Below are positions 1 to 27,385 of a stretch of DNA of 27,385 nt, piece after piece; positions within the stretch are counted from its first letter, which is position 1; every line of letters begins with the position of its first letter. The notes beneath the pieces were generated by a model. The model had not been told where the DNA came from. It was given only the letters and a program-made list of their open reading frames with translations, and did not search any database. This DNA is from an uncultured Myxococcales bacterium (GTDB taxonomy: Bacteria; Myxococcota_A; Bradymonadia; Bradymonadales; Bradymonadaceae). The stretch is from assembly GCA_913058025.1 (NCBI GenBank), contig CAJXPN010000001.1, positions 1-27,385 of the forward strand. The letters run 5' to 3'. Both the position numbers and the translations under genes were made by a program.

Positions 1-49
1 ATCTACACAGAGTAGATCGTCGGCAGCGTCAGATGTGTATAAGAGACAG
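1..49 (+). other. Illumina Nextera adapter contamination (end of P5, i5 index AGAGTAGA, Read-1 primer site, Tn5 mosaic end); not genomic
   Basis: ATCTACAC-AGAGTAGA-TCGTCGGCAGCGTC-AGATGTGTATAAGAGACAG is the standard Nextera i5 primer plus the 19-bp mosaic end. It gives the artefactual peptide MCIRDS at the start of ORF 33..638. Confidence 0.99.
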
Positions 50-50
50 C

Positions 51-638
51 TTCCTCGCCCAGTTCGACGCCCACCTCGCCGCCCACCCCTACGCGCTCGG
101 CCCGCGACCCACCGTCGCCGACTTCGGGCTCATGGCCCCGCTCTACGCCCACCTCTACCGCGACCCCTACTCGGGTCGGCTCATGCGCCGCCTCGCCCCG
201 CGCGTCCACGACTGGGTCGAGCGGATGAACGCGCCCGAGACCCAGGACCTCGACGCGCCCTTCGAGGTCCTGGGCGAGGATCACGTCCCCGAGACGCTGC
301 TCCCGATCCTGTCGCACGCGCTCGACGAGCACCTGCCCATCGTCACCGACACGTGGGCCGCGATGGCGCGCTGGCGCGCGGCAAACCCCGACGCCGATAA
401 CTTCCCCAGGTTCGTCGGGAGGCACACGTTCCGCATCGGCGAGGCGACCTCGGAGCGCTCGATCCAGTCGTACACGGCGTGGATGAGCCAGCGCACGTTC
501 GCGGCGTGGCGCGCGCTGGGCGACGCCGACCGCGCGTACTTCGCCCAGGCGCTGGGTGCGGAGCGCGTCGCCCAGCTCGACCTCGACCTGCCCTTCGCGC
601 TCGAGCGCGAGCGGGGCAGGGTGAGGGTCCCCCAGTGA
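51..638 (+). CDS. Glutathione S-transferase family protein, C-terminal part (5' truncated by adapter/contig end)
   Basis: FLAQFDAHLAAHPYALGPRPTVADFGLMAPLYAHL...VHDWVERM matches the GST C-terminal N-capping/hydrophobic-staple pattern (L-G-x-x-P-T/S-x-A-D). The ATG at 33 lies inside the adapter. Confidence 0.85.
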   Translation, partial: FLAQFDAHLAAHPYALGPRPTVADFGLMAPLYAHLYRDPYSGRLMRRLAPRVHDWVERMNAPETQDLDAPFEVLGEDHVPETLLPILSHALDEHLPIVTDTWAAMARWRAANPDADNFPRFVGRHTFRIGEATSERSIQSYTAWMSQRTFAAWRALGDADRAYFAQALGAERVAQLDLDLPFALERERGRVRVPQ

Positions 639-669
639 GCGAACGACGCGCCGACGCGCGGAGGTACCC

Positions 670-1281
670 GTGACCCGAGCTGCGTTGATTCTGAGCGTGT
701 CGTGCCTCGCGGCGTGCGGGCCTCGCCACGTCGACACGCCTGCGCCCCTCATCGAGGCGCCGTCGCCCGTTCGAGAGCCCGCGCGCGAACGCCCCACCTC
801 ACTCGACGGCCTGACCCAGGGCGAGCTCGCGCTCGTGGTGACCCTCGACGGCGTCGACGTCTGGGACGGCCTCGAGCACCGCGTCCCGCTCGACGGCTGC
901 CCGCCCGACGGCCCCACCGTGTGCACGCGCCCAGGCGTCGACGTCCGGCGCACGCTCCAGCGCACGCGTACGGTGGACCCCGCAGACGCGCAGGCCTCCG
1001 AGCGCGCGCTGGATGCGCTCATGGGCGTCCAGGACACGCGGCGGCTCTACAACGTCCTGGTCGAGATCAAGGCCGCCGATCCCTCGCGAGAGAGCGTCTA
1101 CCTCGCGGCCGACCCCGAGATCCCCTACGCGTTCATCGTCCAGCTGCTCGACCTCACGCGCGCCTACAGGGTCAACGCCGACCTCACGGGCTGGTTCGAG
1201 GACGACGCGGTGTTTCAGGAGGCCGCCCTCCGAGAGGACGCGCCGTTCTTCCCGCACGTCGCCTTCGTCGCGAACGAGTGA
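670..1281 (+). CDS. Lipoprotein with C-terminal ExbD/TolR-like domain
   Basis: GTG start; signal peptide with lipobox CLAA|C; Pro-rich linker. ESVYLAADPEIPYAFIVQLLDLTR...FFPHVAF resembles the ExbD/TolR periplasmic motif (V-x-I-x-A-D-x4-Y-x2-(I/V)-x2-(V/L)-(M/L)-D). Confidence 0.65.
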   Translation: MTRAALILSVSCLAACGPRHVDTPAPLIEAPSPVREPARERPTSLDGLTQGELALVVTLDGVDVWDGLEHRVPLDGCPPDGPTVCTRPGVDVRRTLQRTRTVDPADAQASERALDALMGVQDTRRLYNVLVEIKAADPSRESVYLAADPEIPYAFIVQLLDLTRAYRVNADLTGWFEDDAVFQEAALREDAPFFPHVAFVANE

Positions 1282-1288
1282 CGTGGGC

Positions 1289-4200
1289 TCAGAACCTCAC
1301 GGCCCAGCGTCGGCGCGCGAACACGCGCCAGCGGTCCGATCCCAGATCCTCATAGGTGAGCGCGTCGAAGTCGAAGTCGTCGATGCTCGCCGAGGTCACC
1401 CTCATGAAGAGGCGCTGGGCAGGGTAGGGGACGGGGCGCTCTGCGGCCGGGAGCCCCGAGAAGTCCGGGAACTCGGGCAGGCGCACCGACGTCTGGGTCC
1501 CCGGGACGATCGCGGTCCAGACGGGGAGCCCGAGCTCGTTCGTGAGCACCAGGAAGGTCACGTCGGGGTAGTACGGGCCGTCGGCCTGCCAGCGGATCTC
1601 GTTGTCCACGACGAACAGGTCGGGCAGCGGGCGCACCGGCTCGGGCACGTCGAGCAGCGGCCCGAGCTCGACCACCTGAGACATGTCCGAGATGCCCGTG
1701 ACGCTCGTCTGCGTGAGCGGCTCGTATTGTCCCGTGTAGGACCCCCCGATGAGCGTCACCGTGACGTCGGCGAGCAGCCCAGTGAGCGCGGGTTGTCCGG
1801 TGATCGAGAGCAGCGAGCTCAGCCCGGAGGCGCCCGTCGGTGAGGGGAAGACCCCCTCGAAGCCGAAGTCCCAGAACGCGCGCACTCTGTTGTTGTCGGG
1901 TCCCAGCGGGTTGTAGATGGGGTTGATGAGCTTGACGTCGAGCTGCTCCTCGAGCGGTATGTCGCACTCGAGGTCGACCTCGTACTCGCCGCGGTCGCTG
2001 ATGAACAGGAAGCGCTCGACGGCCATGTATTGAGGCGCGAAGGAGTCGGTGTCCTCATCGTACACGCCACACATCGCCACGACCGCGAGGTCGCCGATCC
2101 TCGTGTTGATCTCGTAGTCGCCTTCACCCAGGACGACGGACCCGGGCCCCGGATCGGGCGTCCCACCGAACACGCTCGACTGCGTCGTGCGCACGATGAC
2201 CATGTCGTAGGTGCGCGCGTCCGAGGGGTCGGACAGCTTGCCAGGCGTCGTGACCACGCCGCGCACGATGCCGAACGGTGGAGGGTCGCCGCCGCCGCCG
2301 CCGCCACCCGGGCTGGGGGGCGGTGGCTCGGTCGGGTTCAGGAAGATCGTGATGTCCTCGGCGTCGATCGCCTGGATGAGCGCCGACGAGAAGCCCGCTG
2401 CCGTCGCCGTGACCGTCTGCGCGCCCAGCACGTCCGCGCCGGAGAGCGTGATCTGGCCGTTGACGTCCGTGAACCCCTGGTACTGGGTGTCGGGGCGCGT
2501 CGAGAGCATCACGAACGCGCCCGGGAGCGCGGCGCCGCCTGCGTCGAACACCGAGACGTTCACCGCGCCGTCGATCGGCGCGCCCGAGGCGCCGCCGAAC
2601 CTCGAAGCGGGGTTGTAGTACTCGAAGTCGTACGGCGCGAGCGCGCGCCGCGCGCCCTCGACGACCTCCACGCCAGCCTCTCCCGCCGCGCCAGCGGGGG
2701 TCCTGAACGTGAGGTTGTTGCGGTCGAGCCTGCGCAGGCTCGAGCCTCGCCTTCCGCCCACGAGCGCCTCGAGCGCGCCGTAGAAGCCTCGGCCCCGGAT
2801 CGTCACGAACGTGCCCCCCGAGATCGCGCCACGCACGGGCGTGTACCCCCAGATCTCGAGCGGCTCGGTGTAGGTGTAGCCGTCGACGAGGAGGCCGCGC
2901 GCGCCGTCGGCGCGCACCTCGACGTCCACCTCGCCAGCTCCATGGGCAGGCGCGATCACGTCGATCTCGGTGTCCGACAGGACCGTGAACGCGGCGGGCA
3001 CGCTGCCGAAGAGGACCTCCTCGGCGCCAGTGAACCCCTCGCCCTGTAGCCGGATCGCCTCTCCCCCGGCGACGTCTCCCTCGCTCGGGCTGAGGCCGTC
3101 GATCCACACGGTCGCGACGTACTCGTAGCCGTCGTCGAGCCGGGCGAGCTCGGCCGCGCCGTCGAACAACGTAACGTCTGCCAACCCGAGCGCGCCCGCT
3201 GGCGTGCGCACGACGGCGTGGGTCGGCCCCGACTCGATGACCGTGGCGTCCGACCCCTCGAACGCGATCCTCGCGTTCGGAGCGTCGAGGCCGAAGCCGA
3301 CCACGCGCGCGGTCGCGCCTCCCTCATCGGGCCCCGAGCCCGGCGTCACGCCGAGGAGCTGGGGCGAATCGTCTGCGCGGTAGTAGAACGCCTCCGCTGC
3401 GAACGCGGCCTCACCCCCGGCCTCGATGAGCACGTCCGCCGCGCCCACGGCCCCCGCGGGCGTGCGCACCGTCACGGTGTCCGCAACGGGGTCCACCGAG
3501 ACGACCTCGGCCTGGGCTCCGCCGATGCGCACGGTCGCGCCGACGGTGACGCCTGGCGCCTCGATCACCACGGTCTCACCGCCCGCCGCGAGGCCGCTCG
3601 CGGGCGTGATCGCGCCGACAGTCAGCGGCGAGTAGTACGTCACCGCGTCCTCGGCCACCGCGCCACCGCGGCGCGTCGTGACGCGCACGTCGACCACGCC
3701 CTCGGCGCGCGGCGGCGCGAGCGCGCGGGCGGTCTCACCGTCGATGAAGATCACGCGAAGCGCGCCCTCGCCGCCCACGCTCACGGCCATCTCGGGGGAG
3801 AATCCTTCGCCACGCAGTGACAGCTCGACGCCACCAGAGGTCGGCACGCGCGCGGGCGTCACCGATGTCAGGCGCAGCCCGTTCGTGTACGTGAACCCAT
3901 CAGGCAGCGCGACCACGCGCCCGTCCGGGTGGATCGCCTTCACGGTCACGGGGCCAGAGCCCAGAGCAGGGGGGGTGTCGCCCACGAGCCCCGCGCCGCC
4001 AGGGACGACGTCCATGAGCGCGCTGCCGAGGAACACCCTGGTGCCCTCGACGAGGCCTTCTCCAGAGATCCTCACACGCGATCCGCCCTCGACGGGTCCC
4101 GTCGGGGGCACGATCGCCGTGAGCGTGAACGCGTCTGGATCGATGGGGCCGGTGTCTTCCTCGACGGGGTCCGCGTCGGGCGCGGCGTCGGCACCCGCGT

Positions 4201-4435
4201 CCTCGACCACGAGGTCCGCGTCGTCTCCGGAGTCGACGCCTGCGTCCTGGGGAGTTGGCCCTGTGTCCGGGGCGGCTGAGTCCACGCCTGGGTTTGCGTC
4301 GACGATCGAGACGTCGGGGCCTGCGTCCGTGCCCTCCTCGGTCGTGTCGTCACTGCACGCGGGAGCGAGCAGCGCGAGCGCGAGCGCCCACGTGGTCACG
4401 ACCGCTCGTCTGCTGCTCGTCTGGTCGTCGCGCAC
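1289..4435 (-). CDS. Large surface/outer-membrane lipoprotein with six IPT/TIG domains, a carboxypeptidase-regulatory-like beta-sandwich and an unknown C-terminal region (paralog A, 1048 aa)
   Basis: GGAGGAG RBS before GTG; lipobox LAPA|C (Cys27); acidic DAG/DTG-rich stalk. Six repeats start FTLTAIVPPTGPVEGG, LRLTSVTPARVPTSGG, LTVGAITPASGLAAGG, PQLLGVTPGSGPDEGG, VWIDGLSPSEGDVAGG and LEIWGYTPVRGAISGG, and most end in F/Y-x-Y (approx. 2610-4130). Confidence 0.88.
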   Translation of the reverse strand: MRDDQTSSRRAVVTTWALALALLAPACSDDTTEEGTDAGPDVSIVDANPGVDSAAPDTGPTPQDAGVDSGDDADLVVEDAGADAAPDADPVEEDTGPIDPDAFTLTAIVPPTGPVEGGSRVRISGEGLVEGTRVFLGSALMDVVPGGAGLVGDTPPALGSGPVTVKAIHPDGRVVALPDGFTYTNGLRLTSVTPARVPTSGGVELSLRGEGFSPEMAVSVGGEGALRVIFIDGETARALAPPRAEGVVDVRVTTRRGGAVAEDAVTYYSPLTVGAITPASGLAAGGETVVIEAPGVTVGATVRIGGAQAEVVSVDPVADTVTVRTPAGAVGAADVLIEAGGEAAFAAEAFYYRADDSPQLLGVTPGSGPDEGGATARVVGFGLDAPNARIAFEGSDATVIESGPTHAVVRTPAGALGLADVTLFDGAAELARLDDGYEYVATVWIDGLSPSEGDVAGGEAIRLQGEGFTGAEEVLFGSVPAAFTVLSDTEIDVIAPAHGAGEVDVEVRADGARGLLVDGYTYTEPLEIWGYTPVRGAISGGTFVTIRGRGFYGALEALVGGRRGSSLRRLDRNNLTFRTPAGAAGEAGVEVVEGARRALAPYDFEYYNPASRFGGASGAPIDGAVNVSVFDAGGAALPGAFVMLSTRPDTQYQGFTDVNGQITLSGADVLGAQTVTATAAGFSSALIQAIDAEDITIFLNPTEPPPPSPGGGGGGGDPPPFGIVRGVVTTPGKLSDPSDARTYDMVIVRTTQSSVFGGTPDPGPGSVVLGEGDYEINTRIGDLAVVAMCGVYDEDTDSFAPQYMAVERFLFISDRGEYEVDLECDIPLEEQLDVKLINPIYNPLGPDNNRVRAFWDFGFEGVFPSPTGASGLSSLLSITGQPALTGLLADVTVTLIGGSYTGQYEPLTQTSVTGISDMSQVVELGPLLDVPEPVRPLPDLFVVDNEIRWQADGPYYPDVTFLVLTNELGLPVWTAIVPGTQTSVRLPEFPDFSGLPAAERPVPYPAQRLFMRVTSASIDDFDFDALTYEDLGSDRWRVFARRRWAVRF
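2475..2519. repeat. 45-bp exact direct repeat shared by the two IPT/TIG paralogs (copy 1)
   Basis: ccctggtactgggtgtcggggcgcgtcgagagcatcacgaacgcg occurs at 2475-2519 and 5691-5735. Confidence 0.92.
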
Positions 4436-4492
4436 GCGCTCCTCCGATGTCTCTACGAGATGCCGCTCAGGTCCGAGGGCTTGGATGCGTCA

Positions 4493-7400
4493 TCACAGCT
4501 GGATGAATCGCACCGCCAGCGAGTACGCGTCCCAGTTCGCCGGGTCGAGGTCGCCGTACGTGAAGTTGTTCACGTCCACGCCGGGCTTCTCGATCGCGTA
4601 GATGACCACGGGGGTCGAGATGCCCTTGAAGGGGGCAGGGCGGTCCTCCTCGGGCAACGCCGAGAAGTCCGGGAACTGCGGGATGCGCACGCTGCGGGCC
4701 GAGCCCGGCAGGAAGACGTCCCAGTAGGGCACGGGGCCGGCGATCGTGAGCTCGAGGATCTGCACCTGGAACATGTCCGGCTGGCGCGACGAGTTGTAGT
4801 TGAAGCTCACCAGGCCGTTCGTGGGCGAGGCGCCCTGGGCCGGGGCGGTGAACTCGGCCACACCGAGCAGACCAGGCAGCTCCACGAGCCCCGACGTGTC
4901 CGTCACGCCGCGCTTGAATCCGATCGAGAGCGGGTAGCCCGCCCCCTGCGCCGTGAGCGTCTGCGCGCCACCCTCGACGTCGTACTGGACGTCGGCGAGG
5001 TCGCCCGCCAGCGAGGGCAGGCTAGTCACCGTCACGAGGTTCGCGCCGCCGGGGCCCTTCGTGTTCCCGAGCTCACCGAAGACGCCGTCGAAGCCCATGT
5101 CCATCCACGGCTTGACGTAGGTCTCGTTCGGACCGACCACCGCGTCGAACGGCGTGTCGTTCATCTTCACGACCATCGTCTGGTCGAGCGGGATGTCGAG
5201 CTCCAGGTCGATCTGGTAGGTCTGCCCCTCCGAGGCCGTCAGGTAACGCTTCACGCCCATGGCGATGGGGGTGAACGTCCCGTCACGGTTGTCGTAGATC
5301 CCGCCGAGCACCACGATGGCGAGGTCGCCCAGGCGCGACGTGATCGCGTAGTCACCGTCGGCCAGGAGCACCGCGTCGGGGCCAGGGGCGGGGTTCTCGT
5401 TCCCCTGGCTCGCCTGGGTCGTGTAGACGTAGGCGATCTTGAACTGAGAGGCGCCCGGCTCGGCGAGCTTATTGAGGCCCTTGAGCGAGCCCTCGAAGCG
5501 CGCCGGCGCAGGAGGCGTGGGCGGCTCACCCTGAGACGGCGGGACCTCCGGCTGGAGGAACACCGTCACGTTCTCCGCGTCCACGCTCTGGACCGTCGAG
5601 GACGAGTGGCCCGCCGCGATCGCGGTGATCGTCTGCGCGCCGTAGACCTCGGGGCCCGACAGCGTGATCATCCCGTTGACGTCGGTGTAGCCCTGGTACT
5701 GGGTGTCGGGGCGCGTCGAGAGCATCACGAACGCGGTCTCGATGGGCGTGCCCGCGTACGAGTACACCGTCACGTTGACCGAGCCGCGGATCGCGCCGCC
5801 CCAGGAGCCACCGAAGCGCGCGCCCGGGTTGAAGTAGGAGAATTGCTCGGGCGAGGTCTTCGACTCGGCGCCGTTCGTGACGACCACGTCGACCGCTCCC
5901 GTCACGCCGGGGGGCGTGCGCACCGAGAGCGTCTGAGCGTCGAGCACGCGGACCTCCGGTGCCTGTGTGCCGCCGAACGTCACGTCCACCGCGCCCACGA
6001 ACCCGCGCCCGCGAAGCTCCACGTAGGTCCCGCCAGCGATCGAGCCGCGCACCGGGAACATCCCGTACACGTCGAGCTGCTCGGTGTAGGTGAACCCGTC
6101 ACGGAACGTCGCCTTGATGGGGCCACGCTCGACCACCACGTCCACCACGCCCGCCGAGCGAGAGGGCGCCGTCGCCGTGATCTCGGTCGCCGAGTCCACC
6201 GCGAACGCCGCCGGCACTCCGCCGAACAGCACGCGCGTGGCGCCCGTGTAACCCTCTCCCTCGATGAGCACCTGCGCGCCGCCTGCGGCGTCCGCCGTGT
6301 TCGGGGTGATGCGATCGATCCAGATGTCCGAGACGTACTCGAACCCGCCCGCGAGCGTCGAGCTGTCCGCGCCCGCGTTCACCACGACGTCCACGACGCC
6401 GATCGCGCCGGCCGGCGTGCGCACCACCGCGCTGCCCGTGTCCTGCGACACGATCGTCGCCAGCGCCCCGCCGAAGCGGACCTCCAAGCCCGCGGCGTCC
6501 AGCCCCGCGCCCGTCAGCGTCACGTCCACGCCGCCCGAGATCGGGCCGACCTGCGGTGAGACCGCCGCGACCGCGATCCCCGAGCCGTCGTCGTAATAGA
6601 ACGCGTCCGGCGCGATCGTCGCCTCACCGCCCACGAGCACCACGCGCACGTCCGCCAGCCCGGCCGAGCCCGCAGGCGTCGTCACCTCGATCTCGTCGCC
6701 GGCCGGAGACACGGAGGTCACCGTCGCAGGCACGTTGTCGAACTCCACCGCCGCGTCCTGCTCGAAGCCCGAGCCTCGCACGACCACCGCGTCGCCTCCC
6801 GCGGCCACGCCCACCGCGGGCGACAGAGACGTGATCTCGAGCGGGGCGTAGTACGTCACCGCGTCGGGCAACGTCATCGTCGCGCTGGCGTTCGTGACGC
6901 GCGCGTCCGCATCGCCGACCTGGCCCGCAGGCGCCAACACACGCATCAACGTCGGGCTGAGCAGCTCGTGGCGAAGCGCCGTCTGGCCGCCCAGGCTGAG
7001 GCGCGTCTGCGCGTCGAAGCCTGCGCCCTGAATCGTCAGCTCCACGCCTCCCTGCACGGGAATGTTCCTGGGGGTCACGCTCGTGAGGCCCAGCGAGGCC
7101 GAATACGAGAAGCCTCCCGTGAGCGTGTCGTCCCCGTACTCCGGGTCCAACAGCTTCACGTCCACCGAGCCCGGCGCCACGCCCGCGGGCGTGGCGCCCA
7201 CCAGCGTGCCCTCGATCAACGCCACTTGCGCAGGCGCGCCGCCGAAGTACACCACCGTCGCGTCGGTGAACCCGACCCCGTCGATCACGAACGGAGTCCC
7301 CCCATCCACGGGGCCTCGCGGCGGCACGAGGGTGTCCACGCGCAGCTCCGTGACCTCGAGGTCCGGCTCGTCCCCCGTGTCGGGCTCTTCGACGCTTGCG

Positions 7401-7654
7401 TCGGCGTCCTCGCCACCTCCGGTGTCCGAGACGCCGCCGTCATCCCCCGGTCCAGTGTCCTCCTCGGGCGTCCCGAGGTCGGGCGCCGCGTCCGCGCCGC
7501 CCGCGTCGGTCGTGGCGTCCGCGAACGCCTGCTCGTCAGGCTGCTGGGGCTGGCGATCCGGGTCCCCCGTGCACGCCCACGCGAGCGTCGCGGACAGACA
7601 CATCGTGATCGTCGCGCGTGACGCGCTCTTAATCCTCACACGGGGTGATGGCAT
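4493..7654 (-). CDS. Large lipoprotein with six IPT/TIG domains (paralog B, about 1053 aa)
   Basis: The best start is ATG 7654 (AGGAG RBS upstream); the ORF track extends to 7696. Lipobox LAWA|C, acidic stalk, six (V/I)xPxxGxxxGG IPT repeats (approx. 5825-7350). Colinear with paralog A, e.g. the shared AFVMLSTRPDTQYQG. Confidence 0.88.
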   Translation of the reverse strand: MPSPRVRIKSASRATITMCLSATLAWACTGDPDRQPQQPDEQAFADATTDAGGADAAPDLGTPEEDTGPGDDGGVSDTGGGEDADASVEEPDTGDEPDLEVTELRVDTLVPPRGPVDGGTPFVIDGVGFTDATVVYFGGAPAQVALIEGTLVGATPAGVAPGSVDVKLLDPEYGDDTLTGGFSYSASLGLTSVTPRNIPVQGGVELTIQGAGFDAQTRLSLGGQTALRHELLSPTLMRVLAPAGQVGDADARVTNASATMTLPDAVTYYAPLEITSLSPAVGVAAGGDAVVVRGSGFEQDAAVEFDNVPATVTSVSPAGDEIEVTTPAGSAGLADVRVVLVGGEATIAPDAFYYDDGSGIAVAAVSPQVGPISGGVDVTLTGAGLDAAGLEVRFGGALATIVSQDTGSAVVRTPAGAIGVVDVVVNAGADSSTLAGGFEYVSDIWIDRITPNTADAAGGAQVLIEGEGYTGATRVLFGGVPAAFAVDSATEITATAPSRSAGVVDVVVERGPIKATFRDGFTYTEQLDVYGMFPVRGSIAGGTYVELRGRGFVGAVDVTFGGTQAPEVRVLDAQTLSVRTPPGVTGAVDVVVTNGAESKTSPEQFSYFNPGARFGGSWGGAIRGSVNVTVYSYAGTPIETAFVMLSTRPDTQYQGYTDVNGMITLSGPEVYGAQTITAIAAGHSSSTVQSVDAENVTVFLQPEVPPSQGEPPTPPAPARFEGSLKGLNKLAEPGASQFKIAYVYTTQASQGNENPAPGPDAVLLADGDYAITSRLGDLAIVVLGGIYDNRDGTFTPIAMGVKRYLTASEGQTYQIDLELDIPLDQTMVVKMNDTPFDAVVGPNETYVKPWMDMGFDGVFGELGNTKGPGGANLVTVTSLPSLAGDLADVQYDVEGGAQTLTAQGAGYPLSIGFKRGVTDTSGLVELPGLLGVAEFTAPAQGASPTNGLVSFNYNSSRQPDMFQVQILELTIAGPVPYWDVFLPGSARSVRIPQFPDFSALPEEDRPAPFKGISTPVVIYAIEKPGVDVNNFTYGDLDPANWDAYSLAVRFIQL
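5691..5735. repeat. 45-bp exact direct repeat shared by the two IPT/TIG paralogs (copy 2)
   Basis: Identical to 2475-2519; encodes AFVMLSTRPDTQYQG on the minus strand. Confidence 0.92.
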
Positions 7655-7736
7655 CGCTCTCTTCTCCTGTATCTCTTTCATGGCGCGCCGCGGCACTGTG
7701 GGCCACGCCGTCGCGTCGAGTCTCTCTTACGCGGTG

Positions 7737-7765
7737 AGTATAGGGATCGCCCACCATCCATTCAA
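7737..7765 (-). promoter_or_regulatory. Sigma70-type promoter for the IPT/TIG lipoprotein pair
   Basis: Minus strand TTGAAT (7765-7760), 17-nt spacer, TATACT (7742-7737). Each box matches consensus at 4-5 of 6 positions, in a ~70% GC background, about 80 nt upstream of ATG 7654. Confidence 0.65.
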
Positions 7766-7884
7766 CTCGCCCGAGCCCACCCACCATCGCGTCGCAGTGT
7801 CGTTTCCGATCTCCACCAACAGAGAACGCGCGGCGACCCCCTTGGGTTTCGCCGCGCGTTCGTACGCTCGCTGTGCCTCGTGGG

Positions 7885-9255
7885 TCAGTCCGTCGTGTTC
7901 GACGTCAGCGTCGTCATGCCTGTCTCCTCGTCGTACTTGACGTGGATCGTGAGGTGCTCCTTGCCCTTCGAGAAGTGCATCCAACGCGCGTTGCTGGGGA
8001 GGCCCTCGCCCTGGCTCTTGTACACCTGGCCGATGGTGTCGTGGATCTCGCTGAGCTTCCAACCCTTCCTGCTCAGGTCGTCGACGTAGTGCTCGATGAC
8101 CTGAACCGGTGAGCGCTTCACGCGCAGCACGTCCGAGGCGTAGTTGCTCTCGCGGCCGTTGCCCTTGAATGAGAGTGCGCGCTGGCACCCGTCGCACTTC
8201 TCGAACGCGCTGGTGCGCGCCGCCGAGTCCGGCAGGTCCTGAGAGCTGGCGAGCGAGAGGTCGAAGTCCTCGTCGCTCCACATCGCCGTGACCGCGCTCG
8301 AGCCGCTCTCCTTGTCGTAGAACGCCTCGATCTGGCGGACCGCGCGGATCCTGGACTCGAACTGCTCCGTGGACTCCTTGGCGAACTCCTGGAACAGCGT
8401 GTTGACCTGGGGGCAGCCGAGCAGCGACTTGTCCGCCTCGAAGATCGCCTTCATCGCGTCCATCTTGCGCGCCGTGTTCGCGTACGCGTCCTGCTCCTCG
8501 TTGCAGACCCCGCCCGAGCAGGTCGTCTTCTCCTGCTTGTCGAGCGCCATCCCGAGCTTCGTCGCGGCCTGCTGCATCTCGCCGTCGGCCTCGACCGCGC
8601 GCTCGACCTCCGTGTCGAAGTAGGTCTCGTCTCCGCCACAAGAGACGTAGGCAGTGCGGAACTTCTGGCCGTACTTCTCGAGCTTGGCCGTGCGCTGCGC
8701 CATCGTCTCCTTGAGCGCACCATCACCCTGCTCGGACGGGTGCGCGTACTCCGCGCCTCCCATCGACATGTAGTTGTTCGTGATCATCTGCGGCAGGATC
8801 TCTCCGTTCGCGGCGGCCTCGTACATCTCCTGGAGGTCCTCGGAGGGCTTCTCCTGGGAGTTCTCGTCGGCGAGCTCGTGCGCGAGCGCAGGGACGAGGT
8901 GTTGGCGGCTGTTGACGCCCTGCACGACGAACGCTTCCTGGTAGTCCTGGAGAAGATCCTCGGGGGTCTTGCCCATGACCTCTCGGGTCGAGAAGTAGAC
9001 CGTGTTTCCGTTGAAGTCGTAGACGCGCGGAGGCTCGTGACCCATCTTCTCCAGGGCCGCGGTGAACTTCTGCGTCGACGACCGGTCGGTCAGCTGAGTC
9101 GTCACGATGTCTGCGTGGCCCTCGCTCACCAGCGTGATTCCGTCGTCTTGCGACGACTCCTGGGGCGGGTTCAGCGTCAGAATCGCTCCCCCGGCGCCCG
9201 CGATCACGAGCATCGTCAAGCCGACCCTCGCTGCTCCTGTCATGAGTTCTCTCAT
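7885..9255 (-). CDS. Hypothetical exported/membrane-anchored protein, last gene of the Tad pseudopilin operon (about 456 aa)
   Basis: Long ORF with native codon usage; AGGAG RBS before ATG 9255 (alternative ATG 9276 overlaps the upstream stop); one N-terminal hydrophobic segment (VGLTMLVIAGAGGAILTL); 6 Cys; no recognisable catalytic motif. Confidence 0.8.
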   Translation of the reverse strand: MRELMTGAARVGLTMLVIAGAGGAILTLNPPQESSQDDGITLVSEGHADIVTTQLTDRSSTQKFTAALEKMGHEPPRVYDFNGNTVYFSTREVMGKTPEDLLQDYQEAFVVQGVNSRQHLVPALAHELADENSQEKPSEDLQEMYEAAANGEILPQMITNNYMSMGGAEYAHPSEQGDGALKETMAQRTAKLEKYGQKFRTAYVSCGGDETYFDTEVERAVEADGEMQQAATKLGMALDKQEKTTCSGGVCNEEQDAYANTARKMDAMKAIFEADKSLLGCPQVNTLFQEFAKESTEQFESRIRAVRQIEAFYDKESGSSAVTAMWSDEDFDLSLASSQDLPDSAARTSAFEKCDGCQRALSFKGNGRESNYASDVLRVKRSPVQVIEHYVDDLSRKGWKLSEIHDTIGQVYKSQGEGLPSNARWMHFSKGKEHLTIHVKYDEETGMTTLTSNTTD

Positions 9256-9269
9256 AGTCTGCTCCTGGG

Positions 9270-10067
9270 TCAGCATTTCCACGTCGCTTTCTTGACACCC
9301 AGGACATTGCCCAGGCAGGCGGACTCTTTCTGCGCCGGGATTCGCGAGAAGCCGACCGTCACCAACTCGTTGACGATGCTGCCTCCCACTCCAGCGGGCG
9401 AGACCATCACGTCGTAACCGTTCTCGTAGCTGTAGTTGAACCTGCCGATGCTGCCGCTTCGGGACGCGCTGCCCGCCGCGGTGCCGTAGCGAATGCCCGC
9501 ACCCTGCGCGTGGCGCGAGCCACCGATCGAGTAGGGAACCGACAGCGCGAACACCACGATTCGTCCGCTCGGGAACGGCAACGGATCAAAGATCTTCGAG
9601 TCCGACGTCATCTTCTTGGCGAAGTCCGCGCCCTCTTTGGGCACCGCGGGCGGGTTGCCCTTGGCGGCGCTCTTCCACCAACTCGCCGTACGCTCAGCCT
9701 GCTTCAGGTGGCCCTGGAACAGCCCGATCGATGAGAGCATCTGCGGGAGATCTCCTCCCGGGCTCGAGTGGCTCGAGATCTCCCCGAGCTCGTTCACTGC
9801 CGCCATGATCGGCATCGAGTGATCGAAACCTGGAAACATATCGTTCTTGGTGTTGTGCACCGGGATCGCTTCATTCCACGTCGCACGCACCGCGGCGAGC
9901 TTCGTACGCACGCTCTCCTTCTCCATCCTCGTCAGGCTCCCCACGCCCGCGAAGATGATGATGAACACCGGCAGCGTAATCACGAACTCCGTCAGAGACG
10001 TGCCGCGCTGATCACGATCGAACCCACGCAGTAACGAGAGCATTTTCTTCTTCATTTTCGTCCTCAT
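9270..10067 (-). CDS. TadE/TadG-like type IVc pseudopilin (minor pilin)
   Basis: Prepilin motif FDRDQRG|TSLTEFVITLPVFIIIFAGV with Glu at +5 and a hydrophobic alpha1; C-terminal Cys pair (ESAC...TWKC). The start could be 10067 or 10055. Confidence 0.85.
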   Translation of the reverse strand: MRTKMKKKMLSLLRGFDRDQRGTSLTEFVITLPVFIIIFAGVGSLTRMEKESVRTKLAAVRATWNEAIPVHNTKNDMFPGFDHSMPIMAAVNELGEISSHSSPGGDLPQMLSSIGLFQGHLKQAERTASWWKSAAKGNPPAVPKEGADFAKKMTSDSKIFDPLPFPSGRIVVFALSVPYSIGGSRHAQGAGIRYGTAAGSASRSGSIGRFNYSYENGYDVMVSPAGVGGSIVNELVTVGFSRIPAQKESACLGNVLGVKKATWKC

Positions 10068-10083
10068 CCTCGCCCTCGCGTGA

Positions 10084-11502
10084 TCACTTGTGGAGGCCAT
10101 CGTACAGGTACTTGCTGTCGCTGTTCCCGTGCTTGTTCTCGCTGTCCATCGCCTTGAACGCGTTGTTCGCGTGCATGTAGAGGTCCATGATGAAGTCCAT
10201 GCCCATCGCGTTGAAGTTCAGGCCCATCGGCCCCGACATGAACAGCATGTTGCTGCCGTTCTCGCCCGAGCCCCTGTTCGCCTTGAACATGTCCTCGAAC
10301 TTCACCGGGATCTTCTCGTTCGGGAGCACCACGGGGCGCAGCTTCCCTATCCAACCCGGGTGGAACATCCACATGTCGTGGTCGCCGTCCATGAGCGGGA
10401 GCGTCCAGGGCTTGTTGTTCTCCGGGAAGATGAACTCGCCTCGCGCCATCGCCCATGTCCCGCCCGAGGACTTGTACCCGAAGTAGGCTCCAGAGCGCCG
10501 ATCCACGGTCTGCTTCTTCATGTAGTTGTAGTTGTCGTTGAGCTTGTTCGCCATGTCCGGGTTGTAGCGGTACGTGAACATCATGTTCGACTTACGCATC
10601 AGGTCCCGGCCATCGTCGCCATCGGCGTCGTTGTACCAGGGCTTCATCTGCCTGGGCCCCAGGGCCCACATGAAGAGGCAGCCCATGTACGAGTAGGCGA
10701 TGCTCGCGACCTCGCGCGGGCCCTTCCTGGCCCACAGCGGCTTCGAGCTGCTCAGGCGCTTGTGCTCCTCGAAGTTCATCATCCACTCGAGCAGCGTGAT
10801 CGGCGTCGAGGGGTTGCTCCCGATCAGCGGGATGGGGTCCAGACAGACCTCCATCTTCCCGCCTTCCTTGAGCGGGAGCTCCGACTTGAACGAGGTCGTG
10901 TTCGGGTGCGGGTACGTTCCCACCATGTCCGAGCCGTTGCGCAGCGACCGCTGGAGCCCCTCGCCCATGGCCCAGAAACCCGAGTACGTCTTCATCGACT
11001 TCTGGTAGCTGTCCAGGTCCTTCAGGTTCTTGATGATCTTCGAACTCCCGAACATCCCGATGACGTACCTGATGTACTTGATGCCCGCGGTGATGGGCAC
11101 CAGCGACGCCCAGTTGCCCGAGCAGTTCAGGCACGCCGTCCAGCAGCCGCAGAACCAACCACAGCAGCAACGCGAGCACTGACCCGCCAGCCACCCCATG
11201 TACATGGGGTACTGGAACGCATACATGTTGTGGATGCCCGTCACCGTGCGCTTGCCGATGTTCGAGAACGCGATCGTGTTCATCGAACGCGCTCGCACCG
11301 ACACCTGACTGTACGCCCCTGTGTCGGCGGCCATCTGCGCGTCTATCTTGTCGCGCGCGGCCTCCCCCGAGTCGTAGATCAGCAGACCTATCATGAACAG
11401 AATCAGGATCGAGGCCATGCACAGCATCGCCACGGCACCTCCCTCATCCCTGTCGAAGCGACCGAGCGCGCCGAGCAATCTTTCCTGTAGTGACTGTATC
11501 AT
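10084..11502 (-). CDS. TadG-like (Tad domain) pilus-assembly/tip protein, 472 aa
   Basis: FDRDEGG|AVAMLCMASILILFMIGLLIYDSG...DAQMAADTGAYS...ARSMNTIAFSN is the typical Tad N-terminal pattern (G|hydrophobic helix, D-x-G, Q-x-A-A-D-x-A-A/G). Confidence 0.85.
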   Translation of the reverse strand: MIQSLQERLLGALGRFDRDEGGAVAMLCMASILILFMIGLLIYDSGEAARDKIDAQMAADTGAYSQVSVRARSMNTIAFSNIGKRTVTGIHNMYAFQYPMYMGWLAGQCSRCCCGWFCGCWTACLNCSGNWASLVPITAGIKYIRYVIGMFGSSKIIKNLKDLDSYQKSMKTYSGFWAMGEGLQRSLRNGSDMVGTYPHPNTTSFKSELPLKEGGKMEVCLDPIPLIGSNPSTPITLLEWMMNFEEHKRLSSSKPLWARKGPREVASIAYSYMGCLFMWALGPRQMKPWYNDADGDDGRDLMRKSNMMFTYRYNPDMANKLNDNYNYMKKQTVDRRSGAYFGYKSSGGTWAMARGEFIFPENNKPWTLPLMDGDHDMWMFHPGWIGKLRPVVLPNEKIPVKFEDMFKANRGSGENGSNMLFMSGPMGLNFNAMGMDFIMDLYMHANNAFKAMDSENKHGNSDSKYLYDGLHK

Positions 11503-11577
11503 CGATTCACCGACTTTTGTTTCGTACCTGTCTTTGTCACGTCGCTAACGCGCGACCCTTCCAACGCCTGCTCTTGC

Positions 11578-12609
11578 TCAGTCCATCGTGGGATACTTGG
11601 GCAGCGTGAAGTTGCGCCGCATGACATGGTAGTTGCCGTAGGCGCCCGTGCCGTTGCCCCCGTAGCAACCACGCGCGCGCTTCTCGCCGAACATGTAACC
11701 GAACCAGGGGAACAGGATCGGGAAGAGGTACTCGAACTCGACACCCACACGGCCTCCCGTGTTCACGACCTTGTACTGCTGCTTGTCGAAGCACATGTAG
11801 GCCGCGGTCATCTTGCGCGAGGCCCTCTTCCACGCCGAGCCGCCCTGGTCGAACGCCACGCTGAACGCGGAGTCCTTGACGATGTTCCTCGAGACGTTGA
11901 GGTCGAACGAGGCCCACTGCGCCTGGTTCCACCGCTGGCCCTCGGGCAGGACGCCGAACTTGTTGAACGCTCCGGCCATCACCGATCGCACGCGGCGGAA
12001 GTCGTCGTTCGAGCCGTCCGACTCGACGCGGCCGATGTGGAACGCGTTGGGGGCCGTCGGCGCCATGACTATGGCGGAGGCCGTCTTGGCCCGCTCGCGC
12101 ACCGTGACGTCCCACGTCGCGCCAGAGGCCGGCGGCGCTCTGTCCAGCTCGGTCTCGGGATGCCAGATCTGCGCCGTCCTGGCGCCCTGGTAGACCGCGA
12201 TGTCGGCGAGCAGCGCGCCGATGTTGAGCAGCGAGAGCTGCGCGATCCCGCTCGTGAGTGAGAGGAAGGGCACCAGGACGATGAGCGTCTCCACCATCAC
12301 CGTGCCACGCGCCTTTCGGATCACGCGCTTCGCGCTCGTCCCCTTGCGCGCCTTCCACGACCGGTAGGCGAGCATACATGTCGCGTACACCCCCACGCCG
12401 ATGCCCACCTGGAGCGCGATCTTGGTCCACGACATCTCGAGTACGCCCGAACTCATCGCGTCCACGACCAGTGCGATCGTGAACCGGTCGAGCATCGGCG
12501 CGCTCACGAGCGCCACCACGAGCAGCGCGCCCAGGACGTGGAATACACCCTCGGCAGCCCACCCGAGCGCCCTGGAAGTCGTCCCTCTCTTCACCCTATC
12601 GACGTTCAT
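11578..12609 (-). CDS. TadE-like pseudopilin with a long N-terminal membrane extension (about 343 aa)
   Basis: Internal motif RKARG|TVMVETLIVLVPFL...LADIAVYQGARTA matches TadE (E5; A-x2-G-A-R). ATG 12609 has a GAGGTG RBS overlapping the upstream stop. The ORF-track extension to 12837 overlaps the upstream gene and is rejected. Confidence 0.8.
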   Translation of the reverse strand: MNVDRVKRGTTSRALGWAAEGVFHVLGALLVVALVSAPMLDRFTIALVVDAMSSGVLEMSWTKIALQVGIGVGVYATCMLAYRSWKARKGTSAKRVIRKARGTVMVETLIVLVPFLSLTSGIAQLSLLNIGALLADIAVYQGARTAQIWHPETELDRAPPASGATWDVTVRERAKTASAIVMAPTAPNAFHIGRVESDGSNDDFRRVRSVMAGAFNKFGVLPEGQRWNQAQWASFDLNVSRNIVKDSAFSVAFDQGGSAWKRASRKMTAAYMCFDKQQYKVVNTGGRVGVEFEYLFPILFPWFGYMFGEKRARGCYGGNGTGAYGNYHVMRRNFTLPKYPTMD

Positions 12610-12614
12610 TTCGC

Positions 12615-14129
12615 TCACCTCGGTGCCTTGCGCGAGCCGCGCTGCTTCGTGCTCATTTTGTTGAACTCTTTCATGGCGTCGCCCACCCCGGCCATCTTTT
12701 CGTCGTAGTCGGGGTGCTCGGCCCGCAGCGCTTCCATGTTCGCCGCGTTCTCCTTGCTCCCCTCCATCTTGAGCTGCATCTCCTGCATGCCCTCGTAACT
12801 CTTCTCCATCCTGCCCTTGCCTCCGCCATCGCCCCACTGCTGGTACTGCAGCTGAGCCATCCGAGCGTTGACCGCAGACTGCATCTTCCTCAGGTCCGAC
12901 GCGTTGTAGTTCGTCACGCCCTTGCCGCGGTTGGTGACGATGTGCTTGGAGAAGGCCTCGAGGTCACCCTTCGACACGGCGTCGGAGATCGAGCTCTTCC
13001 CGATCTGGTTGCCGAGCCTGGCGCGCTCGTCCTGGTCCACGGCCTGGAGCTTGGCCAGGTAGACCTGCAACTCGAGCACGGCCGTGTCGAGCTGCGCCTG
13101 GCACATCAAGCCGTCCAGGTCCGCCACGGTCCCGAGGTCCTCGCCCAACCTCGCGCAGACCTTGGCCAGCGAAGGCGTCGAGGTCTTGACCTCCGGGGTC
13201 AGGCACTCCTCATGCTCGGTGAGCACGTACCTGAGCACCTCCAGCGTCTCCGACGTCGCGCTGTCGTCGACCACCAGGGCGCACACCCTCTCGAGCGTCC
13301 CCCGCTTGATCGCGTCCGCGCCGAGGTCGAGCTGCTGGATCTGCTCCTTGGTGACCGTCGTGCGCAGACCGAAGCTCGCCGCGAGCAGCTCATCCTCGAC
13401 CCCGAGGGCGTAGATCGAGTCCTCGCTGGGCTCGATCCTCGTCCACATGACGACGCCCTTGCCGAGCTCGTCCACGAGCTGCTCCACGCAGCACGCCCGC
13501 GTCCCCTCATGCCCCGCGCCGAGCGCGCAGCCGAGGAGCATCGCGCCCTTGACGTCTCGCTTCACCTCGAGCTGCTTGAGCGAGTCGGCCTGCGTGCAGA
13601 CCGCCTCGTCCGTGCTCATCATCATGACCTGGTGCCACTGGTTGGCGAGCTGGCGAACCAGCTCGTCCATCTGCTCGTACTCCGGCGCCGAGGCCATACA
13701 CGCCGTCGCCATCGCGGGGCTCGTGTTCATCAGGCTGAAGACCTCGTCGACCTCCACGTTTGTGCGCAGCATCTTCCCGCACGCTTCCAGGCGCACTCCC
13801 TCGTCCTCGTCGTCCAGCGCCTTCTTGAGCGCCGGCCCCTCGGCCACCGCCCTGAGCATCTCGGTGCGCACCTGAGGCACGCTCCACACGCCCGGCACCA
13901 TCCCGATCACCACCGAGAGCATCACGACGCCCATCATCAGGCCCATGCCTCGCTCGTCGCTGCGCAGCGTCGGGCTCACCGCGAACGCCACTCCGATCAA
14001 CGCCGGACAGATCGCCACGAGCCCCACGATGAGGGGCTGCGTCGGCGGCATCCAGGCCTCGACCACGTACAGCATGAAGCCGATAGTGGCTGCGATTCCT
14101 GTGAATATGACGGCTGCGATTGCCTGCAT
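12615..14129 (-). CDS. Hypothetical membrane protein: three N-terminal TM helices plus a Cys-rich alpha-helical (HEAT-like) domain; first gene of the Tad pseudopilin operon (about 504 aa)
   Basis: Three hydrophobic segments in the first ~85 aa; LKKALDDEDEGVRLEAC resembles a HEAT/PBS-lyase repeat; 10 Cys in the soluble part; stop codon 5 nt before the tadE-like start. Confidence 0.75.
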   Translation of the reverse strand: MQAIAAVIFTGIAATIGFMLYVVEAWMPPTQPLIVGLVAICPALIGVAFAVSPTLRSDERGMGLMMGVVMLSVVIGMVPGVWSVPQVRTEMLRAVAEGPALKKALDDEDEGVRLEACGKMLRTNVEVDEVFSLMNTSPAMATACMASAPEYEQMDELVRQLANQWHQVMMMSTDEAVCTQADSLKQLEVKRDVKGAMLLGCALGAGHEGTRACCVEQLVDELGKGVVMWTRIEPSEDSIYALGVEDELLAASFGLRTTVTKEQIQQLDLGADAIKRGTLERVCALVVDDSATSETLEVLRYVLTEHEECLTPEVKTSTPSLAKVCARLGEDLGTVADLDGLMCQAQLDTAVLELQVYLAKLQAVDQDERARLGNQIGKSSISDAVSKGDLEAFSKHIVTNRGKGVTNYNASDLRKMQSAVNARMAQLQYQQWGDGGGKGRMEKSYEGMQEMQLKMEGSKENAANMEALRAEHPDYDEKMAGVGDAMKEFNKMSTKQRGSRKAPR

Positions 14130-14218
14130 GATTTCCACGCGAGAGTTTGCGTTCGGTGCTCGCAGAGGACTGCGGTACACACCCGATGACGGGAGAGTTG
14201 GGAGGGGAAGTCCCTACT

Positions 14219-14247
14219 AAACTACCGAATCACATGGGGGAAAACAA
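14219..14247 (-). promoter_or_regulatory. Candidate sigma70 promoter for the Tad pseudopilin operon
   Basis: Minus strand TTGTTT (14247-14242), 17 nt, TAGTTT (14224-14219), with an A/T-rich tract immediately upstream. It sits in the divergent intergenic region; the consensus match is only moderate. Confidence 0.4.
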
Positions 14248-14339
14248 TGAAAAATGGCGGCTTACGGGTCTCCTCGCGATCTCCCCGGAGGCGCGGCTTC
14301 AGGGGCACGTCATCGATCGGAGGACGATCGTCACTCCCT

Positions 14340-14367
14340 TTGACTCACCCATAACCGGCATGACAAT
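14340..14367 (+). promoter_or_regulatory. Candidate sigma70 promoter for mutS
   Basis: TTGACT (14340-14345), 16 nt, GACAAT (14362-14367), about 55 nt upstream of the mutS ATG. Confidence 0.42.
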
Positions 14368-14421
14368 CTTCCCGCGCTGTCCCCGCCCAACGCTCAACAA
14401 CCCCTGCGCCCACACGACGTC

Positions 14422-17313
14422 ATGACCAAACTATCCCCCATGATGCAGCAGTACATGGACTGCAAGCGGCGCTACCCCGACGCGGTCCTCTTCTTCCGCC
14501 TCGGCGACTTCTACGAGATGTTCTACGAGGACGCCCAGGTCGTCTCACGCGAACTCGGCCTCACCCTGACCGCCCGAAACAAGCAGGCTGGCGAGGGCAT
14601 CCCCATGGCGGGCGTCCCCGTGCGCGCGCACCAGCAGTACGTCGCGCAGCTCATCGAGAAGGGCTTCACCGTCGCCATCGCCGAGCAGCTCGAGGACGCC
14701 TCCAAGACCAAGGGCATGGTCGAGCGTGACGTCGTACGCGTCATCACCCCCGGCGTCGTCCTCGACGCCGACAACCTCGACGCCAAGGCCTCGAACTACG
14801 TCGGCGCCATCGACACGCTGGGCGATGGCTCCGCCTCGAGCTATGGGCTCGCCTACCTGGACGTCTCCACGGGTGACCTGCGCGCCACGGAGGTCTCCTC
14901 GCTCGCCGACCTCATCAGCGAGCTCGGCCGCGCCGAGACCCGCGAGCTCCTCGTTCCCGAGTACGCAGAGGGCCTCGCCGAGATCCTGGGCAAGCACCTC
15001 ACGGGCGTCTTCATCCGCTCCAAACACCGCGAGTACTTCAGCCCCGAGGGGCTCATCCGCGCCGTCTCCAAGGGGCCTCGCCTCGGCGGGCACATGCAGC
15101 AAGAGGGCTACTTCCACGGCGCAGACGCCGTCTCGAAGCTCCTCGTCGGCGCGCGCTCGTCCTCGCTCCGCTCCCCGGAACTCGTCGAGTCCGCGTCCTC
15201 CGCCGTCCTCCGGTACGTCGTCAAGACCCAGCGCGGCATCCCCTCCCACGTCCGCCCCGTCTCGACCTACCGCTCCCAGTCCTTCCTCGTCATCGACGAG
15301 TCGACCAAGGCCAACCTCGAACTCACCGAGACCCTCATGGGCGGGCGCCGCTCCGGCAGCCTCCTGAGCGTCCTCGACAAGACCGTCACCTCGATGGGCG
15401 GACGCCGCCTTCGCCAGTGGCTCAACTACCCGCTCGTCGACGTCGACGCGATCCGCGCGCGCCACGACTCCGTCGAGGAGCTCATCGCCTACCCCGCCGT
15501 GCGCCAGGACGTGCGCGCCGCGCTCGATCAGGTCTACGACATCGAGCGCCTCTGCGGCCGCGTCTCCTCCGGCTCCGCCAACGCCAAGGACCTGCGCGCG
15601 CTTCTCTCCACGCTCGAGCAGATCCCGCAGGTCCAGGACATCCTCTCGGAGTGCTCCTCGGACCTGCTCGTGACCCTCCACGACGCGCTCGATCCCTGCG
15701 AGGAGTTGTGCGCGCTCATCGAGCGCGCCATCGTCGACGAGCCCCCCACCGCCCTGACCGAGGGCGGCATGTTCAAGCTCGGCTACCACGACGAGCTCGA
15801 CGAGCTCATCGACCTGTCCACCAACGGCAAGGATTGGATGCTGGCCTACGAGGTCAAGCAGCGCGCCGAGACCGGGATCTCCTCCCTCAAGATCAAGTAC
15901 AACAAGGTCTTTGGCTACTTCCTCGAGGTCACCAAGTCCAACCTCGACCAGGTCCCCGAGGACTACATACGAAAGCAGACGCTCTCCAACGCCGAGCGCT
16001 ACTTCACCGACGAACTCAAGGAGAAGGAGGAGAAGATCCTCAACGCCGAGGGCCTGCGTCAGACCCTCGAGTACTCCCTGTTCGAGGAACTCCGCGCGAC
16101 GGTCGGCGACCAGATCGCTCGCCTCATGCGCACCGCCAGCGAGCTCTCCAACCTCGACGTCGTCTCGGGCCTGGCCGAGCTCGCGCAGCGGCGCGAATAC
16201 TGTCGCCCCGAGATGACCGACGAGCCGATCCTCGAGATCGAAGAGGGCCGACATCCCGTCGTCGAGAACTCGATGCGTGACGGCGAGCGCTTCGTCCCCA
16301 ACGACGTGTCGCTGGGACAGGGGCGCCGCGTGGGCATCATCACCGGCCCGAACATGGCCGGTAAGTCGACGGTCATTCGCCAGGTCGCGCTCATCTCCTT
16401 GCTCGCTCAGATCGGCTCGTTCGTCCCGGCGCGCGCCGCGCGCCTCGGCGTGGTGGACAAGATATTCAGCCGCGTCGGCGCGTCGGACAACCTCGCCAAG
16501 GGGCAGTCGACGTTCATGGTCGAGATGACCGAGACCGCCCACATCCTCAACAACGCCACCAACCGTAGCCTCATCATCCTCGACGAGATCGGCCGCGGCA
16601 CCGCGACCTTCGACGGCCTCTCCATCGCGTGGGCCGTCGTCGAGCACATGCACGAGACGATCGGCGGGTTGACCCTCTTCGCGACCCACTACCACGAGCT
16701 CACCGAGCTCGCGCAGTCGCTCGAGGCCTCCTTCAACATGTCTATCGCGGTCAAGGAGTGGCAGGACGACATCATCTTCCTGCGAAAGCTAGTCGATGGC
16801 CCGGCGAACCACTCCTACGGCATCCAGGTCGGGCGCCTCGCCGGGCTCCCCGACGGCGTCGTCAACCGCGCCAAGGAGATCCTCGAGGTCCTCGAGGCGG
16901 GACGCTTCGAGGAGCTCCAGGCCAGCGAGCGTCCCGCTCGCCCCAGGCCCCTCTCGACCCCCATCTCCGACACGATCGAGGGCGGCGTGTCCATCGCTCA
17001 GACGCTGGGACAGGACCCACGCACGCAGGCGGCCCGGCCAGCCCCTGCGCCTGCGCCAGCTCGTGAGCACGCTCCAGCGCCTGCGCCGGCACCCGCCGTC
17101 GAGGCGGAGTTCGAGCCCGCGCATGCCTCACGGGATGCCGCTGCGGCGCCCGCGGGGGTGGACCCGAGGTCGCAGCTCTCGTTGTTCGGGTCGGGCGTCT
17201 CACGCGCCGAGGAGGAGGTCCTCGCGTCCTTGCGGGACGTGTCGATCGGTCACCTGACTCCACTCGACGCGCTCAACCTGCTGGACAAGCTCTCGCGTCA
17301 GCTTAAACAATAG
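14422..17313 (+). CDS. mutS: DNA mismatch repair protein MutS (MutS1)
   Basis: PMMQQY...LFFRLGDFYEMF (mismatch-binding Phe); Walker A GPNMAGKST; SDNLAKGQSTFMVEM; Walker B IILDEIGRGT; FATHYHEL; C-terminal beta-clamp motif QLSLF and TPLDALN tail. Confidence 0.99.
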   Translation: MTKLSPMMQQYMDCKRRYPDAVLFFRLGDFYEMFYEDAQVVSRELGLTLTARNKQAGEGIPMAGVPVRAHQQYVAQLIEKGFTVAIAEQLEDASKTKGMVERDVVRVITPGVVLDADNLDAKASNYVGAIDTLGDGSASSYGLAYLDVSTGDLRATEVSSLADLISELGRAETRELLVPEYAEGLAEILGKHLTGVFIRSKHREYFSPEGLIRAVSKGPRLGGHMQQEGYFHGADAVSKLLVGARSSSLRSPELVESASSAVLRYVVKTQRGIPSHVRPVSTYRSQSFLVIDESTKANLELTETLMGGRRSGSLLSVLDKTVTSMGGRRLRQWLNYPLVDVDAIRARHDSVEELIAYPAVRQDVRAALDQVYDIERLCGRVSSGSANAKDLRALLSTLEQIPQVQDILSECSSDLLVTLHDALDPCEELCALIERAIVDEPPTALTEGGMFKLGYHDELDELIDLSTNGKDWMLAYEVKQRAETGISSLKIKYNKVFGYFLEVTKSNLDQVPEDYIRKQTLSNAERYFTDELKEKEEKILNAEGLRQTLEYSLFEELRATVGDQIARLMRTASELSNLDVVSGLAELAQRREYCRPEMTDEPILEIEEGRHPVVENSMRDGERFVPNDVSLGQGRRVGIITGPNMAGKSTVIRQVALISLLAQIGSFVPARAARLGVVDKIFSRVGASDNLAKGQSTFMVEMTETAHILNNATNRSLIILDEIGRGTATFDGLSIAWAVVEHMHETIGGLTLFATHYHELTELAQSLEASFNMSIAVKEWQDDIIFLRKLVDGPANHSYGIQVGRLAGLPDGVVNRAKEILEVLEAGRFEELQASERPARPRPLSTPISDTIEGGVSIAQTLGQDPRTQAARPAPAPAPAREHAPAPAPAPAVEAEFEPAHASRDAAAAPAGVDPRSQLSLFGSGVSRAEEEVLASLRDVSIGHLTPLDALNLLDKLSRQLKQ

Positions 17314-17357
17314 CCTCCTCACCACGGGCCTCATCGGTCCGAGAAGGAGCCTGACCC

Positions 17358-19151
17358 ATGAGCCTGATCCCACGTACCGTGTTCGCCCTCGTGTCCGCGA
17401 CCTCGCTCGCGCTCTCCGCTTGCTCGACCACGGCGAGCGCCGAGCGCGTGGAGGTGACCGACGAGACTCCAACCCAGGACGAGGCCGCCGACCTGCTCGA
17501 CGCGCCCGTAGATGTGGCCGACATCGAGGCCGCCAAGGCGGCTCGCCGCGCCGAACTCCAGGAGGAGCAGGGCGCCGACTACCTCATCCCGCTCGCGTCC
17601 TCGCCCGAGCCGTTGGTCAAGATCGACGGGGACGCCGAGGGCTGGAACCTCCGCGAGGCCAAGGTCTTCAAGGACAAGCGCTACGTCGAGGACGGCGTCT
17701 CGCTCTGGTCGGGTTCCAAGGACGCCTCGATGCGTGTGGCCGTGCGCTCGGACGACAGCTTCGTCTACTTCTGGGTCGAGGTGAGGGACGACGTCGTCAT
17801 CTCCGAGGACGACGGCTCGGGCGATCCGGTCGATGGGGTCATCATCTGGCTCAGGGACCCGAACCTCGAGAGGATGGTCTCGCAGCTCCCGGACGGCACC
17901 GACGCGTCGAGCGCGGTGAACACCGAGGTCGCCTTCGTGGTCACGCCAGACGGTCGCCTCAAGCGCCACGACGACCCCGAGGGGGCGTTCGATCCTGCGT
18001 CGCTGCGCACGCGAACGTTCGAGACGCCGTCGGGTTGGGGGGTCGAGGCTGCGATCTCGGTCGAGGCGATGGGCCACGTCGCCTCGTTCCCCGCGCCGCG
18101 CATCGCGTTTCGCGTGGAGCTGCTCGACGGCGACGACAGGGAGAGGCTGGGCACGCAGACACGCCTGAGCATGCTCCCGAACCTGAAGGACGCCGCCGAC
18201 CGCTTCGCCGTCTTCTCCGGAGATGGGCTGCTGCCTCACCGCGCGCCCAATGGCTCGGGCGGTCGCCCTGGCGGGCTCGGCTTCTGGGCGCTCGAGGACA
18301 AGGAGTGGCGCTACACGACCTTCGAGGCGCTCCCGGAGGTCTGGCGGTTCGTGACCGACCCGAGCAAGCTCGAGGAGTCGCTCAAGGCATCCAACGAGCT
18401 GCGCGACGCGTGCCCCGAGTCGAAGTACGACAGCCACCTGATGGAGGCGTACCGCACCGAGACGGGCAAGCACTACGTGGGGTTGTTCCTGTGCGCGGGC
18501 CGTGAGCAGAAGGGCAAGTGCTCCGACGGCGCGAGGACGCGCGCGCTGTGGTTCCAGTCGGGAGGGAAGGGCGATGAGTACGCGATCAAGAAGGTCATCG
18601 ACGTATTCGGTGAGCCGCTCGAGCAGTGCCGATCGTCGGCGCCCGACGGGAAGCCGCTCTACCAGTCGATGTCGTTGACGCCGCTCGACTTCATCAGCGC
18701 GCACACCTGGGTGGTGAGTTGGAGGAGGACCTCGCGCGTGGACGGCGTCGCCGAGCTCACGGACGGCCTCCAGATCCTGAACACGCGACGAAAGGGCATC
18801 AAGCCGCTGGACCTCTACTCCTACAAGCAGCTCACCGATGGTGAGTACAGGACGGTCCACAGGAACGCGATCCACTTCGTGGAGGTCGACGACGTCGAGG
18901 GGCTCGACGTTTGCGAGATCGAGTACATCGAGGAGCAGAGCTGCAACAGGCAGGGGGAGTGCAAGGTCGATGAGCGCGGAGGCGAGGTCCTCACGCACGC
19001 GAAGATGTGGTCACCAGACGAGGCGACCTTCGAGCCCTACATGTTGACCAGGCACCCGAACTGCCGCAACGACTTCGACTTCTCGAGCCAGGAGGGGTTC
19101 CTGATGATTCACCTGGAGTCGCGCGTGGGCCTCATTCCGTCGGGGCGTTGA
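17358..19151 (+). CDS. Lipoprotein with an N-terminal CBM9/DOMON-like sugar-binding domain and an unknown Cys-containing C-terminal domain (597 aa)
   Basis: GAAGGAG RBS; lipobox LSA|C. VKIDGDAEGW...DASMRVAVRSDDSFVYFWVEVRDD...DGVIIWLRD...GWGVEAAIS resembles the CBM9/DOMON-like fold. Confidence 0.7.
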   Translation: MSLIPRTVFALVSATSLALSACSTTASAERVEVTDETPTQDEAADLLDAPVDVADIEAAKAARRAELQEEQGADYLIPLASSPEPLVKIDGDAEGWNLREAKVFKDKRYVEDGVSLWSGSKDASMRVAVRSDDSFVYFWVEVRDDVVISEDDGSGDPVDGVIIWLRDPNLERMVSQLPDGTDASSAVNTEVAFVVTPDGRLKRHDDPEGAFDPASLRTRTFETPSGWGVEAAISVEAMGHVASFPAPRIAFRVELLDGDDRERLGTQTRLSMLPNLKDAADRFAVFSGDGLLPHRAPNGSGGRPGGLGFWALEDKEWRYTTFEALPEVWRFVTDPSKLEESLKASNELRDACPESKYDSHLMEAYRTETGKHYVGLFLCAGREQKGKCSDGARTRALWFQSGGKGDEYAIKKVIDVFGEPLEQCRSSAPDGKPLYQSMSLTPLDFISAHTWVVSWRRTSRVDGVAELTDGLQILNTRRKGIKPLDLYSYKQLTDGEYRTVHRNAIHFVEVDDVEGLDVCEIEYIEEQSCNRQGECKVDERGGEVLTHAKMWSPDEATFEPYMLTRHPNCRNDFDFSSQEGFLMIHLESRVGLIPSGR

Positions 19152-19683
19152 GCGCCTCGGCGTGGAGGATGGCGTTCTCGACGTAGTGGTGCGCGCCGGC
19201 GCGCAGGCGGGTGACCTCTTCGGGCGTCAGCTCGCGTTTGACGCGCGCGGGTGACCCCATGATCAGGCTCCCTGGGGGGAACACGGACCGTGGCGTGAGC
19301 AGCGCGCCAGCGCCCACGAGTGAGCCCTCGCCGACGACGACCTCATCGAGCAGTATCGCGCCCATGCCGATGAGGCAGCCGTCCTCGACGGTGCAGCCAT
19401 GGAGGATGGCGCGATGACCCACCGTGACGTCCGCCCCCACGATCGTGGGGGCGACGCCAGTGGTCGCGTGGAGGAGCGCCTGGTCCTGGATGTTGGTGCG
19501 GGCGCCTATGCGGATGGGCATGACGTCGCCGCGGAGGACGGCGCCGTACCAGACGGACGCGCCCTGAGCGATCGAGACGTCGCCGATGACGTGGACGCCC
19601 GTGGCGACGAAGACGTCGTCGGCGAGCTCGGGGGCGTCGCCCCCGAAGGCGACGAGCGGTGAGAACACGGTCGAGGAGGACAT
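19132..19683 (-). CDS. Gamma carbonic anhydrase family protein (YrdA/PaaY/CaiE-like, hexapeptide repeat)
   Basis: VIGDVSIAQGASVWYGAVLRGD...IRIGARTNIQD...LLH...VTVGHRAILHGCTVEDGCLIGMGAILLD; the three metal-ligand His are present. Confidence 0.95.
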   Translation of the reverse strand: MSSSTVFSPLVAFGGDAPELADDVFVATGVHVIGDVSIAQGASVWYGAVLRGDVMPIRIGARTNIQDQALLHATTGVAPTIVGADVTVGHRAILHGCTVEDGCLIGMGAILLDEVVVGEGSLVGAGALLTPRSVFPPGSLIMGSPARVKRELTPEEVTRLRAGAHHYVENAILHAEALNAPTE

Positions 19684-19690
19684 GATGTGT

Positions 19691-21505
19691 TCAGCCCTCT
19701 TCGTCGAAGAGCGCGCCGTACTTGTCGAGCTTGTCGAGGACGTCGCCTTCGTCGGCGACGCCTGGGAGCTCGATGTCGGCGGGCGGCGCGACCGAGTCCT
19801 CCGCTACCACGAGCGACTCGACGACCTTCTCGACGACCACCTCGCTCACGTGGTCCTCGCCGCTGCTGACGACAGGGAGCATGGCCGTCTCGCTGAAGCG
19901 GGAGTTGTCCTGCATGGCGGGCAACTCGACACCGTCGCCCAGGCCGTGGAGGCCGTGGGTGAGGGGGTCACGCAGGAACAGGACGCCGCCGCGCTTGTCC
20001 AGGATGTCCATGACGTCTTGAGAGGAGTAGATGTCCTTGAGGATCTCGTCGATCGACGAGTAGCGGTCGTCCATGTCGTCGATCGACATCCTGTCGAAGA
20101 CGTCGTCGAGGGCGCGGGGGATGTCGGGGTAGAAGCTCGAGGGCATGGGCGAGCGTCGACCGGGGACCTTCCCGGTGAGCATCTCGTAGAACATGATGCC
20201 GAGCGAGTAGATGTCGGACTTGACCGAGGCGCAGCTCGGGTCGCGGAACTGCTCGGGGGACATGTAGGCGACGGTGCCCACGCCGACGTAGACCTGGTTG
20301 CCGCCGCCGCCCGCGCGCTCGACGATGCCGCTCATGCCGAAGTCGGTGAGCTTGGCGTTGCCGGAGGCGTCGAGGACGACGTTCTCGGGCTTGAGGCCGC
20401 CGTGGATGATCCCGGCGTCATGCGCGATGTTGAGGGCGTGGAGGATCTGGAGGAAGTAGCGCATCGCCACGGCGAGGGGCGGGCGGTTCTCGACCTCGAT
20501 GAGGCGGCGGAGGTTACCCATGTGGGCGAGGTCCATGACCAGGTAGGGGTACTCGCCCTCGATGACCACGTCGAGGATGCGCACGATGTTCGGGTGCGAG
20601 AGCTGCGACTGGCTCTGCACGATCGACACGAACCTCTTGATGATGTCGTCCCGCTGCACGTCCGCGAAGACGTGGAAGATGTCCTTGATCTCCTTGATCG
20701 CCACGGCGCGGTTGAGGCTCGTCTGCACGCCCCTGTAGACCGTGCCGATGCCGCCCGAGCCGATCTCGTCGGTGCGCGTGTAGGGGGAGGCGTTGCTCGA
20801 GTGTGGCGCGTTCATTGGGCTGCTCGTGTCGGCTGAGGGGGCGGTGGTCGTGTCGGCGGGAGCTTCGTATGCGGGCTCGATCGAGAGCTCGGGCGCTGAC
20901 GCAGGCTCTGGCTCGAAGGCGACGGGCTCGAAGGCGACGGGCTCGAAGGCCTCGAGCGAGGGCGGCGCGGGCTCGAACACGTCGGCGAGAGGCTCGTCTG
21001 CCTGCTCACCGTCGTCGGAGCCGCCGAACGAGATCGGCGTGCCGATGGGGTCGATCGAGAACGAGGGCCGGGTCTCCTCGGAGACCGGGTCCGCGGCCGC
21101 GCCCTCGTCCTCGAAGGACGGGAACGCGTCCATGTCTATGTCTTCGGGGGAGATGACCGACGTCGGCGCGCTCGCCTCGGGGTCGGTCGACTCCGGGACG
21201 TTGGGCTCGTCGGTCTCGCCGAGCTGCTCGGCGAAGTGCTCCTCCACGGCGCCGCTCCATGCGTCGGAGTCCTGGAGCGCGGCCGTCCCATCGGCCGTGA
21301 TCGTGACGAGGTCGTCGACGCGATCGTAGTTCAAGAACGACTGCGCCTCGAAGAACCGAATGTAGTTGATCAGGTGCAGGCTCGGAGACCACGTCATCGC
21401 GTCCTGGAGCGCCTCGTAGGAGAGCCCCCCCTGTGTGTCGTTCACGAGCTTGAGCAGCCCCTCGAGATCATCGAGCAGGTTGTCGAGGGTCACGGTTCCG
21501 GTCAT
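19691..21505 (-). CDS. Hanks-type Ser/Thr kinase-fold protein, probable pseudokinase, with an N-terminal winged-helix-like domain and an acidic linker
   Basis: IGSGGIGTVY, VAIK, HPNIV, DFG and GTVAYMSPEQ are present, but the catalytic loop reads IHGGLKPEN (codons CAC GGC GGC, 20404-20396). The start is probably ATG 21505 (ORF track: TTG 21511). Confidence 0.9.
   Translation of the reverse strand: MTGTVTLDNLLDDLEGLLKLVNDTQGGLSYEALQDAMTWSPSLHLINYIRFFEAQSFLNYDRVDDLVTITADGTAALQDSDAWSGAVEEHFAEQLGETDEPNVPESTDPEASAPTSVISPEDIDMDAFPSFEDEGAAADPVSEETRPSFSIDPIGTPISFGGSDDGEQADEPLADVFEPAPPSLEAFEPVAFEPVAFEPEPASAPELSIEPAYEAPADTTTAPSADTSSPMNAPHSSNASPYTRTDEIGSGGIGTVYRGVQTSLNRAVAIKEIKDIFHVFADVQRDDIIKRFVSIVQSQSQLSHPNIVRILDVVIEGEYPYLVMDLAHMGNLRRLIEVENRPPLAVAMRYFLQILHALNIAHDAGIIHGGLKPENVVLDASGNAKLTDFGMSGIVERAGGGGNQVYVGVGTVAYMSPEQFRDPSCASVKSDIYSLGIMFYEMLTGKVPGRRSPMPSSFYPDIPRALDDVFDRMSIDDMDDRYSSIDEILKDIYSSQDVMDILDKRGGVLFLRDPLTHGLHGLGDGVELPAMQDNSRFSETAMLPVVSSGEDHVSEVVVEKVVESLVVAEDSVAPPADIELPGVADEGDVLDKLDKYGALFDEEG
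20910..20950. repeat. 15-bp tandem repeat (about 2.7 copies) encoding AFEPV-AFEPV-AFEP in the kinase linker
   Basis: ggctcgaaggcgacg x2 followed by ggctcgaaggc. Confidence 0.9.
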
Positions 21506-21650
21506 CTGCAATCCGGGGTCTCGGTTGTCATGGAGTCGAGCCGCCGCGCGGGCAGCGCATGAGGCGTGTGCTGGAGCTGTCAGGATCTCACCAATATCCT
21601 TAACTGTCCCAGGGGCGATTTGGCAAGAAGAGAGCCGCCTCGTGTGCGCC

Positions 21651-22580
21651 TCAGCGTGCGTTGTAGAGGACGCGGTTCCTGCCGTCCTCCTTGGCGCCGA
21701 ACATCGCGCGGTCGGCGCGGTCGAGGAGCGCGTGGACGTCGTCGGTCGGCGGCCTGTAGACAGCGACGCCCACGCTCACGGTCACGCGGATCGACGCGCC
21801 GCCGCATGCCACGCGCATGCGCGAGATCGCAGACCGCAACCTCTCGCATACCGCCCGCGCGTGCTCGAGGCTCGTCTGGGGCATCCCGAGCACGAACTCC
21901 TCCCCGCCCAGCCTCGCGAGCACGTCGGTCTCCCGCACGAGCCCGCTGGCCGTGCGCGCGAGTTCGATGAGCACGGCGTCGCCGGCCGCGTGCCCGTGGA
22001 CGTCGTTGACGTCCTTGAAGTGGTCGATGTCGAACAGCGCGACGGCCATCGGCTCGTCGTTGCGCCGCGCGCGCGCGAGCTCGCGCTCGAGCTGATCGAA
22101 CAGGTGGCGCCGGTTGGGCAGGCGGGTGAGGGGGTCGGTCGTGGCGAACTCGAACAGCGCGTCTCGCTGCCGCGCGAGCGCCCAGGCGCGCTCGGTGAGG
22201 CGGATCAGCGCGCCCAGGCGCGCGAGCGACCCCGTCGACGTAAGGCCCTCCTCGAGCACGTCCCACGCGCCGGCCGCGAGCGCCTCTGCGCGTTCGGCGA
22301 GCCCAGCGCCCTCGAGCATCGCCAGCACGGGCGTGTGCCTGGCCCACTCTTTCCTGGCGATCCGGCGCAGCGACACGCCCAGTCGATCCCGCGCCACGAG
22401 CACGAGGGCGGGGCGATCGGGCGAGGCGTCGAGCTCCTCGATCCCCTCGACGACCTCACACCTGAACCCGGAGAGCGCGACCTCGACCTCGGCGAGGACC
22501 CCGAACCATTCGGCGCGTGACCCCACGATCGCGATGTGGGGCGGCCGGCCGGTCGGGCTCTCTTCGTGGTGCGCGTTCAT
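21651..22580 (-). CDS. Diguanylate cyclase (GGDEF) with a degenerate N-terminal receiver-like domain
   Basis: TDPLTRLPNRR, LFDIDHFKDVNDVHGHAAGD, I-site RETD five residues before GGEEF, VTVSVGVA, ADRAMFGAKEDGRN. GGAGAG RBS before ATG 22580 (ORF track starts at 22664). Confidence 0.93.
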   Translation of the reverse strand: MNAHHEESPTGRPPHIAIVGSRAEWFGVLAEVEVALSGFRCEVVEGIEELDASPDRPALVLVARDRLGVSLRRIARKEWARHTPVLAMLEGAGLAERAEALAAGAWDVLEEGLTSTGSLARLGALIRLTERAWALARQRDALFEFATTDPLTRLPNRRHLFDQLERELARARRNDEPMAVALFDIDHFKDVNDVHGHAAGDAVLIELARTASGLVRETDVLARLGGEEFVLGMPQTSLEHARAVCERLRSAISRMRVACGGASIRVTVSVGVAVYRPPTDDVHALLDRADRAMFGAKEDGRNRVLYNAR

Positions 22581-22720
22581 GTGTCTCTCCGGGGAACTGG
22601 TCCGGGCCTGCGCTCCTCTCTCACCCATGAGAACATCTCCATTGGAGTGAGTATTCACGCACACGACGCGAGCGCCTCCACACCTCGTCGATGCGTTTCG
22701 TGGTGAGGGAGTGTCATGGA

Positions 22721-23089
22721 ATGAACGTCTCGAAGATCATCGACGCCCCCGCCCACGAGGTCTGGGACGTCATCGCCCGTTTCGACAGGTGGCCCTCCTG
22801 GGGCCCCTCCGTCTCGCGCGTGCGCTGCGACGACGCGCTCGTGAGGGAAGGGGCACGGGGCGCCGTGCGCACGCCGCTCGGTGTGTGGATCGACTTCGAG
22901 GTCACGGACGTGGTCGACGGAGTGAGCTGGAGTTGGCGCGTGCTCGGCCGTGAGGCGACGGGTCACGCAGTCGAGCCGCTGGGGCACTCGCGCTCCAGGC
23001 TATCGTTCTCGCTGCCCTCCTGGGCGTTCCCTTACGCGCTCGTGTGTGAGCTCGCGCTCCGGAGGGTCGCGGCGCTCGTCGAGTCATGA
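22721..23089 (+). CDS. SRPBCC (polyketide cyclase/dehydrase-like) family protein
   Basis: VSKIIDAPAHEVWDVIARFDRWPSW...FEVTDVVDGVSWSW...GHAVEPLGHSRSRLSF is the typical SRPBCC pattern. GAGGGAG lies upstream of ATG 22721 (ORF track 22691). Confidence 0.85.
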   Translation: MNVSKIIDAPAHEVWDVIARFDRWPSWGPSVSRVRCDDALVREGARGAVRTPLGVWIDFEVTDVVDGVSWSWRVLGREATGHAVEPLGHSRSRLSFSLPSWAFPYALVCELALRRVAALVES

Positions 23090-25609
23090 CGATCGCCGCG
23101 CGCTCTTGAGCGCCCCGGCGCGCACCAGCGCGTCGTCCTGGCTGAGCGCGCTCGCGCGGGTGAGGACCGTGTGGAGGAGCTGGTCGTCGTCGTGTGGCGC
23201 CCAGAGCGCGTCCTCGTCCCGGCGCTTCACGCCGCTCATGTCCACGGGGTGAGCTCCTTGTATCCAGACCACCGCGCCCGTGTGCAGGTCGATCCGATAG
23301 TCACAGACCTCTCCGCGGACCTCGGCCGTGTCGTGTCCGACCGTGACCCGCTGCGAGAGGCCGTTCACCTCGAGCGCGTCGACGAGCGCGTCACGCCTGG
23401 CGCGCGCCCGGACCAGGCCGCCCTCGCGAGCCCACGACACGCCTCGCGCGCTCGCCCAGGCCTGGAGCGTCTCGGGCGCGTCGTGCTCGCGCGCGCCCGC
23501 GACCTCGAAGAACATGTCCACGTCGCGCAGCAGCTCCGAGCGCAGCGCCGAGTCGATCGCGGCGAGCGGTTCGCCCAACGAGGTCTCCAGCGCGCCCGTG
23601 ATCGCGTACGTGTAGACCCCCGCGCCCGTCATGAGCGAGGGCTCCTCGACCGGCTCGAGCGTGAACCCGACCTTCACGCCCCACTCCGCGTCCTCTCGCA
23701 CCGCCCGAGGGTCCGAGCCCCACGCCCCCTGGAGCTTGTAGGCCCACCGGCGCGACTTACACAGCGCCGCGAACTGGTGCTGCCGCACGACCCGCTGGTC
23801 CACGCGCAGCGCCTCCGTGTTCGCCTCGTCTCCGGTCGAGAGCTCGTAGACCTCCCGGTACGCCTGGCGGAACGGCTGGGTCTGCCCCGTGCGCGCCAGC
23901 GCGCCACGCCACGCGCGGACCTCCTCCAGCGGCGCGCGCGCCGGGTGCCACAGGCGCGCGGTCGACCAGGCGTCGAGCCCCTCGACCTCCGCTCCTCTCG
24001 GGCCCACGAGCGCGCCGCTGGCCTCGTCCCACATCCCGGAGCAGAGGCTCCCGTCGGCGCGCTCGAGCGACCAGATGAGGCGGCGTGAGAGCAGCCCCAC
24101 GAGGGGGTGATCGAGGTAGCGCGCGCGCCACTTCTCGAGCGACCACCTGCGCGGGCTCGACATCAACGACTCGAGCCTGTCGCGCTGCGCGTGCAGCAGC
24201 GACTCGAGCTCCTTGACGCGCACCTCCAGCCTGGCCAGCGCCTCCGGGTGCTGTGCGCGCACCGACTTCGGCGCGGTCTTCTGCTCCCGGGCCGGCGCCG
24301 GGGCCTCGAGCAGCGTGAGTTGTGTGGTCGCCGCGCGGCTCCAGGTCACGCCGACCTTGAGGCGCTCGCCCACCTCCATACGCGCGTCCCACAGGCCAAA
24401 GCGCGTGACCGACGCTCCGAACCTGTCGAGCCTGCAGCCCGGCACCGAGAGCTCCTCGAGCTCGCGCTCGTCGAGGTCCATCCGCCCGGCCATCCGAGAG
24501 AGCGCCCGCTCCACCTGCGTGCGCGCCGCGCGGTACTCGAGCTGGAGCTCGAGCCGCCACAGCTGCCCCGCCGTGGCGACCTCGTCGACCTCGCCCAGCG
24601 CGCGGATGCACGCGTTGCCCAGCTTCGGGGCGCGAGGTCCCACGCGCGCCAGCTTCCTGTAACAGGTCAGCGCGAGGTCCCCGAGCACCCCCGCGAGCAC
24701 GTCGTCCATCAGCGGAACACACATCCACACGAGCCCGCGCGCGAGCTCCTCGTTCCTCGGGCTCACCAACGTGCGCTCGGCCGAGGGCAGCGCGATCGCG
24801 CTCAGCTCCAACGCGCTGCGCTCGCCGACCCTCGGGAGCCAGCGCACCAGCGCTTGCCTCAGCGCGTCCTCCCCGACCGCCTCGACCTTCTTCTCACGCT
24901 GCGTGAGCCACCTCTTCGAGGGCTTGGGGCGGTCGTTCGGGAGGCAGCCAAGGAGCGCCTCCCACGCCCCCCTCTTCTCCTCGCTCATCGCGTCGAGCTC
25001 GCCCCACAGCGCGTCCGCCCAGGGCTCGCCGAGCTGGATGAATGGCCTGTGGAGCCCCTCGCGAGCCCTCGCGAGGCGCGCCAGCAGCGTCCGATGGTCT
25101 GGCGCGTCCTCTTCCCAACCCTTCGCACCCAGCGCCTCTCCGATCGCGTCGCTCAGCTCCACGGTCAGGCCCTCGCGCGCCAGCGCGTCCTCGGTCGCGC
25201 GGATCACTGGGCCCCAGGGCGTCGCGTCCTTTCGCGCGTGGGTGGCCGCGCTGAGCGACTCGAGCAGGCTCGCGCACCCGCCGATCGAGACCTCGTCCGT
25301 CCGGCCGAGCAGCCCCTCGAGCGCCTTCGACAGGACCACGAGCTTCCCCTCGCGCGCGCCGTACACCCGCTCGCTCACCCACGCGTAGCGCACCCCGAGG
25401 GCCTCGAGCGCGTCCTCCCCTAGCTCGTGGAGCGCGTCGAGCGTCTCGACCCCTCCTCGCAACCTCGCCTCCACGCGCAGGTGCGCCTCGCGCAACCTGT
25501 CGTCGTCGTAGACGGGGAAGCCGTCGCCGCAGATCACCTCGGCGAGCTCGTCGCTCACCCTCCGGTCGACCTCCTCGTAGCTCGACCCGCTTCGCTCCAT
25601 CTTCTTCAT
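23084..25609 (-). CDS. DUF4132 domain-containing protein
   Basis: RGLVWMC...GPRAPKLGNACIRALG...LDERELEELSVP, WSLEKWRARYLDHPLVGLLSRRLIW and RLWHP...VRAWR...QPFRQAYREVY are patterns I recognise from DUF4132 proteins. GGGAG RBS before ATG 25609 (ORF track 25660). Confidence 0.8.
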   Translation of the reverse strand: MKKMERSGSSYEEVDRRVSDELAEVICGDGFPVYDDDRLREAHLRVEARLRGGVETLDALHELGEDALEALGVRYAWVSERVYGAREGKLVVLSKALEGLLGRTDEVSIGGCASLLESLSAATHARKDATPWGPVIRATEDALAREGLTVELSDAIGEALGAKGWEEDAPDHRTLLARLARAREGLHRPFIQLGEPWADALWGELDAMSEEKRGAWEALLGCLPNDRPKPSKRWLTQREKKVEAVGEDALRQALVRWLPRVGERSALELSAIALPSAERTLVSPRNEELARGLVWMCVPLMDDVLAGVLGDLALTCYRKLARVGPRAPKLGNACIRALGEVDEVATAGQLWRLELQLEYRAARTQVERALSRMAGRMDLDERELEELSVPGCRLDRFGASVTRFGLWDARMEVGERLKVGVTWSRAATTQLTLLEAPAPAREQKTAPKSVRAQHPEALARLEVRVKELESLLHAQRDRLESLMSSPRRWSLEKWRARYLDHPLVGLLSRRLIWSLERADGSLCSGMWDEASGALVGPRGAEVEGLDAWSTARLWHPARAPLEEVRAWRGALARTGQTQPFRQAYREVYELSTGDEANTEALRVDQRVVRQHQFAALCKSRRWAYKLQGAWGSDPRAVREDAEWGVKVGFTLEPVEEPSLMTGAGVYTYAITGALETSLGEPLAAIDSALRSELLRDVDMFFEVAGAREHDAPETLQAWASARGVSWAREGGLVRARARRDALVDALEVNGLSQRVTVGHDTAEVRGEVCDYRIDLHTGAVVWIQGAHPVDMSGVKRRDEDALWAPHDDDQLLHTVLTRASALSQDDALVRAGALKSARRSS

Positions 25610-25894
25610 CGTCGGCTCCCAGGTGCGCGCCACGCGCGGCGCACGCTTCGGTTCGTTCACTCTTCAATCTAGCCCCGAGGTGGGTCGGGGTCGAAGGGGT
25701 GAGCGATCGCGATGCGAGCGGTATCCGGTGGAATGTACCGATGGGGTGACGTGCTTAGATTGACTGTCGCGCGCGATATGGCGCGCGAAGACGCGCCCGT
25801 GTTAACAAGGGCGCTCCAATGCACACAGTCCGAGGGGTAAGGTTCACTTCCCCTCGGTCGACACACGATACGACCGTCACACGAGGAGCAGACC

Positions 25895-26629
25895 ATGTCC
25901 TTTCAAGACGAGATGCACGATCGCGGCTACGTCCCCGTTCAGGACGCCGCCATCGATGCTCGCCTGAGCTTCATCCGCAAGACCTACGTCCACCTGACGG
26001 GCGCGATCTTCGCGTTCGCCGCGCTGCTCGGGGCCTGGCTCACGATCCCCTTCGGCCAGACCTCGATCGCGGGCGCGTTCACGCAGCTCGTGTTCAGCTT
26101 GCCGTTCGGCTGGCTCGGCGTCGTGCTCGCGTTCTCCGCGGTCGGCTGGTTGGCCGACTCCTGGGCGCGGAGTGAGCGCGGACCCGCGATGCAGTACCTC
26201 GGCCTCGCGGTCTACGTATTCGTCGAATCCATCATCTTCATGCCGATCATGTTCATCGCGACGGCGTACTCGGACCCGAGCGTCGTCCCGACCGCAGGCG
26301 GCCTCACGCTCATCGTCTTCGCGGGCCTGACCGTCTCGGTGTTCATCTCCAAGGCGGACTTCTCCTGGATGCGCAGCGGCCTCGTCATCGCGGGCTTCCT
26401 CGCCTTCGGCGCGGTCATCCTCGCCAGCATCTTCGGCTTCACGCTCGGCCTCTTCTTCTCGATCGGCATGGTGATCTTCGCCTCGGCCTCGATCCTCTAC
26501 TACACGTCCAACGTCCTCCATCACTACCGCACCGATCAGCACGTCGCCGCCTCGCTCGCGCTCTTCAGCGCCGTGGCCCTGCTGTTCTATTACATCCTCA
26601 GCCTCGTGATGAGCTTCGGCCGAGACTGA
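25895..26629 (+). CDS. Bax inhibitor-1/YccA (TMBIM) family membrane protein
   Basis: GAGGAG RBS; RLSFIRKTYVHL start; seven hydrophobic segments; DFSWM, ILYYTSNVLHHY and ALFSAVALLF-Y-ILSL match the family pattern. Confidence 0.92.
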   Translation: MSFQDEMHDRGYVPVQDAAIDARLSFIRKTYVHLTGAIFAFAALLGAWLTIPFGQTSIAGAFTQLVFSLPFGWLGVVLAFSAVGWLADSWARSERGPAMQYLGLAVYVFVESIIFMPIMFIATAYSDPSVVPTAGGLTLIVFAGLTVSVFISKADFSWMRSGLVIAGFLAFGAVILASIFGFTLGLFFSIGMVIFASASILYYTSNVLHHYRTDQHVAASLALFSAVALLFYYILSLVMSFGRD

Positions 26630-26666
26630 CCCTTCGGTCCACTCCATGCGCCCCGAGCGACCTCTT

Positions 26667-26700
26667 CGAGGCCGCGCCACCCACGGGTGGCGCGGCCTCG
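26667..26700 (+). terminator. Strong GC-rich hairpin after the BI-1/YccA gene, probable intrinsic terminator
   Basis: cgaggccgcgccaccc-ac-gggtggcgcggcctcg is a 16-bp perfect inverted repeat 37 nt after the stop. A pyrimidine tract (tctctctttcc) follows about 10 nt later; there is no classical U-run. Confidence 0.6.
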
Positions 26701-26736
26701 CGCGCTCTGGTCTCTCTTTCCTGGTGTTTGCATGTG

Positions 26737-26748
26737 TGTAATATTACA
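26737..26748. promoter_or_regulatory. Perfect 12-bp palindrome TGTAATATTACA, candidate repressor operator upstream of the hydrolase
   Basis: Self-complementary A/T-rich 12-mer in a GC-rich genome, 49 nt upstream of ATG 26798 and just downstream of a TTGCAT hexamer. Confidence 0.5.
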
Positions 26749-26797
26749 GTGGAGATGGTAATGCGCCGCGCAGGCGCCTCTCAGGACGTGACACATC

Positions 26798-27335
26798 ATG
26801 CCCATGGACAAGATGATCACTGGGTCAGTGGAGACCGCCGACGGCGCGAGCGTGTCGTACATGCGGTTCGGGATCGGTGAGCGCCGTCTCCTCTTCATCC
26901 CCGGCGCAGGCGATGGCCTGGCGGACGCGTCCGGCGCGGCCCGGCGGCTGTCCTGGTGGATGCGCGATCGCGCGCGCCGCTTCGACGTCCTCTACGTCAG
27001 CCGCCGTAACGGCCTCACCTCGGAGATCGGCCTCGAGCAGCAGGCCGACGACGTCGCGCGCGTGATGGAGTCGCTCTCCTTCGGCCCCGCGCTCGTCGAG
27101 GCCCAGTCGGCAGGCGGCTCCATCGGCCAGCTCCTCGCGATGCGTCGGCCCGACCTCGCCCCCGCGCTCGTGCTCTCTTCGAGCACCGCGCACCTCTCGC
27201 CGCACACGCGCGCGATGTGCGCGCGCTGGCTCGAGCTCGCGCAGGCGCGCGACTGGGATGGCTTCTTCGAGGCCACCGCGCCGGTCTTCTTCCCTGGCCC
27301 CACCGGCGCGATGCTCCGCAGCTTCAGCAGCCTCC
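26798..27335 (+). CDS. Alpha/beta hydrolase fold protein (3' truncated by adapter/contig end)
   Basis: VSYMRFG...LLFIPGAG (oxyanion-loop region), RFDVLYVSRR, EQQADDVA, nucleophile elbow LVEAQSAGGSIG, LAMRRPDLAPALVL. The terminal VSYTHLTLPTIYSV is adapter-derived. Confidence 0.88.
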
Positions 27336-27385
27336 CTGTCTCTTATACACATCTGACGCTGCCGACGATCTACTCTGTGTAGATC
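27336..27385 (-). other. Illumina Nextera adapter contamination (reverse complement of 1-49); not genomic
   Basis: CTGTCTCTTATACACATCT-GACGCTGCCGACGA-TCTACTCT-GTGTAGATC: mosaic end, Read-1 site, i5 index reverse complement, P5. Confidence 0.99.

Follow-up and report, generated by a model that had tools for sequence, protein, structure and literature searches.

Canonical tad/cpa loci (Aggregatibacter, Caulobacter, Pseudomonas) encode the minor pilins TadE, TadF and TadG as a single set inside the tad operon, and these proteins are presumed to prime and cap Flp pili. Type IVa systems (M. xanthus, P. aeruginosa), which build another class of filament, have several dispersed priming sets in the form of minor-pilin/PilY1 clusters, with a non-pilin partner in the same operon. 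Closest to the locus described here are the 'Tip' trimers of Myxococcus xanthus, of which there are four, composed of KilL, KilN and KilM; three come from dispersed clusters, for which genetics has established a link with the Kil pilus (Herrou et al. 2025, PMC12075869). Among the traits that define such Tip clusters is a requirement for pilus polymerisation and for killing of prey on contact. The same study also modelled Tip clusters of Bradymonas sediminis, which were found by structure, and predicted Tip-like complexes in non-predatory pathogens as well; HMMs for Myxococcus tip1-4 had no matches beyond the Myxococcota and hardly any beyond the Myxococcales (PMC12075869). Swappable Tad pilus tips are a recent concept (2025), and one that has been tested only in M. 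xanthus.

The locus analysed here, from a member of the Bradymonadaceae, is most simply read as a further case of this published arrangement. We put at roughly 0.75 the probability that its three pilin genes encode a KilL/KilN/KilM-type Tip, one of several swappable sets serving a Tad/Kil-like type IVc pilus, the motor genes of which lie in another part of the genome. The part that appears not to have been described is a conserved gene that follows the pilins.

A five-gene operon with three prepilin genes

The window (the whole stretch of DNA analysed, 27,385 nt) is the entire contig C1 (27 kb) of the genome assembly, and the only sequencing runs in which the locus occurs resemble seawater DNA. 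Five intact open reading frames on the minus strand form an operon, and their coordinates give the intergenic gaps of 5, 75, 16 and 14 nt on which the preliminary description had based its tightly coupled unit. Gene 1 (504 aa, 12615-14129) encodes a Cys-rich membrane protein with three transmembrane (TM) helices and an ARM/HEAT-like alpha-solenoid. It is followed by a KilL-like, TadE-like prepilin (gene 2, 343 aa, 11578-12609), a large KilN-like, TadG-like minor pilin (gene 3, 472 aa, 10084-11502), a KilM-like, TadE-like minor pilin (gene 4, 265 aa, 9270-10067) and an N-terminally anchored protein that is the conserved fourth gene of tip clusters (gene 5, 456 aa, 7885-9255). The flanks are also as first described, with mutS (14422-17313, plus strand) beyond gene 1 and two genes with IPT/TIG repeats (1289-4435 and 4493-7696, minus strand) beyond gene 5.

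Gene 1 and mutS are divergent, and the 292 nt that separate them (14130-14421) probably contain the promoter of the operon, judging from their position. A consensus scan of this region returned one weak sigma-70-like site, on the plus (mutS) strand, and none on the strand of the operon.

Features of the pilin trio

Assignment of the three pilins draws on several lines of evidence. First, gene 3 exceeds the Pfam gathering cut-off for the Tad/TadG-like family PF13400 (22.3 bits), with 24.2 bits in hmmscan and 28 bits in the genome search. The two smaller pilins fall below the cut-off of 22.9 bits for TadE (PF07811), with 15.5 bits over residues 102-144 of gene 2 and 17.5 bits for gene 4; a paralogue of gene 2 on contig C5 lies above it at 24.6 bits. 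Second, each of the three has a predicted class-III cleavage site followed by a hydrophobic helix: RG↓TVMVE in gene 2, GG↓AVAML in gene 3 and RG↓TSLTEF in gene 4 (the arrow marks the cut), gene 3 being without a Glu at position +5. Among the 19 related cassettes compared, the motif RG↓[STA]xxxE of gene 2 is kept in all 19, [SG]G↓A[IV] of gene 3 is conserved, and G↓xxxTEF of gene 4 is kept in nearly all. Together with PF07811 and PF13400, such G↓xxxxE-type sites are shared with canonical TadE, TadF and TadG. Third, the order of a small, a large TadG-like and a small pilin recurs in the 19 cassettes of Bradymonadaceae and in 16 loci of other families, and it is also the TadE-like, TadG-like, TadE-like order of M. 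xanthus kilL4-kilN4-kilM4 (mxan_4658-4660). Members of the TadG-like family of gene 3 were found in 24 of 24 genomes of the same family, with 1-7 search matches per genome.

Gene 3 has a conserved alpha1 helix, a cluster of eight Cys at residues 109-127 and a variable distal region. Between cassettes, identity is 46-59% over the first 75 residues of the mature protein and 10-47% over the remainder, and its mature length varies from 426 to 568 aa. A variable distal domain of the TadG-like subunit and Cys-rich proteins are likewise features of the M. xanthus Tips.

Gene 2 is unlike the KilL subunit of the M. xanthus Tips in its leader, which spans about 100 aa and includes two TM segments. This leader (residues 1-102, window 12304-12609) contains two hydrophobic segments and a K/R-rich stretch, and a two-TM leader of 91-112 aa is present on the KilL-like pilin in 19 of 19 cassettes; it is probably a new feature. 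We assume that cleavage takes place after residue 102, atypical in comparison with ordinary prepilin leaders, which would leave a mature pilin of 241 aa. The length of the leader raises the question of what prepilin peptidases can process.

A single core machine and several dispersed cassettes

Contig C1 gave no match when the whole genome was searched for T2SSE, T2SSF, Flp, peptidase A24 and RcpC, in agreement with the initial observation that the window is without Tad machinery. A Kil-like Tad core, which had been expected elsewhere in the genome, is indeed present there, its components spread over contigs C314 (secretin, FHA-T2SSE ATPase, TadB and TadC), C547 (Flp and a short A24 peptidase), C657 (RcpC), C243 and C293; cassette and core are linked only by shared membership of one metagenome bin (1273 contigs, 87% completeness, 1.65% contamination). 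The search for additional cassettes returned two, in tandem on contig C5, giving three in the genome overall. Every PF13400 and PF07811 match falls inside one of these cassettes, which thus contain the only TadE/TadG-type genes of the genome, so that the cell could mount alternative tips on one machine.

Complete genomes of relatives show the same pattern in greater numbers, with four or five diverged cassettes each. Across three complete relatives, the distance to the single TadB/TadC pair exceeds 100 kb for 13 of 13 cassettes. Minor pilins are absent from the core locus of a complete relative, which comprises RcpC, secretin, an FHA-ATPase, TadB and TadC as well as one FHA and one TPR protein. 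The presence of several paralogous clusters per genome, most of them away from the core, is as described for Tip1-Tip4 of M. xanthus, with the difference that here no cassette lies in the core locus. The contrast with the canonical TadE/F/G set is greater: there are at least three dispersed sets, none at the core, and the present cassette does not lie inside a tad operon next to tadA, tadB and tadC. The Bradymonadaceae therefore display a more extreme form of the arrangement, with one Kil-like core free of minor pilins and all TadE/TadG-type genes in dispersed cassettes.

The five genes are co-conserved, as had been anticipated: six other genera share all five in this order, with amino-acid identities of 25-46%, so the arrangement is not due to chance. 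One such orthologue has already been modelled. B. sediminis DN745_18665, DN745_18670 and DN745_18675 correspond to genes 2-4 (Supplementary Data 5 of PMC12075869); the first 16 residues of chain A of the DN745_18665_18670_18675 model are those of the orthologue in locus L055, directly after its RG cleavage site, and L055 is syntenic with the window across all five genes (24-45% identity). The B. sediminis Tip belongs to a different genus, and the published model is of the trimer only, with leaders removed and without the flanking genes resembling genes 1 and 5. The preliminary description had presented the cassette as the strongest candidate for an undescribed system in the window. This reading is not supported, since dispersed, interchangeable KilL/KilN/KilM clusters, including this B. 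sediminis orthologue, were published in 2025 (PMC12075869).

Predicted heterotrimer

Structure prediction assembles the mature pilins of genes 2-4 into a heterotrimer joined by their N-terminal helices. The complex scored 0.83 in three runs, against 0.37 for the best control, with an interface formed by residues 1-50 of all three chains together with C-terminal contacts. The score is the model's own confidence. In calibration, 58 of 80 solved complexes but only 2 of 110 mismatched pairs attained this mark; these counts are only roughly valid for the trimer, which was run with custom alignments and three chains, outside the calibration conditions. A predicted heterotrimer with an alpha1N bundle is a further likeness to the M. 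xanthus Tips, which have been tested for function, whereas the present cassette is known from sequence and models. The Tad core is thus present, the genes are co-conserved and the heterotrimer is predicted, the three points on which the preliminary description had been staked.

Putative accessory genes 5 and 1

The preliminary description had counted genes 1 and 5 together as two novel accessory proteins, and here the two genes differ. Gene 5 is a conserved fourth member across the phylum: in each of the 35 further loci inspected (19 Bradymonadaceae cassettes and 16 of 16 from other families), the L-N-M trio is immediately followed by a gene of this type. Gene 1, probably new like gene 5, is found with only about half of the cassettes. 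Genes of neither kind are included in the main text of Herrou et al. 2025 (PMC12075869), and the locus differs from the M. xanthus tip clusters as published in that gene 5, and often gene 1, are part of the unit.

The gene 5 product has no Pfam or NCBIfam family match. It has one N-terminal hydrophobic helix that forms a TM anchor, a flexible linker, two alpha/beta domains and a conserved CxxC (AF2 model, pLDDT 81.7); a helical insert at approximately residues 185-302 is confined to its own orthologue group. Its fold matches are generic (Mog1/PsbP/DcrB/AF_1845 START-like; best PA1624, Z 9.6), Z values of 7-9 being about background level in this search. At E≤1e-30 the family comprises 167 cluster representatives; it is unannotated, and probably a new component of tip clusters. 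Each cassette carries its own copy, and copies from different cassette types have diverged to 24% identity, compared with 22-31% for the pilins. In having a non-pilin gene beside the pilins the cassettes recall the type IVa minor-pilin/PilY1 clusters, but gene 5 does not resemble PilY1 and is membrane-tethered rather than secreted.

Gene 1 similarly has no match to a Pfam (including HEAT) or NCBIfam family. Its AF2 model (pLDDT 74.6) is all-alpha, with three N-terminal TM helices, the solenoid and a helical tail of low confidence, and its structural matches are to generic importin/ARM folds only. Ten of its eleven Cys are conserved at 90% or more. Orthologues lie upstream of the pilin trio in 6 of 6 orthologous loci, a gene 1-like gene is found upstream of 4 of the 12 paralogous cassettes, and two divergent copies are near a fifth.

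Possible roles of the cassettes

If the cassette is a Kil-type Tip, the G↓xxxxE-type site of each prepilin would be cut by a prepilin peptidase encoded elsewhere, after which the N-terminal helices of the pilins would bundle into the heterotrimer. The trimer would then prime Flp assembly by the single Kil-like machine, made up of secretin, RcpC, the FHA-fused ATPase and TadB with TadC, and would remain at the pilus tip, where its TadG-like subunit would expose the variable distal region. By analogy with M. xanthus, the choice of tip would set which surfaces or prey cells are recognised by the pilus, and a specificity of the tips for prey or other targets is an extrapolation from that organism.

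Selection of the tip by the machine is a question left by the published work, and a cassette-specific gene 5 is a concrete candidate. The gene 5 product may be a membrane-tethered periplasmic protein, the likeliest role for which would be a cassette-specific factor in assembly or loading of the cognate tip; with similarly lower confidence, gene 1 could provide an optional accessory in the form of a membrane-anchored, Cys-rich solenoid. A more speculative proposal, which we regard as doubtful though worth stating, is that the gene 5 family represents an unrecognised fourth Tad/Kil tip component across the Myxococcota that chaperones or docks the cognate trimer and thereby decides which tip is mounted, and that the two-TM leader of the KilL-like pilin is a pro-domain released into the membrane by prepilin peptidase.

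The same priming and tip structure might instead do an ordinary job, with the cassettes being redundant sets for adhesion, biofilm formation or surface sensing rather than for recognition or killing of prey. Non-predatory bacteria require the canonical TadE, TadF and TadG to form pili, and Tip-like complexes are predicted in pathogens that are not predatory (PMC12075869). Pfam and NCBIfam scans of the five proteins brought up no toxin or enzyme domains, and the L-N-M-gene 5 module is kept in a reduced genome of 1.82 Mb in the same phylum, which hints at a function not tied to predation. Nonetheless, the complete genomes each carry four or five diverged cassettes with a conserved base and a variable distal part, a pattern that resembles diversification of specificity more than simple redundancy; the core is Kil-like in having an FHA-fused ATPase and an FHA protein, and the family resembles the cultured Bradymonadales, which are predators according to the literature. 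A purely ordinary role is therefore unlikely in our view, and a target-specifying Tip the better account.

It is considerably less probable that the pilin-like proteins serve another type IV filament system (T4aP or T2SS-like), or form a stand-alone pseudopilus-like complex with the products of genes 1 and 5. The genome does contain 11 T2SSE-type matches and three T2SSF-bearing loci, the cassettes never adjoin the Tad core, and each brings its own membrane-anchored gene 5. But the N-termini are of the Tad-specific TadE/TadG type, the Tad core would have no other TadE/G-type genes to use, and the homologous dispersed clusters of M. xanthus belong genetically with the Kil pilus (PMC12075869). 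An extra divergent T2SSF gene in B. sediminis has no recognisable ATPase beside it, and its neighbours look unrelated, judging from the starts of their sequences. Finally, that the cassette is a relic which has lost its function, as its distance from any machinery and the weak Pfam scores might suggest, is barely credible and is contradicted by conservation, the five frames being intact both here and in six other genera, with motifs and gene order kept and a Tad core present in the genome.

Organization of the five-gene cluster

The cluster lies on the minus strand and comprises, in order of transcription, gene 1 (12615–14129), gene 2 (11578–12609), gene 3 (10084–11502), gene 4 (9270–10067) and gene 5 (7885–9255), all intact open reading frames separated by gaps of 5, 75, 16 and 14 nt. 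Gene 3, TadG-like at its N-terminus, clears the cut-off of the Pfam Tad family with 24.2 bits; the TadE scores of genes 2 and 4, 15.5 and 17.5 bits, fall short of the 22.9 required. On one side is mutS (14422–17313, plus strand), and on the other are two IPT/TIG-repeat genes (1289–4435 and 4493–7696, minus strand) encoding proteins of 1048 and 1067 aa, on the same strand as the operon and directly downstream, 188 nt past gene 5. The preliminary description of the operon, its gaps and its flanks was accurate. Neither mutS nor the IPT/TIG genes are kept beside orthologous cassettes, and both were rejected as parts of the system; by this pattern of conservation the IPT/TIG proteins are probably unrelated to the cassette. 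Elsewhere in the window, the product of 23084–25660 (minus strand) has 858 aa and carries DUF4132 and DUF7737 domains, and the three neighboring ORFs at 17358–19151, 19586–20836 and 21435–22520 have no Pfam match.

Scans for promoters and terminators were uninformative, and no RNA sequencing runs containing the locus were found; the runs that contain it are seawater samples and appear to be DNA. Two very small seawater runs labelled METATRANSCRIPTOMIC (X1 and X2, 34 and 41 million letters) contain more than 90% of the sampled words of the locus; they probably consist of DNA reads and may have supplied the assembly.

Relationship to Tip complexes

The Kil Tad-like pilus of Myxococcus xanthus has four KilL/KilN/KilM minor-pilin heterotrimers, or Tips, three of which are encoded in clusters apart from the kil loci; they are partly redundant, rely on the adapter Flp pilins KilK and KilO, and are not equally efficient on different prey (Herrou et al. 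2025, Nat Commun 16:4425, PMC12075869). The order of kilL4, kilN4 and kilM4 (mxan_4658, 4659 and 4660; PMC12075869) is identical to that of the KilL-like, KilN-like and KilM-like genes 2–4. Structural searches in the same study pointed to 'potential novel Tip complexes' in Bradymonas sediminis, and its Supplementary Data 5 contains four B. sediminis Tip models (PMC12075869). The orthologues of genes 1 and 5 lie on either side of DN745_18665–18675 in B. sediminis FA350, a strain with four tip cassettes. In one of the four models, DN745_18665_18670_18675, chain A opens with the same 16 residues that stand right after the RG site in the gene 2 orthologue at L055, a locus in a complete 5,045,683-bp genome. 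Because of this match, and because L055 is syntenic with the window across all five genes, the pilins of the window are orthologous to a Tip that has already been modelled.

We put the probability that the cluster encodes minor pilins of the Tip type for a Kil-like Tad pilus at roughly three in four. The preliminary description had proposed a swappable tip module; the idea was right, but the novelty was not borne out, dispersed Tips having been published (PMC12075869). What may be new here is the gene 5 family, the gene 2 leader with its two transmembrane segments, and gene 1. Cleavage of the prepilins, their placement at the tip and a part in contact with prey would hold by extrapolation from M. 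xanthus.

The pilin trio

Across 19 cassettes the processing motifs are conserved: RG|[STA]xxxE in gene 2, [SG]G|A[IV] in gene 3 and G|xxxTEF in gene 4. Conservation lies in the first 50–75 mature residues (46–59% identity), the remainder being variable (10–47%), and the length of the mature TadG-like subunit varies between 426 and 568 aa. In each of the 19 KilL-like proteins the cut site is preceded by a leader of 91–112 residues that combines two hydrophobic segments with a K/R-rich stretch. In gene 2 this leader (12304–12609, minus strand) has 102 residues ahead of RG|T, much longer than usual class-III leaders; an even number of transmembrane segments would keep the cut site cytoplasmic. 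The leader is absent from the published Tip models, having been removed before modelling (PMC12075869). The mature TadG-like protein contains 8–12 cysteines in the orthologue group versus 2–8 in other cassette types, and residues 109–127 of gene 3 (11122–11178, minus strand) have eight cysteines within 19 residues.

Co-folding of the three mature pilins predicted the anticipated heterotrimer, with a score of 0.83 (three runs) versus 0.37 for the best control. When the tool was calibrated, the share at this mark was 58 of 80 for solved complexes and two of 110 for mismatched pairs, counts that are only rough here since the runs used three chains and family alignments made for this analysis. The predicted interface involves residues 1–50 of each chain together with C-terminal contacts, and the model supports binding of the three pilins to one another.

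Tad core genes and additional cassettes

The genome, a fragmented metagenome assembly (6.14 Mb in 1273 contigs, completeness 87%, contamination 1.65%) in which the window makes up all of contig C1, also contains a Tad core such as the cassette had been supposed to plug into. Whole-genome searches located it on contigs other than that of the window: C314 encodes a secretin (truncated where the contig stops), an ATPase of 610 aa in which an FHA domain is fused N-terminally to T2SSE, and TadB-like and TadC-like proteins; C547 a 62-aa Flp-like pilin and a short A24 prepilin peptidase (200 aa); C243 and C293 additional Flp-like genes; and C657 RcpC/CpaB. Cassette and core are assigned to one genome through binning only.

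A search by tblastn with the five proteins identified two further cassettes of the kind that had been envisaged, in tandem on contig C5 (4926–15387 of locus L016, plus strand), each with gene 2-, 3-, 4- and 5-like genes in order, without a gene 1-like gene, and together flanked by thymidine phosphorylase and RNase G genes. All PF13400 and PF07811 matches genome-wide fall inside the three cassettes. A Flp-like match 5′ of the first C5 cassette was rejected (E 0.74, in a frame that differs from that of the resident gene). A third, divergent T2SSF gene, with two weak T2SSF domains in B. sediminis (L098, 10186–11334, plus strand) and a counterpart on contig C1009 of the window's genome, was rejected as an alternative machine, since in B. 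sediminis there is no recognizable adjacent ATPase and the neighbors looked unrelated, as judged from their sequence starts.

Conservation among relatives

TadG-like relatives are present in all 24 genomes of the same family, with 1–7 search matches per genome, and the query had no match in the 16 genomes searched that fall outside this family but within its order and class. The five genes are co-conserved, as the preliminary description implied: the whole order is kept in six genera at 25–46% identity, and the flanking genes are not. Every other TadG-like gene, at ten loci in three complete genomes and the two on C5, has the gene 2-3-4-5 arrangement, with a gene 1-like gene upstream of four of these 12 paralogous cassettes and two divergent copies near a fifth.

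Each of the three complete genomes has a single TadB/TadC pair, with every cassette more than 100 kb away, and no cassette-type genes were found at the three core loci; in one genome the core order is RcpC, secretin, FHA-ATPase, TadB, TadC, FHA protein and TPR protein. A KilL-KilN-KilM-gene 5 module is present even in a strongly reduced member of the phylum, whose complete genome measures 1.82 Mb (L097, 7037–10552, plus strand); this would be odd if such modules were for predation alone.

Gene 5

Gene 5 is apparently a conserved fourth gene of these clusters that has so far gone undescribed. A gene 5-like gene lies directly 3′ of the trio in all 16 loci inspected in other families, and every cassette has its own copy, with a between-type identity of 24% versus 22–31% for the pilins. 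A word-based search recovered only six proteins with uninformative names, and an exhaustive profile search was needed instead. At E≤1e-30 the family comprises 167 cluster representatives, and Pfam has no model for it. With a widened profile, members turn up in 91 of 301 genomes from the phylum, including 25 of 26 in the window's family, and not in the four other sampled families of the class. In M. xanthus the gene following kilM4, MXAN_4661, is annotated 'putative zinc-finger'; no gene 5-like protein has a Pfam zinc-finger match. Herrou et al. do not discuss gene 5-like neighbors in their main text, where the words 'accessory' and 'transmembrane' do not occur (PMC12075869).

In the AF2 model (pLDDT 81.7) an N-terminal transmembrane helix is followed by a disordered linker and two alpha/beta domains, with a helical insert restricted to the window's orthologue group; a CxxC motif and a few further residues are invariant. 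Pfam and NCBIfam scans gave no family, and Foldseek gave no PDB match at E≤0.001. VIA-align and Atlas returned only generic Mog1/PsbP/DcrB/SciW/START-like folds, the best being PA1624 (Z 9.6, rmsd 3.1 over 106 residues), near the background level of that search, and one match was to an automatically named 'T2SS protein K' cluster (TM 0.40/0.57). These matches are insufficient to assign a function. Gene 5 may be a cassette-specific assembly or loading factor, a tentative suggestion of low confidence.

Gene 1

Pfam and NCBIfam scans of gene 1 gave no family, HEAT families included, and fold searches returned only generic ARM/importin-like repeats. The protein has three transmembrane helices and an ARM/HEAT-like solenoid, whose ten conserved cysteines suggest a periplasmic, disulfide-bonded domain. 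Gene 1 is present in about half of the cassettes and is an optional solenoid partner.

Follow-up and report, generated by a model that had tools for sequence, protein, structure and literature searches.

The closest described systems are the tips of the Kil (Tad-like) predation pilus of Myxococcus xanthus, in which each KilN-type tip is built from a TadE-like/TadG-like/TadE-like trio (Herrou et al., Nat Commun 2025; PMC12075869). The KilN tip pilin is large; besides helix alpha1 it has another long helix and a beta scaffold that lacks a homologue in the PDB, and the tip is predicted to be a spearhead-shaped heterotrimer with the KilN distal domain at its far end (PMC12075869). The same study notes "numerous predicted intramolecular disulfide bonds" in Kil tips, presents a modelled tip complex of B. 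sediminis that includes DN745_18670 as tip subunit, and leaves undecided whether the filaments penetrate the prey or wrap around it (PMC12075869). The profiles of tip1-4 match Myxococcota only, almost exclusively Myxococcales; it was a Foldseek fold search that brought up the B. sediminis tips (PMC12075869). Because the profiles are nearly restricted to Myxococcales and the B. sediminis tips were recognised by fold, sequence homology to M. xanthus KilN1-4 is unproven. In predatory Myxococcota, killing on contact is the work of Kil-type Tad pili, and predatory Bradymonadales would use a pilus of this kind to reach and kill their prey.

The window analysed here, i.e. the whole stretch of 27,385 nucleotides from an uncultured Bradymonadales bacterium, encodes on its minus strand (10084..11502) a TadG/KilN-like minor pilin of 472 aa, which is predicted to serve as the backbone subunit in the tip complex of a Tad (Kil-like) pilus. 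Residues 22-64 of the pilin match PF13400 (Tad) at 24.2 bits, against a gathering cut-off of 22.3, and 37 homologues were found. Using Foldseek against the AFDB clusters, we obtained 13 matches at E < 0.01 (best E 6e-12), ten of which are named TadG-like N-terminal-domain proteins; because the TM-scores are only 0.24-0.50, the fold is shared in part and not as a whole. With PF13400 above its cut-off, TadG-like fold matches and TadE-like neighbours, the original prediction of a TadG-like pilin was borne out. A Foldseek search of the AF2 model against the PDB gave no fold match at E < 1, phmmer with residues 95-135 against the PDB sequences gave no match even at E 10, Pfam at E 10 returned only noise for residues 90-200 and 189-472, and NCBIfam had no match for six cassette proteins. 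The B. sediminis protein DN745_18670 is 45% identical to the pilin over its full length (E 3e-111), aligns without gaps over the hairpin and carries the same eight-Cys motif. The strings sampled from chain B in the deposited model DN745_18665_18670_18675 recur letter for letter in the orthologue encoded at L049:3659-5023. Residues 1-22 (11437..11502, minus strand) form a putative leader peptide with a probable prepilin-peptidase site after G22 (DEGG/AVAMLC), where cleavage is placed because the leader-less chain B has a Cys at position 6, which corresponds to C28 here.

The AF2 secondary structure of the pilin comprises two long helices and a beta scaffold and agrees with the description of the tip pilin in PMC12075869. 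Judging by sequence and gene order, the protein is a KilN/TadG-like minor pilin encoded by the middle gene of a KilL-KilN-KilM type trio, with a predicted role in the tip heterotrimer. Compared with Kil tips, we find the same trio, the same pilin architecture and the same richness in predicted disulfides; the Bradymonadales tips are known here from genes and models, and the window cassette has two additional conserved genes. The eight-Cys motif, its conservation and its position are not described in PMC12075869.

The cassette opens with a gene for a 521-aa membrane protein (12615..14180, minus strand), which lies upstream in all eight-Cys loci and belongs to no Pfam family. The trio follows in the order 11578-12609 / 10084-11502 / 9270-10100, all on the minus strand, and its TadE-like/TadG-like/TadE-like arrangement is conserved in more than 30 Bradymonadales loci. 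The upstream TadE-like pseudopilin (11578..12609, minus strand), a candidate KilL/M-like partner, was recognised from its translation and from synteny in more than 30 related loci, and has a leader of ~102 residues with two hydrophobic segments before a G/TVMVE site. Its downstream counterpart (9270..10100, minus strand), likewise a candidate KilL/M-like partner, is assigned by conserved synteny and by a match of PF07811 to residues 33-59 that lies below the cut-off (17.4 bits, E 0.005; cut-off 22.9). The fifth gene (7885..9282, minus strand) encodes a membrane-anchored protein of 465 aa without a Pfam family, whose C-terminal two thirds occur only beside KilN-like genes of the eight-Cys type: full-length matches are found in loci L005-L011, and matches to the N-terminal part only (~176 residues) in paralogous cassettes. 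Judging by the M. xanthus work, paralogous tip cassettes are expected to be redundant. For both the 465-aa and the 521-aa protein, Pfam at E 10 returned only noise. Elsewhere in the genome, which is 87% complete and split into 1273 contigs, RcpC/CpaB is found above cut-off on another contig, and the scores for Flp-like pilins are below cut-off only.

Inside the 472-aa reading frame (10084-11502, minus strand), positions 11122-11178 translate on the minus strand into CSRCCCGWFCGCWTACLNC, corresponding to C109-C127, so that the eight Cys noted in 19 residues are confirmed. The quoted flanks are also present, with YPMYMGWLAGQ before the run, SG and then NWASLVPITAGIKYIRYVIGMFG after it, and KIIKNLKDLDSYQKSMK further downstream in the protein. 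We refer to the run as the cap (11122..11178, minus strand; C109, C112, C113, C114, C118, C120, C124 and C127), which is defined by the translation, by conservation and by the SG-SG distances measured in the model of the orthologue. In that model both helices are stapled by the outer twin CxxC pairs, and the inner four Cys lie within the turn together with the apex loop G115-W116-F117 (11152..11160, minus strand), a Gly with two hydrophobic/aromatic residues that is the most distal element among those sampled. The whole pilin has 11 Cys, the remaining three being C28 in alpha1N, C220 and C275.

The motif C-x2-C-C-C-(G-x-x)-C-G-C-W-x2-C-x-N-C is kept in ~30 orthologues of ~40-50% identity, down to ~40%. 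The entropy of the cap is 0.79 bits, versus 1.6-2.7 bits for the rest of the protein outside alpha1, and its conservation equals that of the pilin core helix. As to whether the apex is conserved or hypervariable, the orthologue alignment places the cap among the most conserved segments, and a hypervariable apex is rejected on the same entropy. Across the family, the apex carries 2 Cys in 66 proteins, 4 in 20, 6 in 10, 8 in 33 and 10 in two, with odd counts in 15, and the number of Cys beyond alpha1N is even in 145 of 148 members. Sister clades carry the outer pair only, or the twin CxxC. When proteins are grouped by the motif pattern, they form a clade of 35 with a support of its own of 0.21, and the enclosing clade, consisting of these 35 and two twin-CxxC sister proteins, has a support of 0.98. 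Grouping by the raw count of eight Cys failed, as unrelated proteins also have eight.

All structural statements refer to AlphaFold models. For the window pilin (pTM 0.77), AF2 gives helices 20-94 and 97-112, a loop at 113-120, and helix 121-132 and onward, with a block pLDDT of ~82-95 in alpha1 and 76 in the turn; the turn atoms of the published orthologue model have a pLDDT of 46-75. The long helix alpha1 (residues 20-112, kink at 95-96; 11167..11445, minus strand) includes the hydrophobic alpha1N (residues 23-44, mean Kyte-Doolittle 2.35). The return helices 121-132, 135-151 and 155-188 (10939..11142, minus strand), which contain segment 130-152, run back along alpha1. C109 and C112 stand at the end of helix 97-112, and C124 and C127 at the start of helix 121-132. 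The AF2 model thereby upholds the prediction of a helical-hairpin cap, with the run at the turn between alpha1 (20-112) and the return helices (121-188). The "amphipathic hydrophobic segment" that was proposed to follow the cap turned out to be the return helix of the hairpin, with a Kyte-Doolittle value of 0.82 and the lowest conservation of any hairpin part (2.08 bits). A second transmembrane segment after the cap is rejected, given this value of 0.82 versus 2.35 for alpha1N.

Distances and SG positions were read from the deposited B. sediminis model in the supplement of the paper, not from the window protein's own model, and the sample covered about a quarter of chain B (residues 81-114, 194-258 and 335-349, and the base) and hardly any residues of chains A and C. 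In this orthologue model, the alpha1N base, represented by Cys6 of that chain, is ~126 A away from the cap centroid, and the apex aromatics F94 and W95 lie 138-139 A from the alpha1N end, beyond every other sampled residue. At ~126-139 A from the base of alpha1N, the model of the 45%-identical orthologue thus supports a distal rather than a membrane-proximal position. A conserved loop, SSSKPLWARKGP (residues 251-262; 10717..10752, minus strand), in which S251 and P262 are nearly invariant, is placed beside the cap: its equivalents in the orthologue model, residues 232-241, are at 116-120 A along the axis, with an offset of 10-15 A from it, and adjoin the return-helix residues just after the cap. 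The idea of a distal cap accordingly holds for its position at the hairpin end and not for a free-standing finger, since loop 251-262 flanks it on one side. The distal domain has a second, separate disulfide in the C220-C275 span (10678..10845, minus strand; codons 10843-10845 and 10678-10680); both Cys are nearly invariant, and the SG atoms of their equivalents C203-C256 are ~2.1 A apart in the orthologue model.

Overall, we read the run as the disulfide-stapled apex of the hairpin formed by alpha1 and the return helix, in a KilN/TadG-like minor pilin of a Bradymonadales Tad (Kil-like) tip cassette, a model-based reading to which we assign a probability of roughly two in three. It is speculative that the pilus first meets the envelope of the prey with the point of the cap. 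A doubtful extension is that the invariant disulfide scaffold serves to present an aromatic/hydrophobic G-W-F loop, together with W121 after C118-G-C120, which would insert into or wedge against the prey outer membrane, much like a viral fusion loop or a spike tip. The one hint at a membrane or prey role comes from the apex loops of 30 orthologues, which read GWF, GFW, GWY and similar: 56 of the 60 residues at the two apex positions are hydrophobic, and at least one is aromatic in 27 of the 30. If the insertion reading were true, a Kil-type Tad pilus would use the cap to anchor itself in its prey or to breach it, and the rise from 2 to 4 to 8-10 apex Cys would record selection for a harder point.

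A similarly doubtful proposal is that the cap offers a surface on which another protein docks (the 465-aa protein, the 521-aa protein or a tip-borne effector) and not a point of prey contact, with its conservation reflecting an interface. Such docking would agree with the disulfide structure and competes with the functional reading only. It would explain the invariance of the cap, since surfaces for prey recognition should vary; "variable domains" are described at the tips (PMC12075869). Moreover, wherever the eight-Cys pilin occurs, both extra genes are present at full length, and minor pilins are known to dock cargo, e.g. TcpB-TcpF, cited in PMC12075869. However, the 465-aa protein and the 521-aa protein are each anchored in the membrane at the N-terminus and lack a pilin-type cleavage motif, and they may stay in the cell envelope.

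Returning to the disulfide-stapled apex, the SG-SG distances in the orthologue model are 1.9 A for C109-C127, 2.0 A for C112-C124 and 1.9 A for C114-C118 (window numbering), and C113 and C120 are unpaired, 10.5 A apart. The best reading of the models is that the cap forms a nested disulfide staple or ladder, which would hold a rigid hydrophobic point at the tip. The original prediction had offered a knot of up to four disulfides or a metal site; disulfides fit better, although not as a knot, and the orthologue model shows only three of the four possible bonds. The term "cystine knot" is rejected, as the modelled bonds are nested and not threaded. Any pairing of the inner Cys is tentative, because the six-Cys relative P0038 keeps the CCC triplet without the loop Cys. 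With regard to oxidation, the genome encodes VKOR and ten DsbA-like Thioredoxin_4 domains; DsbB was not found in the genome, and VKOR, its functional equivalent, is present.

Following export and leader cleavage, periplasmic DsbA-like proteins with VKOR would oxidise the eight thiols to nested disulfides. The outer bonds C109-C127 and C112-C124, as a twin CxxC staple, would clamp the ends of both helices, and C113, C114, C118 and C120 would tie down the turn, with C114-C118 as modelled and C113-C120 as the most economical fourth bond. The outcome would be a small rigid cap that resists force and proteases and stops the ~100-A hairpin from fraying. Such a cap could present the Gly-hydrophobic-hydrophobic loop and W121, which is nearly invariant, where the spearhead of the tip complex comes to its point.

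Even Cys parity is also compatible with three bonds and two free thiols. On that account, which we consider quite unlikely, three disulfides are the scaffold and C113 and C120 are reduced or reactive, serving as an intermolecular disulfide with a partner or cargo, or as a redox-sensitive or covalent-capture site at the tip. Exactly these two Cys are unpaired and 10.5 A apart in the published model, the CCC triplet of the six-Cys relative has no loop partners, and the fifth cassette protein's C-terminal domain is specific to eight-Cys cassettes. Yet the apex Cys numbers climb by twos, which fits intramolecular pairing, and confidence in the model is lowest at the turn, where a misplacement of ~3 A is plausible. 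Exported bacterial proteins seldom have free thiols, and the partner proteins inspected have even Cys counts, the 465-aa protein having six.

PAAR spike tips of type VI secretion are stabilised by Zn, and metal in place of disulfides could in the same way shape or sharpen the pilus tip, through a Zn(Cys)4 site at the two CxxC pairs or a larger thiolate cluster of all eight Cys. The CxxC...CxxC spacing is a classic signature of Cys4 sites, the Cys density is metallothionein-like and AlphaFold cannot place metals, but the modelled pairs are at 1.9-2.0 A, versus ~3.5-4 A expected for thiolates that share a metal. Sister lineages retain the outer two Cys only, too few for a site; a metal site is ruled out in these two-Cys relatives, because two Cys cannot make one. 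Even parity is strict and extends to every exported Cys, isolated pairs in other parts of the protein among them, and the domain is exported to an oxidising compartment in a bacterium whose genome has VKOR and many DsbA-like proteins. The motif has no conserved His or Asp, metal-binding families gave no match in Pfam (residues 90-200) or among the PDB sequences (residues 95-135), and neither the conserved ligand set nor the thiolate geometry of a Cys4 zinc ribbon or thiolate cluster was found. A metal site at the cap is unlikely, and metal as the agent that shapes the tip very unlikely. Chance, low-complexity sequence or a wrong frame in GC-rich DNA carries practically no weight: the window has a GC content of 60-74%, and long spurious ORFs overlap the pilin gene on the opposite strand and in other frames, but the frame is real because PF13400 matches above its cut-off and 37 homologues were found, AF2 folds the product at pTM 0.77, at least eight Cys in any 19-residue window have a probability of ~2e-6 at the pilin's own Cys frequency (2.3%), and the keeping of every Cys in ~30 orthologues already refutes a wrong-frame artefact.

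The analysis draws attention to a single small element, invariant and easy to mutate, which lies distally in one Bradymonadales tip type. A disulfide-clamped apex with an aromatic loop would allow tip rigidity or apex hydrophobicity to be tested for killing, and the family rule, with exported Cys even in number and an apex staple growing by twos, provides a guide for modelling and expression.

Compared with canonical Tad (Flp) TadG proteins (PF13400), the pilin shares the N-terminal hydrophobic helix, TadE/TadF-like neighbours and a match at the level of the fold; it differs in its C-terminal domain (TM 0.24-0.50) and in that the window cassette lies apart from assembly genes. Our literature search turned up no TadG protein described as having a Cys-rich apex. 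Disulfide-stapled alpha-hairpins with twin CXnC pairs are known from the CHCH domain (CX9C), the small Tim proteins (CX3C) and the plant alpha-hairpinins (CX3C). Like these, the modelled cap has antiparallel helices with one CXnC pair each, joined by outer-outer and inner-inner disulfides (109-127 and 112-124 in the orthologue model); unlike them, it has CX2C spacing and four further Cys in the turn, and it is a sub-element of a 472-aa exported pilin. We detected no sequence kinship to these families in Pfam (residues 90-200) or among the PDB sequences (residues 95-135), and the cap, as modelled, works like a twin CXnC hairpin and is not a family member. Hepcidin, a beta-hairpin peptide hormone compacted by four disulfides, is similar in having eight Cys in ~17-19 residues, adjacent Cys, C-G-C elements and a ladder across the hairpin, whereas the arms of the pilin hairpin are helical and its connectivity is partly known. 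In class II viral fusion loops, Gly and aromatic residues are held by nearby disulfides. As with these loops and the PAAR caps, a small rigid apex, cross-linked or metal-stabilised, would form the leading end of an elongated machine; there is no homology, and the likeness is a functional analogy only. With respect to Kil tips themselves, the protein family and its predicted disulfide richness were already published and the motif itself was undescribed, and the advance is a refinement of that system and not a new one.

We found that the minus-strand translation of positions 11122-11178, CSRCCCGWFCGCWTACLNC, carries eight cysteines within 19 residues, as the original prediction had stated, and every flanking string quoted with it is present in the translation. 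The run occupies residues 109-127 of a TadG-like pilin ORF of 472 aa (10084-11502, minus strand), in which 11 cysteines are found in total, namely the eight in the run plus C28 (within the hydrophobic N-terminal helix), C220 and C275; at this protein's own Cys frequency, the probability of at least eight Cys in any 19-residue window is ~2e-6. Spurious ORFs overlap the pilin gene, and the pilin frame is genuine despite these overlaps and the GC-richness of the DNA. Residues 22-64 match Pfam PF13400 (Tad) above cut-off, and we detected 37 homologues in a 90%-clustered collection and 195 in a 50%-clustered library. The database cluster representative reported as 100% identical (P0001) differs at one residue only, with V at residue 132 (..SGNWVS..) instead of the A of the window (..SGNWAS.., ~11107-11109).

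Using AlphaFold2 with a 36-sequence alignment (mean pLDDT 79.8, pTM 0.77), we obtained a predicted fold with helices at residues 20-94 and 97-112, a loop at 113-120, helices at 121-132, 135-151 and 155-188, followed by a domain of mixed structure. The turn at 113-120 joins helices 97-112 and 121-132, in agreement with the proposed location of the Cys run between the long N-terminal helix and a returning helix; C109 and C112 lie at the end of the outgoing helix, C113, C114, C118 and C120 within the turn, and C124 and C127 at the start of the return helix. A fold search returned no counterpart in the PDB, and in AFDB it matched TadG-like N-terminal-domain proteins (best E 6e-12). Coordinates were then taken from chain B of the deposited model DN745_18665_18670_18675 (supplement of PMC12075869), in which the motif reads, in mature numbering, C87-K-R-C90-C91-C92-G-F-W-C96-G-C98-W-G-A-C102-L-N-C105. 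The gene matching chain B (L049:3659-5023, from a complete genome that belongs to the same GTDB family) contains the exact model strings, and its product shares 45% identity with the window protein (E 3e-111), ungapped from residue 18 to ~150, so that window residue numbers equal model numbers plus 22. In window numbering, the SG-SG distances are 1.9 A for C109-C127, 2.0 A for C112-C124 and 1.9 A for C114-C118, with C113-C120 unpaired at 10.5 A and the C220-C275 equivalents at ~2.1 A. The disulfides had been predicted to be knotted; the orthologue model instead nests its three cap pairs. The most economical inner connectivity would be C113-C120 and C114-C118, nested, although C113 and C120 are unpaired in that model, in its least confident region, and a six-Cys relative retains the CCC triplet with no Cys in its loop.

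Next, we investigated the conservation of the cap. Across 31 orthologues its mean column entropy was 0.79 bits, level with alpha1C (0.80 bits), as compared to 2.08 bits for the return helix and 1.9-2.7 bits for the C-terminal part, and thus the cysteines are conserved and not hypervariable. At the two apex positions the residue itself changes between orthologues and is hydrophobic in 56/60 cases, with an aromatic in 27/30 apex loops, an invariant G between C118 and C120, and W after C120 in 29/30. In 148 full-length proteins of the family, the number of Cys at the hairpin apex is two in 66, four in 20, six in 10, eight in 33, ten in 2 and odd in 15, and the count of Cys beyond alpha1N, the hydrophobic start of the N-terminal helix, is even in 145. 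Some relatives reach 10-11 apex Cys (P0030, P0039, P0041, P0063), for instance with four consecutive Cys or C-C-x-C-x2-C-x-C, and others in their clade are back down to 4 or 6. In a maximum-likelihood tree the motif-bearing proteins form one clade of 35, with weak node support (0.21; enclosing nodes 0.98 and 0.94), and successive sister groups carry twin CxxC (e.g. R-C-x2-C-x7-C-x2-C), then 7-11 Cys, then the outer pair only, so that the outer bond would be the oldest and the staple would have been reinforced stepwise. In an order-level survey, an orthologue (E < 1e-100, single copy) was found in 11/47 other species genomes, in one family only.

In the orthologue model, Cys6, which marks the alpha1N end of chain B, is 126 A away from the centroid of the eight sulfurs, and the chain A N-terminus is found at that same end. 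Measured along the axis, the pair of apex aromatics extends to 138-139 A, the conserved loop corresponding to residues 251-262 comes up to 116-120 A, packed next to the cap, the rest of model residues 194-258 stays below ~100 A, and the pilin-type sheet (model residues 335-349) lies around mid-length. The apex aromatics are therefore farthest among the stretches of chain B sampled, about a quarter of it, by which the predicted position of the cap as the most distal point is supported and not proven for the whole complex; it agrees with the authors' placement of the KilN distal domain at the extremity (PMC12075869). We propose that the eight thiols would be oxidised to a nested staple of three or four bonds, which would clamp the end of a ~100-A helical hairpin and hold a loop of Gly and two hydrophobic residues in place where the tip complex comes to its point, and that a cap clamped in this way would resist force and proteases. 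Contact of this point with the prey envelope, or its entry into it, is speculative.

As a rival function, the invariant cap may serve to dock one of two cassette-specific proteins. The pilin gene belongs to a tightly packed minus-strand cassette of five genes (7885-14180), comprising, in order, a membrane protein of 521 aa, a TadE-like prepilin (11578-12609), the pilin, a second TadE-like protein (9270-10100; weak PF07811 match) and an anchored 465-aa protein. All five genes keep an identical order around every close homologue fetched (loci L005-L011), whereas more distant paralogues lie in a set of four, in which a TadE-like, a TadG-like and a TadE-like gene are joined by a fourth that is related at its N-terminus. 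The 521-aa and 465-aa proteins strictly co-occur with the eight-Cys pilin type, which speaks for docking. For the 465-aa protein, matches to the C-terminal two thirds were confined to cassettes with an eight-Cys pilin (the window and L005-L011).

The upstream TadE-like prepilin has a ~102-residue leader, far longer than usual pilin leaders, with two hydrophobic segments ahead of the G|TVMVE cleavage motif. Its start is likely at 12609 (MNVDR), since orthologues align only from ~residue 75-100 of the longest ORF and this position directly follows the preceding gene's stop. Large IPT/TIG-repeat proteins (1289-7696, minus strand) adjoin the cassette, and also adjoin paralogous cassettes (L013, L020, L022, L023, L026) in Lujinxingia and other Bradymonadales at 35-47% identity, so that the proximity may be conserved and not due to chance. 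By record title, homologue loci come from Bradymonadales (Persicimonas, Microvenator, Bradymonadaceae, Lujinxingia) and unclassified Myxococcota MAGs. The window's genome has further pilin paralogues on another contig, an RcpC/CpaB gene and weak Flp-like matches, and the assembly machinery would therefore be encoded outside the window. On that genome's contig C5, two KilN-like paralogues (open frames of 585-590 aa, ~5 kb apart, ~6024-6683 and 11368-11739; loci L002-L004) are each preceded by a TadE-like gene, which suggests tandem tip cassettes.

The original prediction allowed for either disulfides or a metal site in the cap; disulfides are favoured, by the modelled S-S distances and the even Cys parity. 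A metal site is unlikely, because the distances are at bond length, Cys counts in the family are even, two-Cys relatives have too few Cys to form one, and the region resembles no metal-binding family in Pfam or among PDB sequences. This domain is exported, as in every type IV pilin. The genome encodes VKOR and ten DsbA-like thioredoxin domains; no DsbB was found in it. The genome also has open frames of ~750 aa that carry three DsbA-like Thioredoxin_4 domains in tandem, and a 543-aa frame that carries two (C249 2837-4627; C341 1313-3130; C105 5746-6861), a multi-domain layout unusual for periplasmic thiol oxidases, in an organism whose exported pilins are Cys-rich. Finally, the amphipathic hydrophobic segment proposed as a membrane element is the return helix, and is ruled out in that role by its mean Kyte-Doolittle value (0.82 versus 2.35 for alpha1N) and poor conservation.

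Herrou et al. 2025 reported that the Kil Tad pilus of Myxococcus xanthus bears tip complexes that can be interchanged, made up of KilL (TadE-like), KilM (TadF-like) and KilN (TadG-like). They describe KilN as a large pilin that combines a pair of long helices with a beta scaffold, has "numerous predicted intramolecular disulfide bonds" and forms the extremity of a trimer shaped like a spearhead, and they predicted comparable tips in Bradymonas sediminis (PMC12075869). The window protein is a new member of these KilN/TadG-like tip pilins, its B. sediminis orthologue (DN745_18670) having already been published as a modelled tip subunit (PMC12075869), and its cassette has five conserved genes in contrast to the three-gene KilL/N/M set of M. 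xanthus. Full-text literature searches returned no description of the eight-Cys motif itself, disulfides being treated in general terms only (PMC12075869). The eight-Cys cap is a testable structural refinement of a known pilin family, with a speculative functional side. CHCH proteins, small Tim proteins and alpha-hairpinins are alpha-hairpins stapled by twin CXnC motifs; the cap stands outside these families because of its CX2C spacing and lack of sequence similarity, but shares their working principle.

Follow-up and report, generated by a model that had tools for sequence, protein, structure and literature searches.

Comparison of homologues confirmed, at the level of sequence, that a leader of ~100 aa containing two transmembrane (TM) helices is a real, translated and conserved part of a TadE-like prepilin-type protein encoded in the window (the whole 27,385-nt stretch of DNA analysed here). 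The gene appears to belong to the published KilL/KilN/KilM 'Tip' class of minor pilins, and the long leader is family-wide, extending beyond this one gene.

A conserved two-helix leader ahead of a prepilin cleavage motif

From its N-terminus, the protein comprises a basic tail, TM1, an acidic loop, TM2, a basic linker, the motif G102/TVMVE107 (the slash marking the predicted cut) and a TadE-like pilin. The features of the gene and its start region are as follows.

11578..12609 (−): prepilin-type gene of 343 aa plus stop (open reading frame and translation)
12621..12616 (−): Shine-Dalgarno-like GAGGTG, 6 nt before the ATG and overlapping the upstream TGA (12617..12615); read from the sequence and SD-like in the candidate-start scan
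12550..12609 (−): residues 1–20, basic cytoplasmic N-tail; family mean 3.1 K/R versus 1.4 D/E
12490..12549 (−): residues 21–40, TM1, from hydropathy; almost no charged residues in the family; predicted helix 10–39, pLDDT 93–96
12540..12538 (−): codon of the nearly invariant His24 at the cytoplasmic end of TM1; H24 in 115/118 members
12421..12489 (−): residues 41–63, periplasmic loop with a short helix in the model (42–54); net acidic, 1.4 K/R versus 2.8 D/E in the family
12364..12420 (−): residues 64–82, TM2; family motif (L)H-x-G-L-S-A-x-x-W; predicted helix 61–90
12304..12363 (−): residues 83–102, basic cytoplasmic linker ending R101-G102; 6.7 K/R versus 1.0 D/E in the family
12235..12303 (−): residues 103–125, alpha1N of the predicted mature pilin (TVMVE...); PF07811 alignment, predicted helix 101–154
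12291..12289 (−): codon of Glu107 (+5); E107 in 118/118 members
11581..12234 (−): residues 126–343, remainder of alpha1 plus the globular domain in the periplasm; helices plus beta sheet in the AlphaFold2 model

The start codon (ATG, 12609..12607) is separated by 5 nt from the TGA that closes an upstream 521-aa open reading frame. GAGGTG lies ahead of it at 12621..12616. The preliminary description had taken coupling to the upstream stop as support for the long start. Its placement of the cleavage junction at 12304/12303 is right, because the G102 codon is 12306..12304 and T103 begins at 12303. The two hydrophobic segments that it had noted in the leader were recovered as residues 21–40 and 64–82 (Kyte-Doolittle 1.6–2.3 over 19 aa), and its basic cytoplasmic-type stretch as residues 82–102, with nine K/R and no D/E. 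For the nearer ATG at 12375, said to lack a ribosome-binding site, the claim held in part: there is no strong site, but a weak G-rich stretch lies upstream of this codon. The possibilities that translation begins at about 12375, or that homologues lack the extension, were both contradicted, since Met79 is unconserved, no conserved internal start was found and the extension is present in every homologue examined.

Several lines of evidence support translation of the leader. GC3 of the extension is 0.87, compared with 0.92–0.94 in neighbouring genes and an overall GC of 0.60 in the one intergenic stretch measured. Full-length homologues exist at 82% and 65% identity to the window protein. Against the closer of these, the extension aligns in frame with no indels, and its dN/dS of 0.45 indicates purifying selection, although with only moderate constraint; the corresponding value of 0.16–0.18 for the mature part indicates that the extension evolves faster, as pro-regions usually do. 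In a start scan, each homologue had an ATG or GTG yielding a leader of 94–114 aa, and the public gene calls for the homologues, made independently, use the long start. In assembled RNA-seq contigs from B. sediminis, the region from the upstream gene through the TadG-like gene is represented in one piece; these contigs begin near the upstream gene's start and may include DNA carry-over, and they are silent on the start site.

Across the 118 family members, leader length ranges from 91 to 132 aa (median 103). H24, W75 and G102 are retained at 95–97% (115, 112 and 115 of 118, respectively), and E107 is invariant. The window protein itself has Q67 and Y75 in TM2 in place of the family H and W (H/Q67 in 94/118 members). 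The linker is the part of the leader that resembles an ordinary prepilin leader, and at its end R101 is found in 87/118 members, with Ala replacing G102 in the remaining three. Residues 103–125 form the most conserved region of all (mean pairwise identity 0.56 over 118 members). At a wider scale, 171 protein clusters defined at 50% identity matched the family profile at E<1e-30, and 146 of the 150 listed began within profile positions 1–38. MutS places the source organism itself in Bradymonadaceae (Myxococcota). KilL-like genes were found in 25 of 26 sampled Bradymonadaceae genomes, at two to six copies per genome; the leaders of these paralogues have low mutual identity, yet H24 and W75 are fixed. 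Beyond the Bradymonadaceae, the family profile gave only weak matches to the TadE region and left most other Myxococcota families unreached. A few public gene calls within the KilL-like Bradymonadaceae family are truncated.

A profile of the extension alone gave strong matches (E<=2e-5) only at the N-termini of KilL-like open reading frames in Bradymonadaceae. Weaker matches within this group had E values of 2.4e-4 to 6e-3 (for example G004:C159 and G002:C601, the latter an 84-aa frame), and these aside, the search found neither stand-alone hairpin copies nor a partner gene. The idea of the hairpin as a separate protein or reused domain was rejected, as all matches outside Bradymonadaceae had E>=3.8e-4 and resembled hydrophobic noise. 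Two other interpretations of TM1 were also set aside: a second, degenerate prepilin/Flp motif (G-x3/4-E in the window protein) is unconserved in the alignment, and a cleavable Sec signal peptide appears improbable given the lack of a conserved AxA, a Pro at the would-be +1 position and the nearly invariant His24. Analogous two-TM leaders of ~100 aa occur in two further Myxococcota families.

The predicted structure of the whole chain was of high confidence (AlphaFold2 pLDDT 89.3, pTM 0.79), with values of 91–96 over residues 11–90; a construct of residues 1–156 gave 91.2 and 0.62, respectively. Residues 91–100 (mean pLDDT 61) were the only weakly ordered segment beyond the N-tail, which was low at residues 1–4 and had a mean of 58 over residues 1–10. 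The pilin part was modelled as a 54-residue alpha1 followed by strands at 280–337 (pLDDT 89). Its neighbours among Atlas structures were TadE-family and PilV-type pilins (TM 0.54–0.64 by the smaller partner), while searching the PDB for folds similar to the model returned nothing at E<=0.001. The charge pattern of the leader fits the positive-inside rule (family means, 118 members), and the predicted topology places the G/xxxxE site at the cytoplasmic face.

Direct-coupling analysis of ~117 sequences yielded TM1–TM2 couplings that match the register of an antiparallel hairpin, with the top pair formed by leader residue 67 and alpha1 residue 129. Of the 94 members with H/Q67, 86 have N129, compared with 4 of the 24 in which residue 67 is hydrophobic. 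At this sample size, the top pair and the TM1–TM2 register are the only signals that merit attention. After correction for relatedness, four to five contrasts ran in this direction and none in the opposite one (p about 0.06, not significant), making the 67–129 coupling only suggestive. The uncleaved hairpin probably packs against alpha1.

The Tip-type gene module and its relation to known pilins

The identification of the protein as TadE-like in the preliminary description was upheld by the G/TVMVE motif and by alignment of the whole Pfam TadE profile (PF07811, positions 1–43) to residues 102–144. The score of 15.5 bits (20.3 in the genome scan) lies below the 22.9-bit cut-off. At E<=0.01, however, 75 of the 118 family members match PF07811, and distant KilL-like relatives reach 34–40 bits, indicating on profile evidence that the family belongs to PF07811, with the window protein a sub-threshold member. 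An NCBIfam search with the window protein gave noise only.

Two neighbouring pilin-like genes and a fourth gene follow on the same strand.

10084..11502 (−): TadG-like (KilN-position) minor pilin, 472 aa, short leader; PF13400 at 24.2 bits, above cut-off; directly downstream of its KilL-like partner in every B. sediminis cluster
9270..10100 (−): TadE-like (KilM-position) minor pilin, G/TSLTE, short leader; weak PF07811 match from residue 33, conserved position
7885..9282 (−): fourth module gene, 465 aa, membrane-anchored; no family match

As previously described, both neighbouring pilin-like genes have ordinary short leaders. The true start of the TadE-like gene is probably an internal Met; a homologue is called at 266 aa. 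The 465-aa gene matched nothing in Pfam or NCBIfam. In B. sediminis and on G000:C5, each of the KilL-like/TadG-like pairs examined is followed by a tblastn match to it. The order of the module, with the KilL-like gene always first and then the TadG-like, TadE-like and ~450-aa genes, was shared by all four B. sediminis clusters and two clusters on G000:C5.

In Myxococcota, three minor pilins make up the heterotrimeric Tip, by which the predation pilus is primed and capped; a KilL-type subunit, as defined by Herrou et al. 2025, is one required for pilus priming and prey killing (PMC12075869). The gene order in the window, with a PF13400 gene and then a TadE-like gene directly downstream, is that of a kilL-kilN-kilM type cluster and agrees with M. 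xanthus kilL4-kilN4-kilM4 (L-like, TadG-like, TadE-like). The KilL systems (M. xanthus KilL1-4 and the B. sediminis Tips; PMC12075869) also resemble the present family in having multiple paralogous clusters per genome, and differ in that a fourth gene is conserved in the Bradymonadaceae module. For the window protein, the best orthologue is B. sediminis DN745_18665 (genome G016; 39% identity). Herrou et al. 2025 included this protein among the minor pilins in their Tip models for the Kil predation pilus, with the cut placed at precisely the corresponding Gly (PMC12075869). In the best G016 match, the 16 residues after the Gly are those that open chain A of the Tip model DN745_18665_18670_18675. 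Chain A of the published Tip4 model begins AATVEFALS, a sequence uninformative about homology to Myxococcus KilL1-4. In that study 'leader peptide regions' were removed for modelling and the leader received no comment; the phrases 'transmembrane' and 'N-terminal extension' are absent from its main text (PMC12075869). The published Tip models require a free alpha1N bundle, and Myxococcus has a short dedicated peptidase, KilA, that acts on only a subset of its Tips (PMC12075869). Under assumptions made about locus-tag spacing and gene count, the positions of the four KilL-like loci of G016 also seem to fit the four DN745 cluster numbers.

Comparison with other filament systems sets the leader apart. 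Class III signal peptide leaders are described in reviews as short, hydrophilic and cytoplasmic (PMC10191384). The family has the remainder of such a signal, a Gly (115) or Ala (3) followed by a hydrophobic helix with Glu at +5 (118 of 118), whereas its leader, 102 aa here, has two uncharged hydrophobic helices of ~20 aa and is neither hydrophilic nor wholly cytoplasmic; only its last ~20 residues fit the published definition (PMC10191384). The TadE and TadF pseudopilins of A. actinomycetemcomitans are processed by TadV (Tomich et al. 2006, as cited in PMC10191384). Like the present family, they have a hydrophobic helix directly after a G/XXXXE processing motif and are encoded beside a TadG-type gene. 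Their canonical leaders are short and hydrophilic, compared with 91–132 aa and two TM helices here, and they have Phe at +6 where the window protein has Thr. Among the best 30 PF07811 loci in the phylum, 23 had an ATG 5–22 aa ahead of the Gly and 27 had no upstream hydrophobic segment.

The long leaders of type IVb pilins and S. sanguinis major pilins are only ~15–30 residues and wholly cytoplasmic. They resemble the KilL-like leader in exceeding the classical 5–7 residues and in ending with Gly before alpha1N, and none of the long leaders in the review is described there as membrane-spanning (PMC10191384). Mitochondrial pre-GspG, a pseudopilin of the eukaryotic T2SS-derived system, also has a large N-terminal extension, non-homologous to the rest, whose presumed removal would leave a bacterial-type mature pilin (PMC10128026); this extension, by contrast, serves for import and sorting in a eukaryotic cell, prepilin peptidase is absent, and lineage and purpose are unrelated. 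Pilus-tip minor pilins with a module beyond the pilin fold are known in S. sanguinis PilB/PilC, Caulobacter CpaL and TadG (PMC12075869; bioRxiv 10.1101/2025.02.12.637803). In these modular pilins the module is C-terminal, surface-exposed and travels with the pilus, whereas here it lies in the membrane at the N-terminal end, ahead of the cleavage site. The searchable literature contained no discussion of a membrane-spanning pilin leader.

Proposed cleavage of the leader and alternative readings

On balance, we think it probable that the protein is a KilL-type Tip prepilin from which an A24 peptidase cuts off the membrane hairpin. The precursor would be a three-TM inner-membrane protein, with its basic N-tail in the cytoplasm, TM1 running outward, a short periplasmic loop and TM2 running inward; the basic cytoplasmic linker would then lead into alpha1N, running outward again to a periplasmic globular domain. 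With two extra helices, an even number, the chain would come back to the cytoplasmic side, so that the R-G/T-V-M-V-E site would lie where A24 peptidases cut. The genome encodes two PF01478 matches, one of 63 bits in a 200-aa Tad-type open reading frame without the methylase domain, and this peptidase could cut after Gly102 to release a mature pilin of 241 aa. We infer that, until it is cut, the hairpin would serve as a pro-region in the membrane, tethered to the KilL-type subunit and holding or presenting it; that the Tip would form when the freed alpha1N bundles with the TadG-like and TadE-like pilins; and that the 102-aa hairpin would remain in the membrane.

The sequence favours cleavage over a tethered pilin because Glu at +5 is invariant, Gly/Ala at −1 is universal, the linker is basic and poorly ordered, and a Tad-type A24 peptidase is encoded. 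The Thr at +6 departs from the Phe or Tyr usual in Tad pilins. A24 prepilin peptidases are GxGD aspartyl proteases related to presenilin, and their active site could be less accessible to a substrate with a membrane-embedded hairpin; we know of no A24 peptidase that processes a substrate with a membrane-embedded leader, and the searchable literature offered no precedent for one.

That same absence of precedent would be expected were the protein simply left uncut, as a three-TM inner-membrane protein with a pilin-like third helix that serves outside the filament as a fixed base, nucleation platform or anchor. A strongly conserved (H24, W75) and confidently folded hairpin would suit a permanent structural part, as would the possible packing of TM2 on alpha1. 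We nevertheless regard this alternative as unlikely: the −1 and +5 residues, R at −2 in 87/118 members and the basic, poorly ordered linker would make little sense unless the protein is processed or engages in filament-type contacts, conservation is highest in alpha1N, the free alpha1N bundle is needed in the published Tip models (PMC12075869), and an extension evolving faster than the mature part is typical of pro-regions. A start within the extension, for example at ATG 12375, with the upstream frame open by chance or mis-annotated or with both forms made, is a very improbable explanation. Although this ATG would yield a textbook basic leader of 24 aa, has the weak G-rich stretch before it, and homologues often have GTG/TTG codons within their hydrophobic segments, Met79 is unconserved, and the TM segments, H24 and W75 are kept over 118 divergent members; in addition, the frame ahead of 12375 still shows coding signal and a dN/dS below 1, AlphaFold2 confidence exceeds 90, independent public gene calls take the long start, and the main test, whether the extension is conserved, went against it. 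The internal start was rejected on these grounds.

If the hairpin is cleaved, it might also have a job of its own, selecting the paralogous Tip to be loaded on the single machine, recruiting a dedicated peptidase or signalling that a Tip has been consumed. The two to six paralogous Tip clusters per genome, each with a diverged leader, the fixation of H24 and W75 despite low leader identity between paralogues, and the restriction of Myxococcus KilA to some Tips (PMC12075869) are compatible with such a role; the proposal is purely inferential, however, and with no stand-alone hairpin copies or partner gene recovered by the extension-only profile and only moderate constraint at a dN/dS of 0.45, we judge it quite improbable. 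Within the preferred reading of a KilL-type prepilin cut by an A24 peptidase, a more detailed mechanism can be imagined, in which these peptidases cut an internal site of a polytopic protein and the 'pro-pilin' hairpin clamps alpha1 through H/Q67–N129 and H24–W75, persists after the cut as a small membrane protein and controls which of the interchangeable tips the predation machine receives. This version is unlikely in our estimation.

Implications for pilin maturation and Tip assembly

The KilL-like leader is a large, conserved exception to the short, hydrophilic class III leader, taking the form of a folded two-helix membrane domain on exactly one of the three subunits of a prey-killing pilus tip. 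Leader-based pilin finders are expected to assume a short, hydrophilic leader, and KilL-like proteins would be missed or truncated by gene finders or pilin predictors that look for the motif no further than ~30 residues from the start. Should cleavage prove true, the range of prepilin peptidase substrates would widen, and a pro-region step would enter Tad/Kil tip assembly. A membrane-embedded pro-domain or checkpoint of this kind would have no known counterpart in any type IV filament, and it would offer a handle on a question raised by the Myxococcus work, how interchangeable Tips mature and are chosen, and on why KilA serves only some of them.

The extended leader of the KilL-like prepilin

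The KilL-like gene and its neighbours are:
12615..14180, reverse strand: upstream ORF of 521 aa with several N-terminal TM helices, the first gene of the operon
11578..12609, reverse strand: KilL-like gene, 343 codons
downstream of the KilL-like gene: TadG-like gene, 472 aa, PF13400
9270..10100, reverse strand: TadE-like third gene, about 266–276 aa, downstream of the TadG-like gene
7885..9282, reverse strand: membrane-anchored fourth gene, 465 aa, after the three pilin genes
1289..4435 and 4493..7696, reverse strand: two paralogous ~1050-aa proteins with six IPT/TIG repeats each, directly downstream of the Tip operon

The KilL-like protein is organised as follows:
residues 1–20: basic tail
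residues 21–40: first hydrophobic helix (TM1)
residues 41–63: loop
residues 64–82: second hydrophobic helix (TM2)
residues 82–102: nine K/R and zero acidic residues
from G102↓TVMVE107: predicted prepilin site (arrow), with a third hydrophobic helix next

The ATG (12609) of the KilL-like gene is 5 nt past the TGA of the 521-aa ORF, with GAGGTG 6 nt ahead of it, and the cleavage junction placed at 12304/12303 in the preliminary description is exact. The full profile of PF07811 (Pfam TadE) aligns to residues 102–144, with a score of 15.5 bits that is below the 22.9-bit cut-off.

Several lines of evidence bear on translation of the extension. The GC3 of codons 1–102 was 0.87 (0.86 for the part ahead of an internal ATG at 12375), compared with 0.92–0.94 in neighbouring genes; the non-coding reference was a single intergenic stretch (14181–14421) with a GC of 0.60, a value for overall GC rather than GC3. 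An 82%-identical gene on a 76-kb metagenome contig aligned with the KilL-like gene free of gaps, and dN/dS was 0.45 for the extension versus 0.16–0.18 for the mature part; the extension is thus under constraint, if weaker than that on the pilin proper. Homologues in 20 related genomes each possess an ATG (one a GTG) that yields a leader of 94–114 aa, and the Met at 12375 is unconserved among them. An AlphaFold2 model built with an alignment of 118 family members (pLDDT 89.3, pTM 0.79) predicted leader helices at residues 10–39, 42–54 and 61–90, with blocks over residues 11–90 at pLDDT 91–96, followed by a weak linker (residues 91–100, mean pLDDT 61) and a 54-residue alpha1 from residue 101. 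Given this combination of codon composition, substitution rates, homologue starts, the unconserved Met and model confidence, a start near 12375 is unsupported, and initiation inside the frame, alone or in addition to the long start, is very unlikely. Since homologues do carry the extension, the long leader that had been proposed for this gene stands.

The family profile, scored against 1.84 billion representative proteins, matched 171 clusters at E<1e-30, a number that rises to 203 at E<1e-10. Among 150 clusters listed, 146 align from profile positions 1–38 at their own N-terminus, while the remaining few look like shortened gene calls or partial genes.

Conservation of the leader in 118 aligned representatives
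Leader length to the aligned Gly: 91–132 aa, median 103
His24: 115/118
His or Gln at 67: 94/118
Trp75: 112/118 (Tyr in the window's protein)
Gly102: 115/118 (Ala in the other 3)
Glu107: 118/118
Charged residues within the two leader helices: almost none
K/R versus D/E, N-tail: 3.1 versus 1.4
K/R versus D/E, loop: 1.4 versus 2.8
K/R versus D/E, pre-site linker: 6.7 versus 1.0

By the positive-inside rule, the leader is predicted to adopt an N-in, loop-out, linker-in topology. This would place the processing site at the cytoplasmic face, which is where prepilin peptidases act (review PMC10191384).

Distribution of the family and two-TM leaders elsewhere

Of 26 genomes sampled from Bradymonadaceae, to which the window belongs, 25 contained full-length matches to the family profile, 2–6 in each; in phylum genomes outside Bradymonadaceae the profile matched the TadE-like part only. 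MutS puts the source organism among Bradymonadaceae/Myxococcota. The sole matchless Bradymonadaceae genome (G214; 93% complete, 10 contigs) gave no match to either the family profile or the leader profile.

Among the weak matches of the family profile elsewhere in the phylum, loci from two other Myxococcota families, f14 and f46 (L104, L106, L112, L103, L105 and L107), have the same architecture as the window's gene. Their TadE domain (34–40 bits) begins 106–125 residues into the open frame (in f14, ~100 aa past the ATG), their leaders combine a basic stretch with two hydrophobic segments, the predicted prepilin site is G↓QAMTE or G↓QAITE, and a PF13400 (TadG-like) gene is directly 3' of each TadE gene. 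With the extension-only profile, homology of these leaders to the Bradymonadaceae leader was undetectable, so the two-TM trait may be an ancient one whose sequence has diverged, or it may have arisen convergently. In family f3, relatives have ordinary leaders of 13–14 aa.

As a control, the 30 best PF07811 loci across the phylum (one per genome) were analysed. An ATG lay 5–22 aa ahead of the Gly in 23 of these; of the seven lacking an ATG that near, six had only GTG/TTG candidates, 7 to 98 aa away, and the seventh was the f14 KilL-like gene. The upstream frame was without a hydrophobic segment in 27/30 loci. The f14 KilL-like gene was the clear exception, and two loci were ambiguous, one having an in-frame Tad-like N-terminus upstream and the other a lone hydrophobic segment far upstream. 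At a locus of family f16 (L143, G092:C95:13942-14070), a canonical TadE domain shares its open frame with an upstream TadG/Tad-type-looking N-terminus (…QQRG followed by a hydrophobic stretch that closes with VDLG). This arrangement could reflect gene fusion, decay of a pilin gene upstream, or a gene with a short leader whose frame stays open upstream.

The Tip module and its operon

The gene order L-like, TadG-like, TadE-like and 450-aa gene was found in all four clusters of the complete 5.05-Mb genome taken as Bradymonas sediminis (G016), and two adjacent clusters on a contig of the window's own genome (G000:C5) show the same L-like-first order. The latter (G000:C5:4929-15342, L119) are two further Tip-type clusters ~5 kb apart, each with a long-leader KilL-like gene first; in the second, a TadE-like gene was undetected at the threshold used. 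All PF07811 matches in both genomes fall inside such Tip-type clusters. The 465-aa fourth gene had no Pfam or NCBIfam match. A tblastn match to it trails every pair of KilL-like and TadG-like genes that was inspected, four of them in B. sediminis and two on G000:C5. The Tip module of Bradymonadaceae thus appears to include a conserved fourth gene that has no name yet, possibly coding for an effector associated with the tip or for a protein that helps in assembly. If the TadE-like third gene is read as its longest ORF, it overlaps the stop codon of the TadG-like gene by 17 nt and the leader would be 33 aa long; because a close homologue is annotated with 10 residues fewer (leader ~22 aa), translation probably begins at an internal Met.

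The 521-aa upstream protein had no family match. Its gene is kept at orthologous loci (56% identity on the close metagenome contig, 24% in B. sediminis) and is absent from paralogous Tip clusters. The IPT/TIG-repeat pair, syntenic on the 82%-identical contig (L101), may encode proteins that sit at the cell surface and are connected with the Tip module. In four RNA-seq runs the B. sediminis locus was recovered as single assembler contigs of 6.8–11 kb, consistent with a five-gene operon, with DNA carry-over possible. In two runs the contig starts 49–73 nt ahead of the compared B. sediminis stretch, approximately at the start of the 521-aa gene as placed by arithmetic from a tblastn match.

A putative membrane pro-region

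Interchangeable "Tip" heterotrimers of KilL, KilN and KilM have been shown to cap the Kil (Tad-like) predation pilus of Myxococcus, and four B. sediminis Tips have been modelled (Herrou et al. 2025, PMC12075869). The first 16 residues of chain A of model DN745_18665_18670_18675 are those after the Gly in the G016 orthologue; thus, published work already treats the family as a Tip pilin cut at the Gly102 equivalent. In that paper, "transmembrane" and "N-terminal extension" are both absent from the main text, and the supplementary legends merely state that leaders were removed. No long or membrane-spanning prepilin leaders were found for bacteria in the literature searched, which covers journals incompletely; the nearest analogue is mitochondrial pre-GspG, whose large N-terminal extension is processed.

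The window's own genome encodes a 200-aa A24-family prepilin peptidase without a methylase domain, together with a second A24 match. Such a peptidase would cut after Gly102, freeing a 241-aa pilin to join the N-like and M-like subunits and leaving the two-TM hairpin in the membrane. Direct-coupling analysis is suggestive of the hairpin packing on alpha1 of its own pilin before cleavage. The top pair in the alignment of residues 1–156 consists of residue 67 in the leader and residue 129 in alpha1, both predicted by topology to be near the periplasmic face, and N129 accompanies H/Q67 in 86/94 sequences versus hydrophobic residues at 67 in 4/24. On a tree built without columns 67 and 129, independent contrasts went the same way in 4–5 cases, the opposite way in none and showed no change in 4–5 (p ~0.06, not significant). 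TM1–TM2 couplings, 24–75 among them, fit an antiparallel register, and structure prediction for a construct of residues 1–156 gave pLDDT 91.2 and pTM 0.62. A KilL-like subunit that remains uncleaved, permanently with three TM helices, appears unlikely; that reading must account for the invariant G/A-1 and E+5 and for the disordered basic linker.

The observation of a two-TM leader is thus confirmed and extended beyond a single gene: the KilL-like family is known, but its leader is a variant of the class III signal for which the literature searched holds no description. Strong matches to the extension-only profile occur solely at the N-termini of KilL-like genes, about one per Tip cluster, and the hairpin is borne by one Tip pilin of three. 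For this reason we favour the idea that the hairpin is a tethered pro-region in the membrane, holding or presenting the KilL-like subunit until it is processed and, more speculatively, that it might help to choose among paralogous Tips.
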